Source: a phage | Length of the DNA: 35,820 bases | Reading direction: 5' to 3' (one strand) | Assembly (NCBI GenBank): GCA_037431425.1 | Contig: GCA_037431425.1_4129.3 | Shown here: positions 1 to 35,820 of the stretch, in pieces | Position numbering within the stretch: the first letter of the stretch is position 1 | How the letters are laid out: every line of letters starts with the position of its first letter | Program-made: the position numbers and the translations under genes | The notes under the pieces: generated by a model | What the model was told of the DNA's origin: nothing | The model's input: the letters and a program-made list of their open reading frames with translations, nothing else | Databases searched by the model: none

Positions 1-1313
1 GTAGCATTAGGTGGTAGTACAGTTGGTGTTAGTTGTTGAGTATCACCGACTGAAGTTAATTTAGCACTTGTTGGAGATACTGATACACTTGCAACAGGAA
101 CTGGAATGTTAACAGTTACCACGCAAACTTTAGAAAATCCACCATCAGATGTGGTTGCTGTAATATTTGCAGTACCGTTTGCAACAGCAGTGATTAAACC
201 AGTTGGACTTACCGTTGCGACACCCTCAGCAGAAGTAGTGTATGAAATATCTTTACGACGAGCGTTATCTGGAATAACAGATGCAGTTAGTTGTTGAGTA
301 GCACCTACAGAAGTTAGGGTTGCTGTCAACGGAGTCATATTAATACCAGTTACTGGGATCGTTACATCAATCACTGATTCAGCAGTTTTAGCACCATCAT
401 CAGTTGTAACAGTAATAGTTGTAGTACCGTTATCAACAGAAGTTACTAGACCAGTATTACTAACTTTTGCTACGTCTGGATATGAAGAAACATATGAAAC
501 TGCTTTATTGGATGCAGTTGCAGGAGCAACGGTTGTTTCTAATTGTTTAGTATCACCTAATGTTGAGAATGTATAAGTACTAGGAGTCATAGTGACACCC
601 GATACTGGCGTTTTCACTGTGATCGTAGAAGTGTCAGTTTTAGCACCATCTTCGGTTGTAGCTGTAATCACCACTGTACCGTTAGCAACACCAGTTACTA
701 GACCAGAAGTAGAGTCTACAGTTGCTATATCAGGTGTTGCTGAAGACCACGTGACGTTTTTATTAGTTGCATCATCAGGAGATATTGTGGCAGTTAATTG
801 TTGAGTACTGCCAACGTTAATTGATGCAGTTTTAGGAGAAACAACAACACCACTAACTGGAGTTGTTACAGTAACAGTACATTTTGAAACAAATGAACCA
901 TCAACTGTAGTTGCAATTACATCAGTACTGCCATCTGCAACACCAGTTACCATACCAGTTGGACTTACAGTTGCGAAGCGTGGTATACTGGATGACCAAA
1001 TAACACTTTTATCACTTGCATCATCGGGTGATACGGTAGCTGTTAGTTGATGAGTTTTACCAACACCAAGAGATAGAGTTGAAGGAGAAACAACAACACC
1101 ACTAACTGGAGTTGTTACAGTAAATGCACAAACATCTGTGAAACCACCATCATGAGTAGTAACTGTTACATTTGCATTACCATTAGCACGGGCAATTGCT
1201 AAACCAGTTTGAGCATCAACTTCAACTATTGTTGGAGCAGAGGAACTATAACTTACTGTTGGATCCTGGATTAATTGTAGCTGATAGTTGTTGTGTGCTA
1301 CCAACTTTAAGTG
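1..1313 (-). CDS. Partial ORF encoding at least five tandem bacterial Ig-like (Big_2-type) domains; C-terminal part of a probable virion decoration/fibre-like protein; runs off the window
   Basis: Manual reverse-strand translation in the +1 frame relative to ORF 1246..1716 is open from about 1313 to the window edge and gives repeated ~80-aa units (e.g. ...TPVSGVVVSPSTLSLGVGKTHQLTATVSPDDASDKSVIWSS...). No in-frame ATG near its 5' end. Confidence 0.6.
60..1245. repeat. Tandem ~240-bp DNA repeats (the Ig-like domain coding units)
   Basis: Near-identical segments recur with ~243-bp period, e.g. gaaacaacaacaccactaactggagttgttacagta at 840-875 and 1081-1116; related units at ~330 and ~575. Confidence 0.6.
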
Positions 1314-1716
1314 CTACTACTTTGGGTGAAATAATAACACCATTAACTGGTGTAGTATAATCACGTTTAACCACACGACCATTGTTCAATTTAATAATAC
1401 GACCCATATAAAGAGTAGCATATCCCTTACTAATCCCATCATCTACATAAATCATAAATGAATTGTCTTGAACCATATTAATTGCGTCTACTGGCTTAAC
1501 AGTATTTGGAATGTCGATACCACGGGTATCATACCAACACATGGAAACTTTGTAATATATATCACCATTATCATTGATGAGATCATACACGTTACTGGAA
1601 CGTTGACGGTTAATATATAAAGTTTCGGTTAATACCTTACCATCGATTTTAGCGACAGAAACTTTAATACCACCAATACCAAATGGCAATTTACCTTCAC
1701 TAGATATTGCTTTCAT
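1246..1716 (-). CDS. N-terminal domain (156 aa) of the Ig-like repeat protein; probable late/virion protein
   Basis: ORF with ATG at 1716 (reverse strand), SD-like AAGGAAAG just upstream, stop TAG at 1246-1248; a late-promoter box lies ~38 nt upstream. Confidence 0.6.
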   Translation of the reverse strand: MKAISSEGKLPFGIGGIKVSVAKIDGKVLTETLYINRQRSSNVYDLINDNGDIYYKVSMCWYDTRGIDIPNTVKPVDAINMVQDNSFMIYVDDGISKGYATLYMGRIIKLNNGRVVKRDYTTPVNGVIISPKVVALKVGSTQQLSATINPGSNSKL

Positions 1717-1753
1717 ATACTTTCCTTTATAAAATTGTATTGTATTGTTATAT

Positions 1754-1761
1754 TATTTATA
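1754..1761 (-). promoter_or_regulatory. T4-type late promoter box TATAAATA (reverse strand) upstream of the Ig-like gene
   Basis: Plus strand reads tatttata at 1754-1761, i.e. TATAAATA on the minus strand, ~38 nt before the ATG at 1716. Confidence 0.4.
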
Positions 1762-1896
1762 TTATAACAAAATTATTTTAGTATTAAAAAGGTGTTCGAA
1801 TGCTTCTTGAAATCTGGCTTGGACAGGTCAATCTTTGCCTTTAAAATGGAATTGTAAACTGCCTCTTAATATGATACCATAGTTTAAATGGTAAAT

Positions 1897-1932
1897 CAAT
1901 AAACTTAACAATAAACTTAACAAAAAACTTGA
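1897..1932. repeat. Three tandem 12-bp units in the divergent intergenic region
   Basis: CAATAAACTTAA repeated exactly twice, then CAAAAAACTTGA. Confidence 0.5.
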
Positions 1933-1962
1933 TACTACAGTAATAATTGTTCAGTTTTGTAC

Positions 1963-1991
1963 TTGACATAATTAATCAATTATTGTACTAT
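1963..1991 (+). promoter_or_regulatory. sigma70-like promoter (-35 TTGACA, 17-bp spacer, -10 TACTAT)
   Basis: TTGACA at 1963-1968 and TACTAT at 1986-1991, ~35 nt upstream of the first plus-strand gene. Confidence 0.4.
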
Positions 1992-2026
1992 TGTTAATGT
2001 TCCTTAACTCAAATCCGAGGTAATCA

Positions 2027-2632
2027 ATGAAACTATTCTTGAAAGAGATTGTACAAACCGTTGTTTTAATCGCTGCATTAAATTTTCCAGCAGCGGCAGA
2101 AGTTTCAAAAAAAGCATCTGTTCTTCTATTAAATGAACAGGTTGTGTCAATGGATGGTGAACTAAATGATAATACGGTACAAGAAGTAGAGCAGTTGTGG
2201 AAAGAAAAAAGATTTAAAATTTTAACAATTACATCACCTGGGGGTGATTTTGATGCTGGTATTAAAATGGCAAATTTTGTTAGAGACAATGGTATAAATT
2301 TAATTGTTTCTAAATATTGCAATTCGGCATGTACTGTGGTATTCTTTAGTGTATCCCCAGAAAAGCGATATATGACAAATCAATCAGTACTGGGATTGCA
2401 TAATATTTCAATCAAAAGTAACGTTAAAGATATGGATCATACTTTCGTATCTGTTAGACAACTATCATCATTTACTGAAGAAATGGCAACAAAAGTAGGA
2501 TTTTTATTTACACTATATTCAGCTAATGGTATTCCACCTAGCATTCTATATAAAGTTAGTCGTTCACGTGGTGAAGATGTTGTTATCTTAACAAAAACAG
2601 ACCTAATAAATTACGGTTCAGTCAATCCATGA
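2027..2632 (+). CDS. Secreted ClpP/S49-like (crotonase-fold) peptidase homolog
   Basis: N-terminal signal-peptide-like segment; motif ILTITSPGGDFDAG resembling the ClpP INSPGG region, with a downstream His; the position aligning to the ClpP active-site Ser looks substituted (NSACTVV). SD GAGG 7 nt upstream. Confidence 0.45.
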   Translation: MKLFLKEIVQTVVLIAALNFPAAAEVSKKASVLLLNEQVVSMDGELNDNTVQEVEQLWKEKRFKILTITSPGGDFDAGIKMANFVRDNGINLIVSKYCNSACTVVFFSVSPEKRYMTNQSVLGLHNISIKSNVKDMDHTFVSVRQLSSFTEEMATKVGFLFTLYSANGIPPSILYKVSRSRGEDVVILTKTDLINYGSVNP

Positions 2633-2700
2633 AAATAATTATAATAACAGGATGATTATGTTGTTCTTCCTTTGTTATTAACTATATCGGAAATATAACC

Positions 2701-2961
2701 ATGACAAACATCCAGAATTTGACATCTATTATTTTTTATGCTACAGTGGTGATATATGCTATTGTACTTATTTTAACAGTTTTTATATACAAAGATTACA
2801 AAAAAGGCTTTATTAATAGCACAACAATCAAGTTCAATTCTAAATTTAAAGAAATTATATTTTATGTTTTGACAACATCATATTTGTTGTGTATATTGTT
2901 ACTAGGGCCATTGATTTATATTTTATATACAACATTATTTGCAATTGGAGCTATTTTATGA
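2701..2961 (+). CDS. Small hydrophobic membrane protein
   Basis: 86-aa ORF with predicted TM helices; stop overlaps the next start (ATGA). Confidence 0.45.
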   Translation: MTNIQNLTSIIFYATVVIYAIVLILTVFIYKDYKKGFINSTTIKFNSKFKEIIFYVLTTSYLLCILLLGPLIYILYTTLFAIGAIL

Positions 2962-3554
2962 CATGTATTATTGCATACACTGACGGTGTAACTTCATTTA
3001 TTGCAGGGGACAAGATGGGGAGTGATGGTTTTACGAAATCAATCCAAACAGAGCCGAAAGTATTTGAGAAAGAATTCGTAAAGATTAGTGGTGATGACGG
3101 CTTGACTCGTACAAAAGATGTTATGACTTTTGGATTCACTACATCATTTCGTATGGGTCAACTGCTAACTTACAATTTAAATTTACCAGACCAAAATTCA
3201 AATGAGACGTTTCTACAGTATTTAGTACTGAAAGTTATTCCTCTTATTCGTCAAATGTTTAAAGACGAATGGGGTGCACGTGATACAACACAAGATGTTG
3301 GTGGTGGTCAATTTATTATTTTACACAATCATACGATTTATGAAATTCAGGAAGATTTTTCGGTTCTCCAGTCAAAATCAAGAGTTGCATCTGTTGGTAG
3401 TGGTACATATCATGCAATTGCAGCGATGCAAGCATACATTGAACTCGAAAAAGAAACTAACGTACAACTTCATGAACGTATCAAATCTATTTTCAAAATT
3501 GTCAGTGATAATGTGTCGAGTGTAAGTGAAGAGTTTGATGTATTAAAATATTAA
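2958..3554 (+). CDS. HslV/proteasome-beta-like Ntn-hydrolase peptidase
   Basis: Start at internal ATG 2958 gives MTCIIAYTDGVTSFIAGDKMG (compare HslV MTTIVSV..GHVVIAGDGQ, Thr2 nucleophile) and C-terminal VASVGSGTYHAIAAMQAYIE (HslV IAIGSGGPYAQAAARALLE). The track ORF starts earlier at 2889; ATGA overlap with the upstream ORF supports 2958. Confidence 0.65.
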   Translation: MTCIIAYTDGVTSFIAGDKMGSDGFTKSIQTEPKVFEKEFVKISGDDGLTRTKDVMTFGFTTSFRMGQLLTYNLNLPDQNSNETFLQYLVLKVIPLIRQMFKDEWGARDTTQDVGGGQFIILHNHTIYEIQEDFSVLQSKSRVASVGSGTYHAIAAMQAYIELEKETNVQLHERIKSIFKIVSDNVSSVSEEFDVLKY

Positions 3555-3569
3555 AATTATAAGAGAGAA

Positions 3570-3764
3570 ATGATGGCATACACAATTTATGAATGGATTT
3601 TGAGTTTTATTATAGTATTTTTTATGGTTGTAATTTACAATAATGCTAAATGCTTATATAGAGATTTAAAATCCAATGGTTATCATGCAAACAATAATTT
3701 AATGTATGCCTATCATATTGGAATCATTCTATTATTATCAATATATTTAATTGGTTTTATATAA
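3570..3764 (+). CDS. Small membrane protein
   Basis: 64-aa hydrophobic ORF with AGAGAG upstream. Confidence 0.45.
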   Translation: MMAYTIYEWILSFIIVFFMVVIYNNAKCLYRDLKSNGYHANNNLMYAYHIGIILLLSIYLIGFI

Positions 3765-3773
3765 GGATTACGT

Positions 3774-4526
3774 ATGATATCAGAAAAATTCATAAGTAAT
3801 GAGGGAAACAAGAGATTACTTATCATCTCAGGAGCAGGTCTTTCCGTTGAAAGTGGTATGGACCCATTTCGTTTCGATGATGGCCTATGGGATACATTTA
3901 AAATTAATGATGTATGTAATATTGCAAATTTAGATACAAAATATCATATTGTTCATTCGTTTTATAACACGCTGCGTGTTAAACTGGGTCAATGTGAACC
4001 AAATGCAATGCATTATTTTATAAAATCATTAGAGGAACAATATGGTGATTGTTTCCTTCATATGACTTCAAATATGGATGATCTTTACACCCGTATTGGC
4101 GGTAAAGAACTTAAACTTCATGGTAATTTATGTGAAGTGATAGAAAATTATAGTATTAATGGTGATGATTACAACATTGTTAACTGTGGTTATGAGCCAT
4201 ATATCCCAAAACATGATATTTTTGCTAAACCAAATGTAGTGATGATTGGTGAGTATCATCGTTATGTGGATGGTGTACGCCTACCAATATATGAAGAACG
4301 AAATAATGTCTTGAAATCCCTTGATGAAAATGATACAGTTATTGTTATTGGTAGCAGCGATACTGTTCTTGTATGGTCCCGATTGGTAGCATCATTGCCA
4401 TGTTATAGTGTCAATGTTAATATTAGAAAGAATGATAATGATTTTTTGTTTAATGAAAAAATTATCAAGCCAGCAACCAAAGCAATACCACAACTAGAGA
4501 CTATAATTAAGGAACGTATGAAATGA
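3774..4526 (+). CDS. Sir2-family (sirtuin-like) NAD+-dependent deacylase/NADase
   Basis: Sirtuin motifs GAGLS (GAGxS), TSNMD (TQNxD-like) and LHGN (HG); SD AAGGA upstream; only two Cys in the usual zinc-module position. Confidence 0.8.
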   Translation: MISEKFISNEGNKRLLIISGAGLSVESGMDPFRFDDGLWDTFKINDVCNIANLDTKYHIVHSFYNTLRVKLGQCEPNAMHYFIKSLEEQYGDCFLHMTSNMDDLYTRIGGKELKLHGNLCEVIENYSINGDDYNIVNCGYEPYIPKHDIFAKPNVVMIGEYHRYVDGVRLPIYEERNNVLKSLDENDTVIVIGSSDTVLVWSRLVASLPCYSVNVNIRKNDNDFLFNEKIIKPATKAIPQLETIIKERMK

Positions 4527-5074
4527 GTGTTAAAGAAGTTCCCTTTGGTGAATATGGTTCACGTGCAAATTTTGTATTCTGCTATTTCTTTGCAAGAGGA
4601 TGTAATCCCTACGAAAACTATGAGTTGAATGATATACCAGAAGTAAATTTAGTATTACTTCAACTACGATGGGATGGCCTTCTGGGTGGATGTGGTGGTA
4701 CAGTTGAAAGTACTGATATCTCATTAGAAGATGCGTTGCGTCGTGAAATACAAGAAGAAATGAACTACTATATTTTTGTTTCTCACTTAAAACCACTTAA
4801 AACGTTTGAAATTTACCCAGGTGCAAACAGTCATAGTTTCAGTTATGAAGTAACATATGATGAGTTAAAATACATTCGTGATGGGTATACAACTGCCAAA
4901 CATGCAAGTGCCGAAGTTGCTGGTGTAAATTTATGTCATATTTCTCGTTATTCTAAGGGACAAAATCGAGAAGCGGGATATAATAATCTTATGACACAGA
5001 ACTTCATCGGTACAGCAAAACACGAATTAGCGTATCTGGTACAAAAAGAGAACTTACTAATTAGCTATCTATAG
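4523..5074 (+). CDS. Nudix-like hydrolase (NudE-like, putative)
   Basis: GGTVESTDISLEDALRREIQEEMN resembles the Nudix box (REUxEE core), with atypical spacing between the Glu and RE; start overlaps the Sir2 stop (ATGA). Confidence 0.5.
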   Translation: MSVKEVPFGEYGSRANFVFCYFFARGCNPYENYELNDIPEVNLVLLQLRWDGLLGGCGGTVESTDISLEDALRREIQEEMNYYIFVSHLKPLKTFEIYPGANSHSFSYEVTYDELKYIRDGYTTAKHASAEVAGVNLCHISRYSKGQNREAGYNNLMTQNFIGTAKHELAYLVQKENLLISYL

Positions 5075-5084
5075 GAGTTTAAAA

Positions 5085-5405
5085 ATGTCTTACTCTATGT
5101 TTTTGGATGACATTCGTGATGCAAAACAATATTACCCTAATCAAGATATGGTAGTATGTCGTGATTTTAACAGTGCGTGTGAATATGTTGTTAAAAATGG
5201 AATTCCAGCATTTGTATCATTTGACCATGACTTGGGTGATATGAGTGGAGACGAAAAAACTGGATATTCTTTTGCTAAATTTCTTATTGATTATATGTTT
5301 GATAATAATATTAAAGAACCGTTTGAGTACTTTGTGCACAGTAGTAATCCAGTTGGTAAAGTTAACATTGAAACATACTTAAACAATGGATTTAATGCAT
5401 TATGA
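5085..5405 (+). CDS. Hypothetical protein, possibly a CheY/REC-like fold
   Basis: ORF with AGGAG SD; receiver-like spacing of acidic/Asp/Ser/Lys residues (FLDD..., VSFDHDLG, HSSNP, GK); weak. Confidence 0.5.
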   Translation: MSYSMFLDDIRDAKQYYPNQDMVVCRDFNSACEYVVKNGIPAFVSFDHDLGDMSGDEKTGYSFAKFLIDYMFDNNIKEPFEYFVHSSNPVGKVNIETYLNNGFNAL

Positions 5406-5704
5406 TTCAAACACATATTAAAAGTATCATTTGCACTATACTACTAGGTGTAGGAGTTCTATGGTTCAGTAATTATCACGAGAACACTAAGCGTACAAAT
5501 ATTCACTATAATACCGCAGAAGTTGTAAGTTTAGGACAATGTAGTGAGTCCAAATGTTCGTTCATGTACAAAACCAGTAATGGTGAAGTACGTAATGGAC
5601 TATCTAGTGAACCAGTTTCGATTGGTCAACTTGTTTACCAGGAGTGCTGGGAAGAAAAGGTTCGAGGTTCACGATGTTATGTTGAATACGAACCAAAAAT
5701 GTAA
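5402..5704 (+). CDS. Hypothetical membrane-anchored Cys-containing protein
   Basis: ATGA-coupled ORF; N-terminal hydrophobic helix. Confidence 0.5.
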   Translation: MIQTHIKSIICTILLGVGVLWFSNYHENTKRTNIHYNTAEVVSLGQCSESKCSFMYKTSNGEVRNGLSSEPVSIGQLVYQECWEEKVRGSRCYVEYEPKM

Positions 5705-5767
5705 TAATAACATGAGTCAATAATAATAGCCGGGTACAAGGATGTACTCACAATTCAAGGATGTTTT

Positions 5768-7207
5768 ATGAAAAAATATACAATTGACACAAACGTACTA
5801 CTATCTGATCCAAATGCATCTGTTGCTTTTGATGGTGCTGCAATCATTCTACCATTTACAGTACTGGAAGAATTGGATTCGATTAAGAGTCGCAATGTTG
5901 ATGTTTCACGTGATGCTCGTGTTGCGATTCGTAACATTGAAGCAATTATTGCAGAGGCATCACATAATGAGATTAGTTGTACTGGTGTTAATATTGCTGA
6001 TGTTCATACCAATATGAGTCCTGAAAGCAAATTGTTTGTTATTACAAACGAAGAAGCTGAAGCACTAATTCGTACTAAGGCAATTGAAGATAAAGTTCAA
6101 ACACTTCTCAAAAGTTCTGTACCAGATGATAAAATTATCTTAGTCGCTTTAGCAACTGATTCAGTACTGGTTACCCGTGATATCAATATGCGTATCAAGG
6201 CTCTTAGTTATGGAGTTGAAGTACAGGATTATCGTCATGATGTGGTTATCGGTGATAGCGATCTAATGCACGTAGGTCAACATCATCTCGATATCGATTT
6301 CTGGGCAGAATTCAGTGGGATTGAAAATGCTGAAATTAAATCTGAAAAAACAGGTCGCCGCCTGTATCATTATATCCCAACACATCTAATCAAAGATCTT
6401 CTTCCACAAAATCTTTGTATTGGTGACTATCTATATGATAATGCTGATGTGCTCTTTGTTTACGAAGGTCAGTCTGCAATCGAAGAAGATGATGGTAGTC
6501 TAACACCAGAAGATATTTTGGTCTTCCAAGATATTGGTCAATCTGTTGCATTACGTGCTAATGTATGGGATATTAAAGCGAAGAATGTCAAACAAGCACT
6601 AGCTATTAATAGTATTCTCGATCCCGATGTACATCTAACAGTTCTACTAGGTTCTGCTGGGACGGGCAAAACACTAATTACGATTGCTACTGCACTAGAG
6701 TTAGTTCTGGAAAAACGTAAATACGACCGTATTATCTTCTCTAAAACACAAGATTCACAGTTTGAAGATATCGGATTCTTGCCTGGTTCAGAGGCCGAGA
6801 AAGTGATTCCATTTTGTGGTCCAGCGATTGACGCACTAGAGTACCTACATAAAGATGATGCAAATCCACAAGGTAGCATTGAGGAAATCATGAAACGTAA
6901 TGTTATCCAGTTCAAAGCATTGAACTTTATTCGTGGTCGTTCTTTTGCCAATACAATTCTAATTGTGGATGAAGCACAGAACTTAACACCAGCCCAGCTA
7001 AAAACTGTCTTGACAAGAGCCGGAGAAAACTGTAAAGTAATCATACTTGGTAACCTAGCACAGATCGATAACAAGTTTATCAGTCCAGTAAACAGCGGTC
7101 TAACTTATGTAACTGAGAAATTTAAAAATTGGTCTGGTTGTCGTATCATTGAATTGGAAGGTGTTGTTCGTTCACCACTTGCTGAATTTGCTGAAGAAAA
7201 TATGTAA
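5768..7207 (+). CDS. phoH: PIN-domain / PhoH-like ATPase fusion (PhoH2/YlaK-type)
   Basis: N-terminal PIN-like YTIDTNVLL...; Walker A LGSAGTGKT; PhoH-like IVDEAQNLT and GNLAQID; SD AAGGA upstream. Confidence 0.85.
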   Translation: MKKYTIDTNVLLSDPNASVAFDGAAIILPFTVLEELDSIKSRNVDVSRDARVAIRNIEAIIAEASHNEISCTGVNIADVHTNMSPESKLFVITNEEAEALIRTKAIEDKVQTLLKSSVPDDKIILVALATDSVLVTRDINMRIKALSYGVEVQDYRHDVVIGDSDLMHVGQHHLDIDFWAEFSGIENAEIKSEKTGRRLYHYIPTHLIKDLLPQNLCIGDYLYDNADVLFVYEGQSAIEEDDGSLTPEDILVFQDIGQSVALRANVWDIKAKNVKQALAINSILDPDVHLTVLLGSAGTGKTLITIATALELVLEKRKYDRIIFSKTQDSQFEDIGFLPGSEAEKVIPFCGPAIDALEYLHKDDANPQGSIEEIMKRNVIQFKALNFIRGRSFANTILIVDEAQNLTPAQLKTVLTRAGENCKVIILGNLAQIDNKFISPVNSGLTYVTEKFKNWSGCRIIELEGVVRSPLAEFAEENM

Positions 7208-7211
7208 TATT

Positions 7212-7244
7212 GTATGGGACAATATGTCCCATACATGATATAAT
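7212..7244 (+). promoter_or_regulatory. Perfect 9-bp-stem palindrome overlapping a promoter (-35-like GGGACA, extended -10 TGaTATAAT)
   Basis: GTATGGGAC-AATAT-GTCCCATAC at 7212-7234 with no U-tract, followed by TGATATAAT at 7236-7244. Confidence 0.45.
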
Positions 7245-7276
7245 GCTGTTATCATAATACAGAAGGAGATAGTAAA

Positions 7277-7480
7277 ATGGCTAAACAACCTAAGAAAAAA
7301 GAACCAGTAGCTAAAGTTAAAAAAGCAAAAGTTATTACATCCACAGAACAACGTATGTACGAACAACGTATGTACGAACAACGTAAGAGTGAAACACTTT
7401 CTGGTCTACAAGCTCTTCGCAAACAAGGAGTTCTAACTCGTGCACAATATCGTAAGTTGGTAACACAAAAAGGTTATTGA
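7277..7480 (+). CDS. Small lysine-rich basic protein
   Basis: 67-aa ORF with strong SD (AGAAGGAGA); contains a tandem EQRMY-EQRMY repeat. Confidence 0.6.
   Translation: MAKQPKKKEPVAKVKKAKVITSTEQRMYEQRMYEQRKSETLSGLQALRKQGVLTRAQYRKLVTQKGY
7344..7373. repeat. Exact 15-bp tandem duplication inside the CDS
   Basis: gaacaacgtatgtac x2. Confidence 0.8.
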
Positions 7481-7582
7481 TACATTTGAAGTAATATTAT
7501 GGGGTTCTTAATAAATAACATTATAAGAATAATAATACTTTTTATTAAATTAAAAAGAACTCCATGTGTTATTTCAGTTTTT

Positions 7583-7610
7583 ATCCCTGTCGGTTGGCAG
7601 GGATTTTTTC
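7583..7610 (+). terminator. Rho-independent terminator
   Basis: ATCCCTG-tcggttgg-CAGGGAT followed by TTTTTT. Confidence 0.65.
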
Positions 7611-7705
7611 TATCTATGTATTGACAAAAGGATTAATTTATGAGAACATGTATAAAAGGCCGTATGACATTCCATTAGGTTATTTTTAACTTAAAGGAGA
7701 TATAT

Positions 7706-8263
7706 ATGTTTTTTGACCAAACATTTACGTTGTACCATGATTCTGGTAAAGTTGAGATTATTGAAAATCTATTACAGTACATTGCAGATCATGATGGTGT
7801 TGAACGTTTCCATAGTAAGATGAAATTCGATTTAGCTGAATTCAACAAAAAGAATCGTGAAACTTTTTGGAAGAACCGATTCTATTATGAAATGTTTCCA
7901 GAAAGGTTTGTTGGTTATTATCTTTGTACTGAGAAAGGTTTATTAGTATCTCCAGATTTACTTATGGGTGAATACATGGTTCTCTATAATGAGTACTGGA
8001 AAAATAAACGTAACGCTCGTGACATTGAGTGGAGACATAAGCGTTCGTACATGTACAAACACAACCACTCCCGATACAAACGTCCTAAGACTCAACAAGA
8101 GCGTCGTATGGCGTGTGCAGTACTGAAGGACGAGGGGGAACCTGAAATACGTGGAAGACGTAAGATGCGTTCATTACCATCGTATTGGAACGATATCAGA
8201 ACAAGACATAGTACCGGATGGAAATACAGTACTAAGCGTAAAAAACAATACAAAGGGGGCTAA
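7706..8263 (+). CDS. Hypothetical protein with highly basic C-terminus
   Basis: ORF with AAGGAG SD; Arg/Lys-rich tail. Confidence 0.6.
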   Translation: MFFDQTFTLYHDSGKVEIIENLLQYIADHDGVERFHSKMKFDLAEFNKKNRETFWKNRFYYEMFPERFVGYYLCTEKGLLVSPDLLMGEYMVLYNEYWKNKRNARDIEWRHKRSYMYKHNHSRYKRPKTQQERRMACAVLKDEGEPEIRGRRKMRSLPSYWNDIRTRHSTGWKYSTKRKKQYKGG

Positions 8264-8290
8264 TGCTCCCTATTTTATAGGTTAAACGTT

Positions 8291-8620
8291 ATGAGCAAAA
8301 TTAATGTTGATGTAGATATTGGTTATATTGAAATTGAACCGTGTAGTATTGATACAATGATTGACACTCTTAGTAAGTACCGTGCAGAGTACAGGGGGCA
8401 TATTAGTATTTCACCAGACGGTGGTTACGGTGGATTCCATGGATACAATGTGATTTGGTCCAGAGAAGAAACAGACGAAGAATATAATACACGAATTGAA
8501 GCTGAATCTAAAAGACGTGAAGAAATTGAACGTCAAGAAATGAAACACTTAATGAACAAGAAATCATTAAGTACCGAAGAGAAATATAAACTGCTAAAAT
8601 ACATCAAGGATTACATGTAA
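8291..8620 (+). CDS. Hypothetical protein
   Basis: ORF in the operon frame; weak SD. Confidence 0.5.
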   Translation: MSKINVDVDIGYIEIEPCSIDTMIDTLSKYRAEYRGHISISPDGGYGGFHGYNVIWSREETDEEYNTRIEAESKRREEIERQEMKHLMNKKSLSTEEKYKLLKYIKDYM

Positions 8621-9270
8621 TGAAAAATGTAACACAAGAAAAGATTCTATACCTTGCAAAATATAATGGTGGTTTCAATATCATTAGCCGTGAGTACCAT
8701 GGTAATTTGGCTAAGTTGATTGACAGTTTGTTAGAATTTGATTTCATTAAATGGGAAACTAATGAACTTTGGTACGAATATGCTGGTCAGCAATGGGAAA
8801 GTGACTACGATCATGCAATTCATACGTATACAATCACTAAAAGTGGTGAAGTATGTTTAGCTATCATGCGTTGTGCATATACTTACAAACATCACAAAGG
8901 TGAAGAAAAGCATATTCGCAGAAACGAAGAATTACTTCACCTAATGGGTGAAGCTGGTATTACAATGCATGACTTGTTCAATGAACCAAGATGGACTAGA
9001 ACTCTTACTAAAGCTGAATATAAATCATTACGATACATTGATGAACAAAGCAACACCCCAGATGAAATTGATGATGTTAGTGATGATGAACTAAGCCTCA
9101 AAAATGTATTTGAAAGTACCAGCACTGAAAGTATTACTGATATTTCAGTACAGATGGCACTAAAAGCAATGGAACTTTTCAAGACACAATATGAAGGGCA
9201 CAGTGCTGAAGAAGTAGAGCGTGAGTTCATTACACGTGTACAGATTGCATTGTTCCAATCGAAAAAGTAA
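8620..9270 (+). CDS. Hypothetical protein
   Basis: TAATG stop-start coupling with the upstream ORF. Confidence 0.55.
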   Translation: MKNVTQEKILYLAKYNGGFNIISREYHGNLAKLIDSLLEFDFIKWETNELWYEYAGQQWESDYDHAIHTYTITKSGEVCLAIMRCAYTYKHHKGEEKHIRRNEELLHLMGEAGITMHDLFNEPRWTRTLTKAEYKSLRYIDEQSNTPDEIDDVSDDELSLKNVFESTSTESITDISVQMALKAMELFKTQYEGHSAEEVEREFITRVQIALFQSKK

Positions 9271-9367
9271 ATTTTTACTTGTACTAATCGCAGTTCTTAT
9301 GGTATTATCTTGTTCAGTTAGTAATGGTAAACCATCAATTGAGTACTTATGTATAGGTGATTAAATT

Positions 9368-9601
9368 ATGAAATTTATTTCTATAGCAATTATTTCAGCA
9401 CTCATGATGTTAGTAACAGGATGTGCACCTAAAGTTGATGAGATGGATGCTGAAATCATCCGTCAAGGTTTAACAAAACTAAATCACCAAGGAACACTAT
9501 ACGCATGTCATACTATGCGTCATGGGCAAGATCTTAATCTCATGTGCAGGAAGATTGTGAACCGCAAACGTCTTAATACTGTTCCGAAGGATGCACAATG
9601 A
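9368..9601 (+). CDS. Putative lipoprotein
   Basis: Signal peptide with lipobox-like LVTGC; SD AGGTGA. Confidence 0.5.
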   Translation: MKFISIAIISALMMLVTGCAPKVDEMDAEIIRQGLTKLNHQGTLYACHTMRHGQDLNLMCRKIVNRKRLNTVPKDAQ

Positions 9602-9768
9602 AAGAAATAATTGGCTACAAATGTAAAAATTGTGGCAAAGTTCAGGGTAAGCATTCAGTACAAGGTAAGGCTTGTCCAAATCCAGGACGTGGTAATTTCA
9701 GAGGGTTCAGTACTGAAAAGTCTTATGAACCTGATTATTCAAAACCAGTGATGGGCTATAAGTTATGA
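9598..9768 (+). CDS. Small Cys-rich (zinc-ribbon-like) protein, 56 aa
   Basis: Not in the ORF track (<60 aa). ATG 9598 overlaps the upstream stop, SD GAAGG 7 nt upstream, stop overlaps the next start; CxxC...C pattern. Confidence 0.4.
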   Translation: MKEIIGYKCKNCGKVQGKHSVQGKACPNPGRGNFRGFSTEKSYEPDYSKPVMGYKL

Positions 9769-10124
9769 GTGATTATGTGGCATTTCTTCATCGATATGGT
9801 GAAGCTAAAGAAAAACATATTATTCGTATGCCAGTATATGGTGAAAAAGACTGGTACAAAAGCACTATCAGTGTAGGTGCATTTCGTAACCGTGAATCTG
9901 AATTCTTTCTTGGTAAGCAACATGAACGCGAGGTACTTTGCTCACTTTGGCGTTTAGATGAATGGGATAGTGAAAATTCCAGAACGGCTGAATCAATGAT
10001 GGCTATTGTTGGTATTGCGAACTATCAGCACCCATATGATCTATTACCTACATTTGAACATGCTTCTTTGTTTGACTTTTACAAAGCAGTAGGGTATGAT
10101 TATAAAAAGAAACGTTACATTTAA
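9765..10124 (+). CDS. Hypothetical protein
   Basis: ATGA-coupled ORF. Confidence 0.5.
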   Translation: MSDYVAFLHRYGEAKEKHIIRMPVYGEKDWYKSTISVGAFRNRESEFFLGKQHEREVLCSLWRLDEWDSENSRTAESMMAIVGIANYQHPYDLLPTFEHASLFDFYKAVGYDYKKKRYI

Positions 10125-10152
10125 TAACAGCACCTTTTAAATTGGAGAAATC

Positions 10153-10767
10153 ATGACTACATCTGAAAAGTACTGGTGGATTTTGGGCCATCCTAAATTC
10201 ATCAACGGAGATATGGTTCCCCCAAGGATTGATATCGAACCACATGATGTGTGTCCAATCACAAACCGCATTGAATCATTTAAAGCTCTGAATACAAAGA
10301 CACAATTTTGGGTAGAATTCATCTCACCTATGTACGTTGAGCAAGATGATGAATGGGTACAAGCACATGATTATGAGTTAGATTGCGGTGGTGATACTTA
10401 TGATGAGGCAATTGACGCACTATACAAAAATGTGCTAAACACTTATGGTGATTACACCCAACAAGAAGCAGACGATACGTTTAATAAGATCCATGCAGCC
10501 ATTTCTACATCATCAATTTACAATCCAGCAAAAACAGTTTGGGAAGAACGTCACGGGTGGAGTTCATCTGTAATTGATGCAGAAGCCAAAGAAACAATTC
10601 TCGAAGACATAAAAAATATAAAAAGTACAATAGAAGCCTTGCGTGAATTTATAAAGTCTTGTACAATAGAACAACAGAAAGAGGCAAAGATGCATTTGGA
10701 AAGTGAAGAATGTAAACTTTGGGTTCTAGAGAAATCTATTGAAAAGGGTATAGACTTAGACTTATGA
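10153..10767 (+). CDS. Hypothetical acidic protein
   Basis: ORF with GGAG SD. Confidence 0.55.
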   Translation: MTTSEKYWWILGHPKFINGDMVPPRIDIEPHDVCPITNRIESFKALNTKTQFWVEFISPMYVEQDDEWVQAHDYELDCGGDTYDEAIDALYKNVLNTYGDYTQQEADDTFNKIHAAISTSSIYNPAKTVWEERHGWSSSVIDAEAKETILEDIKNIKSTIEALREFIKSCTIEQQKEAKMHLESEECKLWVLEKSIEKGIDLDL

Positions 10768-11132
10768 ATAGTAAATTGGAGAAATTAATCGAAGAATTAC
10801 GCCAGATGCCGCCGATTGAACAAGTAGGTAATTATAAACGGTATCGTATTATTGCTCGTGCACTTGATAAAAAAGGTAGAGTACTGGCAACTCGCACAAA
10901 TTCTTATACACAGACTCACCCTAAGCAGAAAAACTTTGCAGTTAAAGCTGGAAGAAATGATGCAATATGGTTACATGCTGAAATAAGCTGTTTACTCGCA
11001 GCAAGGGCTGATGTTCACACATTATTAATTGCACGGGTTAGTAAAGATGGAATTCCCGTTTCTGCAAAACCATGTGAAATTTGCTCTTTAGCAATACAAG
11101 AATACGGAGTAGTTGAAGTAATACATACATAG
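10764..11132 (+). CDS. CDA-fold zinc-dependent deaminase-like protein
   Basis: HAE (LHAEISCLL) and PCxxC (KPCEICS) zinc-ligand motifs; ATGA coupling. Confidence 0.55.
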   Translation: MNSKLEKLIEELRQMPPIEQVGNYKRYRIIARALDKKGRVLATRTNSYTQTHPKQKNFAVKAGRNDAIWLHAEISCLLAARADVHTLLIARVSKDGIPVSAKPCEICSLAIQEYGVVEVIHT

Positions 11133-11145
11133 GTAGAATATTTTC

Positions 11146-12222
11146 ATGGAAGAAATAAAAAAAGAATTAAATCAATTTAATGAATACGTATATAATTTGT
11201 ATTTTAATAAAAATATTATTTTTACTTGGATGAAACCTGAAGATATAAAGTATATAAAAACATCATCATCAAGTAAATCTCCATTTTACTTTGAAAAATT
11301 AATACTCAATAAATCATTTTCAAATTATCATTTTGAATTTCTTGGTTTTAATATAAAAAAATCAGATGATTGGATAGGAAAGCTTACAAATATAGTAATT
11401 AAGTTGAATGATATAATATATATACGTAACATAAAATCTTTTTTGGAGATGCCTGTGACTCTCAAGCGTGTCCCATATGTGATTCATAATTCTAATAATA
11501 TTAGTTACTATTTAAACAAATACAATAAAAATTTAAAATATATAAATTGTATGTATGATAAAATCAATGAAAAAACTTATTTAGATTTACAATGTAAAAT
11601 ATGTGGTTATGAATATAAATCATGTTTAAACAATATTAAACATAGAAGTACAGATTGTCCTGGTTGTATGAATAATGTTGTATTATCTGAAGATGATATG
11701 TTATATAGAATAACATTGAAATTATATACACAACCACATATAAAATTATTAAATTTCAACTATAATAACGGTGGTAATAAGAATGCAATAGGTACATATT
11801 ATTGTGAAATACACAATTATACATGGGATTCTATGTATTTTGGGACAATTGCAAAAGATCAAAGTTGTAAACTTTGTATGCAAGGTCAATCTAAAGGTGA
11901 AAAATATATCACTGAAATATTGGATAATTTAAAGGTAAATTATATAAGAGAATATAAATTTGATAAATGTTTTAATCAAAGAAAATTACCTTTTGATTTT
12001 TATATTCCAGATTTCAATTTATGTATAGAATATGATGGAAGACAACACTTTGAATCTGTGGATTTTTATGGTGGAAACGATGCTTTTTTTATAAGAAAAA
12101 AGAATGATGAAATAAAAAATTCATTCTGTGAAAATAATAATATTACATTATTAAGATTTAATGATCTCAATTTTTCTCGTATTGAATCAACATTGAATAG
12201 AATACTAAAAAGTGTTAAATAA
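11146..12222 (+). CDS. Putative free-standing homing-type endonuclease (Cys-pair zinc-finger region + DUF559/Vsr-like nuclease C-terminus)
   Basis: Much more AT-rich than neighbours; several CxxC pairs; C-terminal ...FDFYIPDFNLCIEYDGRQHFE...ITLLRF resembling the DUF559 restriction-endonuclease-like signature. Confidence 0.5.
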   Translation: MEEIKKELNQFNEYVYNLYFNKNIIFTWMKPEDIKYIKTSSSSKSPFYFEKLILNKSFSNYHFEFLGFNIKKSDDWIGKLTNIVIKLNDIIYIRNIKSFLEMPVTLKRVPYVIHNSNNISYYLNKYNKNLKYINCMYDKINEKTYLDLQCKICGYEYKSCLNNIKHRSTDCPGCMNNVVLSEDDMLYRITLKLYTQPHIKLLNFNYNNGGNKNAIGTYYCEIHNYTWDSMYFGTIAKDQSCKLCMQGQSKGEKYITEILDNLKVNYIREYKFDKCFNQRKLPFDFYIPDFNLCIEYDGRQHFESVDFYGGNDAFFIRKKNDEIKNSFCENNNITLLRFNDLNFSRIESTLNRILKSVK

Positions 12223-12444
12223 ATGAAAATTGAACGCTACCAAAACCATACAGTTGTGACTGAAGATGATATATTTTATTTTTATATTTTTTCACCTAAT
12301 CACTGTTTGCAAATAACAACATTTAATGATGGTAAATTTAAAGATATCAATTTTCCAGTATCAGAATTAGCTAAATATTCCAGTACTGAACACTTTAGTA
12401 ATCTAGTATTTGTGTACTGTATTCCAAACTCAAATAATAAGTAG
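12223..12444 (+). CDS. Hypothetical small protein (in the AT-rich insert)
   Basis: 73-aa ORF directly abutting the endonuclease gene; same extreme AT-richness. Confidence 0.35.
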   Translation: MKIERYQNHTVVTEDDIFYFYIFSPNHCLQITTFNDGKFKDINFPVSELAKYSSTEHFSNLVFVYCIPNSNNK

Positions 12445-12453
12445 GAGATTAAA

Positions 12454-12813
12454 ATGGCTAAAACAATTTCTTTAAAAAATGAAAAGGTAGGACAACGAAA
12501 AGATGGCTTCTATGGTTTTTCTTGGACCACATTATTTTTTGGACCTTTCCCTGCATTGTTCCGTGGTGACTTTATTACGTTTATCGGTGCATTTGTAATT
12601 TACTTCATCCTAAACGCAGTGTCTTTTTGGATTGTGGGTACAATTGCAATGGTCGTGTGGGCGTTTATTTACAATAAGTACTACACGGTGAATCTCATCA
12701 AGAATGGGTATAAATTCAATGGTACACATGAAGAAAATGCTGAAGCTGCAATGGCTTTGCAAATTGATTTGAATAAAAACAACACAGTTGATAAAAATAA
12801 AGATCCTGAGTAA
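12454..12813 (+). CDS. Hypothetical membrane protein (two TM segments)
   Basis: ORF with AGGAG SD; hydrophobic core. Confidence 0.55.
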   Translation: MAKTISLKNEKVGQRKDGFYGFSWTTLFFGPFPALFRGDFITFIGAFVIYFILNAVSFWIVGTIAMVVWAFIYNKYYTVNLIKNGYKFNGTHEENAEAAMALQIDLNKNNTVDKNKDPE

Positions 12814-13032
12814 ATGGAAAAATATGATATAATTTACGATTATTACGGTAAGGCTTATATGAAGTGTGGACGTTATGTTGAACTCTCTAATAGAGAATCA
12901 ATAGATCCCCACACTCTTATAACAATTCATAATTCGTACTATAAAAAAGTTACAATAGCTAATTTCGCTACCTACGTAAATAATCCGTTATTTCCTTACA
13001 TTATTCAGTACTACTGTCGAGTTATAAAATAA
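12814..13032 (+). CDS. Hypothetical protein
   Basis: ORF adjacent in the operon. Confidence 0.45.
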   Translation: MEKYDIIYDYYGKAYMKCGRYVELSNRESIDPHTLITIHNSYYKKVTIANFATYVNNPLFPYIIQYYCRVIK

Positions 13033-13043
13033 GGTAAAAAGAC

Positions 13044-13454
13044 ATGTTAGCCGATGATTTTATGTCTCTAAGTACCAAAATATTTGATATATTAGGGGAT
13101 GAAATAGATTTTCATCTAAATGATACAACTATACCATTCGAAGATGGTGGTTATTTTTTCGCAATTGGTTATAAGTACAATGTTGATTTTTCAATTCCGG
13201 TTCCTGATGGAAGTGATTATGCAGAATCAACATATTTTGAATTTCAGTTCAGTGGGCATACTGAGCGTTTACTAACATATAGACGTAAAGGAAATTTCAG
13301 TAGGTCAGAGATCATATTAATGGATTTTGAAAAACGCATAGAACTTGCAAAGAATAATCCATTTATTAGTACTTACGCGTTAAACCAACTTATTGAACTA
13401 TTTGATGGCTATCCAGACAGAATACGAGGGTCGTTACGTATAAATGCAGAATGA
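13044..13454 (+). CDS. Hypothetical protein
   Basis: ORF with AAGG upstream. Confidence 0.5.
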   Translation: MLADDFMSLSTKIFDILGDEIDFHLNDTTIPFEDGGYFFAIGYKYNVDFSIPVPDGSDYAESTYFEFQFSGHTERLLTYRRKGNFSRSEIILMDFEKRIELAKNNPFISTYALNQLIELFDGYPDRIRGSLRINAE

Positions 13455-13629
13455 AATCTTTAAAAAAGAATACGATGGTGAAAGCCTTTATGATATTCAG
13501 AGAGATGTTCATGAAGCCTTTGATTCAAAATTTAACCCATTAGCTGAACAAATCCCACAAGATGAATTTGGTTTTCAGGAAGGCACTTTCACAGTGACTA
13601 TTACATGGAGTCCAGATGAGACTAGCTAA
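13444..13629 (+). CDS. Hypothetical protein
   Basis: Overlapping ORF in the operon. Confidence 0.4.
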   Translation: MQNEIFKKEYDGESLYDIQRDVHEAFDSKFNPLAEQIPQDEFGFQEGTFTVTITWSPDETS

Positions 13630-13732
13630 ACTTGTCATAGGGTGTAGTGCAATTGCTGCATATATGATTTTTTCACCTCCAACCAATGTATTACTGCTAA
13701 TTTGGGCGGTTGTTATATTAGCAGTACTTTAA
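13616..13732 (+). CDS. Possible 38-aa hydrophobic peptide
   Basis: Not in the track; ATG 13616 overlaps the upstream 3' end; ends at TAA just before a terminator. Confidence 0.25.
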   Translation: MRLAKLVIGCSAIAAYMIFSPPTNVLLLIWAVVILAVL

Positions 13733-13765
13733 AGCACCCCATAGTGGGTGTTTTTCTTTTTTTTG
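13731..13765 (+). terminator. Rho-independent terminator
   Basis: GC-rich hairpin (GCACCC...GGGTG) followed by a long T-run. Confidence 0.55.
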
Positions 13766-13898
13766 TACAAATAAAAAGCAATGTCTCAATTCCTTGATAT
13801 AGGTCAAGAGAAATAACCAGCTATTACGCTATAATGCTTTCTGTTGTTGTTAAATAACTTCACCCCCAGATGATTTCAAAAAATACAAGGAGTGTACT

Positions 13899-15704
13899 GT
13901 GCAATTGAATAAATTATACACGGACGTAACGAATTTTCTAAACCAGAGTAATACTGATCTTACAAATGAAAACGCAAATAAAGATGCCAAATGTGTAAAT
14001 ACACACAGAGATTTACTTGCTGGTATCTTATCTAAACATTATTCACAAGATGTTATTCCAAAGGATCTAATGCAGTGGCACAATGATGGATATGGTCACA
14101 TTCATGATTTGGACTACTATATTAGTCCATTAACAAACTGTTGTTTGGTTAATTATCCAGATATGCTTAAACATGGGTTTACTATCGGGTGTGCTAAAAT
14201 CGAAGAACCAAAGAGTTTTAGTGTAGCATGTACGGTGCTAACACAGATTGTACAAGCTGTTGCAAGTTCCCAATATGGTGGTCAATCGTTGGCTCACATT
14301 GATGTCGGATTGGAACCTTATGTACAAAAGTCTTGGGAAAAGTTATTAGAAAAACAAAAGAAATATAATCTAAGCGATGATTTTATTGAAGAAGAATTAC
14401 GAAAAGAAGTATATGATGGGTGTCAAACATTACTATATCAGACCAATTCAATGATTAGCACTAATGGACAAGCTGCATTCATTTCTCTTAGTTTAGGACT
14501 TAATACTTCCAAATTTGGAAAATTAATCACTGAACAGTACTTGAAAGTTCACGAGAATGGTTTAGGTAAAGATAAGATTACACCAGTGTTTCCTAAAGTT
14601 ATTTTCTTTCTACAAGATGGTATTAACATGAATGTCAATGATAGTAATTATGATCTTAAACAGTTAGCTATGCGTTGTGCATCAAAAAGAATCTATCCAG
14701 ATTTTGTTTCAGTACCATTAAATCATAAAGTGACGGGAAGTAGTAGCACTGCGGTAACACCGATGGGCTGTCGTTCATTCTTAGGAAAATGGGAAGATTC
14801 AAATGGAAATGAACAATACAACGGTCGCTTCAATTTAGGTGTAGTTTCTATCAATTTACCACTAATTGCTCTTGAAAGTGCCTCAGATGGAGAGTTTTTT
14901 GATAAAATAGACGAGCATATGAATATTGCATATCGTGCTCAGATGAACCGCGTAGAGCGTTTAAAAGGTACAAAAGCGAAACAGAATCCAATTTTGTTTA
15001 TGGAAGGTGCATTAGCACGTTTAAGTGCAGAAGAAACTATTGACAAGCTATTTTACAATGGTTATGCTAGTATTAGTATTGGTTATGTTGGACTTGTTGA
15101 ATGTTCGGAAATCCTCACTGGTTCTATCAGTAAGGAGTTTTGTATGTCAGTACTGAATTATATGAAAGTAAAATGCGATGAGTTCAAAAAAGAAAGTAAT
15201 ATTGCTTTTAGTCTATATGGAACTCCAGCAGAGTCGCTTTGTTATAAATTTGCACGTTGCATTGAAGCAAAATATCCTTCAGTTCTCAAACGAGATTTCA
15301 TTACAAATTCATTCCATCAACCAGTATGGGTTGAAAGTTCCGCTTTTGAAAAGTGGGATTATGAGGAAAACTTTGCGTATCTAAGCAATGGTGGGAATAT
15401 TAGCTATGTTGAAACACCAAACCTGGCTAATAATATACAAGCACTTGAAACATTGATCAATTATGCATATGATAAAATTCCATATTTTGGAATTAATCAG
15501 AAAGTAGATAAGTGTTTTGAATGTAATTTTGAGGGAGAATTTAGTGTAGATAAAAATGGTTTTCATTGCCCTGTATGTAATAACAGAAATGAGCGAACAA
15601 TGTCTGTTATACGTAGGGTATCTGGATATCTTAGTGCACCAAATAGTCGCCCGTTTAATAAAGGTAAACAAGCTGAAGTAATTCAGCGTATACAGCATAT
15701 GTAA
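13899..15704 (+). CDS. nrdD: Anaerobic ribonucleoside-triphosphate reductase (class III RNR)
   Basis: 601 aa; C-terminal glycyl-radical motif RRVSGYLS and zinc-ribbon CFECNF...CPVCNN; overall layout as in T4 NrdD; GTG start with AAGGAG 6 nt upstream; no intron interruption. Confidence 0.9.
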
Positions 15705-15715
15705 GGAGATATATT

Positions 15716-16078
15716 ATGTCAATTCAAGGTAAACAAGTAATGTCAGGTGAGCACATCGGAACCATCATGCTGGTGGATAATGATATTGCACGTATTATTG
15801 TATCTAAAACATTTTCAGAAAATGATGAAGTTCTTTTGAGTACTTTTGACGGCGAAGAACTTCGTGACGTTCAGGTTAAACATGAACCTGGTATTGAAGG
15901 TGGTCAGCATTTGAATGTAAATGTTCTATCTAAAGAACAACTCATTGATGCACAAAATAACCCTGAAAAGTATCCACAGCTTACTATTCGTGTTAGTGGT
16001 TATGCAGTACGTTTCAATTCACTAACAAAAGAACAACAAGATGATGTAATTTCTCGTACATTCACAAAAGAACTATGA
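15716..16078 (+). CDS. grcA: GrcA/YfiD-like autonomous glycyl-radical cofactor
   Basis: 120 aa; [10 protein letters not shown] and [22 protein letters not shown] closely match E. coli GrcA; SD AAGGAG. Confidence 0.8.
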
Positions 16079-16404
16079 TGGATTTAAAACCAATTGTAGT
16101 GAACAAATACAAAGAACCGTATGATGTGTACATTGGTCGTGGGTCTAAATGGGGTAACCCATTTACCCATATCAATGATAAACAGACAAAAGCCGAATTC
16201 ATTGTTGCTACAAGGGAAGAATCAATTGAAAAATTCCGAGAATACATTATTGACCGTATTTCTAATGGCGAAATTAAAATTGATGATTTACTTGAATTAG
16301 CAGGTAAACGTCTTGGATGTTTCTGCAAACCAAAATCATGTCACGGCGATGTTCTTGTTGAAATAGTGAGTGCAATATTAGATGAATTACCAGACGATAA
16401 TTAA
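16075..16404 (+). CDS. Conserved phage protein resembling the DUF4326 family
   Basis: [15 protein letters not shown] and [13 protein letters not shown] motifs as I recall them for that family; ATGA coupling. Confidence 0.5.
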
Positions 16405-16861
16405 AGATGACCTTATTAATGGTGAGGGGGTGAGGTGCTCCCTTTTTGTTAGTGGGTGTAGCCATTGTTGTGCCAAATGCTTCAACGAAAAGGCATGGGA
16501 TTATAGAAGTGGCCAAGAGTTCAGTACTGAAACAATTGATATAATTTTAGCTGAACTCAGTAAACCGTACATTAGTGGGTTATCACTACTTGGTGGAGAT
16601 CCACTAATGAAAAAGAACATCGAAACAATTTTAGAACTATGTAAAATTGTAAAAGATACTTATCCAAATAAAACTATTTGGTGCTGGAGTGGGTATACTT
16701 TAGAAGAGATTATGGATAATCATGCATCTCCAATACTGGAGTACATAGATGTATTGGTTGATGGTAAATTCATAGAAGCAGAAAAGAATTTAGAATTACC
16801 ATTTAGAGGCTCTAATAATCAACGTATTCTTCGCAAAGGCGTAGATTATGCATTATCTTGA
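16382..16861 (+). CDS. nrdG: Anaerobic RNR activating enzyme (radical SAM)
   Basis: N-terminal IINGEGVRCSLFVSGCSHCCAKCFN (CxxxCxxC cluster); ~159 aa. Confidence 0.85.
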   Translation: MNYQTIIKDDLINGEGVRCSLFVSGCSHCCAKCFNEKAWDYRSGQEFSTETIDIILAELSKPYISGLSLLGGDPLMKKNIETILELCKIVKDTYPNKTIWCWSGYTLEEIMDNHASPILEYIDVLVDGKFIEAEKNLELPFRGSNNQRILRKGVDYALS

Positions 16862-16889
16862 TATTACAGAAATGTGGAAATATATGAAG

Positions 16890-16913
16890 AAGCACCCTTT
16901 GGGTGCTTTTTTT
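16890..16913 (+). terminator. Rho-independent terminator
   Basis: AAGCACCC-ttt-GGGTGCTT followed by TTTTTTT. Confidence 0.75.
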
Positions 16914-16920
16914 ATAATAT

Positions 16921-16928
16921 TATAAATA
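16921..16928 (+). promoter_or_regulatory. T4-type late promoter box TATAAATA
   Basis: Exact TATAAATA 32 nt upstream of the ATG at 16960. Confidence 0.55.
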
Positions 16929-16959
16929 CACTATGAATATCTAGATAGAAGGGATATAT

Positions 16960-19659
16960 ATGGCAAATAAAATATATGGTGGTATTGATGTTACACACAA
17001 TGTCACAGTAAAAGGTAAGAGAAGTGCTCAGAGCATCAATGATGACGTATTTGATGAAAACGGTAATCTCACAATAGATGCATATACACAAGATGATATG
17101 TTAGAAATGGTTGGTATGTTACCAATTTCTCGTTATGGTACACAAAACTATCTACCTGCTGGTGTTAATGGTACAACAGTTGGTTCTTCAGAAAATGTGA
17201 ATTCCAGAAATACAAAATTATTTTTAGAAGATGATAACACTTTAGTAATGTTACGTCCAGGTACTAATGGTAGTACTCAAGGTGTTTATTATAGTTATAT
17301 GACCCAAGCAGTAGGTACAACAAATACAAGTCGTATGGTTAATACTACTCGTGCATATAAACCCAATTACTTTGGTGCAGCATACGCAGTTTATTTGTAC
17401 CCAAGTAGTAATGATATTACTTGCGGTTTAGTGAGAATGGAGAATACCGATGGTACATATGTTGATAAAGTTTTTGTGTCAGATAATAATGGTACATTGA
17501 ATGATGCAATGCACACTGGTATTATTCTATCAGATCATACAGCAGTACAACCTTTTGGTGCAATACAATTTGTTATTCGTGCAGAAGATGGTGCATTATA
17601 TTTTTTTAGTTTAGATACACCAAATAATACTCTTAAAATATCCGTCACTAAAGTTACTTTTAGTCCAAGTAATAACCCAGGTGGTGGTACTTATAGTATT
17701 ACTAGAATTACTGGTTGGACTACAAGAACTTTTTATAATGCAATGATAGCTGATGAGAACATTGTTCCTACGATGAAAATAAATTCAACAAATGCCAATG
17801 ATACTCCATACGTTTTAATTCCAAGCGGTATTATTGGGTTTGGTGTTTATATGACAGATCCAGATTTATATGTTGCACAGAAATCAGGTACATCTACATT
17901 CAAATTTAGATTATGTGGTGATATGTGGGTGAGTAATGGTAGATATGACATACGACCACAACATAGTTTTAGTATGACTTTTGATGTTGCAACGAAGCAA
18001 TGTGCACTCGATAATATGACAACGACTGCACCTGTTGCTGTTTATGACAATGGTTCTAGCATGAATGCAACTGGACCTTGCTTGACAACTGACCCATTTT
18101 ATCTTCATGCAGGTGCACGTAATATTTTCAGTAATTATTGCTATGTTCCATCAACAGGGGATGCGTTTTGTTCATTTTCACCAAACCTAGCAGAACCATT
18201 GAATGTATCATATGCAAAATACCCACCAAAATCTTTATTTGATTTGATGGATGTTAGAAGTGTGTCAGCAACTAATTTTATTAATGGTGTAGTATCACCA
18301 AGATTTGGTTCAGCAGTTGGTTCATACCAAGTAGGTGTAGAGTTATTACCAAATAACAGTACTAAACAATATTCAAGACGTTCTGGTGATGGTCGTTTTT
18401 TTCCATCCTATGCTGTTCATAAATCTACACCCAACTTTACATTCAAGTCGTTGAATTATGGTACAGTACCTGGTTATGAACCAACACCTGACCGAAATTT
18501 CATAACCACACCAGAATCACGCATTTTTATAAGTTCAATATCTGGTTCAAACGTCACTACTAATGGTGGTGTTTTGGTTGCTGACATTAGAACATCAACA
18601 CCAATTAGTTTTGATTATAAAGGTAATGTACTGAATAATGGTACAATCAGTATGTCTCAAGATATAATGAATGCTATTAGGAATTCAGAATTTGCTAAAG
18701 TTGCTGGTTCTTGGGATATATCCCCAGCATCAGTAAAAACATTATCAGTTTTCGTTCCACAACAAACTGATATTCCTGTTTTCGCGGTTCTTGCTGCAAC
18801 AACTAATTCCAGAGGACTATATATTCGTATGATTGAATTAGGTGTTAATACAAGAACAGGAGATATTACAACGTGGGCATTTAAACGTTTAGTACATGAA
18901 AGTGTTCAAGCTCTGGATTACAAAACTGATGCCGGATATTATCTTGATAGTGGAAGTATTGGTATTACTATATATGATGCTGGTTCTTTTTACTTCATTG
19001 GTGGTGGTATTCCAGGTTTCTTTCCTACAGTTGGTAATACAGCTTCACCTTTTTTTCGTGCTACTGTAGATAAAGCAAGTAAGCAATTTAATAATTTCCA
19101 TATAGCTGGTTATCGTCCCATCTATGCATTAGACGGTCAACCGTTCGCTTTACCTGGTATTGGATTTGGTATTCTTCAAAGTATAGATCTTCAAAACAAA
19201 ACCATTTTTAGAACATATGGTACTACATTAGAAGATTATAATGCATGGACTGATAAAGGGAATCCATTCATTTGCGTTGTTTCACAAGACGTTGCTCAAG
19301 GTTTTATTATATACTTCACCGAAGAGACACCAGTACTGATATCTGGTAAGCACTATACGTTACCAATATCAAATATTGATTTAACAAAAGTGAAAGCAAA
19401 TCCTGCGAATACTACATTTTATGTGTATATTAAATTAGTGCAGGGTATTGCAAAGTATCATATATCAACAACTGAATTAGCTGAAACTCAGTCAATATTC
19501 TGGATTGGTACAGTGAAAACTAATGATTTACAAATAACCGAAATTAATATCGTTAAACGTTCGCGTTTAGATCTGTTTGGTGCATCCTATGACGCTGCCG
19601 GAAGTTCATTCCCAGTTAGTTCTGGTTTTCCTTCAGGTTCTGGCAATGTGAATTGGTAA
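16960..19659 (+). CDS. Large late protein (899 aa), paralog A; probable virion fibre/adhesin-like protein
   Basis: Late-promoter-driven; N-terminal MLPISRYGTQNYLP and C-terminal module SQDVAQGF...SSGFPSGSGNVNW shared with the other two operon members. Confidence 0.7.
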   Translation: MANKIYGGIDVTHNVTVKGKRSAQSINDDVFDENGNLTIDAYTQDDMLEMVGMLPISRYGTQNYLPAGVNGTTVGSSENVNSRNTKLFLEDDNTLVMLRPGTNGSTQGVYYSYMTQAVGTTNTSRMVNTTRAYKPNYFGAAYAVYLYPSSNDITCGLVRMENTDGTYVDKVFVSDNNGTLNDAMHTGIILSDHTAVQPFGAIQFVIRAEDGALYFFSLDTPNNTLKISVTKVTFSPSNNPGGGTYSITRITGWTTRTFYNAMIADENIVPTMKINSTNANDTPYVLIPSGIIGFGVYMTDPDLYVAQKSGTSTFKFRLCGDMWVSNGRYDIRPQHSFSMTFDVATKQCALDNMTTTAPVAVYDNGSSMNATGPCLTTDPFYLHAGARNIFSNYCYVPSTGDAFCSFSPNLAEPLNVSYAKYPPKSLFDLMDVRSVSATNFINGVVSPRFGSAVGSYQVGVELLPNNSTKQYSRRSGDGRFFPSYAVHKSTPNFTFKSLNYGTVPGYEPTPDRNFITTPESRIFISSISGSNVTTNGGVLVADIRTSTPISFDYKGNVLNNGTISMSQDIMNAIRNSEFAKVAGSWDISPASVKTLSVFVPQQTDIPVFAVLAATTNSRGLYIRMIELGVNTRTGDITTWAFKRLVHESVQALDYKTDAGYYLDSGSIGITIYDAGSFYFIGGGIPGFFPTVGNTASPFFRATVDKASKQFNNFHIAGYRPIYALDGQPFALPGIGFGILQSIDLQNKTIFRTYGTTLEDYNAWTDKGNPFICVVSQDVAQGFIIYFTEETPVLISGKHYTLPISNIDLTKVKANPANTTFYVYIKLVQGIAKYHISTTELAETQSIFWIGTVKTNDLQITEINIVKRSRLDLFGASYDAAGSSFPVSSGFPSGSGNVNW

Positions 19660-19669
19660 TGGAGAGAAT

Positions 19670-20260
19670 ATGTCTTATAAATTTAGAGCAGATGTGGAAG
19701 CTTATGCTTCCGTTAAATCACAAGGAAAAAATACTGGGACCACGATAACTGTTCGTTCTGGTAATGTGTATCAAGCTGATGCAAATGGGAATATTGATAT
19801 ACCAGTCATGAGTACAGATGATGTGAATTACATTACCAGTTCGTTTCCGTTATCACAATTTGGACCACTTTACAGTGATGAACCATTAGGTATTACTTCT
19901 GCGGGTTTCAATTTAACTTTCAGCAAAGAATTACCGTTATTCATGGCGGGAGCGGCGTATACCCTCCCAGCAAAAACAATAACAGATCCTGGTGTTTCTG
20001 GTACTAATATTGAAACACATTATGTATATGTTATATTAGATGTTGGGGTAGCTGACTACCTCATTTCTAAAACTCAACGACCTGAAAGTAGTGTTAATAT
20101 GTACATCGGAAAACTAACAGTTTTCCCAGATGGCATTACAGGGGTCAGTATAAATAAAGTGTCAAGATTTGACAACTTCAGAGTAAGTTCTACAAAAATT
20201 GGTTCAGCTATCCCTATCAGTTCTGGTTCACCAGATGTGAATGGTATGATAGAATGGTAA
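19670..20260 (+). CDS. Late protein (196 aa), paralog B; corresponds to the shared C-terminal module
   Basis: C-terminal ...HYVYVILDVG...YIGKLTV...NKVSRF...ISSGSPDVNGMIEW aligns with the C-termini of paralogs A and C; SD GGAGAG. Confidence 0.65.
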   Translation: MSYKFRADVEAYASVKSQGKNTGTTITVRSGNVYQADANGNIDIPVMSTDDVNYITSSFPLSQFGPLYSDEPLGITSAGFNLTFSKELPLFMAGAAYTLPAKTITDPGVSGTNIETHYVYVILDVGVADYLISKTQRPESSVNMYIGKLTVFPDGITGVSINKVSRFDNFRVSSTKIGSAIPISSGSPDVNGMIEW

Positions 20261-20270
20261 AGGAATATAT

Positions 20271-23012
20271 ATGGCTTCTAGACGAATTATAGGAAACGCA
20301 GATATACTAGGGAATTTAAAAATTAATGGAAAGTATGCATTACGTTCCCTTAATGGTGTTCCTGCTGACTCTGCTGGTAAAATCACTTATCAATATTATG
20401 ACAAAGCGGAAGTAAATCAGATGTTTGATATGCTTCCAGTTTCAAGGGTAGGTGATCAAGATTACCTACCAATGAGTATTAACGGAACTTTTGAAGGTGC
20501 TTCTTCCTTTTCATTTGCAAAAATAATGCAACCTTGTATCATTGAAAATGATGGTACTGGTGTAATTTTACGTGCAGGTACAAATGGAAGTTCTTATGGT
20601 TACTATTATACTTATATTAAAAATATAAGAGATATAGAAACACTAACTCAAGATAATATAATTACAACCAATACGATGTATAGACCGTCTGTGCTACCAA
20701 GTACTGATTACATTTATGAATTTTATGGGTCAAATGCATATGAATTACTATTTTGGGAATCAACTGATAGAACATCATATTACCTTACATTAACAAATGA
20801 AACATTGAATGAATCAGCACACAAGCATTGCAGAATTCCAAAAACAGCAATAACAAATAAACCAATATATGCACACATCGTAAATGATTCAGTTTATATA
20901 TGGTGTATGGATTCAAGTGTATTTAGTAGTGTTCGCGGGTGTGCATTTATTATATACACAGTACCTTTAACTGCATTTAATACTGGTTCAGTTTCTACCG
21001 TAACACAGATTGGTGGTTATTCAGGAAGAACTATAAGAGATGCAACATATACTGCATCTAATAATATTCGCGTTTATGATAGCTATTCTATTTTAGGTTC
21101 AGGTGGTGATGCACTAATAGTATATGATAATGGTGTTTCCAGAATAGATTATTGGGAAAATAACGTATTTAATACCCAAGCAGTTCTTAGCCCAGATGGT
21201 ACAAAAATAAGAGTTGCGATCTATCCAGGATTCCGTGTTTTCACTGAAACAAAAACATCTAGTGTATATGCACTTGGTATTAGCTTTACATATGATATCA
21301 GTACTAAAACAATGACACTTGATGGTTCTGAACGTGGTCCAATCAGAGTATCAGCTAATACATCAACTGGTAGTATAACAGTAAGAAACCCGTTTTCAAT
21401 CAATATGGAAAACTTTACAGGGTTTTATGACGGTGCACTTGGCAACTATGGTTCAATCTGTCAAACTTCTGATGGTTTTGTTTTCACTACCAAAGCAAGA
21501 TGGACATCCACACCAACATATGCAGTACAAACATACAAAGTTTCTGGTACACCTTATGATAGTTGGGTCGCTAAAACACGTACTGCTAGTAATTTAAAAC
21601 GTGTCGAAGTAATGCCAGTTTATGGCTCCCCTGTCGGTGAAAACTTAATAGGTGTTCGTTTCGTAGATAAACGTAAGATACTTGTTGCATGTTCTGGCAC
21701 TGCTGATGGAATTTCTTATGGTTATGATAGTACAGTTTTTACTGAAATAGGTGAGAATCCGACTTATGTTTATAAAAACTTGGAACAAAATACCACAATG
21801 AATGGTTTTGCACCATCAAGTAATAGACACTATTTAAGTACTGATTACAAATATGCAGGTATGATAACATTGGTTGATGCAAATGGAAATGTCAGCACTT
21901 ATGGTTCTTCGTTAATAGAAGACATCGATAAACCAGCGTATGGAAAATTCGACCCAGTTACAATGGACTTCGACAGTAATAGATATGAAATTTCAGGAAC
22001 AACATTATCAAGTATAGGTGATAATGCAATTGCTAAAGCTGGATTGTCTGGAATAACTGATCATAAAACTGTTTTTTATTATGTACCTGATACTACATAT
22101 TCTAAATCGATTGCAGTCACTTCTGCATTAAACGGTACTACCAATGTGTGTTATATTATTTTTTCCGAAATATCATGTAGTGCAGTTGGTACAAGTGGTA
22201 CTATAATTTTACGTGGTATTAATGTTGATACAGCAAGATATACATCAATGACGAATACATACCAAATTTCACCAAATGAAATGGTCAAACGTTGGGCTGG
22301 TATGACGGTTTCTAAGTTTAATGGTTTTAACTACTTAGGCGTGAACATTTTATATGGCATTGATACCCCAGGTTGGACTCGTTATCCTAACATGATTGCT
22401 AAAGTGAAAAATGGTATTATTTCAAGTCAACGATATATGGAAACAACTTATATTTCAAACGCACAATTTGATATAGGTACAATTCCAGGGATTGGGTTTG
22501 GATATTACCAAATGAACAAAAACGATTATCAAACTAAATCAGTTTTTGCTGTATGTGGTACTACTGAAGCAGATATGGATAAACTAATATCTGGTAATGA
22601 AACGATATCACAGTACTTAGTTGTTGCTTCTCAGGACGTGGCACAAGGGTTTCATGTATACTTTTCACAAGAAGTACCAGTTTTCTTGGGTGGAAAGTTT
22701 GCAAAGATACCACCGACTATGATAGACTTATCTACTATAAGTACTACACCAGAGAATTCAACATTCTACATATATGCGGTGATGGATAGAGATACATCCA
22801 CAGCATCGTATCAGATATCACTACATCAATTATCAGAAACTATGACATCAACATACATTGGTAAGATAGTAACTAATAATAATGGTATTGCATCAATCGA
22901 GTCTGAAAAAGTTTCCAGATTCTTGCTATACCGTCCAAGTACCTACAATCGTGGTTCTGCGATCCCAGCAAGTTCTGGTGTTCCGTCAGGAACAGGTACA
23001 CGTTGGAATTAA
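20271..23012 (+). CDS. Large late protein (913 aa), paralog C; probable virion fibre/adhesin-like protein
   Basis: N-terminal MLPVSRVGDQDYLP and C-terminal SQDVAQGFHVYF...SSGVPSGTGTRWN collinear with paralog A. Confidence 0.7.
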   Translation: MASRRIIGNADILGNLKINGKYALRSLNGVPADSAGKITYQYYDKAEVNQMFDMLPVSRVGDQDYLPMSINGTFEGASSFSFAKIMQPCIIENDGTGVILRAGTNGSSYGYYYTYIKNIRDIETLTQDNIITTNTMYRPSVLPSTDYIYEFYGSNAYELLFWESTDRTSYYLTLTNETLNESAHKHCRIPKTAITNKPIYAHIVNDSVYIWCMDSSVFSSVRGCAFIIYTVPLTAFNTGSVSTVTQIGGYSGRTIRDATYTASNNIRVYDSYSILGSGGDALIVYDNGVSRIDYWENNVFNTQAVLSPDGTKIRVAIYPGFRVFTETKTSSVYALGISFTYDISTKTMTLDGSERGPIRVSANTSTGSITVRNPFSINMENFTGFYDGALGNYGSICQTSDGFVFTTKARWTSTPTYAVQTYKVSGTPYDSWVAKTRTASNLKRVEVMPVYGSPVGENLIGVRFVDKRKILVACSGTADGISYGYDSTVFTEIGENPTYVYKNLEQNTTMNGFAPSSNRHYLSTDYKYAGMITLVDANGNVSTYGSSLIEDIDKPAYGKFDPVTMDFDSNRYEISGTTLSSIGDNAIAKAGLSGITDHKTVFYYVPDTTYSKSIAVTSALNGTTNVCYIIFSEISCSAVGTSGTIILRGINVDTARYTSMTNTYQISPNEMVKRWAGMTVSKFNGFNYLGVNILYGIDTPGWTRYPNMIAKVKNGIISSQRYMETTYISNAQFDIGTIPGIGFGYYQMNKNDYQTKSVFAVCGTTEADMDKLISGNETISQYLVVASQDVAQGFHVYFSQEVPVFLGGKFAKIPPTMIDLSTISTTPENSTFYIYAVMDRDTSTASYQISLHQLSETMTSTYIGKIVTNNNGIASIESEKVSRFLLYRPSTYNRGSAIPASSGVPSGTGTRWN

Positions 23013-23019
23013 TTTTAAA

Positions 23020-23046
23020 GCTCGTCTATTGACGGGCTTTTCTTTT
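23020..23046 (+). terminator. Rho-independent terminator ending the late operon
   Basis: GCTCGTC-tatt-GACGGGC (one G-U pair) followed by TTTTCTTTT. Confidence 0.6.
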
Positions 23047-23057
23047 GTGTGTATAAT
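23029..23057 (+). promoter_or_regulatory. sigma70-like promoter (-35 TTGACG, 17-bp spacer, -10 TATAAT) overlapping the terminator
   Basis: TTGACG 23029-23034, TATAAT 23052-23057; strong SD AGGAGG follows. Confidence 0.55.
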
Positions 23058-23080
23058 ACAAAGAAATATAGGAGGAAATT

Positions 23081-23647
23081 ATGGTCAAATCATTACTACC
23101 ACCACCAAAACGACATAAAATTAAAGAAATGAAAGAACAACGTACATTAAAGATGTACAACAATTTAGTTAATTTACTTTGCAAAAGTCCATCACTCAAA
23201 GAAATATTCACCACAGATGATGATCGTAATGCACTTATTGAGATGAAGTATATGCTCAGTAAAATGTCCTTTTACAAATTTGTCAAAGAATACTCAACTG
23301 AACCATTCAGTCCTCGTTGGCGAGTCAAACCAAGAGAGTATTTTTTCGGTGGTTCATATACTGATATCATTCAAGATACGGTGATAGGCGTAGAGTTCGA
23401 GATTGATTATGAGCCTAATGGTGTGGAAAACTGGCAGATTGACAAGCATTTACCAAGTGAAGATGAAATTTATGTTTATGCAAGAAAACAGTCAACTTTC
23501 AGTTCAAAAATTGCTCTTAATAATTTAGATTCATTTATTATTTTCTATACATTTGTCGGTGTAGATAAAATGGCAACTAAACTCAATGAATTATCATTGC
23601 AACAAAAACAGATTAATGCATACAAAGACATTACAGATTTATACTAA
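23081..23647 (+). CDS. Hypothetical protein, small-paralog family member 1
   Basis: 188 aa; shares SLKEI..TDDDR..L...KY.LSK and a downstream Trp motif with the next two ORFs. Confidence 0.6.
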   Translation: MVKSLLPPPKRHKIKEMKEQRTLKMYNNLVNLLCKSPSLKEIFTTDDDRNALIEMKYMLSKMSFYKFVKEYSTEPFSPRWRVKPREYFFGGSYTDIIQDTVIGVEFEIDYEPNGVENWQIDKHLPSEDEIYVYARKQSTFSSKIALNNLDSFIIFYTFVGVDKMATKLNELSLQQKQINAYKDITDLY

Positions 23648-23659
23648 TGAGGATTGGAT

Positions 23660-24175
23660 ATGTTTTTTGGACCAATTAGAAAACAAAACAGTACTTTAAT
23701 TTGGCATGAAATCATCTTTAAAATTATATCTAAAAGCTACTCACTGAAGGATATTATCAACACAGATCAAGATAGACGTATCCTTTTAGATGCAAAATAT
23801 AAATTGAGCAAACACCCGTTACTTTCTTTAATCATTGATTACGTTAATGATTATGAATCCAGTCGTTGGAAGTGGGAAGACGGAGGTTTATTTCGTGGAA
23901 AAACATTCTACGGTGCAGAACGATATGTATTCAGTGATACAACAAATGGTGTTAAGTTTGCTATTAGAAACTTTAACTCAAAAGAAAATGATTATCTTGA
24001 AAGTGGAGTTAAGGTGTATATAGATAATAATAGCAATGTGCTTACATATGACGAATCACTAATTATGTTACAAATAATGCGTGGAGTTGAAGGTGTAAGA
24101 CGCAATCTTACTAAGTTGAAAATTCAGCAAAATGATATGCATAATAGACAGAAAATTAAGGGTTTATATAAATGA
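23660..24175 (+). CDS. Hypothetical protein, small-paralog family member 2
   Basis: Track starts at TTG 23654; first ATG is 23660 with GAGG 7 nt upstream; family motif SLKDI..TDQDR..LLDAKYKLSK. Confidence 0.55.
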   Translation: MFFGPIRKQNSTLIWHEIIFKIISKSYSLKDIINTDQDRRILLDAKYKLSKHPLLSLIIDYVNDYESSRWKWEDGGLFRGKTFYGAERYVFSDTTNGVKFAIRNFNSKENDYLESGVKVYIDNNSNVLTYDESLIMLQIMRGVEGVRRNLTKLKIQQNDMHNRQKIKGLYK

Positions 24176-24681
24176 TTTCATTTTTCAAAAAGAAAAAAAA
24201 AGTTGATGAAACAGGATTAGAATCGTTTCTATGGACTCTTATCATCAAAAAAAGTCCATTGATGAAAGAATATGCTATCAATGATGCTAATAGAAAAACT
24301 ATCATTGAATACAAATACGAATTATCAAAATGTGATCCAATCGTTTATCACTTTGCGAAGTACTGTTCTAAAAATTTATCGGATATCACGATTGAACACG
24401 AGTCAGTACCAATGAGTTTTCCTTATGGTAATTGGGTAGATACTTTTGATATTTTTGATGGTTCAAATGGTTTCAGATTCTTTTACTCGTCAAATAAAGC
24501 AAATGTTCGTATTAAAACAGAGATAGGTTGGACACAGCATAGCTCAAATAAAGAAGATTATAATTTACTAGCTGACGTATACCGAAGTGTGAAAAATTCA
24601 AAGGATATTGATGAAAGAATTAAAAAGCAAAATAGTATTACTTTATCACTTGAAACATATAAGTCAAAGTATGGTGGTTAA
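24172..24681 (+). CDS. Hypothetical protein, small-paralog family member 3
   Basis: ATGA coupling; family motif LMKEYAINDANR..IIEYKYELSK. Confidence 0.55.
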   Translation: MISFFKKKKKVDETGLESFLWTLIIKKSPLMKEYAINDANRKTIIEYKYELSKCDPIVYHFAKYCSKNLSDITIEHESVPMSFPYGNWVDTFDIFDGSNGFRFFYSSNKANVRIKTEIGWTQHSSNKEDYNLLADVYRSVKNSKDIDERIKKQNSITLSLETYKSKYGG

Positions 24682-24683
24682 CT

Positions 24684-25085
24684 ATGACTACAGTTGATGA
24701 TATTTACAGCACTATACGCAATATGAGCACAGATAGAAAAGTATTTGGTGATAAAGAAAAATCTAAGTGTTATGGTATTGATTCTTTTGATATAATTTCG
24801 TATGAGTACAACACGAATGGAAATAGTTCACTGAATATTGTCTGCCCTCGTGACCCAGAAAATAATTTTATGTATGTTGAAATTAATAATGATGGAATGT
24901 TTTTTACAAAAGTTTTTAAAGGTGGAATTAATTACGAAACGATTGAATGTATGAATGAAGAAACTTTCTTTCAAGAAGATACAATTATCAATTTAGGTTT
25001 TAGTTTTGATGATTATAAAACATTAGAACATGACTTTAATCGTTATTATAACGGTTTCTTAAAGGAGTTAACAATTTATCTATGA
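24684..25085 (+). CDS. Hypothetical protein
   Basis: ORF in the operon; ATGA coupling with the next gene. Confidence 0.5.
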   Translation: MTTVDDIYSTIRNMSTDRKVFGDKEKSKCYGIDSFDIISYEYNTNGNSSLNIVCPRDPENNFMYVEINNDGMFFTKVFKGGINYETIECMNEETFFQEDTIINLGFSFDDYKTLEHDFNRYYNGFLKELTIYL

Positions 25086-26314
25086 ATAACCAATATGTCG
25101 AACAAACAATAGTGAAACACTTGGCTGGGTCACAAGCCTACGGAACCAGTACACCTGAAAGTGATACTGATTATCGTGGTATTTTTCTTGCTAATAAAGA
25201 ATTTATTCTTACGCCATTCTATAAGGTTAAAGAAGTAGCTGATAAAAATGAAGAAGATACCAAATTCTATGAGTTAAATCAGTATTTAAAATTATACACT
25301 GATGCTAACCCTAATATTCTGGAATCACTATGGGTTGAACCAGAACACATTGTAGAAAGTACTGAGATTTATGACTATCTTCGTTCATTTAACCAAAAAC
25401 TTCTTAGTTCCAAGATTGCATTTTCATACACTGGATATGCATATAATCAAATTAAACGTATGACAAATCACCACGGTTGGATGGATAAAGAGCGTATTGC
25501 TGAAAAACGTTTAAATGAGATTTTAGAAGAACACCCAGTCGATGAGGTTCTTGTGTGGATGTATGATTCATTCCCACAATATCTTGTTGACCGTTTAGAT
25601 ACATCCAAATTACATCCATTTAATGCTAAAAAGATTGATTTTGAAAAATACATGCGTGATACGTCATTGCAGTTAGTTTCGAAAAATCCATTAAAGCAAT
25701 ATCATTTTGTAAGATTAGTGCATAACTACACTACTGATAAAATTCTAGATCGTGATTTCAATTTATTGAATTTTAACAATGGGTATGAACTAATTCATTA
25801 CGGAGAAAACATTTTTGCGATTATTAAAAATCCAAATGAAAGTACAATCAACGGTGATGGTTCATTGCGACATTTTTCAAAAGAGCGTAGTACTGAAGAG
25901 TTGAAAACCAAACCAGAACTAATTGTCAAATTTAACGAAAAAGAATATCAGGAAAATAGTGAGAATAGAAAAAGTTATCATAAATGGAAAGAAAATCGTA
26001 ATGCCAAACGTGCTATTTTAGAATCACTACACGGCTATGATTGCAAAAGTGCAATGCATACCATTAGACTATTGAATAGTGCAGAAGATGCATTACAAAG
26101 TGGGATTATTCAAGTTAAACGCCCAGATGCACAGATGTTGATGAATATTCGTAATGGTAAATGGAAGTATGAAGAAGTTTTAGAATATTTCGATGATAAA
26201 GTAAAATATATCCGTGATGTTCTATATAAGAAATCAGAACTTCCAAAAAAACCAGATATTAAATTAGCATCGAAAATTATCATTGATATCCGAGAGATGC
26301 AATGGTATAAGTAA
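25082..26314 (+). CDS. Pol-beta-superfamily nucleotidyltransferase (RlaP-like)
   Basis: N-terminal GSQAYGTSTPESDTDYRGIF fits the G[GS]-x(9-13)-DxD NTase signature; 410 aa. Confidence 0.6.
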   Translation: MNNQYVEQTIVKHLAGSQAYGTSTPESDTDYRGIFLANKEFILTPFYKVKEVADKNEEDTKFYELNQYLKLYTDANPNILESLWVEPEHIVESTEIYDYLRSFNQKLLSSKIAFSYTGYAYNQIKRMTNHHGWMDKERIAEKRLNEILEEHPVDEVLVWMYDSFPQYLVDRLDTSKLHPFNAKKIDFEKYMRDTSLQLVSKNPLKQYHFVRLVHNYTTDKILDRDFNLLNFNNGYELIHYGENIFAIIKNPNESTINGDGSLRHFSKERSTEELKTKPELIVKFNEKEYQENSENRKSYHKWKENRNAKRAILESLHGYDCKSAMHTIRLLNSAEDALQSGIIQVKRPDAQMLMNIRNGKWKYEEVLEYFDDKVKYIRDVLYKKSELPKKPDIKLASKIIIDIREMQWYK

Positions 26315-26377
26315 TATATGGGTGTAATAGTTATAAAAAATTCCATTACACACCAAATCACTTCAGTGATTTATATC

Positions 26378-26407
26378 TTGACATTGAAAAAAATAATTAT
26401 GTATAGT
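26378..26407 (+). promoter_or_regulatory. sigma70-like promoter (-35 TTGACA, 18-bp spacer, -10 TATAGT)
   Basis: TTGACA 26378-26383, TATAGT 26402-26407. Confidence 0.4.
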
Positions 26408-26408
26408 T

Positions 26409-26438
26409 AGAGAACTTCATATGGAGTTCTCTTTTTTT
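26409..26438 (+). terminator. Rho-independent terminator overlapping the promoter
   Basis: AGAGAACT-tcatatgg-AGTTCTCT followed by TTTTTTT. Confidence 0.65.
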
Positions 26439-26452
26439 ATAAGGGTGATTAA

Positions 26453-26854
26453 ATGTTAAATGAACGTATTAAAAATGCACTATATGTATTGAACCAAGAA
26501 GTTAATTCTATTAATAAAAGTACTGAGCGATATAAAGTATTACATGAAATTAGACAAGAATTGGAATCTATTAATAAGGGAAAATGGGTTCTTGAACGCG
26601 AACGAACTATTGTTGAAAAAGCAATTGCAAAATTCATCTCTGAACGTTATGGTAAAATTTCAGAGGAAGATGTACTAATGAACTTACATCTTTCACAAAC
26701 GGAAGTGATGGAGAAATTTCATTTTGATTCATTAGACTGGTTGGAAATGATCATGGAATTGGAAGAAGAATTCAATGTAGAAGTAGATTTATATTATGAA
26801 AAACAAGAAACCAAACTATATGAACTAGCAGAACATATTAAACTAATGATGTAA
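26453..26854 (+). CDS. Acyl-carrier-protein-like protein with ~60-aa N-terminal extension
   Basis: C-terminal FDSLDWLEMIMELEEEFNVEV matches the ACP phosphopantetheine-attachment region (E. coli ACP [22 protein letters not shown]). Confidence 0.65.
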   Translation: MLNERIKNALYVLNQEVNSINKSTERYKVLHEIRQELESINKGKWVLERERTIVEKAIAKFISERYGKISEEDVLMNLHLSQTEVMEKFHFDSLDWLEMIMELEEEFNVEVDLYYEKQETKLYELAEHIKLMM

Positions 26855-26907
26855 ACATATACCATTATATACTCTAAATAATATCATCAACTACAGGAGA
26901 TGATATT

Positions 26908-27282
26908 ATGAGTGTACTAGAAATTATTGTTTCAAAAATTTTAATTCCATATTGGAAGCCGATTTCTTTTGCGTTATTACTCGGTGGTGCGGCATTATCA
27001 GGTTGGAAAGCTAATACTTATTATACTGGTTATCAGCAAAGTATCGAGCAACAAATAGCCAAACAGGTTGATGTCGCACTTGATAAAATGCAACAGGAAA
27101 ATGCAAAAAATTACATTGAAACAAAAAAAATCATGGAAGATAATGCTAAAGTTATTGAAACGAAAGTTCCTTATATAGTAGAACGCAAAGTTTATAAGAA
27201 TGTGTGTTTAGATGAAGATGGCGTGAAAATTCTAAATGATCTAAAACAAAATTCACAAGCAATGAGGAATAAGTTAAAATGA
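26908..27282 (+). CDS. Putative i-spanin (inner-membrane spanin, Rz-like)
   Basis: N-terminal TM helix, then charged helical periplasmic region; SD AGGAGA; immediately precedes a lipoprotein gene. Confidence 0.55.
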   Translation: MSVLEIIVSKILIPYWKPISFALLLGGAALSGWKANTYYTGYQQSIEQQIAKQVDVALDKMQQENAKNYIETKKIMEDNAKVIETKVPYIVERKVYKNVCLDEDGVKILNDLKQNSQAMRNKLK

Positions 27283-27587
27283 AAAAAATATTAGTCCCAA
27301 TGATTTCTTTTTTAATTATAAGTGGTTGTGCTGAACAAGCAAAACTACAATCCCCTGCACCTATTAAACAAGAAATTCTATTAGAAAGATGTGATGATGA
27401 TACACCTCTGCCACAAAAAATCATGATTGACAATAATGGTTTTAAAGGTTATGATGGTGCAGAAATTCTTAAAGTACTTACTCGTTGGGATGCAATCTAT
27501 AATGAGTGTGCTTTAAAACATGATGCCTTGATTAAAACTATTCGCGATTTACAAGGCAAAGATATTAAAATTAATATCAAGGAATAA
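27279..27587 (+). CDS. Putative o-spanin (outer-membrane lipoprotein, Rz1-like)
   Basis: Signal peptide with lipobox IISGC; ~100 aa; ATGA coupling with the upstream gene. Confidence 0.55.
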   Translation: MKKILVPMISFLIISGCAEQAKLQSPAPIKQEILLERCDDDTPLPQKIMIDNNGFKGYDGAEILKVLTRWDAIYNECALKHDALIKTIRDLQGKDIKINIKE

Positions 27588-27588
27588 A

Positions 27589-28206
27589 ATGAACAAATAT
27601 CATGTTTACTATAAGACTAATTTATCACTACTGGAAAAATTAAACCATAAAAGTACTAAGATTAAACACTACACATTAAATGGAATTACTTTTAAGTATT
27701 TTCCACAAAAAGTTCTTACATTTATTAAGAATCCAAAATGCATAGCATGTGGTATTGAAGCAACAGAAGTACGTATTGAACGTACATTTAGTTCTGACCC
27801 AATTTTCGGTAAACCACATTTAAATCTATATGCAGTATGTGGTCTTTATGAAGTTTTAATGACAGTTGACCATAATAATCTAGCATCAAAAGGTGGTCCA
27901 GATTTAGAGTCGAACTTTAATACTATGTGCTCCAGATGCAATCAACTACGTTCAAATAAAACTGAATCAGTTGATGAGTTTCTTGTGAAAGTTAAAGGTC
28001 GTAATCTTCTACAAGAACATATGAATAATTTCTTTAATGTGCAAAATGGACAAAAGAAAAATAGTATTGATAAATCAAAACTACTAGAAGAACGTAGATT
28101 ACAACAAGAATTATGGGAAACTGATCATTTATGGCATGTTCGAGAATTTGGTCGCCATATGAAAGCGTTAAAAAAAGAACAAAAGAAATTGAACAATCAC
28201 AATTAA
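27589..28206 (+). CDS. HNH endonuclease (free-standing homing-endonuclease-like)
   Basis: VDHNNLASKGGPDLESNFNTMCSRCNQ (H-N-H with flanking Cys pairs CIAC/CSRC). Confidence 0.65.
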   Translation: MNKYHVYYKTNLSLLEKLNHKSTKIKHYTLNGITFKYFPQKVLTFIKNPKCIACGIEATEVRIERTFSSDPIFGKPHLNLYAVCGLYEVLMTVDHNNLASKGGPDLESNFNTMCSRCNQLRSNKTESVDEFLVKVKGRNLLQEHMNNFFNVQNGQKKNSIDKSKLLEERRLQQELWETDHLWHVREFGRHMKALKKEQKKLNNHN

Positions 28207-28216
28207 TATGCTATGA

Positions 28217-28248
28217 TAGGGACTTGAGAAATCGAGTCCCTATTTTTT
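28217..28248 (+). terminator. Rho-independent terminator
   Basis: TAGGGACT-tgagaaatcg-AGTCCCTA followed by TTTTTT. Confidence 0.7.
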
Positions 28249-28259
28249 GGAGAAAATAA

Positions 28260-28616
28260 ATGAAATCGAAAATCTTTTTACCACAATTAATGTGGCATCT
28301 GGCAGAGTTAGATGAAGATGATGAATACACTGACTATGGTACATGGGATGACAGTACTGAAACTTTCAAACCAGATATGAAATACAAAATCATTTGCAAC
28401 GAAAGTAAAGGGCACAGAAGGTGGACTGAAGAATTTGATCTCGTATTTCTTGACATGAGTACAAACAAGTTTTATCATTGTACATATGAACGAGGTTTAA
28501 CAGAAGACAGACCAGTACAACCATTCAGTAATGAAACTGATGGTGTTAAGTGCAATGAAGTTTCTGTTATAAGAGAAGAAATTATCACTTATCGAACTTT
28601 GTGGAAATATTTGTAA
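28260..28616 (+). CDS. Hypothetical acidic protein
   Basis: ORF with GGAG SD. Confidence 0.55.
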   Translation: MKSKIFLPQLMWHLAELDEDDEYTDYGTWDDSTETFKPDMKYKIICNESKGHRRWTEEFDLVFLDMSTNKFYHCTYERGLTEDRPVQPFSNETDGVKCNEVSVIREEIITYRTLWKYL

Positions 28617-28617
28617 A

Positions 28618-29016
28618 ATGCTTAAAGAATTAGATTTTTCAAACTTAGAAATTATCAGTGCTGTTAAAAACATCTCCGACATGGGAGATGAGAAATCAGT
28701 GCTTGTTACTATTACTTTTGTAAAAGAAGAAGATAGTTATAGTCATTTGACTGGTATTGAAGAACTAATTCATAAAACCAATCTTGAAAATAATGGTAAA
28801 CTCATCAAACTTCAGGCATCCTATATCCAAAAAACATCAAATTTTATAGACATAAATAATATAGTCAAGGTGGTATATAATCATCCTGACCACAAATATA
28901 GGAATACATCAAGAAATGAAAATATTGCGAAAGATACTAACATCATAGAAGATGTTGACTTTATCAATACTATTTTTGATCGTTGCTCTATTGATTTGAA
29001 AAAAGTATACATGTAA
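28618..29016 (+). CDS. Hypothetical protein
   Basis: ORF 2 nt after the upstream stop. Confidence 0.5.
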   Translation: MLKELDFSNLEIISAVKNISDMGDEKSVLVTITFVKEEDSYSHLTGIEELIHKTNLENNGKLIKLQASYIQKTSNFIDINNIVKVVYNHPDHKYRNTSRNENIAKDTNIIEDVDFINTIFDRCSIDLKKVYM

Positions 29017-29045
29017 TGGGACAATAATTGAACCTGTGATATAAT
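29017..29045 (+). promoter_or_regulatory. Promoter: -35-like TGGGACA plus extended -10 TGaTATAAT
   Basis: TGGGACAATA at 29017-29026, TGATATAAT at 29037-29045; same motif and spacing as at 7215-7244. Confidence 0.5.
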
Positions 29046-29326
29046 GTATATTGTAAAATGACAACGGACATTGTAAAAAATGGACACTGAAAACCTAATT
29101 CACTTGAAAATGTAAAGGATAGATGAGCTTTACCGTTGTAGCGAACAGCAGAAGAAACCCGTTAGAGTACTGGCATTCAAACAAACACGATGTAAGACCA
29201 CGAATCACGGCGACACGGCTGTATAAAGAACTCCGATAAGCATACAGAGAGTTCCTAGATAGATGTATAAGGTTCGCACCTTACCAGATTTGCTAAGGGA
29301 GTTTAAGAATGGCGAACGCAATTTTT

Positions 29327-29355
29327 ACAAGAAAGTTGCGTCCAAAATTTGAGAA
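29327..29355. repeat. Direct repeat copy 1 (29 nt)
   Basis: ACAAGAAAGTTGCGTCCAAAATTTGAGAA; 26/29 identical to copy 2, 153 bp away. Confidence 0.8.
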
Positions 29356-29479
29356 CAAGTACTACTTTGATCGAATAGAGTTAGTACTGAGTGCTGTTGA
29401 TGAAAAGACCAGCGACCGTTGCATATGACTGCGATAGAGAGAAACCGAGCAACCCGCTTTCGCTCTCTAAATCTTTGGT

Positions 29480-29508
29480 ACGAGAAAGATCCGTCCAAAA
29501 TTTGAGAA
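29480..29508. repeat. Direct repeat copy 2 (29 nt)
   Basis: ACGAGAAAGATCCGTCCAAAATTTGAGAA. Confidence 0.8.
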
Positions 29509-29546
29509 ATTCGCAATTCGATAATATCCGATGCCATCAGCGTCAA

Positions 29547-29573
29547 GAAGAGACTTAATTGTCTCTTTTTTAT
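29547..29573 (+). terminator. Rho-independent terminator closing the non-coding island
   Basis: AAGAGAC-ttaatt-GTCTCTT followed by TTTTTT. Confidence 0.65.
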
Positions 29574-29712
29574 TACTTTCATTCCCCTGTGGGGGGATGA
29601 AATAGTCCTCAACAAATCCCGTCAAGTTATTAAAATACATTATCATTATTCAGAAGTAACAAGTTTACGAAGTAAACGAAGTGACTTCTTGGGTTGCGAG
29701 AGAACGAAGTGA

Positions 29713-30141
29713 ATGAGTAACACAACGAAAATATATAATAAATCTGAATTAACACAATTGTTATTCAAAGAATATTTTGAGTTTCAGATAAAAGACGAAC
29801 ATCAATTACCACAACAATACTTGAAAAGAATTAAAGATACGTCAGTAATTACTAAAGAAACTAATTTTTATAATAGTATTTTGGATTTCGTTAAATCAGT
29901 TCATACGACAAGACCTATTGTAGTTTTGTTTTTTGATAAATCTATCCCTTTAGTAGTTCCCGAAAATGTATTTTTTATCTCAGAAACTGATTTAAATAAC
30001 CAAAGTACTGTAAGTAGATTAAGAAATTGCTTACTTGTAGTATGTGATTCCTATTTGTATAATAACAGAATACTATGGGATAGAAGTAAACGTAATGCAG
30101 TTTCGGAAATGAACCCTGAACTTACATTTATTATTAACTAA
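29713..30141 (+). CDS. Hypothetical protein
   Basis: 142-aa ORF; first gene after the non-coding island. Confidence 0.5.
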   Translation: MSNTTKIYNKSELTQLLFKEYFEFQIKDEHQLPQQYLKRIKDTSVITKETNFYNSILDFVKSVHTTRPIVVLFFDKSIPLVVPENVFFISETDLNNQSTVSRLRNCLLVVCDSYLYNNRILWDRSKRNAVSEMNPELTFIIN

Positions 30142-30147
30142 ATACCA

Positions 30148-30155
30148 TATAAATA
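30148..30155 (+). promoter_or_regulatory. T4-type late promoter box TATAAATA
   Basis: Exact TATAAATA 18 nt upstream of ATG 30174, with AAGGAGAG SD between. Confidence 0.5.
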
Positions 30156-30173
30156 ACTCTAAGGAGAGATTTT

Positions 30174-30614
30174 ATGGAAAATATTGAAAATTTGAGACAT
30201 GTTATGGATTTTATCATTGATACTGAAGAAGATAGTGCTTATGATGAAATCCTACTAACTTTTATTGAAAATAGTTTGTTTTTAAGTTCTGCTGCACATA
30301 ACTGGCATTTACAAAGCCGATTCTATACTAAGCATCTTCAACTGGATGAACTATACAAAGAGTTACCTGAGTATGTTGATGCATTTGTAGAGGGTATTAT
30401 GAACACACGCGGTGCATTACAGGTAGGAACTGGTAACAGTTATCGTTTTACCCCTATCGAAGATTGTGTACCAATTCTTGAAGAATATGCGAGTCAATGT
30501 AAAGCCATTCATGCTATGCTTGAGGAAGCTGAAGACTATGGCAGTACTAACACATTAGAAGATATTATGAGTTTTGTAGACGGTGTGCTTTACAAACTTA
30601 AAGTTTTACAATAA
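30174..30614 (+). CDS. Dps/ferritin-like four-helix-bundle protein (late)
   Basis: AAHNWHLQSRFYTKHLQLDELYKEL...DAFVEGIMNTRGA parallels Dps ...[28 protein letters not shown]...DEIAERIRALGG. Confidence 0.55.
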   Translation: MENIENLRHVMDFIIDTEEDSAYDEILLTFIENSLFLSSAAHNWHLQSRFYTKHLQLDELYKELPEYVDAFVEGIMNTRGALQVGTGNSYRFTPIEDCVPILEEYASQCKAIHAMLEEAEDYGSTNTLEDIMSFVDGVLYKLKVLQ

Positions 30615-30621
30615 AATATAT

Positions 30622-30651
30622 GGAGAGTCATTGTGACTCTCCTTTTCTTTT
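30622..30651 (+). terminator. Rho-independent terminator
   Basis: GGAGAGTCA-ttg-TGACTCTCC followed by TTTTCTTTT. Confidence 0.8.
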
Positions 30652-30662
30652 GGAGAATATAT

Positions 30663-31016
30663 ATGAGTGATTACCGAGTAACATCTGGACTAATGGCCCG
30701 ACTTATTGAAGCAGTTCCTAAAGAGGATTATGAAGCTATTTCAGATCGTCTTTTTGACGCAGATTCTAAACTCCATATTACATATGATGGTACATTAATT
30801 TACAGTACTGATATTGATATTCCTAGCTATGAATTTGAGATTTCTTTTGGTAGCAAACTAAGTACTGAAGAATTCGCTCGAAAATGTGAGCGTGAAGGGC
30901 TGTGTATTGATATCAGTTCAGTTCAGCCATACACGTCACTGTGGTATGATGGTGCTGATAGTCCAATGTCTACTACAACTTTACAGGATTTTCTAAATGC
31001 AAATAAAAAAGATTAA
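30663..31016 (+). CDS. Hypothetical protein
   Basis: Track ORF starts at 30633 inside the terminator hairpin; ATG 30663 with GGAG 7 nt upstream is the likelier start. Confidence 0.5.
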   Translation: MSDYRVTSGLMARLIEAVPKEDYEAISDRLFDADSKLHITYDGTLIYSTDIDIPSYEFEISFGSKLSTEEFARKCEREGLCIDISSVQPYTSLWYDGADSPMSTTTLQDFLNANKKD

Positions 31017-31389
31017 ATTCCACCAGCATTGTTCTATACATGAATGTGATGATTGTGGTATGAACATGAGTGACATTTATACAGTTTCCTGTAAAGGATT
31101 CAAATTCACACACGGTGAACCTGCTTATTGTTATGGGACAGAAGAAGGTGATATCGAAGTAGTACTGAAAGAATTGTTCCAGTACTTGCAAAGTGCTGGT
31201 TATGATGTTACAATGCCCACATATTACGAAGATGATTATGACTCACATGTAGAAGAAAATACATATTATAATCAATTTGTTCATGGTAATGGATTTATCA
31301 CATACCTTCATGAGAATGGTATTGAGGTAAAAACTAAGTACACAAGTGATGATTACGAAAGTGATGACTCAATGGAGATTGAAGATTGA
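30997..31389 (+). CDS. Hypothetical acidic protein
   Basis: ORF overlapping the upstream 3' end; start uncertain. Confidence 0.45.
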   Translation: MQIKKIKFHQHCSIHECDDCGMNMSDIYTVSCKGFKFTHGEPAYCYGTEEGDIEVVLKELFQYLQSAGYDVTMPTYYEDDYDSHVEENTYYNQFVHGNGFITYLHENGIEVKTKYTSDDYESDDSMEIED

Positions 31390-31970
31390 AAGCAAAAGAC
31401 CTAGCAGCACTGTTGATGCAGAATCCTGAAATGGAAGTTTATCATGAGCATATGCATATTGATGATATGTATGAAGCGTACTATTCACCAGAAAATGTAT
31501 CTGGTATTGAAATCACACCAAGTGGTGTATTCATCAGTACTGAACGTATTGATTACAATTCCCAGCAAGAAATCAAAACTCCACATAAAAAACCTCGCAT
31601 TGGTGCTATTGAACTTGTATTTCAACAGGATCGTCTGGTTGAGTACAACGAAGACGATGGTTCTACTCGAACTGATGTTGAGAATGTTGTTTTTCGTTTT
31701 TATAATGCATATGAAGACCCAACAACAGGTGAAGATTTCTTCCGTGAACTATTAAATGATGGGGAAGTTTATGGTGAAGATGGAACTGTGTTTGTATTGG
31801 ACCCTAATTATGATCCAGATCACAACACATGGCAATTCTATACACCACAAGATGTAATGGAGGTTAAAGTACTTACTGACATTGACGATATGTGGAATCC
31901 AGTATATACTTCGATGACATTTGACGAAGCAAAGAAATACTTCGTTTCTAAACTAAACATTAAACAATAG
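31386..31970 (+). CDS. Hypothetical acidic protein
   Basis: Track start is TTG at 31386 overlapping the upstream stop; first ATG is 31416. Confidence 0.45.
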   Translation: MKAKDLAALLMQNPEMEVYHEHMHIDDMYEAYYSPENVSGIEITPSGVFISTERIDYNSQQEIKTPHKKPRIGAIELVFQQDRLVEYNEDDGSTRTDVENVVFRFYNAYEDPTTGEDFFRELLNDGEVYGEDGTVFVLDPNYDPDHNTWQFYTPQDVMEVKVLTDIDDMWNPVYTSMTFDEAKKYFVSKLNIKQ

Positions 31971-31984
31971 GGATTCTCAAATTT

Positions 31985-32266
31985 ATGAAAATTGTTGCAA
32001 GTGCATGGATGAAACAACCAGATGGTACAAGTGCTTTTGAAGAGTATGGTTTTGTTGAAAGTGTAGAAGAATTAAATCGTTTCAAAAGTGAAAATGATGA
32101 TGATGTATTTGATATTGTATTCACCTATCACCATATTCCAAATGATACCGATTATGAACATTATTATTACAATCCTGACCTATTGGAAATTCTAGTGTGC
32201 GACAATCAACATGAAATTGATGAAAACACTGCTCTACTAATGTTGAGCACTGTGTCTCCGGTATAA
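31985..32266 (+). CDS. Hypothetical protein
   Basis: ORF in the operon. Confidence 0.5.
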   Translation: MKIVASAWMKQPDGTSAFEEYGFVESVEELNRFKSENDDDVFDIVFTYHHIPNDTDYEHYYYNPDLLEILVCDNQHEIDENTALLMLSTVSPV

Positions 32267-32274
32267 GGAGTTAT

Positions 32275-32754
32275 ATGTATAACCTTACAATTATCCGCGA
32301 ACCAAATGAATATGATGGTGATACGACATATGGTGAAGTTTTGGTATTTCAAAGTACTGAACAAAGTGAAATTGAACGTGAATTAAAAGATTATTTACGT
32401 GAACATTTATATCTATACCGTACTGATGCAAATTGTCATTATGGTGATATAATGTTTATTGTAACACATAATGGTGTAGTAATTGAATATGTGAATATGA
32501 CAAATGCTATGGATTTTCTTAATTACACTGATACTTCTACACCATTGGATAATTATTTCAGTACTGTTTTTGATGAATTACGTAAGAACGTTTCTAGAAA
32601 TGATAGATTCTGCACTAATGTTGAATTATTAGAATCAAATACAAGAAAGAATCTTTCTAAAAAGTATGATGAGGAACGTAGAAAAAATATGGAAATTAAA
32701 CATTTACATGAGTTAATGAAGAAATATCCCAATGAGGTCAAATATGGCTCTTAG
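32275..32754 (+). CDS. Hypothetical protein
   Basis: ORF with AAGGAG SD. Confidence 0.55.
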   Translation: MYNLTIIREPNEYDGDTTYGEVLVFQSTEQSEIERELKDYLREHLYLYRTDANCHYGDIMFIVTHNGVVIEYVNMTNAMDFLNYTDTSTPLDNYFSTVFDELRKNVSRNDRFCTNVELLESNTRKNLSKKYDEERRKNMEIKHLHELMKKYPNEVKYGS

Positions 32755-33082
32755 AGGACAAACTCAATATAAGTGTATTGAAGAAATCAGAAAGAAAGAC
32801 GGAACACTTTTTGACAGGAAATTAAAACAAGAATATAAAGACCTAAGAGATGTTATACGAAATGAAAGTTTCGGTGGGAAGCGTAGACAGAAGATTTATG
32901 AATTTCTGAAGAATGGTTTAGAAATTCAAGTCAATGGACTTCATTGTGTACAAACTAAAAACGATCCAGATATTTTACGTCTTTTAAAAGAGGGTAAAAT
33001 AGAAATGTTCAATACCCCAATTTCATCCTATGGTAATAGATTAAAATGTAAGCACACATACTTAAGGATTAAAAATGGGTAA
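32744..33082 (+). CDS. Hypothetical basic protein
   Basis: ATG 32744 with GAGG 6 nt upstream (track starts at 32732); overlaps the tk start. Confidence 0.5.
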   Translation: MALRGQTQYKCIEEIRKKDGTLFDRKLKQEYKDLRDVIRNESFGGKRRQKIYEFLKNGLEIQVNGLHCVQTKNDPDILRLLKEGKIEMFNTPISSYGNRLKCKHTYLRIKNG

Positions 33083-33659
33083 ATTAGTATATTACTATGG
33101 TAGTATGTCTAGTGGTAAAAGTACTCATCTTTTGCAAAAAGCATATAACCATAAGAAAAATGGAATGAAGGTAATTTACTTAACCAGTGCACTTGATGAT
33201 CGTTATGGAACTGGAAAGATTACTTCAAGGATTGGCATCGAAGCTGAGGCTGAAGTAATTCCAAAAAATGACATTAGTGTTCTTCTTAAAGTTAAAGAAA
33301 CTCTCAATAATGATGTTGACATTAACAGTATCTATGTTGATGAATGTCAATTTTTAAACAGGGAACAGATTGACCATTTAGCTGATATCGCAGATAATTA
33401 TGGTGTTGATGTTTCTTGTTATGGAATCCGAACAGATTTTGAATCCAACCTATTTGAAGGTTCACAAAGACTGTTTGAAATAGCTGATGACATACACGAA
33501 CTTAAGAACGTGTGTGAGAATAAGAAGTGTGGTAAAGAAGCTACCATGAATGCTCGTATAGTTGAAAGTACGGAGAAAGTGTTTATTGGTGGTAACGAAT
33601 CATATAAAAGCCTATGCAGAAAATGTTACAAAGACTATATGAGGAATAAAAATGGTTGA
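33075..33659 (+). CDS. tk: Thymidine kinase
   Basis: Walker A YYGSMSSGKST, YVDECQF and C-terminal Cys pairs, collinear with T4 Tk; SD AAGGA. Confidence 0.92.
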   Translation: MGKLVYYYGSMSSGKSTHLLQKAYNHKKNGMKVIYLTSALDDRYGTGKITSRIGIEAEAEVIPKNDISVLLKVKETLNNDVDINSIYVDECQFLNREQIDHLADIADNYGVDVSCYGIRTDFESNLFEGSQRLFEIADDIHELKNVCENKKCGKEATMNARIVESTEKVFIGGNESYKSLCRKCYKDYMRNKNG

Positions 33660-33873
33660 TACATTATTGAAACGAGTTTTGAATAACGTACTATATGGAT
33701 TAAAAAAAGCAACAAATCTTATTTTTAGTTCAGTAGAAATGATTATTACAGTGCTGGTATTTTCACTTGTGCTACATTTTGTACCATTCTGGTTAGTTTT
33801 CATTGCACTCATTATTACACTTGGTGTACATGTTTATAATGTTTACTTAGAATTAATGAAAGATGGTGATTAA
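33652..33873 (+). CDS. Small membrane protein
   Basis: 73-aa ORF with two hydrophobic helices; overlaps the tk stop. Confidence 0.5.
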   Translation: MVDTLLKRVLNNVLYGLKKATNLIFSSVEMIITVLVFSLVLHFVPFWLVFIALIITLGVHVYNVYLELMKDGD

Positions 33874-33881
33874 ATTTAGTT

Positions 33882-33907
33882 AGACCTCACTATGTGGGGT
33901 CTTTTTT
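33882..33907 (+). terminator. Rho-independent terminator
   Basis: AGACCTCAC-tat-GTGGGGTCT (one G-U pair) followed by TTTTTT. Confidence 0.7.
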
Positions 33908-33919
33908 AAGGTAAATGAT

Positions 33920-34363
33920 ATGCATATTGAGGTAGAGACATTCAAACGTTTTATCGACATTTGTCGTCATACGAGTCTTGTATATTTGGGTCCAGGTGCA
34001 AACTTCAGAACATTATCTTCAATTTTAGGATATACTGAGCCATCATGTATATATTATGATGGTAATATGATTCATCTCACTGATGGGGATTTTAATGTTC
34101 AGTACATTTCTCAATGTGATATGTATGTGTTTAATACACCAGAATATAATATTATTATTGAAGAACGTACTAAAGATAATTACCCAACCAAATATGTAAG
34201 TTGGGATAGAACAGACTGTGTATATGCTACTGGACCAGTACAGAAACCTATGAATTATCCTACTATTCATTTGAATTTTATCCATGATGAAATAAAAGAT
34301 TACTGTAACAGTATTTCTGATTCAGAAACAAAATACTTTCCTATTATATTTTTTAAGGTTTGA
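33920..34363 (+). CDS. Hypothetical protein
   Basis: ORF with AAGG upstream. Confidence 0.5.
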   Translation: MHIEVETFKRFIDICRHTSLVYLGPGANFRTLSSILGYTEPSCIYYDGNMIHLTDGDFNVQYISQCDMYVFNTPEYNIIIEERTKDNYPTKYVSWDRTDCVYATGPVQKPMNYPTIHLNFIHDEIKDYCNSISDSETKYFPIIFFKV

Positions 34364-34365
34364 TT

Positions 34366-34755
34366 ATGAGATGGCGTAAACGACACGTAAAAAGATTTGA
34401 TAAAATAATCAAAAAGTATTTCTCGCATAAGTTAGATCCAATCATACTTCAACTAAGAAGTAGTATGTTTGATAGACGTTTCCCACAGTGTTTAGAATCG
34501 TACAGTCGTAAACGTTACAAGAATGAATACCTGGTATATCGTTATGATTTATCAGAATTCTTTTTGAATACTCGTGTATCTGTACCCATCAGACTGTACT
34601 CAAGGGTAAAACGAAGTAGGGTCCAAGATATCACTTATGGTTATCTTATGCTTGAGATTAATGAACTCAATGAAAAAACAGGTAGAAATTTCAGTACTTT
34701 ATGTCTGGAAAACAATGATACCATAAAAAGAATTATAGAAGATTTGGGCAAGTAG
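34366..34755 (+). CDS. Hypothetical basic protein
   Basis: Track starts at TTG 34360; ATG 34366 with AAGG 7 nt upstream. Confidence 0.5.
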   Translation: MRWRKRHVKRFDKIIKKYFSHKLDPIILQLRSSMFDRRFPQCLESYSRKRYKNEYLVYRYDLSEFFLNTRVSVPIRLYSRVKRSRVQDITYGYLMLEINELNEKTGRNFSTLCLENNDTIKRIIEDLGK

Positions 34756-34773
34756 GATTTTTTATGCTATAAT
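34745..34773 (+). promoter_or_regulatory. Promoter-like element: TGGGCA, 17-bp spacer, extended -10 TGcTATAAT
   Basis: Third instance of the TGGG(A)CA...TGnTATAAT pattern seen at 7215 and 29017. Confidence 0.35.
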
Positions 34774-34784
34774 TGGAGATGTGT

Positions 34785-35129
34785 ATGAAATATATTGATA
34801 AAGGTACAGTTGAGACGCAGTACTGGAATATTCATATGGCTGGTGATATCCAAACAGCAAGGGAGTACACAAGAAAATTTGCATTTAATCATGGTTTTTG
34901 TGTACAATTGACCCCATGTGAATACATCTATACTGGTGGTCTTGAAAGTGGAATATGTGCTCGTATTATTCAGTACCCACGCTTCCCAAAAGAAGAAGTA
35001 TATCTCAACAGAGATGTATTAAACTATGCTAAGGGTTTAGCTGAAGAGATGTGTCAAAAGAGTTTTACTATTGAGCGAAACAATGATACAATCTATTATG
35101 AAAGCGATGAACCTTTACACAAGAAATAA
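34785..35129 (+). CDS. Hypothetical protein
   Basis: ATG 34785 with GGAG 6 nt upstream (track starts at TTG 34773); an alternative leaderless start at ATG 34779 is possible. Confidence 0.5.
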   Translation: MKYIDKGTVETQYWNIHMAGDIQTAREYTRKFAFNHGFCVQLTPCEYIYTGGLESGICARIIQYPRFPKEEVYLNRDVLNYAKGLAEEMCQKSFTIERNNDTIYYESDEPLHKK

Positions 35130-35140
35130 AAGGAAAATAT

Positions 35141-35272
35141 ATGAATGGACTAAAGAAGTTTGGTAAAGATTTTCTAAAATGTATACGTTATACATATGAT
35201 GCAAATCCAGAAATGACTGCTATTGTAGGTGTGTTTATTGCACTCGTTGTATTAAGTTTTATTATGGTGTAA
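35141..35272 (+). CDS. Possible 43-aa membrane peptide
   Basis: Not in the track; ATG 35141 with AAGGA SD; C-terminal hydrophobic helix. Confidence 0.35.
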   Translation: MNGLKKFGKDFLKCIRYTYDANPEMTAIVGVFIALVVLSFIMV

Positions 35273-35276
35273 AAAT

Positions 35277-35480
35277 ATGATTGAAATTAATGCTGATATA
35301 TATTGTAGTGCTTTTCCAAATTACTTCATTTATGCATTAAGTACATTTGGTGAAACTGAAGGTGAAACGTTTGTACTAGTAGATAATACTACATGGTATA
35401 AAACAAGTAATAAAATTCCCGAAGATGTATTAAAAACATACACTCGTATTGAAAATAAGAATCTGTACGTGAATTTATAG
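35277..35480 (+). CDS. Hypothetical protein
   Basis: 67-aa ORF in the operon. Confidence 0.45.
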   Translation: MIEINADIYCSAFPNYFIYALSTFGETEGETFVLVDNTTWYKTSNKIPEDVLKTYTRIENKNLYVNL

Positions 35481-35488
35481 GTAATAAT

Positions 35489-35820
35489 ATGATTGAAATG
35501 GAAGGAACTCTGGTGTATGATCCAGATCGTGGCACTATGAAAAAGAAGAAGGACTTCTGGTTAGTACTACAACTTCCGTTACAGTTGGCTAGATACTATC
35601 AGTACTTCATTCGAACTGACTTACATATTGACATTAAAGACCCACAATGGGGGGCACATGTCAGTATCGTTCGTGGTGAAGTGCCACCAAATCCAGAGTA
35701 CTGGAAAAAGTACGATGGTAAAAAAATAAAAATACGATTTAACCCTGATATTGTCCAAGTCAAAGATAAAAAGAATCCAGGTTCGTTCTTCATTATTGAG
35801 TTTGATGATGAATTTATTGG
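35489..35820 (+). CDS. Hypothetical protein, 5' partial (runs off window)
   Basis: Open frame from ATG 35489 to the window end (110 codons); contains an H-x-S-x motif (AHVSIV). Confidence 0.45.
   Translation, partial: MIEMEGTLVYDPDRGTMKKKKDFWLVLQLPLQLARYYQYFIRTDLHIDIKDPQWGAHVSIVRGEVPPNPEYWKKYDGKKIKIRFNPDIVQVKDKKNPGSFFIIEFDDEFI

Follow-up and report, generated by a model that had tools for sequence, protein, structure and literature searches.

The window examined here, a 35,820-nucleotide stretch of phage DNA, opens on its minus strand with a late gene for an Ig-repeat virion protein of an Asteriusvirus; in our view this gene has very probably been truncated by a genuine 11-nt deletion, leaving a 156-aa product and, downstream of it, an Ig-like array that is now an untranslated remnant. 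We read the break as a commonplace mutation that has inactivated the gene for an apparently dispensable decoration, and not as a site of programmed ribosomal frameshifting. Coordinates for the features described below are collected in Table 1.

Table 1. Features of the Ig-repeat gene and its upstream region (window coordinates)
Feature	Position	Strand	Details
T4-type late-promoter-like motif, TATAAATA box	1754..1761	-	37 nt 5' of ATG
Shine-Dalgarno sequence, AAGGA	1723..1727	-	6 nt 5' of ATG; read from sequence
Truncated reading frame, 156 aa	1246..1716	-	ATG 1716, TAG 1248-1246
Conserved N-terminal domain (about aa 1-122), presumed virion-attachment module	1351..1716	-	PHROG 33171 match
First third of Big_2 domain 1, frame 0 (aa 124-154)	1255..1347	-	Pfam profile positions 2-32 of 79
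Overlap zone, frame 0 and frame +1 both open	1246..1313	-	68 nt
Deletion junction	1265..1266	-	11 nt ATTATGCAAAT (gene orientation) missing between G1266 and G1265; creates CCAGGATCC
Out-of-frame gene remainder	1..1265	-	remaining part of Big_2 domain 1, four whole Big_2 domains and the beginning of a sixth; cut by contig end

Two overlapping reading frames from a single gene

Working from the 5' end of the gene, we see first the short minus-strand frame of 156 codons, for which our coordinates reproduce exactly those given in the first-pass annotation. The frame lying at +1 to it has its final stops (TAG TAG) at 1319-1314 and then remains open from 1313 to base 1, a run of 437 codons containing five Pfam Big_2 stretches—in agreement with the earlier description of a frame open from about 1313 to the edge and encoding at least five such domains. 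A rescuing +1 shift is possible solely within the zone where both frames are open. At the junction the sequence reads AAG UUA UAG U, which includes the UUA UAG U context noted previously. The statement that the +1 frame has no ATG or Shine-Dalgarno sequence of its own also proves essentially right, the sole start-like codon ahead of 953 being a TTG at 1304, itself without a Shine-Dalgarno sequence. Internal re-initiation was therefore rejected as a route to the Ig array; the next start, ATG 953, lies inside domain 3, and a product initiated there would be without the anchor domain.

That the two frames represent one gene, as originally supposed, is borne out by the three closest genomes: the gene runs without interruption as one ORF in phages ph0011 (890 aa), UE-S1 (633 aa) and A4 (722 aa).

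Architecture of the encoded protein

The N-terminal domain matches PHROG 33171, 'virion structural protein', over residues 1-115 (E = 2.9e-16) and is modelled by AF2 with a pLDDT of 88.7; a sequence search with this domain against solved structures returned noise only, in the form of engineered OspA repeats. An exhaustive HMMER search retrieved 56 clusters, in nearly all of which the domain occupies the N-terminus (residues 1 to about 120), with total protein lengths that range from 76 to 2021 aa. This near-universal placement, taken together with the spread in length, defines a family built from an anchor and a variable C-terminal extension; the ~120-aa N-terminal module is presumed to be its conserved virion-binding part. 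Matches to the N-domain were found by tblastn in 57 jumbo-phage records, and the window protein, like other members of the RaK2-like jumbo-phage virion protein family, carries the ~120-aa match at its own N-terminus.

Beyond the N-terminal domain comes the Big_2 array. When compared with the Pfam Big_2 profile (PF02368), the five stretches of the +1 frame score 241 bits (E = 6.4e-73), above the gathering score, supporting the earlier designation of an Ig-like-repeat (Big_2) protein; the ph0011 orthologue gives nine stretches and 442 bits, and the out-of-frame remainder of the window gene is colinear with residues about 155-575 of its 890. Since the 0-frame ORF already holds the first 31 Big_2 profile positions, the break interrupts the first Ig domain and does not coincide with a domain boundary. 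The 0-frame product itself scores 20.8 bits, under the 22.8 cut-off, because only profile positions 2-32 are covered.

Source phage and genomic context

Along its whole length the window is 98-99% identical to phage ph0011 (OP557969) and, judged by its sequence, represents a contig from an Asteriusvirus, one of the RaK2-like jumbo phages of E. coli. NCBI files it under an Escherichia coli isolate assembly, although the DNA is that of a lytic jumbo phage: the 156-aa product is deposited as EMR6007906.1, 'hypothetical protein [Escherichia coli]', on a contig of 35,820 nt, from which it follows that the phage DNA sits in a bacterial isolate assembly. The identical phage sequence is found in two adjacent SRA runs (SRR28398425 and SRR28398423), which suggests phage carriage or contamination among isolates of one project.

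The Ig-repeat gene is flanked by a ClpP-like gene and a dCMP deaminase gene in ph0011, UE-S1, A4, 121Q, phAPEC6 and RaK2, and this conserved genomic position is a second feature shared with the RaK2-like virion protein family. Between the divergently transcribed Ig and ClpP-like genes, at 1897-1930, lies an intergenic tandem repeat of CAATAAACTTAA (2.8 copies), which is 10 nt longer in the window than in ph0011.

Several other differences from ph0011 are apparent on the plus strand. A second 11-nt deletion (GGATGATATGA; window 9260-9275), directly 3' of the stop of a 216-aa ORF (8620..9270), leaves a small ORF, unannotated in ph0011, without its ATG and Shine-Dalgarno sequence; this ORF starts MKFLLVLIAVLMVL, which resembles a signal peptide or transmembrane segment. 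A segment of ~1.1 kb at 11083-12226, missing from ph0011 and located directly after a small deaminase-like gene, encodes a 358-aa ORF (11146..12222) for which a Pfam search gave no match; the segment may be a mobile or accessory insertion. Finally, a small hypothetical gene (~62 aa) carries a 15-nt in-frame insertion at 7371.

A late-promoter-like box upstream of the gene

The first-pass annotation had taken the gene to be a late one on account of an upstream box, and our data are in keeping with this. Five alleles (those of the window, ph0011 and UE-S1, and two further alleles, L009 and L010, described below) share an identical TATAAATA box in identical surroundings, and in RaK2-like phages the motif ATAAATA, which resembles the T4 late promoter, has been reported to precede structural genes (PMC5259590). 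By motif, the box is a candidate T4-type late promoter, for which a TATAAATA box is expected at about -10, ahead of a gene that is structural or expressed late. Counted over the window as a whole such boxes are not enriched (four observed versus 7.3 expected by chance); three of the four lie no more than 40 nt 5' of a same-strand ATG. One of these (16921-16928, plus strand) is found 32 nt before the ATG of an 899-aa ORF (16960) and another (30148-30155, plus strand) 19 nt before that of a 146-aa ORF (30174), the counterpart of which is annotated in ph0011 as a starvation-inducible DNA-binding (Dps-like) protein; the two boxes may be late promoters of genes that are not obviously structural.

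The frame is broken by a lineage-private deletion

An alignment with ph0011, UE-S1, A4, L009 and L010 shows the 11-nt gap to be private to the window lineage: the missing nucleotides are present in both ph0011 and UE-S1, A4 has aligned sequence at this point in the DNA alignment, and the relatives encode ...INP-DYAN-DPTVSY... across the site. Because of the deletion, the remainder of the gene is placed in the +1 frame, and the 0 frame reaches UAG seven codons on. Only a single placement of the gap fits and there is no flanking repeat, so that a microhomology-mediated deletion finds no support; the lack of such an origin for the gap counts against our reading of the break. Searches of viral and metagenome contigs for the exact junction, and for a pattern allowing 0-11 inserted bases, gave 0 hits.

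The N-terminal part of the gene shows 0 differences from ph0011 in 150 codons, and the out-of-frame array differs from ph0011 at 13 synonymous and 4 non-synonymous codons and contains no stops. With the N-terminal part identical and the array still stop-free, the break must be recent; a minority intact allele may be present in the phage population.

It had been suggested that an assembly indel was an equally possible cause of the break, in which case the real phage genome would carry an intact gene and the junction would be an artefact of assembly or sequencing. The contig does end within the repetitive Big_2 array, indicating that the assembler struggled close by, and it comes from an E. coli isolate assembly built from short reads, with phage DNA among its contents. 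The NCBI contig is, however, matched by Logan assemblies of both SRA runs, which contain the exact 156-aa protein and are 100% identical in DNA across the junction; in SRR28398425 the contig that passes through it is 28 kb long. The two runs are neighbouring accessions, perhaps from one phage stock, and so do not represent independent isolates; nevertheless, that a different assembler reproduces the deletion from the reads makes an assembly artefact unlikely. Moreover, the gap is of 11 nt, not 1 nt, and a loss of this size from non-repetitive, non-homopolymer sequence is atypical of Illumina or assembly error. Neither does the assembly appear error-prone, since no other CDS is frame-broken with respect to ph0011 in the 35.8 kb: every 1-nt indel is intergenic (isolated ones lie between annotated ph0011 CDS, and the others group at the borders of a divergent segment), and the remaining larger indels are either in frame (15 nt) or outside annotated genes. 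All told, we regard an artefact as very unlikely, in place of the even chance originally allowed.

Long, short and broken forms in related phages

Across ph0011, UE-S1 and A4 the position of the gene and its upstream region are the same, and the number of Big_2 units varies among these intact alleles. The N-domain of the window protein is 100%, 98% and 88% identical to those of the corresponding long forms (WAE77065.1, UES1_422 and A4_464), as compared with 28-38% for the short forms 121Q gp471, phAPEC6 gp347 and RaK2 gp496; for the syntenic protein as a whole, long and short, the PHROG entries are PHROG 33171 / PHROG 215. The window has locus position and promoter region in common with its syntenic relatives and differs from them in that the frame is broken after residue 150 by the 11-nt deletion, with just the N-domain and a stub remaining in frame.

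Naturally short versions of the protein also exist: the syntenic gene in 121Q, PBECO4 and phAPEC6 encodes 125 aa, corresponding to the N-domain alone, and that of RaK2 encodes 212 aa. The phAPEC6 orthologue, gp347 (14.1 kDa), has been found in purified virions by ESI-MS/MS, with 8 unique peptides and 75.2% coverage (PMC7247149); by orthology, this supports the earlier claim that the window gene encodes a virion protein.

In phage A4 (locus L003, 4098-6698) the long form, A4_464, has directly downstream of it a short 124-aa form, A4_463, annotated as a 'putative structural protein'. Because these genes adjoin, and because tblastn with the N-domain matches three places in the A4 record, the family is possibly duplicated in this phage. 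Searches for related loci using the first 207 aa found no relative in viral contigs and, in metagenome contigs, generic Big_2 matches only, with no relatives of the N-domain.

Two truncated alleles were the only proteins returned by a word-index protein search. In allele L009 (ERR11566739) an extra AT (+2) extends an (AT)4 run near codon 54, and the protein is cut to 76 aa; allele L010 (ERR10686700) has lost 14 nt (-14) later in the first Big_2 domain and encodes 176 aa. The neighbouring genes on both contigs are intact. A fragment allele, P0058, is intact through the junction seen in the window. As L009 and L010 carry different, independent frame-breaking indels, the Ig array appears to be dispensable and repeatedly lost.

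Programmed frameshifting and recurrent loss as alternative readings

The first-pass annotation raised the possibility of a programmed +1 frameshift at UUA UAG U. Such a shift, there or elsewhere in 1313-1246, would fuse the 156-codon frame to the Ig array and give a virion protein in two lengths, in the manner of Listeria phage PSA or SPP1 gp17.1*. The overlap between the frames allows for this, a stop codon in the A-site is a known context for +1 slippage, the array is still without stop codons, and the addition of Ig-like domains by frameshifting is a known theme, reportedly described by Fraser and co-workers in 2006, whose paper is cited in PMC5259590. Saying this, the likeness to the PSA capsid and tail proteins and to SPP1 gp17.1*, where a short frame closed by a stop codon overlaps a +1 frame for Ig-like domains, is superficial: in the window the break is not conserved in relatives, lies inside a domain and was made by a deletion, and it is not accompanied by a slippery motif of the CCC-stop type. 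On inspection, 1313-1246 contains no known +1 slippery heptamer and no motif of either the CCC-stop or CUU-UGA type; the overlap zone does include CUU-AAA, the A-site codon of which is a common one. Nor does UUA make a slippery P-site, re-pairing being poor, with tRNA-Leu on UUA judged unable to re-pair with the +1 codon UAU. A Shine-Dalgarno-like stimulator adjacent to the shift site at the right spacing (about 3 nt) is also lacking, and folding of the 111 nt that begin at the stop gives -18.4 kcal/mol, an unremarkable value when set against shuffled sequences (z = +0.77). Transcriptional slippage was rejected as well, there being no homopolymer run in 1313-1246.

Comparison of the junction in related phages, one of the checks proposed in the first-pass annotation, likewise goes against frameshifting: ph0011, UE-S1 and A4 have a continuous ORF, so that neither the break nor a shift site is conserved, and since the lineage-private deletion lies inside a domain, the first Big_2 domain of any fused product would be damaged. 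Furthermore, the other broken alleles demand other shifts at other sites (+2/-1 in L009, +1 elsewhere in L010). Low-level spontaneous +1 shifting at UUA-UAG may take place; a programmed shift we consider exceedingly improbable. A different possibility sees in the Ig-array gene a mutational or selective hot spot, where selection repeatedly favours loss of the array (when the phage is carried in one host or propagated on it, for example), or else a population-level on/off switch for the decoration. Three of about seven known long-form alleles carry independent, uncompensated frame-breaking indels (-11, +2 and -14) next to genes that are intact on the same contigs, entire lineages (121Q, PBECO4, phAPEC6) are without the array, and unit count is variable among the intact alleles. 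The sample is small, however, and possibly biased, since each truncated product falls into a separate database cluster and it was these that were retrieved; the lesions share no repeat tract and would not readily revert, unlike those of true contingency loci, and relaxed selection on a dispensable decoration fits equally well. Whilst better placed than either an artefact or a programmed shift, a hot spot or switch is, we think, unlikely.

Discussion

We favour the reading in which a genuine 11-nt deletion has inactivated an Ig-repeat virion gene. In our model, a single late gene specifies a conserved N-terminal attachment domain of ~120 aa and, behind it, an array of Big_2 Ig-like domains that varies between phages; the genomic deletion, located in the first of these, shifts the frame and would bring translation to a halt at the nearby UAG, yielding a product that consists of the N-terminal domain and an unfolded stub of about 30 residues, with the downstream array left as a very recent, stop-free remnant that is no longer translated. 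The shortened protein probably continues to enter the virion: most likely, the 156-aa product is made and incorporated, and the Ig array is unexpressed. As this protein corresponds to what 121Q, PBECO4 and phAPEC6 naturally encode, the N-domain alone, the phage would simply lose its Ig 'hair'.

In decorations of the Hoc type, a small domain binds the particle and the Ig array projects outward. By analogy, the N-domain of the window protein would bind the particle with its Ig array also directed outward. From general knowledge of T4 Hoc, the likeness extends to an Ig-like array carried on a separate small binding domain, to late expression and to an array that is apparently dispensable; the anchor domain of T4 Hoc is C-terminal, however, where that of the window protein is N-terminal, and the Ig type of the window protein, Big_2, is also unlike that of Hoc. 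The protein shows no sequence or Pfam relationship to Hoc, and thus does not belong with the T4 Hoc family as defined by sequence homology and binding at the centre of the capsid hexamer.

The main value of this analysis lies in the correction of an apparent recoding site: since that site is a frame-disrupting deletion, the locus belongs off lists of phage programmed frameshifts. What it offers instead is a view of a phage's Ig-like decoration array very soon after its inactivation. It is of mild interest that independent disruptions of one gene recur across assemblies, a pattern consistent with the repeated loss of a dispensable decoration. A stronger version, which we put forward doubtfully, holds that the Ig-array gene is a recurrent target for inactivation in Asteriusviruses and that positive selection favours the shedding of Ig domains in certain circumstances; persistence within cultures of E. 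coli could be one of them, given that this contig is from a bacterial isolate assembly. If true, it would allow the worth of Ig-like domains to phage fitness to be measured in a natural setting. Taken together, the window and the independently broken alleles support the view that Ig arrays are accessory elements, often gained, resized and lost.

Follow-up and report, generated by a model that had tools for sequence, protein, structure and literature searches.

A predicted exported ClpP-fold protein and a predicted proteasome/HslV-fold hydrolase encoded by neighbouring, independently inherited genes of an Asteriusvirus jumbo coliphage

The window analyzed in this work, a DNA stretch of 35,820 nucleotides, belongs to an Asteriusvirus jumbo coliphage infecting E. 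coli, with 99% identity to phage ph0011 and synteny with phage 121Q. Four open reading frames of 201, 86, 198 and 64 aa were found on the plus strand at the positions given in the preliminary description of the locus. These genes and their associated features are the following:

1963..1991, plus strand: candidate sigma-70-type promoter TTGACA-17 nt-TACTAT, 36 nt 5' of the ClpP-like gene (consensus scan)
2027..2632, plus strand: predicted ClpP-fold serine peptidase, 201 aa, homologue of 121Q gp473 (Pfam, PHROG, AF2, Foldseek, family conservation)
2027..2098, plus strand: predicted signal peptide, residues 1-24 of the ClpP-like protein (sequence, hydrophobicity, homologues)
2318-2320, 2324-2326, 2330-2332 and 2399-2401, plus strand: codons of Cys98, Ser100, Cys102 and His125, respectively, of the ClpP-like protein
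2701..2961, plus strand: 86-aa membrane protein with two predicted TM segments (TM prediction, dN/dS)
2958..3554, plus strand: predicted proteasome/HslV-fold Ntn hydrolase, 198 aa, homologue of 121Q gp475 (PHROG 1040, AF2, Foldseek, hhalign)
2961-2963, 3009-3011, 3057-3059 and 3132-3134, plus strand: codons of Thr2, Asp18, Lys34 and Gly59, respectively, of the HslV-like protein
3570..3764, plus strand: 64-aa membrane protein with two predicted TM segments, directly 3' of the HslV-like gene (TM prediction, dN/dS)

In 121Q, gp473 and gp475 have been labelled "protease (ClpP-like)" and "protease (ClpYQ-like)", respectively, since 2014. Both protease genes are already catalogued and ordinary, and the present analysis is a correction and a confirmation of their annotation rather than a discovery. 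The promoter-like sequence at 1963..1991 is situated at the point of divergence from a minus-strand structural gene. The consensus scan of this AT-rich region returned 35 promoter-like sites for 31 expected from shuffled sequences and, as this is no enrichment, the site is only considered as a candidate.

The ClpP-like gene is preceded by a GAGG Shine-Dalgarno sequence. The N-terminus of its product, MKLFLKEIVQTVVLIAALNFPAAA/EV, displays a short charged n-region, an 11-residue hydrophobic core and an A-x-A motif at positions -3/-1, and a signal peptidase I site (AAA/EV) is predicted after residue 24. The KD hydrophobic segment covers residues 8-26, and the AF2 model begins with a helix (residues 2-18) followed by a low-confidence linker. 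An N-terminal hydrophobic segment was detected in 119 of 150 family representatives drawn from 50%-identity clusters, and the FPAxA motif is invariant among close homologues. The signal peptide which had been proposed for the first gene is upheld by this motif and by the Sec-type features, and the protein is predicted from its sequence to be exported via a Sec-type signal peptide and cleaved.

The ClpP fold of the same protein, also proposed earlier, was recovered by structure prediction, Foldseek and Pfam. The CLP_protease model of Pfam matched with an E-value of 5.5e-5 and 23.6 bits, slightly over the 20.2 cut-off, and a PHROG match was found as well. The AF2 model has a pLDDT of 92.3 and its best 50 Foldseek matches in the PDB are all ClpP, with TM-scores of about 0.61-0.7 (the values of 0.61-0.67 being normalised to the query, i.e. 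the ClpP-like model) and rmsd of about 2.6-2.8 Å. At E <= 1e-3, 541 relatives (50%-identity clusters) were collected. The direct search of PDB sequences gave nothing useful, the NCBIfam scan of the family matched no named family, the cluster look-up returned no informative names and the literature search on COG3904 or periplasmic ClpP-like proteins found nothing relevant. According to PADLOC, neither the ClpP-like nor the HslV-like protein matches any defence system.

The family signature reads S70-x-G-G ... C98-x-S100-x-C102 ... H125. The active-site Ser had been described as substituted, and the hhalign alignment with E. coli ClpP indeed sets Val104 opposite the catalytic Ser, but this alignment is shifted by 4 residues. 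It was overruled by HMMER profile alignments to PDB ClpPs, by gap parsimony and by the secondary structure of the model. In the HMMER alignments to four solved ClpP sequences, Ser100 and His125 coincide with the catalytic Ser and His, respectively, the CnSaC stretch being aligned with the (A/V)ASMG/ASAG nucleophile motif and lglHn with MIHQ. In the AF2 model, Ser100 occupies the junction of a strand (91-99) and a helix (101-108). Among the 150 representatives, S70 is kept in 149, G72 and G73 in 150 each, C98 in 149, S100 in 146, C102 in 149 and H125 in 145, and the supposed substitution of the Ser is not retained. The integrity of the catalytic triad was checked in turn, and the result is mixed: Ser and His are conserved whereas the Asp is not. 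D184, the equivalent of ClpP Asp171 in the C-terminal hhalign alignment, is Asp in only 19 of the 150 representatives and its column varies even among close homologues. Since the triad Asp is not conserved, the catalytic mechanism should differ from that of ClpP and activity is not guaranteed. The protein nevertheless looks catalytically intact at Ser and His, and, the periplasm being oxidising, a disulfide probably links the invariant Cys98 and Cys102 on either side of Ser100.

With ClpP (MEROPS S14), the phage protein shares the fold including the handle helix, the SxGG motif, the Ser at the strand-helix elbow and a His 25 residues further on. It differs from cytoplasmic ClpP by its signal peptide, by the Cys pair flanking the Ser and by the unconserved equivalent of Asp171; moreover, a Clp ATPase could not reach the exported protein, and the NCBIfam ClpP models give at most 25 bits against cut-offs of at least 200, those of the ClpP subfamily models being 228 or higher. 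The SppA/NfeD proteins (MEROPS S49) also combine a ClpP/crotonase fold with a location outside the cytoplasm and work without ATP. They possess a Ser-Lys dyad and are membrane-anchored, whereas the phage family keeps a Ser and His125, not Lys, and looks soluble after signal-peptide cleavage. Weak matches were obtained with Pfam NfeD1b_N (17.4 bits for a cut-off of 40) and with PDB 1510-N, and SppA_dom was matched by 1 of 40 family members. Membership of S49 was rejected, the profiles being below cut-off and the partner of the Ser being His125.

The start of the HslV-like gene had been corrected to 2958 in the preliminary description. This start is preceded by a GGAG Shine-Dalgarno sequence 7 nt upstream, forms an ATGA overlap with the stop of the 86-aa ORF and agrees with the GenBank CDS of ph0011 and 121Q. 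In addition, 119 of 120 homologues have an N-terminus reading MT(C/A), and together these data confirm the correction. With Thr in the second position, Met can be removed by methionine aminopeptidase, as is the case for E. coli HslV.

The AF2 model of the HslV-like protein (pLDDT 94.0) contains helices H1-H4 and a terminal strand, without H5. Foldseek against the PDB ranked HslV best (E 2e-9), followed by BPH, 20S beta subunits and Anbu; 691 matches were obtained at E <= 1e-3, and the 50 listed are all HslV, BPH, 20S subunits or Anbu. Another 35 matches concern viral structures. When the family profile was aligned with E. coli HslV by hhalign (96.8% probability), T2, D18 and K34 were in register with Thr1, Asp17 and Lys33 of HslV, and G59 was on Gly45 of the oxyanion hole. 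In an alignment of 65 diverse members, M1, T2, D18, K34, G59, G147 and G149 are invariant. Thr2, earlier taken as the N-terminal nucleophile position, is thus found in 65 of 65 members, and its absence was not seen in these homologues. A near-invariant motif, TTSFRMGQ, corresponds to residues 61-68, and G147-S-G149 is conserved. The invariant Phe64 aligns with Phe54 of EcHslV and the near-invariant Gly67 with Phe57; Phe54 and Phe57 are residues of the EcHslV pocket for the HslU tail (PMC6429459).

The model and the alignments place the protein in the proteasome-like Ntn hydrolase superfamily, with a predicted triad of the Thr1/Asp17/Lys33 type. Its designation as a clear HslV/proteasome-beta homolog is valid for the fold and the active site but fails for membership of the HslV equivalog. 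The equivalog models TIGR03692 and PRK05456 gave 16.9 and 17.2 bits for cut-offs of 157.75 and 137, a shortfall of at least some 120 bits, and these matches cover the C-terminal 60 residues only. With phmmer, no PDB sequence was retrieved at E <= 10. Judged by these profiles, the protein is not an HslV orthologue and is assigned to a separate phage-borne family of proteasome homologues.

Several relatives were compared with this protein. HslV (ClpQ) has in common with it the alpha-beta-beta-alpha Ntn fold, the Met-Thr start, the lack of propeptide, the GSG motif and the positions of Thr1, Asp17, Lys33 and Gly45, whereas a near-invariant Cys stands in the place of Thr2 of HslV, the family-specific TTSFRMGQ motif is found in helix 1, identity is 16-18% and no HslU is encoded nearby on the phage side. 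The Asteriusvirus members further differ from HslV by a hairpin extension of 15 residues after Lys34. The group I homologues (PPH, AAH and CPH; PMC8665760) and the PHROG 1040 'peptidase HslV family' are likewise phage-borne and compact, without propeptide, C-terminal H5 or AAA+ partner. PPH, as described (PMC8665760), has ~140 residues and lacks helix H2, whereas the phage protein has 198 residues and an H2 formed by residues 85-105; identity with PPH was rejected on length and on the presence of H2. The best TM-scores among solved structures (0.66-0.71) were obtained with BPH, which also has no partner unfoldase (PMC8665760) but is bacterial and only 14-16% identical. BPH itself forms tetradecamers with a long acidic pore loop.

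PHROG 1040 matched the HslV-like protein with an E-value of 4.4e-21, and 324 homologues were found. The length of the family members ranges from 175 to 200 residues. The PHROG 1040-type family is present in 198 of 50,697 phage records, many of them T5-like (Epseptimavirus); other carriers are Aeromonas, Vibrio and Yersinia phages. In the T5-like EPS7, the homologue is AGC_0103. Phage proteasome-like peptidases had been called uncommon, which is only relatively true in view of these 198 records and of the catalogue of phage proteasome homologues established by Fuchs, Alva and Lupas in 2021 (PMC8665760). The family occurs in two unrelated conserved contexts: in large phages its neighbour is an NAD-dependent DNA ligase, and in small phages it is flanked by terminase and portal.

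The absence of an HslU-like partner from the window, already noted from the sequence, was borne out. E. coli HslU gave no tblastn match in the window, and no AAA+ domain was present in the scanned set, formed by the PIN-PhoH gene and ten further window ORFs of at least 185 aa, with nrdD (13899-15704) and two 194-aa ORFs outside it. In the 10-kb flanks of 80 IMG/VR loci with an HslV-like gene, an HslU-like gene was never detected and a ClpX-like gene only once. HslU matches occur in at most 4 Escherichia phage records, compared with at least 31 Escherichia records matching the Asteriusvirus locus. These results are in agreement with those of Fuchs, Alva and Lupas 2021 (PMC8665760), in which the novel proteasome homologues, including the phage-borne ones, have no co-occurring AAA+ partner. 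A PhoH gene is found in the vicinity of the HslV-like gene not only in the window but also in loci L005, L006 and L014, in Turkey5 and in SE_PL. A PhoH-type ATPase as the missing partner was rejected as a family-wide link, being present in only 3 of 80 loci of the unbiased sample.

The 86-aa protein between the protease genes had been described as a membrane protein; two TM segments are predicted in it, and its ORF is 81% identical in 121Q (dN/dS of 0.30) and 37% in Turkey5. In Turkey5, the homologue of this ORF adjoins the ClpP-like gene and is parted from the HslV-like gene by an inserted minus-strand gene: the 86-aa membrane gene travels with the ClpP-like gene. The 64-aa ORF corresponds to an unannotated, 89%-identical ORF of 121Q (dN/dS of 0.17), and Turkey5 has a two-TM ORF of 63 aa at its position. 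Both small membrane ORFs are real, lineage-specific genes. A small membrane protein as conserved partner of the HslV-like protein was rejected, such an ORF being found in 4 of 49 dereplicated loci for a background of 6%.

The interleaved genes had been implied to form a module, a view that is not sustained by their distribution, each protease gene occurring without the other. RaK2, XaC1 and EJP2 carry the ClpP-like gene but no HslV-like gene. The ClpP-like gene is syntenic in these phages and in metagenomic jumbo contigs, and is a conserved, fixed feature of Rak2-like jumbo phages. Conversely, 79 of 80 IMG/VR loci with the HslV-like gene lack the ClpP-like gene, the exception with both being 121Q, and an obligate pair of protease genes was rejected on this ground. 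In a metagenomic T4-like locus (L005), PhoH, a ClpP-fold gene and the HslV-like gene follow each other in a row; the ClpP-fold protein of this locus is cytoplasmic and BLASTP finds no similarity between it and the ClpP-like protein of the window.

The folds, the conservation of the active sites, the export signal, the absence of a partner and the independent inheritance were observed in the analysis. The reading which we consider probable is that of two unrelated accessory peptidase genes, chance neighbours in a non-structural auxiliary part of the Asteriusvirus genome, both products being independent of an ATPase. The Sec signal peptide of the ClpP-fold protein would be cleaved and the protein delivered to the host periplasm. 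As the periplasm contains neither ATP nor a Clp ATPase, the exported protein should be an ATP-independent peptidase. Its catalytic dyad would be Ser100-His125, at the nucleophile elbow known from ClpP, with Ser100 bracketed by Cys98 and Cys102, which are probably disulfide-bonded in this compartment. The HslV-like protein would remain in the cytoplasm and, devoid of propeptide, would have its Met1 stripped by the host methionine aminopeptidase, leaving Thr2 as nucleophile and Asp18, Lys34 and Gly59 to complete a proteasome-type active site. It would most likely be a self-assembling, ATPase-independent threonine peptidase or amidase with a conserved substrate. The enzymatic activity, the oligomeric state, the substrates and the role in infection of both proteins, like the disulfide, we only infer.

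Two other readings concern the proteasome-fold protein. It is rather unlikely that this protein is a specific Ntn amidase, transpeptidase or ligase comparable to the monomeric connectase, acting on one conserved target instead of being a degradation machine. Helix 1 opens with the TTSFRMGQ motif, which is nearly invariant even between phages whose hosts differ widely and which, by homology with the proteasome, lines the substrate site just after the oxyanion-hole Gly; such conservation suggests a single conserved substrate. The two unrelated genomic contexts, the functional diversity (including connectase) stressed by Fuchs et al. (PMC8665760) and a weak Pfam match to Connectase MJ0548_N (E 0.015) point the same way, but this match is sub-threshold and restricted to the C-terminus. 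Moreover, the model has no two-helix insertion between S3 and S4 and adopts the compact HslV/BPH layout with helices H1-H4, and the closest structures are ring-forming peptidases. It is unlikely that the phage protein docks on the host HslU hexamer, or on another unfoldase, either forming a hybrid protease directed against host or defence proteins or titrating HslU from the host HslV. The hosts of most cultured carriers are Enterobacteria, Vibrio or Aeromonas, which possess HslUV; HslV is the best solved-structure match, with an active site in register with that of E. coli HslV, and the pocket residue Phe54 is aligned with an invariant Phe. HslV alone is a weak peptidase (PMC6429459), and as it is poor without HslU, the orphan homologue might be weakly active or need a host factor. 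Against such a docking stand the low identity to HslV with a TM-score of about 0.6, the missed equivalog cut-offs, the Gly facing the second pocket residue Phe57 and the lack of AAA+ co-occurrence reported by Fuchs et al. (PMC8665760).

For the ClpP-fold protein, the prediction of an active peptidase was weighed against that of a dead pseudo-protease, or of a second prohead/scaffold protease as labelled in some GenBank records, which we judge very unlikely. The shifted hhalign alignment with Val104, the unconserved triad Asp, the 'head maturation protease' label on some homologue records and a weak match to NCBIfam Clp_rel_HeadMat speak in its favour. Nevertheless, the HMMER alignments which set Ser100 and His125 on the catalytic residues require fewer gaps, the Ser is at the elbow of the model, and Ser and His are kept in at least 145 of 150 representatives. 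The head-maturation model NF045542 scores only 21.9 bits for a cut-off of 120, the signal peptide is incompatible with a cytoplasmic prohead role, and another ClpP-like protein of 121Q, gp464, is its head maturation protease. The idea that the two protease-fold and the two small membrane proteins constitute one envelope-spanning module, in which the membrane proteins tether or regulate peptidases on either side, appears most improbable and is largely refuted by synteny. All four genes adjoin one another on one strand at short distances, and the 86-aa ORF overlaps the HslV-like gene at ATGA; this arrangement is kept in 121Q-type phages and the small ORFs are under purifying selection. However, NMNAT/NAMPT genes come directly after the ClpP-like gene in RaK2, XaC1, EJP2 and two metagenomic contigs, where both the HslV-like gene and a small TM ORF are missing. 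The two halves are parted in Turkey5, where the intervening minus-strand gene is structural, and in SE_PL, of which 7.6 kb were inspected, the HslV-like gene is located 3' of NMNAT/NAMPT genes and a ClpP-like gene is absent from this stretch. The single IMG/VR locus with both genes and the background-level frequency of small TM ORFs 3' of the HslV-like gene argue in the same direction.

Quite unlikely, too, is a bolder proposal, that of proteolysis on both sides of the inner membrane, in which a secreted ClpP-fold class with a CxSxC disulfide clamp would remodel or disarm the envelope while in the cytoplasm a host unfoldase, for instance HslU, would be enlisted by the orphan proteasome homologue. 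If true, the periplasmic ClpP-fold class would represent a large, undescribed group of ATP-independent serine peptidases. Their roles might be, for example, the removal of receptors (superinfection exclusion) or the destruction of envelope-based defences, and chosen host proteins would be degraded.

Both families are previously known phage families, and the two proteins are not a functional pair. The ClpP-fold protein belongs to a well-conserved and apparently unstudied family, characterized by a signal peptide, SxGG, CxSxC and a His, which on its sequence looks like an active periplasmic Ser-His peptidase. The HslV-like family combines an unusually rigid motif beside the active site with two conserved genomic niches. 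Phages 121Q, ph0011 and the T5-like EPS7 are tractable E. coli phages in which the role of a proteasome relative devoid of unfoldase could be addressed during infection.

The interval 1800-5800 is 99.0% identical to Escherichia phage ph0011 and 86-93% identical to other Asteriusvirus members, jumbo coliphages of some 350 kb that include UE-S1, 121Q and PBECO4. In 121Q, the deposited names of the corresponding genes are 'protease (ClpP-like)' for gp473, hypothetical for gp474 and 'protease (ClpYQ-like)' for gp475; RefSeq has since renamed gp475 'peptidase HslV family'. Both protease-fold genes were thus annotated before and belong to catalogued families, and since the 121Q homologues carry protease annotation, the essence of the finding is already public.

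Gene layout of the region
2027-2632, plus strand: gene of the ClpP-fold protein, 201 aa (ORF)
2701-2961, plus strand: small membrane ORF, 86 aa, two TM segments predicted
2958-3554, plus strand: gene of the HslV-like protein, 198 aa (ORF)
3570-3764, plus strand: small membrane ORF, 64 aa, two TM segments predicted
3774-4526, downstream of the 64-aa ORF: Sir2 (domain search)
4523-5074, downstream of Sir2: Nudt16-like Nudix hydrolase (domain search)
5085-5405, downstream of the Nudix gene: cREC receiver domain
5402-5704, downstream of the cREC gene: membrane protein
5768-7207, downstream of the membrane-protein gene: PIN-PhoH (domain search)

The start proposed at 2958 for the HslV-like gene is right: it is the one of the GenBank CDS, it is served by a GGAG Shine-Dalgarno sequence and overlaps the preceding stop codon as ATGA, and MT(C/A) opens 119 of 120 homologues. 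The sequence TTGACA-17-TACTAT, 36 nt ahead of position 2027, is only a candidate promoter because sites of this type show no excess over shuffled sequences in the region.

The ClpP fold of the first protein is well supported. The match to PHROG 26024, 'protease', has E 3e-83, and that to Pfam CLP_protease (E 5.5e-5) barely passes the threshold; the AF2 model is confident (pLDDT 92.3, input alignment of 40 sequences), and ClpP accounts for every one of its best 50 PDB matches, with about 175 aligned columns, a TM of about 0.65-0.7 and an rmsd of about 2.8 A. An exhaustive HMMER search retrieved 541 relatives at E <= 1e-3, against only 11 with a word-indexed search. The preliminary description had considered the active-site Ser to be substituted, and hhalign against E. 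coli ClpP indeed places Val104 opposite the catalytic Ser. This shifted alignment is overruled by HMMER: when the family profile is aligned to ClpPs of solved structure, C-n-S-a-C falls on (A/V)-A-S-(M/A)-G and l-g-l-H-n on M-I-H-Q, putting Ser100 on the catalytic Ser and His125 on the catalytic His. The Ser100-His125 spacing is exactly 25 residues, as for ClpP Ser97-His122, and in the model Ser100 stands where strand 91-99 gives way to helix 101-108. Among the best 150 cluster representatives, G72 and G73 are invariant, S70, C98 and C102 are each found in 149, S100 in 146 and H125 in 145, whereas D184, the equivalent of ClpP Asp171, is Asp in only 19. The Ser and His are therefore shared with ClpP but the Asp of its triad is not conserved, and the family is characterized by a conserved Ser-His pair inside an invariant Cys pair. 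Cys98 and Cys102 could form a disulfide.

A signal peptide had been noticed from the sequence, and the N-terminus (MKLFLKEIVQTVVLIAALNFPAAA/EV) is indeed organized like one of the Sec type, A-x-A site included; FPAxA is invariant among close homologues and 119 of the 150 cluster representatives carry an N-terminal hydrophobic segment. The periplasm contains neither ATP nor Clp ATPases, so an exported ClpP-fold enzyme would have to act without ATP, in the manner of the SppA/NfeD class. The family nevertheless falls under the thresholds of the SppA and NfeD models and has a His where these enzymes use Lys.

For the second protein, a Pfam scan gave nothing significant, a PDB sequence search gave no match, and the NCBIfam HslV models reached 17 bits (cut-offs 137-158) over the last 60 residues only; PHROG 1040, 'peptidase HslV family', matched at E 4e-21, and 324 homologues were collected. 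The AF2 model (pLDDT 94.0) ranks HslV first in Foldseek (E 2e-9, 16-18% identity, TM 0.6-0.7), followed by the proteasome-homologue group BPH (TM 0.66-0.71), then 20S beta subunits and Anbu. With hhalign, the family profile matches E. coli HslV at 96.8% probability, T2, D18 and K34 being in register with Thr1, Asp17 and Lys33 and G59 falling on the oxyanion-hole Gly45. In a 65-sequence alignment, M1, T2, D18, K34, G59, S63, F64, Q68, G117, G147, G149 and V189 are invariant, which confirms the expected retention of Thr2, and conservation is 90% or higher at C3 and at the other positions of the motif TTSFRMGQLL. Cys3 is not the nucleophile, since three homologues have Ala there. A Thr behind Met1 allows methionine aminopeptidase to free the nucleophile, as in E. 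coli HslV, and the protein has no propeptide requiring cleavage. By alignment and model, it is a proteasome-fold Ntn hydrolase with a complete active site; the earlier wording 'clear HslV homolog' holds for fold and active-site register but not for orthology.

Membership of one module was considered for the two genes and is largely refuted by synteny and co-occurrence. The slot of the exported ClpP-like gene, behind a dCMP deaminase gene and a Big_2 structural gene on the minus strand, is the same in RaK2, XaC1, EJP2 and two metagenomic jumbo contigs, where NMNAT-Nudix and NAMPT genes come directly downstream. In Turkey5, a minus-strand structural gene separates the ClpP-like gene and the 86-aa ORF from the HslV-like gene, a 63-aa ORF, Sir2 and Nudix, and in SE_PL the NMNAT/NAMPT genes are upstream of the HslV-like gene. 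Both genes occur together in one of 80 IMG/VR loci, 121Q itself, so that the cluster seen by the preliminary description is not a unit. The small membrane proteins that it contains do have two predicted TM segments each, and dN/dS against 121Q (0.30 for the 86-aa ORF, 0.17 for the 64-aa ORF, 0.14 for the HslV-like gene) argues that both are real genes. A small TM ORF follows the HslV-like gene in 4 of 49 loci (background 6%), without family-wide enrichment. In 121Q, an unannotated ORF between gp475 and gp476 (7351-7539 of the compared locus) is 89% identical to the 64-aa protein, and the dN/dS of 0.17 indicates a real gene absent from the RefSeq annotation.

The absence of an HslU partner from the window was also confirmed: tblastn with E. 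coli HslU was empty, and a domain scan that covered PIN-PhoH and ten further ORFs of 185 aa or longer, but not nrdD or two 194-aa ORFs, showed no AAA+ domain. HslU-like genes exist in other jumbo phages, e.g. the Erwinia Ea35-70 group; HslU matches occur in at most four Escherichia phage records, against at least 31 matching the Asteriusvirus locus. Within flanks of up to 10 kb in the 80 IMG/VR loci, no HslU-like gene and a single ClpX-like gene were detected, and PhoH, present near the HslV-like gene in three, is no family-wide neighbour. The literature already notes an orphan 'HslV without HslU' for another jumbo phage (PMC7823757).

Proteasome-like peptidases had been called uncommon in phages, and this rarity was overstated. 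The catalogue of Fuchs, Alva and Lupas (2021) lists 22 new proteasome homologues, several of them phage-borne (PPH, AAH, CPH), and reports neither informative gene context nor a co-occurring AAA+ partner (PMC8665760). The present family, with four helices and 175-200 residues, is not PPH as described, which has about 140 residues and lacks H2 (PMC8665760). It is found in 198 of 50,697 phage records, including many T5-like Epseptimavirus (EPS7 AGC_0103) and Aeromonas, Vibrio, Yersinia and Moorella phages, and 35 viral structure clusters of BFVD share its fold. In large phages (about 10 loci) the gene lies between an HD (RelA/SpoT-like) hydrolase and an NAD-dependent DNA ligase, with Thg1-like, PheRS-like and metallophosphoesterase genes around; in small phages (about 15-20 loci) it adjoins the large terminase, portal and prohead protease, often exactly in the terminase-portal interval. 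These two conserved, mutually unrelated neighbourhoods are seen in IMG/VR loci L057, L066-L073, L091, L095, L098, L027-L049 and L102.

Aeromonas phage 2L372D (L014 3501-4954) has two proteasome-fold genes side by side, gp210 and gp211: a 183-aa MTC-type member, then a 294-aa protein starting with the more HslV-like VTTIAY and ending in a long acidic extension, which may be a two-subunit arrangement. On a Myxococcota MAG contig (L003 4070-9426), a bacterial proteasome-homologue family member is the fifth of six close same-strand genes, of which the first encodes a ParA-like ATPase and the other four have no Pfam domain; this array may be a cellular operon or what is left of a prophage.

Other features of the window were recorded. 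The genes at 3774-7207 form an NAD/RNA-repair-type island, and an RlaP nucleotidyltransferase lies further on at 25082-26314; related jumbo phages carry NMNAT-Nudix, NAMPT, Acb1 and Sir2 in the same slot, which resembles a variable region for counter-defence or metabolism centred on NAD. On the minus strand (1-1716), 11 bases (ATTTGCATAAT) present in ph0011 are missing at about 1265, and the resulting frameshift splits the Big_2-repeat virion structural gene, a single 890-aa CDS in ph0011, in two: its N-terminal part is a 156-aa ORF (1716..1246), and the Ig-repeat array, now out of frame, continues past the left end. Natural variation, a pseudogene or an assembly error could each account for this. 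The ORFs at 16960-19659 (899 aa) and 20271-23012 (913 aa), with a 196-aa ORF between them, have no Pfam match at E <= 0.01 and are homologous to gp499 and gp501, hypothetical proteins of 121Q. A G+C trough at 11001-12000 (23.6%, about 32-37% elsewhere) overlaps a 358-aa ORF (11146-12222) with no Pfam match.

Taken together, apart from the Ser substitution the initial observation was real, and its interpretation was partly right, namely for the folds, for Thr2, for export and for the lack of HslU. Activity is predicted for both proteins, which are probably two independent accessory peptidases: a Sec-exported Ser-His ClpP-fold enzyme, which would work ATP-independently in the periplasm, and a cytoplasmic Thr1 proteasome homologue, which would have no dedicated unfoldase. 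Confidence in any specific biological role for either protein is low. The conservation of TTSFRMGQ across phages of diverse hosts, behind the oxyanion-hole Gly where proteasome subunits touch their substrate, suggests that the HslV-like family may act on one conserved substrate rather than in bulk degradation, and both families are experimentally tractable.

Follow-up and report, generated by a model that had tools for sequence, protein, structure and literature searches.

The window analysed here, a stretch of phage DNA of 35,820 nucleotides, shares 99.6% identity with Escherichia phage ph0011, in which a Sir2 and a Nudix gene are already annotated. The two adjacent open reading frames singled out in the initial annotation (3774–5074) are both real, with Pfam matches clearly above the cut-offs, and they open a conserved, tightly packed jumbo-phage operon of five genes that continues with genes for a cREC (cyclic-phosphate-processing receiver-like) domain protein, a small membrane protein and a PIN-PhoH fusion protein (Table 1). 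The Sir2 stop codon TGA (4524–4526) shares bases with the Nudix start codon ATG (4523–4525), an AAGGA motif lies 8–9 nt 5' of that start, and the identical 4-nt overlap is found in the 121Q loci (L001 and L007). The two genes are predicted to be co-transcribed, and their translational coupling, as first suggested, is probable. The start of the membrane protein gene overlaps the end of the cREC gene in the same way, via an ATGA. The hairpin listed in Table 1, weak evidence from a consensus scan, is the first terminator-like element on the plus strand past position 2632, and a promoter scan of positions 1500–8300 returned 40 sites for 36.6 expected, which is the level of chance. The window holds no tRNA gene and no Rfam family and thus offers no candidate for a local RNA substrate. 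Upstream, the gene of an HslV/Ntn-like peptidase, whose match to the NCBIfam HslV model (E 0.003) is far under the family cut-off, precedes Sir2 also in L002, L009, L010 and L012; its membership in the Sir2 unit is uncertain.

Table 1. Genes and sequence elements of the Sir2–Nudix locus, with positions in the window
Feature	Position	Strand	Length	Basis
HslV/Ntn-like peptidase, semi-conserved upstream neighbour	2958..3554	+		PHROG 1040
Sir2 ORF, zinc-less class III-like sirtuin	3774..4526	+	250 aa	Pfam SIR2, PHROG 2162
ATGA stop/start overlap of Sir2 and Nudix	4523..4526	+		sequence reading
Nudix ORF, NUDT16-type hydrolase	4523..5074	+	183 aa	Pfam Nudt16-like and NUDIX, PHROG 9999
cREC domain protein	5085..5405	+	106 aa	
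Membrane protein, hydrophobic N-terminal segment	5402..5704	+	100 aa	PHROG 14661 'membrane protein'
PIN-PhoH fusion protein	5768..7207	+	479 aa	Pfam PIN_4 73.4 bits, PhoH 161.3 bits
Terminator-like hairpin with T-run	7583..7604	+		consensus scan, weak evidence

The order Sir2, Nudt16-like, cREC, membrane protein, PIN-PhoH is kept at 19 loci beyond the window, which comprise all RaK2-like jumbo-phage loci that extend far enough downstream, among them those of RaK2, GAP32, CBB, Yersinia phage fHe-Yen9-04 and Serratia phage BF, with Sir2 identities of 41–63%. Since the Sir2–Nudix pair is kept in 19 of these 19 loci, its adjacency is not due to chance, and the two genes are evolutionarily linked. 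Nine loci encode Nudix and cREC as a single fusion protein of about 300 residues; at 19 loci, the membrane protein gene separates cREC from PIN-PhoH, and PIN-PhoH lies downstream of the module at every jumbo-phage locus. Most relatives have genes for Nampt and NMNAT-Nudix directly upstream of the module, and an Acb1 gene next to it as well. Neither Nampt nor NMNAT was found in the window or in the 20 kb upstream in 121Q, and the best 60 Nampt tblastn matches, where other RaK2-like phages show >50% identity, include no Asteriusvirus. The Acb1/2H profile has matches in L005–L006 and L009–L022 and none in the window, L001 and L007. T5-like phages possess the sirtuin without Nudix and without cREC. 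In a scan of bacterial genomes, the cellular sirtuin relatives were all stand-alone, with at most 40% identity and no Nudt16-like or cREC neighbours, which leaves the operon without a cellular counterpart in that scan.

The Sir2–Nudix arrangement is already known, the genes being in public records and the neighbourhood in the literature: Iyer et al. described a sirtuin-2H-Nudix-cREC-PIN neighbourhood and predicted NAD+-dependent RNA repair (Viruses 14:1977, 2022, PMC9503650, section 3.7.3). The window carries the same set of sirtuin, Nudix, cREC and PIN in the same order on one strand (3774–7207). The prototype, Serratia phage BF (L013), shows 44% Sir2 identity and the fused Nudix-cREC described in that paper, whereas Nudix and cREC are separate genes in the window. 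Furthermore, the lineage of the window (Asteriusvirus, 121Q/ph0011 type) differs from the published neighbourhood by the absence of 2H/Acb1 beside the sirtuin and of Nampt or NMNAT upstream. The module is not covered by the NARP3 (PnuC + NadR) paper or by the paper on NAD+ in gut jumbo phages, and literature searches for Nudt16-like proteins in phages, cREC and phage or viral sirtuins returned no experimental work on any member of the module.

The first protein matches the SIR2 family PF02146 with 71.5 bits (cut-off 24) and carries all the motifs initially reported: GAGLS (residues 20–24, nt 3831–3845), TSNMD (residues 98–102, nt 4065–4079), where S replaces the canonical Q of TQNxD, and HG (residues 116–117, nt 4119–4124). 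Gly20, Gly22, Asn100, Asp102, His116 and Gly117 are invariant in 30 sequences of the clade, while the Q position is occupied by Ser, Ala, Thr or Gln. The four-Cys zinc module is indeed missing: the only cysteines between HG and KPNVV are Cys119 and Cys137, neither of which is conserved in relatives, and CxxC pairs are absent from the window protein and from all of the roughly 50 phage homologues. The loss concerns the whole phage sirtuin clade; the distant homologue P0042 retains CxxC...CxxC, and the Helicobacter relatives retain the zinc module too. The closest solved relative is CobB (E 4e-22, 27–28% identity). With the AlphaFold2 model (pLDDT 92), the 50 top Foldseek matches are exclusively CobB, Sir2Af, SIRT5, Sir2Tm and PfSir2A, and the superimposition on CobB, among the top matches, gives a TM-score of 0.76–0.85.

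Judged by sequence and predicted fold, the phage Sir2 is nearest to deacylases of the CobB/SIRT5 type, and no profile of a defence NADase matches it. It shares with CobB and SIRT5 the GAGxS motif, the Asn and Asp of TQNxD and the catalytic His, but it is devoid of the zinc cysteines, possesses a conserved (I/V)GY motif and carries an 11-residue hairpin inserted directly past the FGE substrate loop. Tyr64 and Arg68 sit in the class III anion-binding helix, with the Arg of the YxxR motif shifted by one position with respect to CobB and SIRT5, and the NCBIfam score of 92.6 is far under the CobB cut-off of 318. The initial annotation had read the lost zinc module as the mark of an NADase-type Sir2, an assignment that we do not retain: the PADLOC profiles give no Sir2 match at E up to 0.1, no defence SIR2 structure is present among the top 50 Foldseek matches, and the best matches are the deacylases CobB, Sir2Af and SIRT5. 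Zinc loss alone does not make a Sir2 protein an NADase.

The second protein matches Nudt16-like PF22327 with 67.3 bits (cut-off 27) and NUDIX PF00293 with 28.4 bits (cut-off 21.1), so that the Nudix box recognized by eye as REIQEEMN (residues 74–81, nt 4742–4765) is also present on formal profile alignment; PADLOC returned a weak generic match only. Arg74, Glu75, Glu78, Glu79 and Glu131 are invariant among relatives. The best profiles are Nudt16-like and PHROG 9999; they do not point to the family of T4 NudE, the analogue cited initially. In the PDB, the protein resembles human NUDT16 and X29 (E 3e-12), with 29% identity over about 140 residues and no gap through the Nudix box; the RExxEE core, the later acidic Glu131 and the C-terminal NFIG(T/S)A are kept, whereas the N-terminal 40 residues differ, Asn takes the place of the final Gly in the Nudix box, and the phage protein is paired or fused with cREC. 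On these alignments, it is an intact-looking hydrolase of the NUDT16/X29 family. Enzymes of this family act on RNA caps and on ADP-ribose at RNA or protein ends: X29 is a U8 snoRNA decapping enzyme, and NUDT16/X29 also hydrolyses protein- and RNA-linked ADP-ribose. PARP10 and TRPT1 (the human Tpt1) place ADP-ribose on phosphate ends of RNA, from which human NUDT16 strips it (PMC6582358). Most phage Nudix proteins were placed by Iyer et al. in the NudE and NadM clades, and the term NUDT16 has zero occurrences in their paper (PMC9503650).

The third protein, a putative phosphoesterase, matches the cREC profile PF20274 and has a receiver fold with conserved DD, DHD and HSxN residues and no histidine kinase partner. 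Sequence comparison indicates that the catalytic residues are intact in Sir2, Nudix and cREC alike. A PDB sequence search with cREC returned chance-level matches only, so a fold search had to be used, and neither cREC nor the 100-aa membrane protein has a PADLOC match. Within the divergent cREC loci sampled, three of four have an RNA ligase gene within 0–3 kb, and Sir2 is absent there. In a 137-kb phage (L041), an Rnl1-type RNA ligase, cREC and a homologous Sir2 follow one another as overlapping or near-adjacent genes. Of all partners of this sirtuin clade, cREC is the most conserved. RNA-repair genes are also found in the same genome region, with Rnl1 and Pnkp 16–18 kb upstream and an RlaP RNA-repair nucleotidyltransferase at positions 25082–26314 of the window. 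Sir2, Nudix and cREC are all acidic (pI 5.4, 5.2 and 4.4, respectively), and none of them has an obvious RNA-binding domain.

A possible NAD+/ADP-ribose handling module, as the pair was initially called, is a fair general label, but it embraces only part of the unit, cREC, the membrane protein and PIN-PhoH having been missed. The more specific proposal that the pair remodels host NAD+ pools or counters NAD+-depleting defences is not borne out: the sirtuin consumes NAD+ and therefore cannot by itself counter its depletion, and Nampt and NMNAT-Nudix are absent from the lineage of the window, for which reason an NAD+ salvage module was rejected as well. The context points more to the chemistry of RNA ends or of ADP-ribose derivatives than to NAD+ pool remodelling.

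Our preferred explanation, advanced tentatively and at somewhat less than even confidence, is that the operon performs NAD+-dependent RNA repair, in which the sirtuin would act on an RNA phosphate and Nudix and cREC would dismantle the ADP-ribose product. We infer every substrate and reaction step of this mechanism. The zinc-less sirtuin would bind NAD+, release nicotinamide and move ADP-ribose to a phosphate of damaged RNA, either the 2'-phosphate derived from an opened 2',3'-cyclic end or a terminal phosphate, in a step that would parallel the Tpt1/KptA reaction. The cREC protein would act on a cyclic or terminal phosphate by opening or removing it, either in the ADP-ribose product or at the 3' end of the RNA, and the NUDT16-type Nudix would cut the ADP-ribose pyrophosphate, free or RNA-attached. 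Consistent with such a function are the five-gene synteny, the Rnl1-cREC-Sir2 order in L041, the RNA ligases near divergent cREC genes, the NUDT16 family membership, the intact catalytic residues, the distribution of Tpt1 and the presence of Rnl1, Pnkp and RlaP in the region. On the other side stand the protein deacylases as nearest sirtuin relatives, the cellular relatives devoid of RNA-repair neighbours, the three acidic proteins without an obvious RNA-binding domain and the T5-like phages that have the sirtuin without Nudix or cREC. Moreover, the RNA ligase and Pnkp lie outside the operon in the lineage of the window, and since no 2'-phosphate remains after the action of a T4-type Pnkp, the need for a Tpt1-like step is not obvious.

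A possible functional analogue of such a pathway is the set of Tpt1/KptA RNA 2'-phosphotransferase, 2H cyclic phosphodiesterase and Macro phosphatase in fungal-type tRNA repair and splicing clean-up, where an NAD+ consumer likewise precedes processors of ADP-ribose cyclic phosphate. The two systems share no homology, a sirtuin fold standing in place of the ART fold and cREC in place of 2H, and their phage distributions seem complementary: KptA/Tpt1 homologues occur in 98 phage records, from other jumbo lineages, with no Escherichia among the name classes listed, which fits non-orthologous displacement. We consider it possible, albeit doubtful, that the zinc-less phage sirtuin is the first nucleic-acid-acting sirtuin and a non-orthologous replacement of Tpt1/KptA, with Nudix and cREC as dedicated partners. 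The sirtuin would then use NAD+ either to take away 2'- or terminal phosphates of RNA or to ADP-ribosylate them, and Nudix and cREC would process the resulting ADP-ribose cyclic phosphate or ADP-ribosylated RNA.

The main competitor of RNA repair is protein deacylation, which we hold to be a serious if rather unlikely alternative. The sirtuin would be a CobB-type protein lysine deacylase that rewires host or phage acylation early in infection, and Nudix and cREC would clear O-acyl-ADP-ribose, the former by cutting the pyrophosphate and the latter by attacking the ribose-phosphate fragment, either as a phosphatase or as an esterase; the Nudix enzymes Ysa1 and NUDT5 are known to hydrolyse O-acetyl-ADP-ribose. 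The best sequence and fold matches (CobB, Sir2Af, SIRT5), the presence of all NAD-binding and catalytic residues, the location of Tyr64 and Arg68 in the class III anion-binding helix and the stand-alone nature of the cellular relatives, which are sirtuins too, all agree with a deacylase. Yet the zinc cysteines, structurally required in canonical deacetylases, are gone from the entire phage clade, and the 11-residue hairpin comes right after the FGE substrate loop. In addition, deacylation does not explain the strict linkage or fusion to cREC, whose other contexts are RNA ligases, or the Rnl1-cREC-Sir2 arrangement of L041.

An improbable third reading, the closest to the idea of the initial annotation, is counter-defence against small NAD+-derived molecules. 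Nudix and cREC would break down immune signals of the host or metabolites that are toxic, for example isomers of cyclic ADP-ribose, ADP-ribose cyclic phosphate or ADP-ribose-1''-phosphate, while the sirtuin would ADP-ribosylate a host defence protein or interconvert ADP-ribose derivatives. In most relatives, the module lies directly 3' of Nampt and NMNAT-Nudix, the published NARP2 pathway pair, and downstream of an Acb1-family gene (PF23474), the family being named for an anti-CBASS protein; this company fits counter-defence equally well. Iyer et al. also maintain that soluble derivatives are the targets of most ADP-ribose-processing domains in phages (PMC9503650). However, the lineage of the window keeps the module without Nampt, NMNAT and Acb1, the sirtuin uses up NAD+, the proteins have neither a sponge nor a signal-binding domain, the wider context of cREC is that of RNA ligases, and neither Sir2 nor cREC matches a PADLOC or anti-defence profile.

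Two further readings appear very improbable. A plain NADase that depletes host NAD+, with Nudix destroying the ADP-ribose formed, would agree with the lost zinc module and the retained catalytic Asn and His. The SIR2 domains of defence NADases (ThsA, DSR1/2, SIR2-HerA, SIR2-APAZ) also combine a sirtuin fold and the use of NAD+ with the absence of the four-Cys zinc module. Unlike them, the phage Sir2 has no profile match, no sensor domain or partner (SLOG, HerA, pAgo), and is phage-encoded in an early-gene operon beside Nudix, cREC and PIN-PhoH; no defence SIR2 is found in its top 50 fold matches. A defence-type NADase was rejected on this lack of profile and fold similarity. The adjacent NAD+ salvage genes of the relatives argue against deliberate NAD+ depletion, from which a lytic phage with such jumbo relatives would gain little. 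The other reading, which we grant just as slight a chance, is 5' RNA cap editing, where Nudix would remove NAD, FAD or ADP-ribose caps and the sirtuin would use NAD-capped RNA or make 5'-phospho-ADP-ribose caps. The NUDT16 family is one of decapping enzymes by its Pfam name, NUDT16 acts on ADP-ribose-capped RNA ends (PMC6582358), and Tpt1 is described as producing 5'-phospho-ADP-ribose caps (PMC6182162), but the argument is purely analogical, no cap- or RNA-binding module is seen, and cREC would be left unexplained. A SirTM-type ADP-ribosyltransferase was rejected since no Macro partner is present and the catalytic His is retained, the latter judged against the general features of SirTM enzymes.

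If the prediction of NAD+-dependent RNA repair is true, RNA phosphate chemistry would be a new reaction class for sirtuins, and the cREC domain would receive its first biochemical function. The module would also represent a second, independent phage route for reversing the damage that host nucleases cause to RNA. The members of the module carried by E. coli phages (121Q/PBECO4/ph0011 group) make the question tractable, as their host allows direct testing.

The Sir2-family and Nudix ORFs flagged in the initial annotation lie exactly where it placed them and carry the motifs that it named: GAGLS (residues 20–24), TSNMD (98–102), and HG (116–117) in the sirtuin, and REIQEEMN (residues 74–81) in the Nudix protein. 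On formal profile alignment the Nudix box is recovered by the Nudt16-like profile and by the generic Pfam NUDIX profile (28.4 bits, cut-off 21.1). The two genes share an ATGA at 4523–4526, in which the Sir2 stop overlaps the Nudix start, with an AAGGA motif 8–9 nt 5′ of the overlap. The cREC ORF starts 10 bases past the Nudix stop, is preceded by an AGGAG motif, and shares a further ATGA overlap with the 100-aa membrane-protein ORF, which the PIN-PhoH fusion follows. On the + strand, a hairpin scan found no terminator-like structure from 2632 to 7583; a promoter scan near the operon gave no signal beyond chance level. The unit extends past the Sir2-Nudix pair to cREC, the membrane protein, and PIN-PhoH; "NAD+/ADP-ribose handling module" is fair as a general label, but the key partner, cREC, had been overlooked.

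Features of the sirtuin operon and other genes of the window
Feature	Position	Strand	Basis or remark
Clp-like protease gene	2027–2632	+	Pfam CLP_protease, 23.6 bits
HslV/Ntn-like gene	2958–3554	+	begins MTCIIAY; Met removal would leave N-terminal Thr
64-aa hydrophobic ORF	3570–3764		occupies Acb1 slot of relatives
Sir2 ORF, 250 aa	3774–4526	+	Pfam SIR2, 71.5 bits (cut-off 24); PHROGs concur
Nudix ORF, 183 aa	4523–5074	+	Pfam Nudt16-like, 67.3 bits (cut-off 27); PHROGs concur
cREC ORF, 106 aa	5085–5405	+	Pfam cREC_REC (cyclic-phosphate processing receiver domain), 80.5 bits
100-aa ORF	5402–5704	+	N-terminal hydrophobic segment; PHROG 14661 "membrane protein"
PIN-PhoH fusion	5768–7207	+	Pfam
Terminator-like hairpin with T-run	7583–7604	+	hairpin scan
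dCMP-deaminase-like ORF	10764–11132	+	24.8 bits, just under cut-off 25
NrdD-like anaerobic ribonucleotide reductase	13899–15704		121Q synteny
Two ~900-aa ORFs	16960–19659, 20271–23012	+	no Pfam match at E up to 0.01; 121Q counterparts hypothetical
RlaP (RNA repair pathway DNA polymerase beta family) nucleotidyltransferase, 410 aa	25082–26314	+	Pfam, 57.5 bits
HNH endonuclease	27589–28206	+	PF01844, 22.1 bits
Thymidine kinase	33075–33659	+	167.9 bits

Escherichia phage ph0011 matches the region at 99.6% identity, and 121Q (genus Asteriusvirus), PBECO4, and some 30 more jumbo phages (~350 kb) match it at ~88%; their records already label the two genes, one as Sir2-like or NAD-dependent deacylase and the other as nudix hydrolase. 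The sirtuin alignment supplied the pattern for a scan of viral contigs, which gave 50 loci; their ORFs were called and searched with our own profiles. Each RaK2-like jumbo-phage locus with downstream sequence (L002 and L005–L022, minus the incomplete L019; Sir2 identity 41–63%) has the order Sir2, Nudt16-like, cREC, membrane protein, PIN-PhoH, except that L002 is without the membrane-protein gene. Loci taken as RaK2, GAP32, CBB, Yersinia phage fHe-Yen9-04, and Serratia phage BF are among the set, and in nine loci (L013–L018, L020–L022) Nudix and cREC form one protein of ~300 aa. Just upstream of Sir2 (~0.2–5 kb), most relatives (L005, L006, L009–L022) carry NMNAT-Nudix, Nampt, and Acb1-family (2H-like) genes; the window, L001, and L007 have the Clp-like protease, HslV-like peptidase, and 64-aa ORF there instead, an HslV-like gene being found upstream of the sirtuin also in L002, L009, L010, and L012. 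The window lineage has lost the NMNAT-Nudix/Nampt/Acb1 block or never had it: phages of the 121Q/PBECO4/ph0011 type are not among the best 60 Nampt tblastn matches, where other RaK2-like phages exceed 50% identity. Among 80 bacterial loci that carry a related sirtuin, none has a Nudt16-like or cREC gene within 6 kb. In L041, from a 137-kb phage, an Rnl1-type RNA ligase gene (5875–6789) is followed by cREC (6786–7136) and Sir2 (7145–7906), and an RNA ligase gene lies 0–3 kb from cREC in three of the four divergent cREC loci sampled, where Sir2 is not present. Separately, the T4-like metagenomic phage contig L058 carries a compact RNA-repair cluster without a sirtuin (2994–6320): an Rnl2-type RNA ligase gene, an overlapping cREC, two small ORFs, and an Rnl1-type ligase gene, then a kinase-like gene.

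By sequence, the solved protein nearest to the sirtuin is E. coli CobB (E 4e-22), followed by Sir2Af and SIRT5, and the same proteins are the fold matches of its confident AF2 model (pLDDT 92.2; TM-score 0.76–0.85 with CobB). On NCBIfam CobB models it scores 92.6, far below the cut-off of 318. Residues G20, G22, N100, D102, H116, and G117 are invariant in 30 homologues; so are Y64 and R68, which lie on the helix bearing the class III YxxR motif. Compared with CobB, jumbo-phage sirtuins have an 11-residue insertion, modelled as a β hairpin, directly after the FGE substrate loop. The lack of the four zinc cysteines was correctly noted initially: C119 and C137 of that region are unconserved, and CxxC pairs are missing from all of ~50 phage homologues, which come from jumbo, T5-like (T5 among them), and rV5-like phages and bear (I/V)GY instead. 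CxxC...CxxC is retained together with IGY in P0042, which is a distant homologue, and in sirtuins of Helicobacter and Chthoniobacter, and the cysteines are lost also in chromosomal Marinobacterium relatives. Cysteine-less, IGY-bearing sirtuins with 36–40% identity to the phage protein occur in Marinobacterium, Oceanospirillum, and Haliea chromosomes (L062–L067, L070, L074, L077–L078); another Sir2-family gene lies 2–5 kb off in L062–L064 and L067.

Among solved proteins, human NUDT16 and Xenopus X29 are nearest to the Nudix protein (E 3e-12), with gap-free alignment across the Nudix box; the phage family keeps R74, E75, E78, E79, and E131 without exception. This family is small: when 1.84 billion cluster representatives were scanned in full with HMMER, 472 proteins matched at E ≤ 1e-3 and 5 at E ≤ 1e-30. 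Its top match, P0163 (295 aa), is a Nudt16-like–cREC fusion. In the distant members P0208, P0213, and P0260, the Nudt16-like domain is joined to a Ham1 ITPase or HD_4 domain, which hints that some members act on free nucleotides, not RNA or ADP-ribose. In the work of Munnur et al. 2019 (PMC6582358), human NUDT16 strips off the ADP-ribose that PARP10 or TRPT1 (the human Tpt1) has attached to phosphate ends of RNA. Under the RNA-repair reading taken up below, the NUDT16-type Nudix of the operon would split the pyrophosphate of ADP-ribose, either free or linked to RNA.

Iyer et al. 2022 (PMC9503650) propose that this distinct sirtuin clade acts in a KptA-like manner, using NAD+ to remove RNA 2′-phosphates, and also describe an RNA-ligase–cREC–sirtuin arrangement; the cREC domain was named in a 2021 jumbo-phage paper of the same group, and neither paper mentions NUDT16. 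We found no experimental study of a phage sirtuin, cREC, or the operon Nudix in the literature. This RNA-repair prediction is tentatively the best-supported explanation, because of the RNA-ligase contexts of the sirtuin clade and of cREC, the Nudix-cREC fusion, the documented action of the NUDT16 family on Tpt1-type products, the conservation of PIN-PhoH, further RNA-repair genes in this part of the genome (Rnl1 with Pnkp 16–18 kb upstream in 121Q; RlaP downstream, ~20 kb from the operon), and a distribution apparently complementary to that of KptA, which occurs in 98 phage records of other lineages, Escherichia not being among the listed name classes. Against it, Sir2, Nudix, and cREC are acidic (pI 5.4, 5.2, and 4.4) and have no obvious RNA-binding modules, T4-type Pnkp does not leave a 2′-phosphate, the RNA ligase lies outside the window's operon, and T5-like phages have the sirtuin alone, without Nudix or cREC companions.

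Also against RNA repair, the sirtuin's nearest relatives by similarity (CobB, Sir2Af, SIRT5) are protein deacylases; they favour the main rival, possible if rather doubtful, in which an ordinary deacylase has its O-acyl-ADP-ribose cleared by Nudix and cREC. The NAD+-salvage and Acb1 genes flanking the module in relatives would fit small-molecule counter-defence equally well; a role of the module in degrading small NAD-derived signals or toxins is considered improbable. Cap editing is very unlikely. A plain NADase is just as unlikely, since PADLOC defence profiles gave zero matches to Sir2 and no defence-type SIR2 is among the top 50 fold matches of its model; the "NADase-type" assignment is thus backed by no similarity measure (PADLOC, sequence, or fold), and NudE-like ADP-ribose hydrolysis and the countering of NAD+ depletion, also suggested in the initial annotation, are not favoured by the evidence.

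As a discovery the module is already known, because public phage records annotate both genes, and the neighbourhood and the mechanistic prediction appeared in print in 2022. Whether the sirtuin truly acts on RNA is a question that can be approached in an E. coli phage.

Follow-up and report, generated by a model that had tools for sequence, protein, structure and literature searches.

Both YfiD (GrcA) of Escherichia coli and Y06I, the product of phage T4 gene vs.6, are activated by PFL-AE and rescue PFL that has been cleaved by O2 (PMC8683613). An earlier note on the DNA analysed here had pointed to a T4 homologue that acts as a spare part for oxygen-damaged glycyl radical enzymes, and for Y06I this role has indeed been validated (PMC8683613). 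In the host, FNR activates yfiD, focA-pflB and nrdD, and class II FNR promoters have a TTGAT-N4-ATCAA box near -41.5 together with a -10 hexamer, a -35 element not being needed (PMC3688515). Formate is used by the NrdD proteins of T4 and E. coli (PMC4390871, PMC4493059). In T4, some 17 kb separate nrdD/nrdG from vs.6, which has vs/regB genes around it, whereas in the phage DNA described here a grcA-like gene lies inside a predicted nrdDG operon. This arrangement is not new, the gene order being already annotated in the RaK2-like jumbo phages, and work on T4 Y06I and E. coli YfiD has already established both the gene family and its biochemistry. The RaK2-like clusters, from Klebsiella phages Muenster, RaK2 and K64-1, Salmonella phage Munch, Serratia phage BF and Yersinia phage fHe-Yen9-04, have the same gene order and upstream FNR box as our locus and encode GrcA proteins 65–77% identical to ours, labelled 'autonomous glycyl radical cofactor' in GenBank; they differ from it in that Munch has no DUF4326 gene in the cluster, and in that, in BF, three additional ORFs separate nrdD from grcA and a different ORF precedes nrdG. 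The useful part of the present analysis is the context, namely a recurrent adjacency of grcA to nrdD/nrdG, an NrdD that is predicted to be of the formate type, and a conserved candidate promoter of the FNR type.

The stretch of DNA that we analysed (35,820 nt, referred to below as the window) derives from an Asteriusvirus jumbo phage whose host is E. coli, and is 99.9% identical to Escherichia phage ph0011 across the nrd region. All positions given here are window positions on the + strand. Between 13899 and 16861 there are 4 closely spaced genes, nrdD, grcA, a DUF4326 gene and nrdG, each found on the + strand within the positions that the earlier note had given, and this set of genes has predicted intrinsic terminators at both ends. 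The left boundary is marked by a putative terminator at 13731..13764, detected by a terminator scan, which would close the upstream unit and which RNAfold renders as a 9-bp GC-rich hairpin (-11.2 kcal/mol) followed by a U run. The putative terminator at the right boundary, 16888..16918, was missed by the pattern scan and was read from the sequence; folding supports its hairpin (-16.8 kcal/mol by RNAfold, followed by U7). The stop codon of grcA overlaps the start of the DUF4326 gene in the sequence ATGA, and the DUF4326 gene overlaps nrdG by 23 nt. On the strength of the flanking terminators, the overlapping stop and start codons and the Shine-Dalgarno sites, we read nrdD-grcA-DUF4326-nrdG as a single predicted operon, in which the 4 genes form a terminator-bounded and, by the same signals, translationally coupled unit. 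A search of the whole window against Rfam at gathering thresholds gave no match, and thus no recognised riboswitch.

The first gene, nrdD (13899..15704), specifies a T4-like class III (anaerobic) ribonucleotide reductase of 601 aa, as judged from matches in Pfam (NRDD, E=1.2e-164, plus Gly_radical), in NCBIfam (NF006732, score 770 against a cut-off of 657; TIGR02487, 532 against 326) and to the T4 NrdD structure 1H78 (E=8.5e-165). An ATP-cone is absent from the protein. The earlier note had stated that this NrdD carries a glycyl radical domain of its own, and we located the sequence RRVSGYLS at residues 572–579, with the radical glycine at Gly576 (codon 15624–15626). In alignment with 1H78 the protein retains NCC (Cys81), PMGC (Met289, Cys291), the Zn-site cysteines (Cys539/542/557/560) and Gly576, with equivalents of T4 Cys79, Met288, Cys290 and Gly580 all present; it has, then, the radical Gly, the thiyl Cys on the finger loop with a Met two residues ahead of it, a second Cys, and a CX2C-X14-CX2C Zn ribbon, residues whose roles have been described (PMC4493059). 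By its similarity to T4 NrdD (PMC4390871), we infer that the window protein is of the formate-using T4/E. coli type, with formate as its reductant. It differs from T4 NrdD at the radical loop, where T4 has TCGY and the window protein RVSGY. Two further statements of the earlier note, on the GTG start and on the lack of an intron, proved correct. The GTG is the first start codon past an in-frame stop, is preceded at a distance of 6 nt by the Shine-Dalgarno sequence AAGGAG (13887..13892), and aligns with the ATG of phages PBECO4 and TH47. The nrdD gene is one uninterrupted ORF, unlike that of TH47, which has a 1.17-kb insert, and that of T4, which has an intron at a site different from that of the TH47 insert. 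Rfam at gathering thresholds gave no match in the TH47 nrd region, and hence no group I intron call for that insert.

The second gene, grcA (15716..16078), begins 11 nt past the nrdD stop and is a standalone ORF with its own Shine-Dalgarno sequence, start and stop. The earlier note's description of its 120-aa product as a GrcA/YfiD-like protein directly downstream of nrdD is upheld by Pfam, PDB, PHROG and alignment evidence, by which the protein is homologous over its full length to E. coli GrcA/YfiD and T4 Vs.6 (Y06I). It matches Pfam Gly_radical (E=1e-17), E. coli GrcA in PDB 6OWR (E=3.8e-31, residues 12–120 against 14–127), the C-terminus of PflB (E=4.7e-30) and, over its full length, PHROG 1209 (E=1.6e-50, residues 4–120 of 121). 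That note had also named an observation that would count against its own view, failure of a formal alignment to place the RVSGY glycine in a GrcA-like context; in the alignment that we made, this glycine, Gly95 (codon 15998–16000), falls opposite GrcA Gly102 and PflB Gly735, the latter counting the initiator Met and being the Gly734 of the literature. Pairwise comparison of the last 60 residues with E. coli GrcA, PflB and T4 Vs.6 gave 48 identities in each case. As judged from these alignments, the protein is a GrcA of the phage type, orthologous to T4 Vs.6/Y06I and a free-standing copy of the PFL C-terminal glycyl radical domain.

Comparison with the named relatives supports a placement with the phage proteins. 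T4 Vs.6 and the window protein are each 120 aa long, have residue 95 as the radical glycine, are 60% identical overall, match the same PHROG 1209, and have in common the N-terminal phage-type motif GTI...ARIIVSKTF and a 21-residue PFL-identical loop. They differ in that the last 60 residues of T4 Vs.6 are nearly identical to E. coli GrcA (LTPEQQRDVIARTFTESL), while the jumbo-phage proteins have a PflB-like 15-residue segment. E. coli GrcA/YfiD (PDB 6OWR; TIGR04365) is, like the window protein, a small standalone copy of the PFL radical domain, and the two are 57% identical overall; the window protein, however, is 7 residues shorter, is divergent in its N-terminal half (20/59 identical), and is phage-encoded, with predicted co-transcription with a ribonucleotide reductase. 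The GrcA3/GrcA2 mini spare parts (NF038360, NF008341; ~78–80 aa), which adjoin nrdD/nrdG in some uncultured phages, have the RVSGYAV loop and C-terminal helix of the window protein, but the whole N-terminal half is missing from them and the loop continues as NFIKL rather than RFNSL. The window protein scored 129.5 bits against NCBIfam TIGR04365, short of the equivalog cut-off of 170 bits, which E. coli GrcA passes (233.9) and T4 Vs.6 does not (151.1). Since the validated T4 Vs.6 is also below it, this cut-off divides bacterial from phage versions of the protein and does not divide them by function. A single-sequence AF2 model of the protein had a pLDDT of 35.

The same alignments bear on which enzyme the protein would serve. 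Around Gly95, which lies in the PFL-type loop RVSGYAV, 27 consecutive residues are the same as those around Gly734 of E. coli PflB, whereas the only contiguous residues in common with the C-terminus of the phage NrdD are the 5 of RVSGY; because of this difference we favour PFL rather than NrdD as the partner, and the protein is almost certainly, on its sequence, a spare part for PFL and not for NrdD. It is very unlikely, in our estimate, that the protein is instead a spare radical domain for the phage NrdD, or that it receives its radical from the co-encoded NrdG instead of, or besides, host PflA. Such a scheme would fit the position of grcA between nrdD and nrdG, with translational coupling, and the presence in the window NrdD of RVSGY and not the TCGY of T4, and the literature has left open spare parts for other glycyl radical enzymes (PMC8683613). 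If NrdG did load the radical, the operon would be a self-contained radical-delivery kit; and in the extreme version, in which GrcA patches oxygen-cleaved NrdD, it would provide the first spare part for a non-PFL glycyl radical enzyme. Yet the protein has only 20% identity with the C-terminal 125 residues of NrdD, and it contains no cysteine, and so none for a Zn ribbon of the CX2C...CX2C kind that underlies the NrdD radical domain; furthermore, a 2026 review lists spare parts as known for formate lyases only.

The third gene (16075..16404) encodes a 109-aa protein which, as the earlier note had suggested for the ORF between grcA and nrdG, belongs to the DUF4326 / T4 NrdA.1 family (PF14216, E=3.2e-24, 85.8 bits against a gathering score of 25). 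The invariant motif of this family is C-x-C-x4-C-H-G-D, and nrdA.1 of T4-type phages is among the 2,279 phage records that the window protein matched in tblastn. Its AF2 model had a pLDDT of 90.9, and no solved structural relative of the model was found. The fourth gene, nrdG (16382..16861), specifies the 159-aa radical-SAM activase of NrdD, as indicated by TIGR02491 (195.2 against a cut-off of 126.1) and by the CX3CX2C cluster motif, here CSHCCAKC.

About 1,600 phage records have a GrcA homologue, and in several unrelated phage lineages grcA lies beside nrdD/nrdG, with differing gene orders. The linkage was seen in RaK2-like jumbo phages of 4 groups; in Aeromonas phages 65 and Ah1, where the order is nrdD-nrdG-vs.6-nrdC; and in 4 uncultured viral contigs, in which a 78-aa protein of the GrcA3 type is linked to nrdD/nrdG and the NrdD is 33–39% identical to that of the window. 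Within Asteriusvirus, only ph0011, A4, TH47 and UE-S1 carry grcA; the nrdD-grcA-DUF4326-nrdG genes go unmentioned in the published accounts of ph0011 and UE-S1. Most Asteriusvirus genomes, those of the PBECO4 type, are without grcA, so the gene is dispensable. PBECO4 is homologous to the window up to a point 76 nt short of the nrdD stop and again from the DUF4326 start onwards, a junction that fits a simple deletion (ATG...ATG microhomology). The nrdD 3' ends are mosaic, however, that of PBECO4 resembling Munch and that of the window resembling Muenster, and for this reason recombinational replacement is as likely as simple deletion. The absence of grcA from most Asteriusvirus genomes and the break in homology with PBECO4, together with the homing-endonuclease-like inserts that TH47 has at the same intergenic sites, would suit a view of grcA as a dispensable passenger recombined into an insertion hot spot and having no role tied to its neighbours. 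We regard that view as most improbable, given that dN/dS of grcA against 4 relatives is 0.12–0.25, indicating purifying selection, that its position is conserved across the 4 jumbo-phage groups, and that its linkage to nrd genes recurs in other lineages.

Upstream of nrdD we observed an FNR-type box, TTGATATAGGTCAA (13794..13807), with 9 of the 10 consensus bases of TTGAT-N4-ATCAA, and, 22 nt past it, a -10 hexamer, TATAAT (13830..13835), which was read from the sequence and from whose position the box is predicted to be centred at about -41.5. A perfect box occurs at the same position in TH47, Munch, Muenster/RaK2, Serratia BF and fHe-Yen9-04, and in an alignment of all 7 jumbo-phage sequences, which represent Asteriusvirus, the Munch type, Alcyoneusvirus and Eneladusvirus, the box is an island of invariant columns amid diverged flanks. 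Only one such box occurs per 7–12 kb jumbo-phage locus, and its distance to the -10 hexamer is 22–23 nt across these phages. In the class II FNR promoter of E. coli grcA/yfiD the spacing is 22 nt, as in the window, and the FNR box of that promoter, TTGATTTAAATCAA, is identical in Muenster/RaK2. Downstream, in the 5'-UTR, there is also a block, TAAATAACTTCACC (13851..13864), that is conserved across the 4 genera in the alignment and unique in the window. The window box carries one mismatch, and the FNR pattern with a single mismatch allowed occurs in the window about as often as expected (6 times against 5.7); the case for FNR rests on conservation and geometry. A generic sigma-70 scan likewise showed no enrichment (17 sites, 19 expected) and missed this candidate FNR-dependent promoter, which is without a -35 element. 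These signals make it probable that a class II FNR-activated promoter drives the operon. A literature search on FNR, jumbo phages and anaerobic conditions found nothing.

The promoter bears also on a reading in which GrcA rescues host PFL to sustain the supply of fermentative energy and acetyl-CoA during infection, the nrd operon merely offering an anaerobically induced promoter. This is possible, though in our judgement rather unlikely. Any anaerobic function could make use of an FNR-type promoter, identity to the C-terminus of PFL fits the provision of energy and that of formate alike, and the T4-like and T5-like phages, which are far more numerous, do not have grcA within 6 kb of nrdD/nrdG. 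On the other hand, no FNR box was found upstream of nrdD in the Aeromonas-phage loci or the metagenomic nrdD-grcA loci, nor in the nrdD and vs.6 regions of T4; adjacency of grcA to nrdD/nrdG thus recurs in lineages without the box and with other gene orders, which argues for a tie to the reductase itself rather than to one promoter.

The overall best explanation, to which we would assign a probability of about 0.65, is that GrcA rescues host PFL so as to provide formate for the phage NrdD, with the operon under FNR control. By homology to YfiD and T4 Y06I, the host PFL activase (PflA) would place a radical on Gly95, and the activated GrcA would dock on host PflB whose radical domain has been cleaved by oxygen, such that PFL activity would be regained. 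PFL is the cell's formate source and formate is the reductant of T4-type class III reductases, so that keeping PFL alive in a microaerobic host may keep the phage's anaerobic dNTP supply running. Formate is most simply the biochemical link between grcA and nrdD/nrdG, and the most likely reason for the presence of grcA inside the nrd operon is that PFL would supply the formate that NrdD uses. By reading the host oxygen sensor FNR, the phage would express all 4 genes only at low oxygen. Counting against this explanation are the distance of grcA from nrdD/nrdG in T4-like and T5-like phages, its absence from most Asteriusvirus genomes, the score of its product below the TIGR04365 cut-off, the mismatch in the window box, and the lack of such a box in the Aeromonas-phage, metagenomic and T4 loci. 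The coordinated anaerobic nucleotide supply that the earlier note had proposed is thereby supported, by the repeated grcA-nrdDG linkage, the coupled, terminator-bounded unit and the conserved FNR-type promoter; it is refined in that the partner would be host PFL, not NrdD, and the link would be formate.

A natural comparison set for these proposals is provided by the Asteriusvirus isolates with grcA (ph0011, A4, TH47 and UE-S1) and those of the PBECO4 type without it. If the explanation that we favour is true, a virulent phage senses the oxygen state of its host and shields PFL, the host enzyme that supplies the reductant with which the phage makes DNA precursors anaerobically. Such a scheme would account for the presence of grcA in so many enterobacterial phages, and would bear on the low-oxygen replication of gut phages, including therapy candidates of Asteriusvirus.

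Sequence identity assigns the window to an Asteriusvirus jumbo phage: nucleotides 13800-16900 share 99.9% identity with Escherichia phage ph0011 (348 kb), and 82-90% with about 35 further genomes of Asteriusvirus-like phages. A listing of ORFs, together with profile searches, established the four genes that the earlier note had named, namely nrdD (13899-15704, 601 aa), a grcA-like gene for a small glycyl-radical protein (15716-16078, 120 aa), a DUF4326 gene (16075-16404) and nrdG (16382-16861), all on the plus strand; the ph0011 GenBank record annotates the same four, the small one being labelled 'pyruvate formate-lyase'. Together the four genes make up a compact unit. The nrdD stop lies 11 nt from the grcA ATG, which is preceded by a GGAG Shine-Dalgarno sequence; grcA and the DUF4326 gene overlap by ATGA, and the DUF4326 gene and nrdG overlap by 23 nt. 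Terminators, each a hairpin with a U run, are located to the 5' side (13731-13764) and 3' side (16888-16918) of the operon.

The window NrdD aligned end to end with T4 NrdD (1H78; E=8.5e-165), its Cys81, Met289 and Cys291 corresponding to T4 Cys79, Met288 and Cys290, and its zinc ribbon being kept as CX2C-X14-CX2C (Cys539/542/557/560). That the enzyme has its own glycyl-radical motif, RRVSGYLS, was confirmed by alignment of Gly576 with the T4 radical glycine. The GTG start at 13899 also held: it is the earliest start codon past an in-frame stop, lies 6 nt downstream of AAGGAG and stands opposite the ATG of PBECO4 and TH47 in the alignment. For PBECO4 gp076 (3035-4903 of the comparison locus), the RefSeq start lies 63-64 nt to the 5' side of the aligned ATG, which is the one behind the conserved Shine-Dalgarno sequence, and this annotation is probably too long. 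The window nrdD ORF is uninterrupted, in agreement with the claim that it lacks an intron. In the related Escherichia virus TH47, nrdD is interrupted after residue 314 (window 14840/14841) by a 1.17-kb insert (locus positions 2540-3712) that encodes a 279-aa GIY-YIG homing-endonuclease-like ORF and in which Rfam called no group I intron; the T4 nrdD intron lies near residue 180, and the insertion sites are therefore different.

Alignments identify the 120-aa protein as a phage GrcA of the well-known Vs.6/Y06I type. It matched 6OWR, the solution structure of E. coli GrcA, over residues 12-120 (E=3.8e-31), the PflB C-terminus (E=4.7e-30) and, over its full length, PHROG 1209 (E=1.6e-50). The formal alignment that had been proposed as the refuting test placed Gly95 opposite GrcA Gly102 and PflB Gly734, and the assignment stood. 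Forty-eight of the 60 C-terminal residues are identical to E. coli GrcA, and the same number to E. coli PflB and to T4 Vs.6; one run of 27 residues is identical to PflB. T4 indeed has a homologue, since its vs.6 product is the Y06I protein of Wagner et al. 2001, which like the window protein has 120 aa with Gly95; both carry an N-terminal ARIIVSKTF motif, whereas E. coli GrcA does not. The window GrcA scored 129.5 bits, below the NCBIfam GrcA equivalog cut-off of 170, but the experimentally validated T4 Vs.6 (151.1 bits) is also below it, and the cut-off therefore says nothing on function. Values of dN/dS for grcA were 0.12-0.25 against TH47, Munch, Muenster and Serratia BF.

Two side observations concern other GrcAs. 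T4 Vs.6 (7558-7920 of its locus) differs from E. coli GrcA (221-604 of its locus) at one of the last 60 residues despite a phage-type N-terminal half, which suggests past gene conversion with host grcA; the jumbo-phage GrcAs, unlike T4 Vs.6, have PflB-like residues (LTKEQQ). In Serratia phage BF, a 56-aa ORF between nrdD and grcA (locus positions 2830-3000) starts MIQYVITEGIHTGTIF, resembles the phage GrcA N-terminus and may be a duplication remnant.

Because a spare part has to match the barrel under repair and the window protein copies the PFL domain, host PflB would be its expected partner; TdcE may be a second one. By analogy with T4 Y06I (PMC8683613), host PflA would be the expected activase. 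That the protein repairs NrdD, or that NrdG loads it, we consider very improbable: RVSGY is the only stretch shared with the NrdD C-terminus (20% identity, 112 aligned positions), the NrdD radical loop is carried by a four-cysteine zinc ribbon whereas the window GrcA has no cysteine, and spare parts are known for formate lyases only (2026 review).

By tblastn, 1,595 phage records have a grcA homologue; most are T4-like 'vs.6' genes, and many already carry the label 'autonomous glycyl radical cofactor'. The order nrdD-grcA-...-nrdG is common to the window and other RaK2-like jumbo phages and is already annotated in related phages: nrdD-grcA-nrdG in Salmonella phage Munch, nrdD-grcA-NrdA.1-like-nrdG in Klebsiella phage Muenster and RaK2, and the latter order with extra ORFs in Serratia phage BF and Yersinia phage fHe-Yen9-04. 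Among Asteriusvirus-like genomes, grcA is present only in ph0011, A4, TH47 and UE-S1; PBECO4-type genomes have DUF4326 directly 3' of nrdD. Homology between the window and PBECO4 is interrupted from 76 nt upstream of the nrdD stop to the DUF4326 ATG, and the genera show a mosaic pattern at the 3' end of nrdD; the polymorphism is thus one of short-cassette loss or recombinational replacement, and grcA is therefore conserved but dispensable.

We searched each of 93 loci from two IMG/VR scans for NrdD and NrdG. In T4-like and T5-like contigs grcA lies >6 kb from nrdDG, and Aeromonas phages 65 and Ah1 have nrdD-nrdG-vs.6-nrdC. A 78-aa GrcA3-type mini spare part (radical domain only) directly adjoins nrdD/nrdG in 4 uncultured contigs (L012, L018, L019 and L025; ~5950-6200 of each locus), as nrdD-grcA3-nrdG in two and nrdD-nrdG-grcA3 in two, with NrdDs 33-39% identical to that of the window; 9 other contigs with this mini protein have no nrd genes within 6 kb. 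In genomes of 100-350 kb, unrelated genes would be unlikely to lie within ~1 kb of each other in several lineages and in differing orders, and we count this adjacency as evidence of functional linkage. In a further comparison locus (L022, 3911-6183), a PflB-like body (residues 11-687, 62% identity to E. coli PflB) lacks a radical domain of its own and instead has, behind it in another frame, a separate 78-aa GrcA3 ORF; the arrangement reflects either a frameshift or natural splitting of PFL.

An FNR-type box, TTGATATAGGTCAA (13794-13807), is located 3' of the upstream terminator and 5' of nrdD, with TATAAT (13830-13835) 22 nt further on. The FNR consensus is TTGATnnnnATCAA, and the site is centred at -41.5 +/- 4 in most FNR-activated promoters (PMC3688515); the 22-nt gap to the -10 hexamer would place the box centre at just this position. 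One-mismatch matches are meaningless alone (6 in the window, 5.7 expected). Every related locus examined has the box at the same position, as TTGATATAGGTCAA in PBECO4, TTGATATAGATCAA in TH47, TTGATCTAGATCAA in Munch, Serratia BF and fHe-Yen9-04, and TTGATTTAAATCAA in Muenster and RaK2; it occurs once in each 7-12 kb jumbo-phage locus, and in the alignment is an island of invariant columns with diverged flanks. The promoter of E. coli grcA/yfiD, verified as one of FNR class II, similarly has TTGATTTAAATCAA, 22 nt and TATATA, and host yfiD, focA-pflB and nrdD are all activated by FNR (PMC3688515). From the conserved position, the -41.5 geometry and this likeness we infer FNR control, and put at about 0.65 the probability that host FNR turns the phage operon on at low oxygen. 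A second block, TAAATAACTTCACC (13851-13864; consensus TAAATAAnT(C)nACC), is conserved in four jumbo-phage genera; it lies in the 5' UTR, 3' of the putative promoter of nrdD, and is single-copy in the window.

Upstream, a 1.1-kb insert of 24% GC (11084-12225), absent from ph0011 and with flanking identity falling to 91.6% upstream, contains a 358-aa ORF (11146-12222) without a Pfam match. Over its last 125 residues this ORF has 39% identity to a TH47 ORF of 328 aa located between DUF4326 and nrdG (locus positions 5426-6412), and the two look like a free-standing mobile endonuclease family. A dCMP deaminase is encoded at 10764-11132. Genes for a SIR2-family protein, a Nudix (Nudt16-like) protein and a PIN-PhoH fusion occupy 3774-7207, an NAD/ADP-ribose-flavoured neighbourhood that may bear on the predicted DUF4326 role.

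Formate, made by PFL and used by class III reductase, would be the simplest biochemical link between grcA and nrdDG. It is the reductant of the T4, E. coli and L. lactis class III enzymes (PMC4390871, PMC4493059), and formate-dependent class III RNR may draw on PFL-derived formate (2026 review); in the literature on phage GrcA we found no proposal of such a supply. The earlier suggestion of coordinated anaerobic nucleotide supply is supported by nrdDG linkage in several lineages, the packing of the four genes between terminators as a translationally coupled unit, and the conserved FNR-type box. What the analysis adds is a three-part mechanistic hypothesis, in which FNR-controlled co-expression would be combined with PFL repair and formate supply for NrdD, and which existing grcA+ and grcA- isolates make testable.

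Follow-up and report, generated by a model that had tools for sequence, protein, structure and literature searches.

Three neighbouring, co-oriented genes (ORF1, ORF2 and ORF3) in a 35,820-nucleotide stretch of phage DNA, referred to here as the window, raise the question of whether they encode part of the apparatus with which the virion recognises its host. An earlier note, made from the sequence alone, had described them as a late operon of modular paralogs resembling receptor-binding fibres or adhesins and had looked for counterparts in T4. This T4 framing is contradicted by the identity of the phage, an Asteriusvirus, i.e. a RaK2-like jumbo coliphage, that is 99% identical to ph0011. In our reading, the three proteins probably form a baseplate-attached, possibly heteromeric, receptor-binding set on the virions of this phage. 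RaK2-like jumbo coliphages are under consideration for therapy, yet few of their virion proteins have been given a role. Of the adsorption apparatus of these phages, only that of the Klebsiella branch is known, and that branch lacks the family to which the trio belongs. A link to gp131-type fibres and to the docking fold shared by receptor-binding proteins (RBPs) and TssK would make the trio a testable host-recognition candidate in Asteriusvirus and its relatives.

The three ORFs (899, 196 and 913 aa) lie tightly packed on the plus strand and are separated by spacers of 10 nt each, with ribosome-binding sites inside the spacers (Table 1). As the earlier note had it, an exact TATAAATA box precedes them and an intrinsic terminator follows. 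The box is found at a distance from the first gene that suits a T4-type late unit. Further, CBB, which is also RaK2-like, encodes a gp55-like sigma factor and carries ATAAATA before structural genes (PMC5259590). The (T/C)ATAAATACA box, the preceding hairpin and the ribosome-binding site are all kept upstream of the ORF1 orthologs of phAPEC6 and CMSTMSU, which are only ca. 53% identical. The hairpin sits directly after nrdG, and in both phages its stem is kept and its loop altered. Terminator hairpins on either side thus bracket the block and, together with the T4-late-type box in front, support the claim of a self-contained unit. We infer late timing for the trio, which is probably read as one late transcript from the (T/C)ATAAATA box. 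The TATAAATA octamer occurs 4 times in the window, where 7.3 copies would be expected, and so shows no enrichment; a second copy inside ORF2 is possibly an internal promoter or a chance occurrence. Around the trio, the window holds nucleotide-metabolism genes and small genes of unknown role while other tail genes are distant. Scanning the window for Rfam families and tRNAs returned no matches.

Table 1. Features of the three-gene block and its borders (positions in the window)
Feature	Position	Strand	Description
Intrinsic terminator hairpin AAGCACCC-TTT-GGGTGCTT + T run	16886..16913	+	Closes nrdD/nrdG unit; dG -16.8 kcal/mol, z -5.1
TATAAATA box	16921..16928	+	Candidate T4-type late promoter; exact match; 32 nt 5' of ORF1 ATG
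ORF1	16960..19659	+	899 aa, 98 kDa; long paralog, lineage 1 (phAPEC6 gp323c / CBB_147)
ORF1 N module (aa 1-62)	16960..17145	+	Invariant LPxSRxG at its end; N-module HMM E 3e-28
ORF1 C module (aa 778-899)	19291..19656	+	Shoulder-like beta-sandwich and conserved W-ending tail; C-module HMM E 3e-52; alignment
ORF2	19670..20260	+	196 aa, 21 kDa; headless paralog, lineage 2; N module aa 1-69, C module aa 74-196
Second TATAAATA	20149..20156	+	Inside ORF2, 115 nt 5' of ORF3
ORF3	20271..23012	+	913 aa, 100 kDa; long paralog, lineage 3 (CBB_149)
ORF3 central body (aa 63-789)	20457..22637	+	Nearly all-beta, beta-propeller-like, then helix and beta-sandwich region
ORF3 C module (aa 790-912)	22638..23006	+	C-module HMM E 1e-46; alignment
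Intrinsic terminator of the three-gene unit	23017..23050	+	Hairpin 23017-23040, dG -14.4, z -5.7
Sigma-70-like promoter TTGACG-17-TATAAT	23029..23057	+	11/12 match; overlaps terminator, opens next unit, marks block boundary

ORF1 and ORF3 are collinear paralogs with 26% identity over their full length (E 3e-54), in line with what had been proposed for the two large proteins. The 196-aa protein had been taken for essentially the C module alone. This needs correction as the N module is present as well: when ORF2 was left out of the profile, it was still matched in two parts, by profile positions 1-60 (E 6e-6) and by positions 783-902 (E 3e-32), and the FPLSQFG of ORF2 aligns with the invariant LPxSRxG of the long paralogs. 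Based on these two observations, ORF2 consists of the N and C modules with the centre missing and, as it carries both ends, represents a long paralog that lost ca. 720 central residues. The C module is the best-conserved part of the family and is common to phages of many host genera, which fits a role in assembly rather than in a host-specific tip. The central regions of the long paralogs had been suggested as possibly hypervariable; they turned out to be collinear and only moderately divergent. In a C-module tree, three old orthologous lineages are seen, with that of ORF2 evolving fastest. As these lineages are old and consistently occur together, their products probably act in one assembly. 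The mutual-information signal linking N region and C module exceeds expectation (18 of the top 40 partners vs 6.7) but is dominated by one subfamily-marker column and thereby confounded. Neither internal repeats nor propeller duplication were detected using hhalign.

The family is widespread in jumbo phages (PHROGs 3573, 7449 and 26864). ORF1 and ORF3 match the phrog_3573 profile over their full length (E 2e-197 and 2.5e-209) and ORF2 matches phrog_26864 (E 8e-47). RaK2-like orthologs (phAPEC6 gp323c, CBB_147/148/149, GAP32 gp143-145 and 121Q gp499-501; PHROG 3573 and 26864) fall into these three lineages, with the gene order unchanged, and carry the annotation of hypothetical or structural protein. 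In phAPEC6 and CBB they also follow nrdG. The middle gene is full-length (ca. 916 aa) in CBB, GAP32 and Serratia BF whereas Asteriusvirus as well as the Salmonella 7t3 and Munch group encode the 196-aa headless form; ORF2 is the ortholog of a full-length protein, CBB_148. Presence in virions, which had been named as a check, is borne out for orthologs by published mass spectrometry (PMC7247149). The ORF1 ortholog phAPEC6 gp323c is found in the virion proteome with a weak signal of 4 peptides and 5.6% coverage (PMC7247149 Table 1), and both CBB_148 and CBB_149 were detected and listed with CBB_147 as paralogs. The phAPEC6 proteome was blind to two of the three trio proteins because their genes are unannotated in that genome record, and the Sharanji phage paper reports neither a proteome nor a transcriptome. 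RaK2 gp098, a baseplate RBP whose gene lies outside the fibre cluster, was rejected as a counterpart because it has 595 aa and a different architecture and because the CBB table gives no RaK2 homolog of the trio.

Structure prediction yielded a confident AF2 model of ORF3 (pLDDT 83.6, pTM 0.79) which matches beta-propeller lectins and glycosidases. Judged from this model, the long proteins have a beta-propeller-like centre, with generic matches to the lectin and sialidase-type glycosidase class; the Asp-box pattern was not found in the trio proteins. In ORF3, the N-terminal helix and strand span aa 45-52 and 57-60, and E92, R101, H184, R314 and R519 are invariant. For the common C module, the resemblance is to the shoulder domain of phage RBPs and TssK, its beta-sandwich-plus-helix fold being similar to that of the p2 RBP shoulder. 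The predicted shoulder-like domain and beta-propeller are of a kind found in receptor-binding proteins and support that part of the earlier suggestion, whereas the models are globular and all-beta with neither fibre nor beta-helix. Scanning the three proteins against Pfam and NCBIfam gave nothing useful, the sole match being a sub-threshold hit to DUF5484. Profile searches against PDB sequences, using either the full alignment or the C module alone, had no matches, and Pfam searches with the C module and with the N module resulted in noise only. A weak match to the phage tail fibre repeat PF03406, a hint at most, was seen in a 1705-aa relative (P0173); the repeat was not found in any N module from the RaK2-like proteins.

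The closest parallel to the layout of the trio is offered by the phiKZ gp131 family, where we compared phiKZ gp131-135, SPN3US gp168 and gp169, EL gp114-116 and RAY gp18-20. Like the trio, these are tandem paralogs of unequal lengths with common terminal modules, and they are virion tail proteins with a distal beta-propeller. In phiKZ, gp131 is located at the baseplate periphery, its N domain anchors the 12 baseplate fibres and the fibre base is composed of the paralogs gp131, gp133, gp134 and gp135 (PMC13250141). SPN3US gp168 was identified as a tail protein by mutant proteomics, which establishes tail association only (PMC5105663). With the A1 profile, matches were obtained to RAY gp20 (E 6e-176), RAY gp19 (E 3e-127), EL gp115 (E 7e-54) and SPN3US gp168 (E 5e-37), and these four proteins are true homologs of ORF1 and ORF3 across body and C module. 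In RAY gp19, EL gp115 and SPN3US gp168, a clear gp131-type N domain of ca. 250 aa (gp131 vs RAY gp19: E 1.4e-20) is followed by the family body starting from LPxSRxG; in RAY gp20 the N-domain match is short and weak (E 2.6e-4). RAY gp18 combines the gp131 N domain with the C module and has no body, making it headless like ORF2, and Erwinia phage RAY thus repeats the set of two long proteins and one short one. In EL and RAY, the family cluster additionally adjoins a central spike gene with the GpV Apex motif. The trio proteins differ in having no 250-aa gp131 N domain and carry the 55-aa N module in its place. Searching with the gp131 N domain of RAY gp19 returned 287 phage records, only 4 of them from Escherichia (Goslar among the matches listed), compared with ca. 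35 Asteriusvirus genomes. Direct homology to phiKZ gp131-135 was not detected using four HMMs, these proteins having no detectable similarity to body or C module (E > 0.4). One fibre body is found behind different anchoring domains in two distant jumbo-phage groups.

Taken as a model, each chain would start with a short N-terminal adaptor (aa 1 to ca. 55), followed by a shoulder-like domain built from the conserved C module, probably together with the N-module helix and the LPxSRxG strand. The shoulder-like domain would form a trimer docked on a baseplate component, as in the p2 and 1358 RBPs, the A-1(L) long tail fibre and TssK. In ORF1 and ORF3, ca. 720 residues (beta-propeller and beta-sandwich) would follow the N strand and precede the C module as an outward-facing head that binds, or perhaps cleaves, a host surface glycan. 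ORF2 would be the same scaffold minus the head. All three proteins are probably part of one assembly, possibly a heteromer, for which the paralogs of the phiKZ fibre base are a precedent. For this phage, we infer baseplate location, trimeric or heteromeric state, insertion topology and glycan binding, as well as receptor binding by the trio.

The propeller could also be read differently. The trio may be virion-borne enzymes whose propeller is a glycosidase or depolymerase (sialidase or GH-like) acting on capsule, LPS or biofilm polysaccharide and not a lectin-type binder. We regard this as rather unlikely. A different role may apply to ORF2, which could serve assembly as a chaperone or adaptor and, being headless, would act as a decoy that aids trimerisation of ORF1 and ORF3 and then leaves, like the tail-fibre assembly proteins encoded beside fibre genes. 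Its small size (21 kDa), its position between two large fibre-like genes and its rapidly evolving lineage are in agreement with such a role, as is SPP1 gp22, a stand-alone shoulder-like protein without a confirmed place in the virion (PMC7291167). SPP1 gp22 has no sequence similarity to the trio and no paralogous long partners. However, the full-length ortholog CBB_148 is present in virions by mass spectrometry, ORF2 retains the C-terminal tail and invariant residues of its structural paralogs, the analogous short form of Ea35-70 is annotated as a virion structural protein and the phiKZ fibre base includes short paralogs as well. A chaperone function of ORF2 is thus unlikely.

Given that the appendage genes of phAPEC6 and CBB are unassigned (PMC7247149; PMC5259590) and that the trio are virion proteins of unknown location encoded apart from the main tail module, they might instead form or anchor the 'hairy' whiskers or collar decorations seen on sheath and capsid of these phages. 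This is very unlikely, as the models are globular and all-beta and not filaments of ca. 119 nm, the family spans RaK2-like and phiKZ-like phages and its chimallivirus members are fused to a baseplate-fibre anchor domain and adjoin the spike gene. The preferred reading of a baseplate-attached receptor-binding set can, on the other hand, be taken further. The trio may be an obligate heterotrimer or higher heteromer with a 'split' shoulder (N-terminal strand and helix plus C-terminal sandwich) into which the 720-residue propeller head is inserted, with two headed chains and one headless chain, the invariant W-ending tail serving as docking peptide and the 2+1 set having arisen independently in RaK2-like (ORF2) and phiKZ-like (RAY gp18) phages. 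We consider this extended version doubtful; if true, the split-shoulder heteromer would be a receptor-binding architecture undescribed for any phage.

Among other receptor-binding systems, the shoulder domain is the element that forms the trimer and docks on the baseplate (PMC7291167, PMC6300606, PMC10966104). In the lactococcal p2 and 1358 RBPs and in TssK, which have no sequence similarity to the trio, the shoulder is N-terminal and is followed by neck and head. In the trio, the order is reversed: the module is C-terminal and comes after the head (ORF1 aa 778-899, ORF3 aa 790-912), with the head apparently inserted before it and the conserved W-ending tail after it. The baseplate RBPs of Staphylococcus phages phi11 (Gp45) and 80alpha share a beta-propeller as central platform and match the ORF3 model in Foldseek (E 7e-5 to 2e-4), yet TM-scores are only 0.14-0.20, their domains are ordered differently, their termini are unlike those of the trio and sequence similarity is absent. 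The trio most likely adds to a class that is already known, though little studied, and is not a novel kind of protein.

The window shares 99.2% DNA identity with Escherichia phage ph0011 and 91.7% with phage A4, which are Asteriusvirus jumbo myophages of ~350 kb in the RaK2-like group. It belongs to Asteriusvirus and not to T4, among whose structural proteins the earlier note had found no match for the trio. The three neighbouring paralogs ORF1, ORF2 and ORF3, whose lengths and order are as that note had them, lie among nucleotide-metabolism genes and small genes without known function. Spacers of 10 nt with ribosome-binding sites separate them, and the proposed upstream TATAAATA box and closing terminator were both recovered (see table). 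TATAAATA is not enriched in the AT-rich window (4 copies vs 7.3 expected). In phAPEC6 and CMSTMSU, whose ORF1 orthologs are only ~53% identical to ORF1, the hairpin before the box, a (T/C)ATAAATACA block and the ribosome-binding site are all kept ahead of the orthologous genes. The related phage CBB encodes a gp55-like sigma factor and has an ATAAATA motif ahead of structural genes (PMC5259590). Terminators on both sides, short spacers and the conserved box and ribosome-binding site thus point to a self-contained and probably late unit. Two further TATAAATA boxes lie between genes, directly ahead of an ORF in each case, and are candidate late promoters.

Coordinates of features in the window
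Feature	Position	Strand	Details
ORF behind TATAAATA box	1246-1716	-	
TATAAATA box	1754-1761	-	
PIN-PhoH fusion	5768-7207		479 aa
NrdD and second glycyl-radical ORF	13899-16078		601 aa and 120 aa
Hairpin terminator after nrdG	16886-16913		dG -16.8, z -5.1
TATAAATA box before ORF1	16921-16928		
ORF1	16960-19659	+	899 aa
ORF1 tail motif	19606-19656		
ORF2	19670-20260	+	196 aa
ORF2 tail motif	20209-20257		
ORF3	20271-23012	+	913 aa
ORF3 tail motif	22959-23009		
Hairpin terminator after ORF3	23017-23040		dG -14.4, z -5.7
Near-consensus sigma-70-like promoter	23029-23057		start of next unit
Three small tandem ORFs	23081-24681		188, 173, 169 aa
TATAAATA box	30148-30155	+	
ORF behind TATAAATA box	30174-30614		annotated starvation-inducible DNA-binding protein (Dps-like)

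ORF1 and ORF3 are indeed collinear paralogs (26% identity across the full length, E 3e-54), and ORF2 is 36-37% identical to their C-terminal 120 residues. ORF2 had been described as essentially this C module alone. A profile made without ORF2 matches it at positions 783-902 (E 3e-32) but also at 1-60 (E 6e-6), and its FPLSQFG aligns to the invariant LPxSRxG of the N module (the first ~55-69 aa), so that the C module stands while "alone" does not. The C-module tree resolves three orthologous lineages, of ORF1 (with phAPEC6 gp323c and CBB_147), ORF2 (with an unannotated phAPEC6 ortholog and full-length CBB_148) and ORF3 (with CBB_149), and the triplication is therefore old. Asteriusvirus-like phages have lost ~720 central residues from the ORF2 lineage and keep its short form at ~44% identity. 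Conservation peaks at residues 61-120 and 781-913. Mean pairwise identity is lower in the centre (0.24-0.5), which is nonetheless collinear and so not hypervariable, a possibility the earlier note had wanted checked. All members end in a tail of the form G-[SA]-[SA]-[IF]-P-x-S-x-G-x-P-S-x-x-G-x-x-x-W, whose W is the last residue from RaK2-like phages through RAY gp18, except in EL gp115 and RAY gp19, which carry extra residues beyond it. This tail is disordered in monomer models and may serve as a docking peptide.

Databases already list these proteins as hypothetical, and the class they belong to is a known one. Neither Pfam nor NCBIfam has a model for the family, which corresponds to PHROGs 3573, 7449 and 26864, each of unknown function. 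An exhaustive profile search returned 603 cluster representatives (292 at E <= 1e-30), with full-length homologs in RaK2-like phages of Escherichia, Salmonella, Cronobacter, Pectobacterium, Serratia, Yersinia, Erwinia and Xanthomonas, and the C module also in many phiKZ-like (Chimalliviridae) phages. Virion mass spectrometry, proposed as a check, is available for orthologs: the phAPEC6 virion proteome includes gp323c with 4 peptides (PMC7247149). CBB_148 and CBB_149 were likewise detected by mass spectrometry. In the phAPEC6 record (MK817115) the ORF2 and ORF3 orthologs (4346-4981 and 4872-7727) are left unannotated, a ~2.8-kb stretch carrying a single 114-nt CDS, and the published proteome therefore could not report them.

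In CMSTMSU (MH494197, 'UNVERIFIED_ORG'; 3887-9849) the orthologs are broken into many short CDSs, two labelled 'minor tail protein', most likely through frameshift sequencing errors. Several ph0011 (OP557969) notes look like spurious transfers, among them 'T5orf172 domain' (ORF1 ortholog), 'major capsid protein' (188-aa ORF) and 'GPW-gp25 domain' (thymidine kinase); the Pfam scans reproduced none of them.

Some neighbouring genes deserve mention. NrdD itself contains a glycyl-radical domain (aa 480-581), and 11 nt after its gene a separate 120-aa ORF forms a second one (PF01228, E 1e-17). This ORF resembles the 'spare part' GrcA/YfiD of pyruvate formate-lyase but here adjoins the anaerobic ribonucleotide reductase of a phage. 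Behind it lie a DUF4326 gene and nrdG. The three small tandem ORFs, driven by the sigma-70-like promoter overlapping the fibre-block terminator, are paralogous (first vs second E 1e-15, second vs third E 3e-4), share the N-terminal motif 'KSxSLKxI..D.DR..L...KY.LSK' and have no Pfam match. The phAPEC6 virion proteome includes a 53-kDa PhoH-like protein (gp341c), a possible counterpart of the window's PIN-PhoH fusion.

Structure prediction bears out part of the earlier fibre or adhesin guess. AF2 models ORF3 with confidence (pLDDT 83.6, pTM 0.79) as nearly all-beta, and Foldseek matches the model, at low TM-scores, to multi-propeller DDB1 and the propeller-containing receptor-binding proteins of phi11 and 80alpha. 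ORF2 is modeled at pLDDT ~90 across aa 71-170. The fold concerned is, in p2, 1358, A-1(L), SPP1 gp22 and TssK, the 'shoulder' domain, which in receptor-binding proteins and TssK makes the trimer and clamps a baseplate-protein loop (PMC7291167, PMC6300606, PMC10966104); the proposed link to the C module has no sequence-level support. Most likely, the trio is a baseplate-attached set of three paralogs resembling receptor-binding proteins. The conserved shoulder-like module would assemble and dock them, and ORF1 and ORF3 would turn their propeller heads to the host; a catalytic head is less well supported. ORF2 would be a subunit without a head, and the complex may be a single heteromeric one; a chaperone role for ORF2, or the trio as anchors of sheath 'hairs', is likewise less well supported.

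Baseplate attachment can be compared with phiKZ, where twelve baseplate fibres stand on a hetero-hexameric base made by the gp131 N domain (three gp131 copies with gp133, gp134 and gp135; PMC13250141). Chimallivirus homologs carry a ~250-aa N-terminal domain homologous to this N domain (RAY gp19, E 1.4e-20; EL gp115, E 8e-14; SPN3US gp168, E 3e-6, and gp169, E 5e-8), followed by the family body, which begins exactly at LPxSRxG. RaK2-like phages appear to lack the N-terminal domain, and the family body has no match in phiKZ gp131-135. Mutant proteomics places SPN3US gp168 among the tail proteins (PMC5105663), and in EL and RAY the cluster adjoins the central spike gene, which has a GpV Apex motif. 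RAY gp18 consists of the gp131 N domain and the C module without the body, and RAY, like the window, therefore combines two long paralogs with a short one.

Follow-up and report, generated by a model that had tools for sequence, protein, structure and literature searches.

A tandem family of small proteins shares a transcription unit with an RlaP-family nucleotidyltransferase in RaK2-like jumbo phages

Jumbo phages carry mostly genes without a known function (83% of the predicted gene products in phAPEC6), and tandem arrays of paralogues are thought to be one route by which these genomes grow. RNA-repair counter-defence modules have been described in T4, where Pnk and Rnl1 act against PrrC, and in jumbo phages, which carry RlaP, Thg1 and CCA-adding enzymes; in a comparative review, RlaP and Thg1 figure as RNA-repair counter-measures of jumbo phages (PMC7824862). 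RlaP extends the 3′ ends of damaged RNA by one or two nucleotides and makes tRNA functional again in vitro (PMC12776372). The tk-nrdC region of T4 has a cluster of small ORFs, densely packed and limited to their clade, around nrdC.11, itself an RlaP member; they lie under a sigma70-type promoter and near nucleotide-metabolism genes (nrdD, nrdG and tk). The head-plus-stalk proteins XRCC4, XLF and PAXX and several small phage inhibitors (AcrIF13, AcrIIA11, SAUGI and PsiB) were also among the closest systems compared. The nearest described proteins are the members of phrog_18641 and phrog_7868 (121Q gp502-504, phAPEC6 gp319c-321c and RaK2 H6X3F9), and both groups are annotated as "unknown function".

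The DNA analysed here, a stretch of 35,820 nt that we call the window, belongs to an Asteriusvirus, a 121Q/PBECO4-like jumbo coliphage. It carries three genes, P1, P2 and P3, which are the orthologues of 121Q gp502-504 and phAPEC6 gp319c-321c and are direct members of the two PHROGs, without any difference (Table 1). Like the ORFs of the T4 tk-nrdC region, they are small, tightly packed and clade-specific, and are located behind a sigma70-type promoter near an RlaP nucleotidyltransferase gene; for P1-P3, however, no T4 protein with similar sequence or structure was found, and their early timing is presumed. As in the RNA-repair modules, P1-P3 share an operon with RlaP, and in relatives with Thg1, and the module is conserved within the clade, but they have no detectable enzyme domain, their operon contains no RNA ligase or kinase gene, and a role in repair would be presumptive. 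The array is delimited (two to four copies), occurs in one clade always upstream of the RNA-repair enzyme, evolves much faster than its neighbours, is swapped between phages and has a confidently predicted fold without a structural relative. These properties are those expected of host-interaction or counter-defence genes, and the array therefore offers a concrete, testable entry into the early-infection activity of RaK2-like phages. Even if the products are ordinary accessory proteins, a clean operon map and a compact terminator-promoter element are available to guide annotation.

Table 1 Features of the P1-P3 transcription unit (positions in the window)
Feature	Position	Strand	Details
Intrinsic terminator of upstream virion-protein operon	23017..23049	+	10-bp stem, TATT loop, U tract
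Sigma70-type promoter	23029..23057	+	TTGACG (23029-23034), 17 nt, TATAAT (23052-23057); 11/12
P1 ribosome-binding site AGGAGG	23070..23075	+	Read from sequence; conserved in relatives
P1	23081..23647	+	188 aa; orthologue 121Q gp502; phrog_18641
P2	23660..24175	+	171 aa from ATG; orthologue 121Q gp503; phrog_18641
P3	24172..24681	+	169 aa; orthologue 121Q gp504; phrog_7868
133-aa gene	24684..25085	+	121Q gp505; phrog_22376; uncharacterised; unrelated to family
RlaP-family Pol-beta nucleotidyltransferase	25082..26314	+	121Q gp506; phrog_388; last gene of operon
Terminator-like hairpin and T run, likely operon 3′ end	26409..26439	+	dG -14.2 kcal/mol, z -3.75

An earlier note on this DNA, made from its letters, had described three consecutive plus-strand ORFs as tandem paralogues, and both points hold. 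In BLASTP comparisons, P1 and P2 were 28% identical over 175 residues, their full length (E 1e-15), and the matches of P3 to P1 (E 2e-5) and to P2 (E 3e-4) were restricted to the N-terminal region. The phrog_18641 profile recognised P1 and P2 (5.6e-73 and 4.6e-82) and the phrog_7868 profile recognised P3 (9.1e-57), with cross-hits of 1e-5 to 1e-11, the best of them over the full length, and a family HMM scored all three at 1e-47 to 1e-56. PHROGs divides one family into two: profile, tree and structure unite phrog_18641 with phrog_7868. P1-P3 are paralogues of long standing that have kept their positions, and they belong to an uncharacterised family of small proteins, whose members are about 165-190 aa long and mildly basic (pI 7.7-9.5). 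For P2, an alternative TTG start at 23654 would give 173 aa; the ATG lies 7 nt past a GAGGA, and every annotated orthologue starts there.

The N-terminal motif that the earlier note had read from the three proteins matched P1-P3 alone among all six reading frames of the window when its ellipsis was taken as two residues, and none of the three when it was taken as three wildcards. The conserved Trp region is present in P1 and P2 (PRW and SRWKW), whereas P3 lacks a Trp there in the alignment. The statement that the proteins then diverge holds in part: the alignment of 36 family sequences extends to an invariant C-terminal Tyr, and the three proteins are homologous along their whole length, with the middle beta region as the variable part. 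The predicted fold consists of a conserved N-terminal four-helix domain with the KS..L / D..RR..I..KY.LSK motif, a five-stranded antiparallel sheet, where variation and indels are greatest, and a C-terminal helix of 40 residues that ends on the invariant Tyr. Column entropy was lowest in the helical domain (2.16 bits) and highest in the beta region (2.81 bits). The AlphaFold model of P3 was confident (pLDDT 91.3, pTM 0.82), and that of P2 had a pLDDT of 69. Several of the conserved polar residues (K, S, D, R, R, K, Y, S, K) might just as well make up a catalytic site or one that binds nucleic acid.

The family's predicted fold matched no solved structure, and the Pfam, NCBIfam and PADLOC libraries produced no consistent hit. 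Searches of PDB sequences with a full-length and an N-terminal profile revealed no relative; hmmsearch against PDB sequences returned only two chance-level matches. A PADLOC DUF2290 match (E 0.0012) concerned P1 only and a Transposase_1 match concerned a single family member, and both were disregarded. P1-P3 resemble no characterised anti-defence inhibitor (anti-CRISPR proteins, DNA mimics and the like) in sequence or fold, they contain no known RNA-binding fold or domain that we could detect, and no well-characterised housekeeping family was matched.

To define the distribution of the family, an exhaustive profile search was needed, because word-indexed searches recovered only close relatives (5 with a single protein and 8 with a 13-sequence profile). 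Among 1.84 billion representatives, the exhaustive search gave 39 matches at E <=1e-3, and 37 clusters were genuine; two apparent multi-domain members (P0020, 2111 aa; P0047, 504 aa) were spurious and are repeat proteins. The family was found only in RaK2-like jumbo phages. When related loci were gathered with RlaP as the anchor, all 14 RaK2-like loci carried family genes upstream of it on the same strand, in two to four copies, but the 25 loci whose RlaP was more distant had none. P1-P3 orthologues occur in identical order in at least 36 deposited Asteriusvirus genomes, and more than 30 genomes have intact versions of all three. Split copies were seen in two records, SD-1_S14 and CMSTMSU; they are likely to be sequencing errors, because one entry is flagged "UNVERIFIED" and one record is shorter than the other genomes.

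The triplication proposed in the earlier note is not a recent one. Each copy clusters with its positional orthologue in A4 and JNE01, and the split between the P3 type and the P1/P2 type predates the divergence of Asteriusvirus and Alcyoneusvirus. The description of the genes as rapidly diversifying is correct at depth, where P1-P3 are 35-41% identical to their A4 counterparts and RlaP is 87% and the upstream genes 90-94% identical, but not among close orthologues, where dN/dS is 0.09-0.35, similar to that of neighbouring genes, which points to purifying rather than positive selection. The upstream proteins are only about 50% identical to those of 121Q, and the pattern of P1-P3 is the reverse. 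In addition, the window is 99.3% identical to ph0011 over 21 kb, with 47 of the 144 mismatches falling within 23500-24750, and it is mosaic at the P1-P3 cassette.

P1-P3 are the promoter-proximal genes of a 3.3-kb unit that continues with a 133-aa gene and RlaP, with junctions of 12 nt, an ATGA overlap (the P3 start on the P2 stop codon), 2 nt and a second ATGA overlap (the RlaP start on the stop codon of the 133-aa gene). A single strong promoter precedes the unit, which ends at a hairpin near 26409-26432. No terminator-like site was found on the plus strand between 23040 and 26409, and Rfam and tRNA scans of the window returned nothing. The hairpin of the upstream terminator (23017-23040; dG -14.4 kcal/mol, z -6.4) is annotated as a terminator in phage G17, and its loop and 3′ arm are occupied by the −35 hexamer. 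Across seven relatives, 95.7% of the alignment cells at stem positions were paired and 4 of the 10 pairs showed compensatory changes, compared with at most 50% in slid controls; distant relatives preserve the terminator with its embedded −35 element through compensatory changes in the stem. The promoter is intergenic and ends 23 nt before the P1 ATG, and it is kept at 10-12 of 12 positions in nine relatives, including 121Q, A4, JNE01 and four further loci (L009, L012, L015 and L019), in keeping with the claim of the earlier note that the genes have their own promoter overlapping the upstream terminator. In Alcyoneusvirus and at locus L011, the promoter is separate and reads TTGACA-17-TAAAAT or TACAAT.

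The type of this promoter suggests that the P1-P3 unit might be expressed early. Against such timing, the overall number of sigma70-like matches does not exceed chance in this AT-rich DNA (68 found, 60 expected), although this site is intergenic and holds its position in distant relatives; these phages also have an RpoD-like sigma factor of their own that might recognise promoters of this type. The literature searches found no Asteriusvirus transcriptome, and the papers on RaK2 and Sharanji are silent on the P1-P3 genes and on promoters.

Upstream of the array, L899 and L913 are paralogues (E 3e-54), a TATAAATA motif lies 39 nt before L899, and phAPEC6 virions contain the L899 orthologue gp323c, all of which agrees with the late paralogue operon named in the earlier note. 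The 62 proteins detected in those virions also include gp314c, but none of the P1-P3 orthologues gp319c-321c. The tail-fibre genes upstream in Alcyoneusvirus have no homology to L899/L913, yet the family is still linked there to the 133-aa gene and RlaP. Downstream, the 133-aa gene comes after the family in all relatives, and the RlaP protein matches Pfam PF10127 over residues 12-131 (E 2.2e-15; score 57.5 bits, cut-off 23). A DUF4326 gene follows the family in most relatives, Thg1 or DUF4326 is interleaved in some, with Thg1 between family copies at loci L007 and L011, and an S1-domain gene follows RlaP at L008 and L021.

Our tentative preference is that P1-P3 are diversified binding proteins directed against host factors and paired with repair by RlaP; we infer the functional part of this explanation from the gene neighbourhood. 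A counter-defence role is plausible because P1-P3 share a transcription unit with the RNA-repair enzyme RlaP, and the presence of Thg1 and DUF4326 in the operons of relatives likewise makes the anti-defence or host-takeover role suggested in the earlier note plausible. Host RNA polymerase would transcribe the unit before, or independently of, the late genes. P1-P3 would be non-enzymatic binding proteins on a common scaffold, each presenting a different fast-evolving surface to a different target, and the most likely targets would be host factors that damage or restrict RNA needed by the phage, especially tRNA. RlaP from the same transcript would repair the residual damage, with the assistance of Thg1 in relatives, and the module would thus combine inhibition with repair. 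The confinement of the family to one clade, its absence from the virion proteins detected, the fast divergence and exchange of the copies and the lack of a match to any known fold or family are in favour of this explanation. A bolder and correspondingly doubtful version is that P1-P3 form a structurally new family that neutralises host immunity targeting RNA or tRNA, with each paralogue tuned to a different effector; together with RlaP (and, in relatives, Thg1) they would make up a two-layer "inhibit and repair" operon and form its first line. Specificity would then reside in the variable face of the beta-sheet, and adaptation would proceed by the exchange of cassettes between phages. The purifying selection seen in close orthologues speaks against the preferred explanation, as does the possibility that the conserved polar residues form a catalytic or nucleic-acid-binding site. 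Moreover, since all members come from one phage clade, the conserved neighbourhood could reflect common descent rather than function, and the family is no general partner of RlaP, because other phages with RlaP lack it.

The same neighbourhood could be read as evidence for accessory subunits of RNA repair, in which the paralogues would bind damaged tRNAs or other RNAs and pass them to RlaP (and Thg1 or an RNA ligase), each copy serving a different substrate. The co-orientation and tight packing with RlaP at every RaK2-like locus, the insertion of Thg1 between copies, the downstream S1 RNA-binding gene, the mildly basic character of the proteins and their conserved Lys/Arg/Tyr/Ser motifs would all suit such a role. 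However, we consider it unlikely: tRNA binders are expected to evolve slowly, and the family has diverged from A4 far more than RlaP has; other RlaP-bearing phages manage without the family, and so do the bacterial RlaP enzymes studied on their own in vitro; and the searches detected no known RNA-binding fold or domain. Early regulators of transcription or host takeover, which would use the helical domain to bind DNA or RNA polymerase and would redirect transcription of the host or the phage, are an idea to which the promoter-proximal position under a sigma70-type promoter and the basic character of the proteins lend some support. The segment '..KY.LSK-HTLYKLLKDY..' and the sequence LSKHTLYKLLKDY are reminiscent of a helix-turn-helix recognition helix, and the helical-plus-beta architecture loosely resembles that of T4 MotA. 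Yet hmmscan, run on 29 N-terminal domains with E values up to 10, revealed no helix-turn-helix or regulator family common to members, the PDB sequence profile search likewise gave none, and a helix-turn-helix identity is rejected on the present evidence; P1-P3 also had no fold similarity to the N- or C-terminal domain of MotA. Core transcription regulators are expected to be conserved, and P1-P3 are among the fastest-evolving genes of the region. We consider this idea distinctly improbable.

A link to the genes upstream, with P1-P3 acting as chaperones in the assembly of the fibre- or hair-like proteins L899, g196 and L913 of the virion, would account for the position of the family directly downstream of this block in every Asteriusvirus-like relative examined, and absence from the virion proteome does not count against it, as chaperones are not expected in virions. 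Nevertheless, the family is set apart from those genes by a strong terminator whose stem covaries and by a sigma70-type promoter of its own, the two sets show opposite similarity patterns towards A4 and 121Q and hence do not co-vary, and in Alcyoneusvirus the link to the 133-aa gene and RlaP is kept behind non-homologous fibre genes. On the latter two grounds the idea was rejected, and we regard it as very unlikely. That P1-P3 are decaying or functionless duplicates merely carried along is scarcely credible: no function is known for them and two records have split copies, but those splits are the probable sequencing errors described above, and the intact copies in more than 30 genomes, the dN/dS values, the positional orthology maintained across genera and the confident fold prediction all disfavour decay. 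At present, P1-P3 are best described as an uncharacterised accessory family.

The 133-aa gene is not a fourth paralogue, as its hhalign probability against the family profile was 0.1, and its MAFFT alignment is misleading here. A gene of about 150 aa in JNE01, Muenster and locus L008, absent from the window, is possibly a distant member of the family (hhalign probability 85%).

Our analyses show that P1–P3, the three tandem paralogous ORFs, form an ancient, clade-restricted, tandemly expanded small-protein family at the head of a sigma70-type operon that closes with the RNA-repair enzyme RlaP. The 3 kb around them (22500-25500) matches 36 deposited phage genomes of 310-386 kb, all Asteriusvirus-type jumbo phages with E. 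coli or Salmonella as hosts; the nearest is phage ph0011 (98.2% identity), and phage 121Q, in which the counterparts are gp502, gp503 and gp504, matches at 92%. The orthologues are labelled 'hypothetical protein' in all records examined. An ORF scan located three consecutive ORFs where the earlier note had placed them, but the length of 173 aa claimed for the middle one is most likely 171 aa, since its ATG at 23660 sits 7 nt past GAGGA and the annotated orthologues share this start. The P2 and P3 orthologues are in two pieces in OR699183.1 (SD-1_S14) and MH494197.1 (CMSTMSU), one record being UNVERIFIED, owing to either frameshift mutations or sequencing errors.

Features of the P1–P3 region and its flanks (window coordinates)
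Feature	Position	Strand	Basis or remark
L899	16960-19659	+	paralogue of L913
L913	20271-23012	+	paralogue of L899
Terminator hairpin and U tract	23017-23040	+	dG -14.4 kcal/mol, z -6.4
Promoter	-35 TTGACG 23029-23034, 17 nt, -10 TATAAT 23052-23057	+	sigma70-like match
P1	23081-23647	+	188 aa; ORF scan
P2	23654/23660-24175	+	173 aa from 23654, 171 aa from ATG 23660
P3	24172-24681	+	169 aa; ORF scan
Hairpin with T run	26409-26432	+	terminator scan and folding

BLASTP aligned P1 with P2 from end to end (28% identity, E 1e-15) and P3 with either of them in the N-terminal third alone (E 2e-5 with P1, 3e-4 with P2). With PHROG profiles, P1 and P2 matched phrog_18641 and P3 matched phrog_7868; cross-matches between these profiles and P1–P3, full length and as low as 1e-11, tie the three together at the level of sequence profiles. 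The N-terminal motif reported earlier occurs once per ORF and nowhere else in the window's six reading frames, three times in all, but only when its '...' is read as two residues. The accompanying conserved Trp is common to P1 and P2 but missing from P3, and the proteins do not simply diverge past the motif, as a 36-member alignment reaches as far as an invariant C-terminal Tyr. Conservation across the family is highest in the helical domain, and the beta region is the most variable and the richest in indels. The P2 model from 12 sequences was mediocre (pLDDT 69), and the P3 model from 36 sequences was confident (pLDDT 91.3, pTM 0.82), with four N-terminal helices (16-67), a five-stranded antiparallel sheet (73-124) and a 40-residue helix (127-167). 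A Foldseek search of BFVD returned only uncharacterised members of the same family, and searches of Pfam, NCBIfam, PADLOC and PDB sequences gave no match; the family's predicted fold is without a match among solved structures.

Searching 1.84 billion representative proteins with a family profile gave 39 matches at E <= 1e-3, two of which were repeat proteins and spurious. By tblastn against 50,697 phage records, the family was found in Asteriusvirus and Alcyoneusvirus (RaK2, K64-1, Muenster) only, and Foldseek extended it to the Yersinia phages fHe-Yen9-03 and fHe-Yen9-04. Of 39 viral loci retrieved with RlaP as the anchor, 14 come from RaK2-like genomes of roughly 350 kb (RlaP 54-96% identical), and every one of these has two to four family genes upstream of RlaP on the same strand; the other 25, in which RlaP is more distant (33-43% identical in 23), have none. 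The copy number is three in all Asteriusvirus loci examined, two in RaK2-type phages and at most four elsewhere. In relatives, a gene for Thg1 (5' tRNA repair) may separate the copies, a DUF4326 gene usually follows them, and an S1-domain gene sometimes follows RlaP. RlaP and Thg1 are viewed as RNA-repair counter-measures of jumbo phages, and DUF4326 is predicted to be an enzyme tied to NAD/ADP-ribose systems (comparative review, PMC7824862). In two metagenomic relatives, Thg1, a 3'-5' polymerase for tRNA 5'-end repair, is inserted among the copies (L007 418-1197, L011 5466-6245), its stop codon overlapping the start of the next family gene.

The triplication described earlier is not a recent one. 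In a neighbour-joining tree, each window copy clusters with the same-position copy of phages A4 and JNE01, and the P3 type also clusters with the second copy of Muenster; the positional grouping indicates that the array is old and that every copy has been retained. The term 'diversifying' fits the deep divergence, not ongoing positive selection: P1–P3 are only 35-41% identical to their A4 counterparts, and against 121Q and Ecwhy_1 they are 86-96% identical with dN/dS of 0.09-0.26, inside the range of the neighbouring genes (0.03-0.36). Against A4, the upstream virion-operon proteins L899, g196 and L913 are 90-94% identical, RlaP 87% and the 133-aa protein 61%, whereas these upstream proteins share only 44-54% identity with 121Q, the reverse of P1–P3. 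The window is therefore a mosaic, with junctions near the P1 start and P3 end, at about 23260 and 24690. Against ph0011 (99.3% over 21 kb), 47 of the 144 mismatches fall inside 23500-24750, and the cassette is a place where divergence and exchange are locally concentrated.

The promoter, TTGACG-17-TATAAT, is the top sigma70-like match in the 11 kb scanned. It sits within the 68 nt that separate the upstream stop codon from the P1 start and is followed by AGGAGG. It had been described correctly as overlapping the upstream terminator: the -35 hexamer falls in the hairpin loop and the opening bases of the 3' arm. Since sigma70-like sites show no overall enrichment in this AT-rich sequence (68 observed versus 60 expected), the case for the promoter relies on position and conservation. 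The overlapping arrangement is kept in 121Q, A4, JNE01 and four metagenomic relatives with protein identities of only 20-40%; promoter scores there are 10-12 of 12. In the seven-sequence alignment, the stem pairs in 95.7% of cells (slid controls, <=50%) and 4 of 10 stem pairs show compensatory double changes; as a hairpin, the element is clearly functional. Covariation is free in the outer stem, and the three apical GTC/GAC pairs are fixed, since they double as the GAC of the -35 hexamer. In the Alcyoneusvirus phages and one metagenomic relative, the terminator and promoter (TTGACA-17-TAAAAT or TACAAT) stand side by side, not overlapping. Within the dual-use element (23017-23057), the U tract falls inside the promoter spacer; the same element is found in L001 (121Q), L003 (A4), L004 (JNE01) and the relative loci L009, L012, L015 and L019.

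Downstream, the genes are tightly packed: P1 and P2 are 12 nt apart, P2 and P3 overlap by ATGA, 2 nt separate P3 from the 133-aa gene, and the latter overlaps the 410-aa gene by ATGA. The scan found no + strand terminator-like site between 23040 and 26409. The 410-aa gene encodes a Pol-beta nucleotidyltransferase of the RlaP family (PF10127, 57.5 bits versus a cut-off of 23); the 133-aa protein is unrelated to P1–P3 (hhalign probability 0.1). In bacteria, RlaP enzymes extend damaged RNA 3' ends by one or two nucleotides and are required for restoring function to over-trimmed tRNA, and T4 NrdC.11 is assigned to this family (preprint, PMC12776372).

Several observations concern the end of the unit. 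A hairpin with an A-rich loop (UAAAAA) and no U tract lies directly 3' of the RlaP stop codon (26319-26354; L001 12472-12502, L003 7167-7207, L004 7587-7631). Its stem sequence varies by lineage, and it folds less stably in the window (dG -9.2 kcal/mol) than in 121Q, A4 and JNE01 (-15 to -20 kcal/mol); it may act in processing or stabilisation. Another strong promoter-like site (TTGACA-18-TATAGT, 11 of 12; 26378-26432 region) stops 1 nt ahead of the terminator hairpin, so its transcripts would start within the 5' arm and thereby escape termination; 121Q has the same element ahead of gp510. Comparison of window 26314-26453 with L001 12541-15959 placed the 121Q tail-fibre genes gp507-509 (about 3.4 kb) between RlaP and an acyl-carrier-like gene, a block common to 121Q, G17, phAPEC6, A4 and JNE01 and missing from the window, ph0011 and Ecwhy_1.

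Upstream, L899 and L913 are similar at E 3e-54, a T4-late-like TATAAATA at 16921 lies 39 nt ahead of the L899 start, and gp323c, the phAPEC6 orthologue of L899, is among 62 virion proteins detected by mass spectrometry. The paralogue operon noted earlier is therefore borne out as late-type, and a late-type operon followed by a separate early-type unit is a fair description, 'early' referring to the promoter type. No phAPEC6 orthologue of P1–P3, the 133-aa protein or RlaP is among those 62 proteins, and these phages themselves encode an RpoD-like sigma factor. The g196 C-terminus resembles those of L899 and L913. A second TATAAATA lies at 30148, 26 nt ahead of a Dps-like gene start; as the four T4-late-like motifs in the window do not exceed the roughly 11 estimated from base composition, only the positions of TATAAATA are suggestive.

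As to function, we tentatively favour a reading in which P1–P3 would be early-made binding proteins that combine a conserved scaffold with a variable surface, each copy directed at a different host factor, most likely an effector damaging RNA or tRNA, and RlaP would be the repair arm of the same module. That they are accessory subunits for RNA repair is rather unlikely, and a role as early regulators binding DNA or RNA polymerase is slightly less likely still. The segment '..KY.LSK-HTLYKLLKDY..' resembles a helix-turn-helix recognition helix, a likeness without support from domain-library or PDB-sequence searches. The idea that P1–P3 are fibre chaperones is weakened to the point of being highly improbable, because the terminator and promoter set the family apart from the upstream genes, the two show opposite mosaic patterns, and the Alcyoneusvirus upstream fibre genes are non-homologous although the family there keeps its association with the 133-aa gene and RlaP. 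The observation in the earlier note is confirmed and its interpretation is partly supported. PHROGs and dozens of genomes already included these genes, as hypothetical proteins, and tandem accessory paralogues are a recognised jumbo-phage feature; new here are the unification of two PHROGs, the operon and context map, the unmatched predicted fold, the mosaic nature of the cassette and the promoter embedded in a terminator.

Between nrdD and nrdG (15716-16404) are two small genes, a 120-aa gene and a DUF4326 gene. The former is without a match in the compared 121Q and Ecwhy_1 loci (L001, L016); the ph0011 record calls it 'pyruvate formate-lyase', and it could be a glycyl-radical spare-part protein. 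DUF4326 is directly after the paralogue array in other RaK2-like phages.

Follow-up and report, generated by a model that had tools for sequence, protein, structure and literature searches.

A phage RlaP-family nucleotidyltransferase with a large insertion between its two family domains

The T4 enzymes Pnkp and Rnl1 are the classic case of a virus mending tRNA damage inflicted by its host, and RloC-type nucleases are thought to defeat this repair by taking out a nucleotide beforehand. The proposed answer to RloC-type nucleotide removal is a family of enzymes termed RlaP (RNA-ligase-associated Pol-beta; Pfam PF10127, RlaP, 'RNA repair pathway DNA polymerase beta family'), bacterial members of which were first assayed only in late 2025. 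Specifically, Carruthers, Fatma and Huang (bioRxiv, December 2025) characterized two Pseudomonas RlaPs, PfRlaP and PaRlaP, which add one or two NMPs onto RNA 3'-OH ends, prefer Mn2+, and accept all four NTPs as well as dATP (PMC12776372). These enzymes favored the break site of a cleaved-tRNA mimic over the acceptor end, had no activity on DNA or protein, and together with T4 Rnl1 were able to restore aminoacylation in a tRNA lacking one anticodon-loop nucleotide (PMC12776372). The crystal structure of PfRlaP consists of an NTase domain, a helical domain, and a terminal helix, and the T4 protein NrdC.11 was placed in SSN cluster 5 of PF10127 (PMC12776372). In jumbo phages, according to Iyer et al. 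(2021), no such NTase is more prevalent than RlaP; it is co-distributed with RNA ligases, and its predicted task is to put back nucleotides that RloC-type nucleases have taken out (PMC7824862).

The gene described here lies in a 35,820-nt stretch of phage DNA, the whole of which is referred to below as the window (Table 1). A comparison over 6 kb gave 99.1% identity between the window and Escherichia phage ph0011, a 348-kb jumbo phage (Asteriusvirus), and the 410-aa product is 99.8% identical to the ph0011 protein WAE77100.1, which GenBank labels just 'nucleotidyltransferase'. The ORF had originally been predicted from the DNA letters, and it is a real gene: it is initiated by an ATG, its start is overlapped by the stop codon of the preceding ORF, and its product has 734 homologs at E <= 0.001 in a collection of 5.8 billion proteins. 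Searches by tblastn with the same protein gave matches in 1207 phage records.

Table 1. Features of the RlaP-family gene and its surroundings, in window coordinates.
Feature	Coordinates	Strand	Basis or remark
Terminator-like hairpin (23017-23040) overlapping promoter-like site (23029-23057, 11/12 matches)	23017..23057	+	consensus scan only
133-aa ORF, stop overlapping RlaP start (ctATGA)	24684..25085	+	matches phrog_22376
Shine-Dalgarno-like AAGGAG, 14 nt before ATG	25062..25067	+	read from sequence
RlaP-family nucleotidyltransferase gene, 410 aa + stop	25082..26314	+	ORF and translation, PF10127, PHROG 388, hhalign
N-terminal Pol-beta NTase core, aa 1-128	25082..25465	+	Pfam aa 12-131, hhalign aa 7-128, AF2
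GS-x10-DxD catalytic signature (G16 S17 ... D28 T D30)	25127..25171	+	invariant in 56 phage-type homologs
E81, probable third catalytic carboxylate, in NPNILE	25322..25324	+	invariant in 56-sequence alignment
Phage-type insertion separating the two RlaP domains, aa ~129-304	25466..25993	+	helical extension and small beta-sheet subdomain
C-terminal helical domain common with canonical RlaP, aa ~305-410, including terminal helix	25994..26311	+	
K322-x3-H326-x2-R329 motif (KSAMHTIR), conserved core of C-terminal domain	26045..26068	+	K, H, and R in all three groups
Terminator-like hairpin (26409-26432) and T-run, 95 nt past RlaP stop	26409..26439	+	separates RlaP from ACP-like gene

The assignment as a nucleotidyltransferase was initially made from a GS-x10-DxD signature in the peptide GSQAYGTSTPESDTDYRGIF, which corresponds to residues 16-35 of the 410-aa ORF. 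The spacing of this signature is exact in the translated ORF, with ten residues separating G16-S17 from D28-T-D30, and it is not a chance occurrence. In a Pfam search, PF10127 was matched with a score of 57.5 bits (cut-off 23; E = 2e-15), and the residues G16, S17, D28, and D30, along with E81, are invariant in 56 aligned phage-type relatives. On the strength of what is known of the Pol-beta superfamily, E81 is a probable catalytic residue. The protein was also matched over its full length by PHROG 388, 'nucleotidyltransferase' (E = 1e-75). The description of the substrate as unknown can therefore be set aside, since membership of the RlaP family (PF10127, PHROG 388) means that the substrate class is known at the family level.

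The PF10127 match pairs residues 12-131 with profile positions 23-144 of 249 and thus takes in the N-terminal third of the protein only. Pfam/HMMER searches did not extend it into the C-terminal domain, either with the C-terminal fragment alone or with an artificial construct from which the insert had been deleted. Because this partial coverage left the C-terminal two-thirds unexplained, we turned to profile-profile comparison, using a phage-type profile (A1) of 56 sequences and a canonical RlaP profile of 21. The canonical references were picked from recognizable RNA-repair loci, found by tblastn in plasmids; they were the two NTases of a Hen1-NTase-NTase-Pnkp operon of Deinococcus gobiensis and a Deferribacter NTase encoded near RtcB, and PF10127 spans these Deinococcus and Deferribacter proteins over their full length. 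In hhalign, the phage-type and canonical profiles were related with 99.94% probability (E = 6e-37) through two segments, the NTase core (aa 7-128) plus the helical domain at the C terminus (aa ~305-409), and residues ~129-304 had no aligned segment in the canonical profile.

In a joint alignment of the phage-type, NrdC.11-type, and canonical groups, G16, S17, G21, S27, D28, D30, G118, Y119, and Q123 are conserved in all three, as are K322, H326, R329, G341, and G359; the column of E81 holds Glu in canonical RlaPs and Asp in T4 NrdC.11. The C-terminal domain is thus represented by the hhalign segment at aa 305-409, by the retained K322/H326/R329 residues, and by modeled helices across aa 308-409. 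At the level of sequence, the two-domain alignment and the joint conservation of catalytic residues identify the 410-aa protein as a genuine RlaP, in which both domains of the family are present and the catalytic center is intact. Overall, the nucleotidyltransferase reading is supported and can be sharpened to RlaP.

Structure prediction was in keeping with this assignment. The AlphaFold2 model, built from the 56-sequence alignment, has a mean pLDDT of 92.1 and a pTM of 0.82, and contains the expected NTase fold as an alpha/beta core with strands at residues 9-15, 30-35, 51-54, 60-64, and 90-93. Three further parts follow: a long helix (112-150), a stretch of mixed helices and beta-sheet that ends at ~285, and a helical bundle (286-409). 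The 'long helical C-terminal region' of the original prediction thus needs a correction: what follows the NTase core is made up of a long helix, a mixed alpha/beta insertion at aa ~129-304, and a C-terminal helical bundle (aa ~305-409). This insertion is confidently modeled and matches no solved fold. Against PDB chains, neither the 410-aa protein nor the 56-sequence profile gave a sequence match at E <= 10, and no RlaP structure, including the PfRlaP crystal structure, was among the matches of the PDB sequence and fold searches. Searches of NCBIfam and PADLOC with the 410-aa protein likewise gave no matches.

The segment between the two family domains is ~175 aa in length here, compared with ~116 aa in T4 NrdC.11 and a median of 17 in canonical RlaPs. 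When 1.84 billion proteins were searched exhaustively with HMMER, a profile of the insert only recovered no more than 89 representatives. Almost all of them are 340-430 aa in length, carry the module at about residues 130-310, and have the same architecture; the module therefore appears to be confined to the phage-type RlaP subfamily. One match to the insert profile (P0405) was discarded as a low-complexity repeat protein. The insertion has few invariant polar residues in the 56-sequence alignment, which points to structure or recognition rather than catalysis as its role; the module probably serves in substrate recognition or as a scaffold.

Two additional features emerged from the homologs. 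Among the matches to the insert profile are five clusters in which a whole RlaP-type enzyme has, fused to its C terminus, an RNase T/DEDDh 3'-5' exonuclease whose catalytic motifs are intact. RNase T itself trims tRNA 3' ends in E. coli. A fusion of this kind couples 3'-end addition with trimming, which argues for a nucleic-acid 3' end as the substrate in this subfamily. In eight homolog clusters, the protein is interrupted by an intein of ~330 aa, in one case with a LAGLIDADG domain. The site of insertion, GYD|C...N|TKHAMH, falls directly before the K322/H326/R329 motif, a placement that is consistent with a functionally critical role for this motif. As far as we could find, three features are apparently undescribed: the large hinge insertion by which the phage subfamily is defined, the fusions to an exonuclease, and the site of the intein.

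In its immediate surroundings, the RlaP gene closes a row of five tightly packed ORFs (23081..26314) between terminator-like hairpins. The upstream hairpin and promoter-like site form a putative 5' boundary of this five-gene unit. Terminator-like sites were found by the consensus scan at 8 positions versus 2.1 expected, and terminators are annotated around the 3' region of the RlaP gene in related records. Judging from the overlap of their stop and start codons, the 133-aa ORF and the RlaP gene are probably co-translated; no homolog of this ORF adjoining RlaP genes was found outside the genus. Of the four ORFs upstream of the RlaP gene, three are paralogs, and all are without functional annotation. 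A tblastn search for a partner among these small ORFs returned one member of the paralog family, together with an ACP, in a Yersinia phage and nothing in other lineages. A functional tie to the downstream ACP-like gene was considered on the model of CitX/MdcG-type holo-ACP synthases, themselves nucleotidyltransferase-like enzymes, and was rejected: the hairpin and T-run lie between the two genes, three genes intervene in the Yersinia jumbo phage, and no ACP is found near the homologs of Ro1, L010, L011, L012, or T4. The window contains no tRNA genes or Rfam families.

Evidence of RNA repair is found on a larger scale. Within the window there is no RNA-repair gene beside that for RlaP, and the co-occurrence described here was established in ph0011, outside the window. 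The ph0011 genome encodes a T4-type Rnl1 (E = 2e-58 to PDB 2c5u) and a T4-type Pnkp (E = 6e-39 to 1ltq) ~38-40 kb upstream of its RlaP gene, a CCA-adding enzyme ~13 kb downstream, and also PTH2- and Pth-type peptidyl-tRNA hydrolases, a macro-domain protein, and NUDIX proteins. Closer neighbors are seen in relatives: a CCA-adding (PolyA_pol family) enzyme lies 1-2 genes or ~2 kb from the RlaP homolog in phage Ro1 and at the metagenomic locus L011, and Thg1 lies ~3 kb from it in the Yersinia jumbo phage fHe-Yen9-04. In two other metagenomic relatives (L010 and L012), the homolog is flanked by genes for gp32, UvsX, and UvsW. The association with RNA repair is thus one at the genome level (for RNA ligase and end-healing enzymes, the Rnl1 and Pnkp of ph0011), with recurrent tRNA-end enzymes as neighbors, and not one at the level of the operon.

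Taken together, two-domain family membership, intact catalytic residues, a confident fold, and the presence of Rnl1 and Pnkp in ph0011 are direct observations on which a functional proposal can be built. We propose, with a probability of roughly 65%, that the protein adds nucleotides to RNA 3' ends without a template and does so in phage tRNA repair together with Pnkp and Rnl1. The activity on RNA 3'-OH ends is documented for the two bacterial RlaPs; that the phage enzyme shares it, and that its substrate is tRNA, is inferred. In the proposed mechanism, a host anticodon nuclease would cut and then shorten a tRNA by RloC-type excision of the wobble nucleotide. Pnkp would then make a 3'-OH, RlaP would refill the missing nucleotide or nucleotides, and Rnl1 would seal the nick, with D28, D30, and E81 binding two divalent metals, probably Mn2+. 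The phage RlaP would in this way work alongside T4-type Pnkp, Rnl1, and the other tRNA-maintenance enzymes of the phage. As to the target, a gap made in the anticodon loop by wobble-excising nucleases is what has been predicted in print for the family, and we are less sure of it than of the chemistry.

Several observations weigh against this proposal. The ~175-aa insertion, which matches no solved fold, could change the substrate, and the PF10127 model covers the N-terminal third only, even after removal of the insert. There is no operon with an RNA ligase, as Rnl1 and Pnkp are ~38-40 kb away and the immediate neighbors are without functional annotation; in two metagenomic relatives the gene sits among DNA recombination genes. 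In addition, T4 nrdC.11 can be deleted under laboratory conditions.

The same chemistry could also be directed at another target, namely the tRNA acceptor (3'-CCA) end or other RNA 3' termini, in a trim-and-refill scheme with a CCA-adding enzyme and 3'-5' exonucleases that would counter host factors damaging or extending tRNA 3' ends. The CCA-adding enzymes near the homologs of Ro1 and L011, Thg1 near that of fHe-Yen9-04, the CCA-adding enzyme of ph0011 itself, and the five clusters fused to an RNase T-type DEDDh exonuclease would all fit such a target. Nonetheless, we consider it unlikely: the bacterial RlaPs favored the 3' end of an anticodon-loop break over the acceptor end (PMC12776372), a CCA-adding enzyme alone is enough for CCA repair, and the adjacency is found in some lineages only. 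It is likewise unlikely that the insertion, situated at the hinge of the substrate cleft, retargets the RlaP core from the anticodon-loop break to another acceptor, which would make the protein a dedicated counter-defense enzyme with a mechanism distinct from that of bacterial RlaPs. Acceptors to be considered in that event are tRNA acceptor ends, DNA 3' ends in recombination, and defense-related oligonucleotides; a 3'-5' exonuclease, as suggested by the natural fusions, is a possible partner in a trim-and-refill editing pair.

Structural comparison raises a further alternative, as the closest solved structure is that of Hailong HalB (PDB 9dbh), a tyrosine-primed poly-dA synthase of 217 aa whose partner is the HalA channel. 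A DNA 3'-end terminal transferase or a primer-independent oligo(d)nucleotide synthase of this kind could serve in phage recombination or replication, or in counter-defense, for instance by renewing or imitating an oligonucleotide signal. The evidence for it consists of generic structural similarity and the two DNA-metabolism neighborhoods, and we judge it improbable: identity to HalB is 16% with no detectable sequence or profile relationship, no HalA-like partner was seen, PADLOC gave no match, and bacterial RlaPs did not extend DNA (PMC12776372). Nucleotidylylation of a small molecule or protein (KNTase/ANT-like, or MNT-like AMPylation of a HEPN toxin) and the synthesis of CD-NTase-like signaling nucleotides, families with which the original prediction had suggested comparison, are very improbable indeed. 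Fold and profile searches reached these families at the superfamily level or by chance only, and specific support was not found, the matches being to the shared superfamily fold (TM 0.15-0.3), with no Pfam, NCBIfam, or PADLOC match. Specifically, KNTase/ANT/Lnu structures were matched in Foldseek at E >= 0.016, TM 0.19-0.30, and 10-12% identity, with no Pfam match; the only CD-NTase/cGAS-like structure listed was 6u7b, at chance level (E = 1.8, probability 0.02), with no PADLOC or Pfam match; and the MNT antitoxin arrangement, a small MNT domain paired with an Rx4-6H HEPN toxin, was not found. Proteins were moreover not labeled by bacterial RlaPs (PMC12776372), and the exonuclease fusions point toward nucleic-acid ends.

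If the refilling of excised nucleotides proves to be the role of this enzyme, a viral repair pathway of three enzymes would be complete, and the standing of RlaP as the most common extra nucleotidyltransferase of jumbo phages would be accounted for. The contributions of the present analysis are more modest: the gene is no longer that of an orphan enzyme, a subfamily has been defined by its hinge insertion, and the fusions and inteins offer experimental handles.

Comparison with named systems places the protein as follows. The CCA-adding enzymes (PF01743) share with it the Pol-beta superfamily, template-free addition to RNA 3' ends, and a role in tRNA repair, and they often neighbor phage RlaP homologs; they are nonetheless a separate family, since no PF01743 match was found at E <= 1 in Pfam, and ph0011 encodes its own CCA-adding enzyme beside RlaP. 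The canonical bacterial RlaPs, exemplified by those of the rtcB-rlaP-rtcA operons of Pseudomonas fluorescens and Pseudomonas aeruginosa and by the two of the Deinococcus gobiensis Hen1-RlaP-RlaP-Pnkp operon, share the catalytic G-S, DxD, and E residues, the C-terminal K/H/R residues, and the domain order described for PfRlaP in the preprint (PMC12776372). They differ in being ~260-300 aa rather than 410 aa in length, in lacking the ~175-residue insertion, and in that the phage gene shares no operon with an RNA ligase.

Among phage proteins, T4 NrdC.11 (336 aa) has full-length profile homology to the 410-aa protein (98.4% probability, 311 columns, aa 8-403), the same partial coverage by PF10127 (profile 24-142), and a large inter-domain segment, and it too is encoded away from the RNA-repair genes of its phage, rnlA and pseT. 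BLASTP identity is however limited to the NTase core (29%), the middle segments align poorly, and the third carboxylate is Asp. The PHROG 388 homologs (~350 aa), found in Vequintavirinae such as Ro1 and CR3, in Lak phages, and in many metagenomic phages, are 32-47% identical and share the beta-subdomain of the insertion, within which the Asteriusvirus/Eneladusvirus jumbo class has an extra helical segment of ~60 aa (aa ~134-196). Overall, the gene is already annotated in GenBank, its family is already in Pfam and PHROGs, and a role in jumbo phages has already been predicted in print; against these known systems, it is a recognizable and rather ordinary gene whose extra domain is unusually large.

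Among homologs of the RlaP-family nucleotidyltransferase (PF10127), intein-containing alleles of the subfamily were found in eight clusters (P0361, P0364, P0366, P0375, P0378, P0394, P0402 and P0094), and one such allele carries a LAGLIDADG_3 domain. The intein is ~330 aa in length, opens with a Cys residue immediately after GYD, and closes with an Asn that precedes TKHAMH, such that its insertion site is directly bordered by the conserved K/H/R motif. In five further clusters (P0415, P0419, P0425, P0430 and P0432), the RlaP-type nucleotidyltransferase carries an RNase T/DEDDh 3'-5' exonuclease naturally fused at its C-terminus, and some of these fusions possess an extra conserved C-terminal tail of ~120 aa.

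With respect to annotation, many GenBank and UniRef entries for homologs of NrdC.11, the phage T4 member of PF10127, bear the label 'thioredoxin', T4-like phage examples being phage records H33, H37 and H42 and clusters P0124, P0128 and P0140. The label seems to derive from the gene name nrdC.11 and to have spread from entry to entry as an annotation error.

Features of the window other than the RlaP gene
Feature	Position	Strand	Details
PIN domain (N-terminal) and PhoH-like ATPase (C-terminal) fusion, 479 aa	5768..7207	+	
Homing-endonuclease-like ORF, 358 aa	11146..12222	+	PHROG 559 and PHROG 9084 matches
Large ORF, 899 aa	16960..19659	+	phrog_3573; paralog of 20271..23012
196-aa ORF between the two large paralogs	19670..20260	+	phrog_26864
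Large ORF, 913 aa	20271..23012	+	phrog_3573; paralog of 16960..19659
Three tandem paralogous ORFs, 188, 173 and 169 aa	23081..24681	+	phrog_18641 and phrog_7868
133-aa ORF, upstream of RlaP gene	24684..25085	+	
Acyl-carrier-protein (ACP)-like gene	26453..26854	+	PF00550 score exactly at threshold; phrog_18343 match
Rz-like protein, first of spanin-like pair	26908..27282	+	phrog_1152; hydrophobic segment at N-terminus
Second of spanin-like pair, 102 aa	27279..27587	+	phrog_2425; lipobox-like ISGC motif
Promoter-like site	29018-29045		within 29017..29712
Terminator-like hairpin	29545-29570		within 29017..29712

Elsewhere in the window, the homing-endonuclease-like ORF lies in a stretch of 23.6% GC, and its product matched homing/HNH endonuclease PHROGs while a Pfam search of it returned no match. 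This ORF was not found in the closely related Asteriusvirus phage ph0011 or in any of 33 related Asteriusvirus records, where the flanks alone match; a mobile homing-endonuclease insertion particular to this strain is the probable explanation. The counterpart of the PIN–PhoH fusion is annotated in ph0011 as a 'PINc domain-containing protein'. The region spanning the two large paralogs carries tail fibre or tail protein annotations in related records. Its length differs among Asteriusvirus genomes, with PBECO4-like records longer by ~3.4 kb; the product of the intervening ORF matches just the C-terminal ~120 residues of the two paralogs. The ~700 nt from 29017 to 29712 contain no plus-strand ORF of at least 110 aa, and a search of this interval for Rfam families and tRNA found none.

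On the 5' side of the RlaP gene, a K-S-P-S-L-K-E...D-x-R...K-Y-x-L-S-K motif is common to the three tandem paralogs, which, together with the 133-aa ORF and then the RlaP gene, constitute a single putative transcription unit. On the 3' side, the ACP-like product has an N-terminal extension of ~50 aa and the phosphopantetheine-site motif DSLD, and its gene is directly followed by the spanin-like pair, whose genes overlap by 4 nt and are not embedded. The Yersinia jumbo phage locus L009 also holds one member of the tandem paralog family. The RlaP/ACP-like region is likewise syntenic with that of Yersinia phage fHe-Yen9-04, since a homolog of the ACP-like gene follows the RlaP gene there at a distance of ~1.4 kb; despite this synteny, a terminator-like hairpin separates the two genes in the window.
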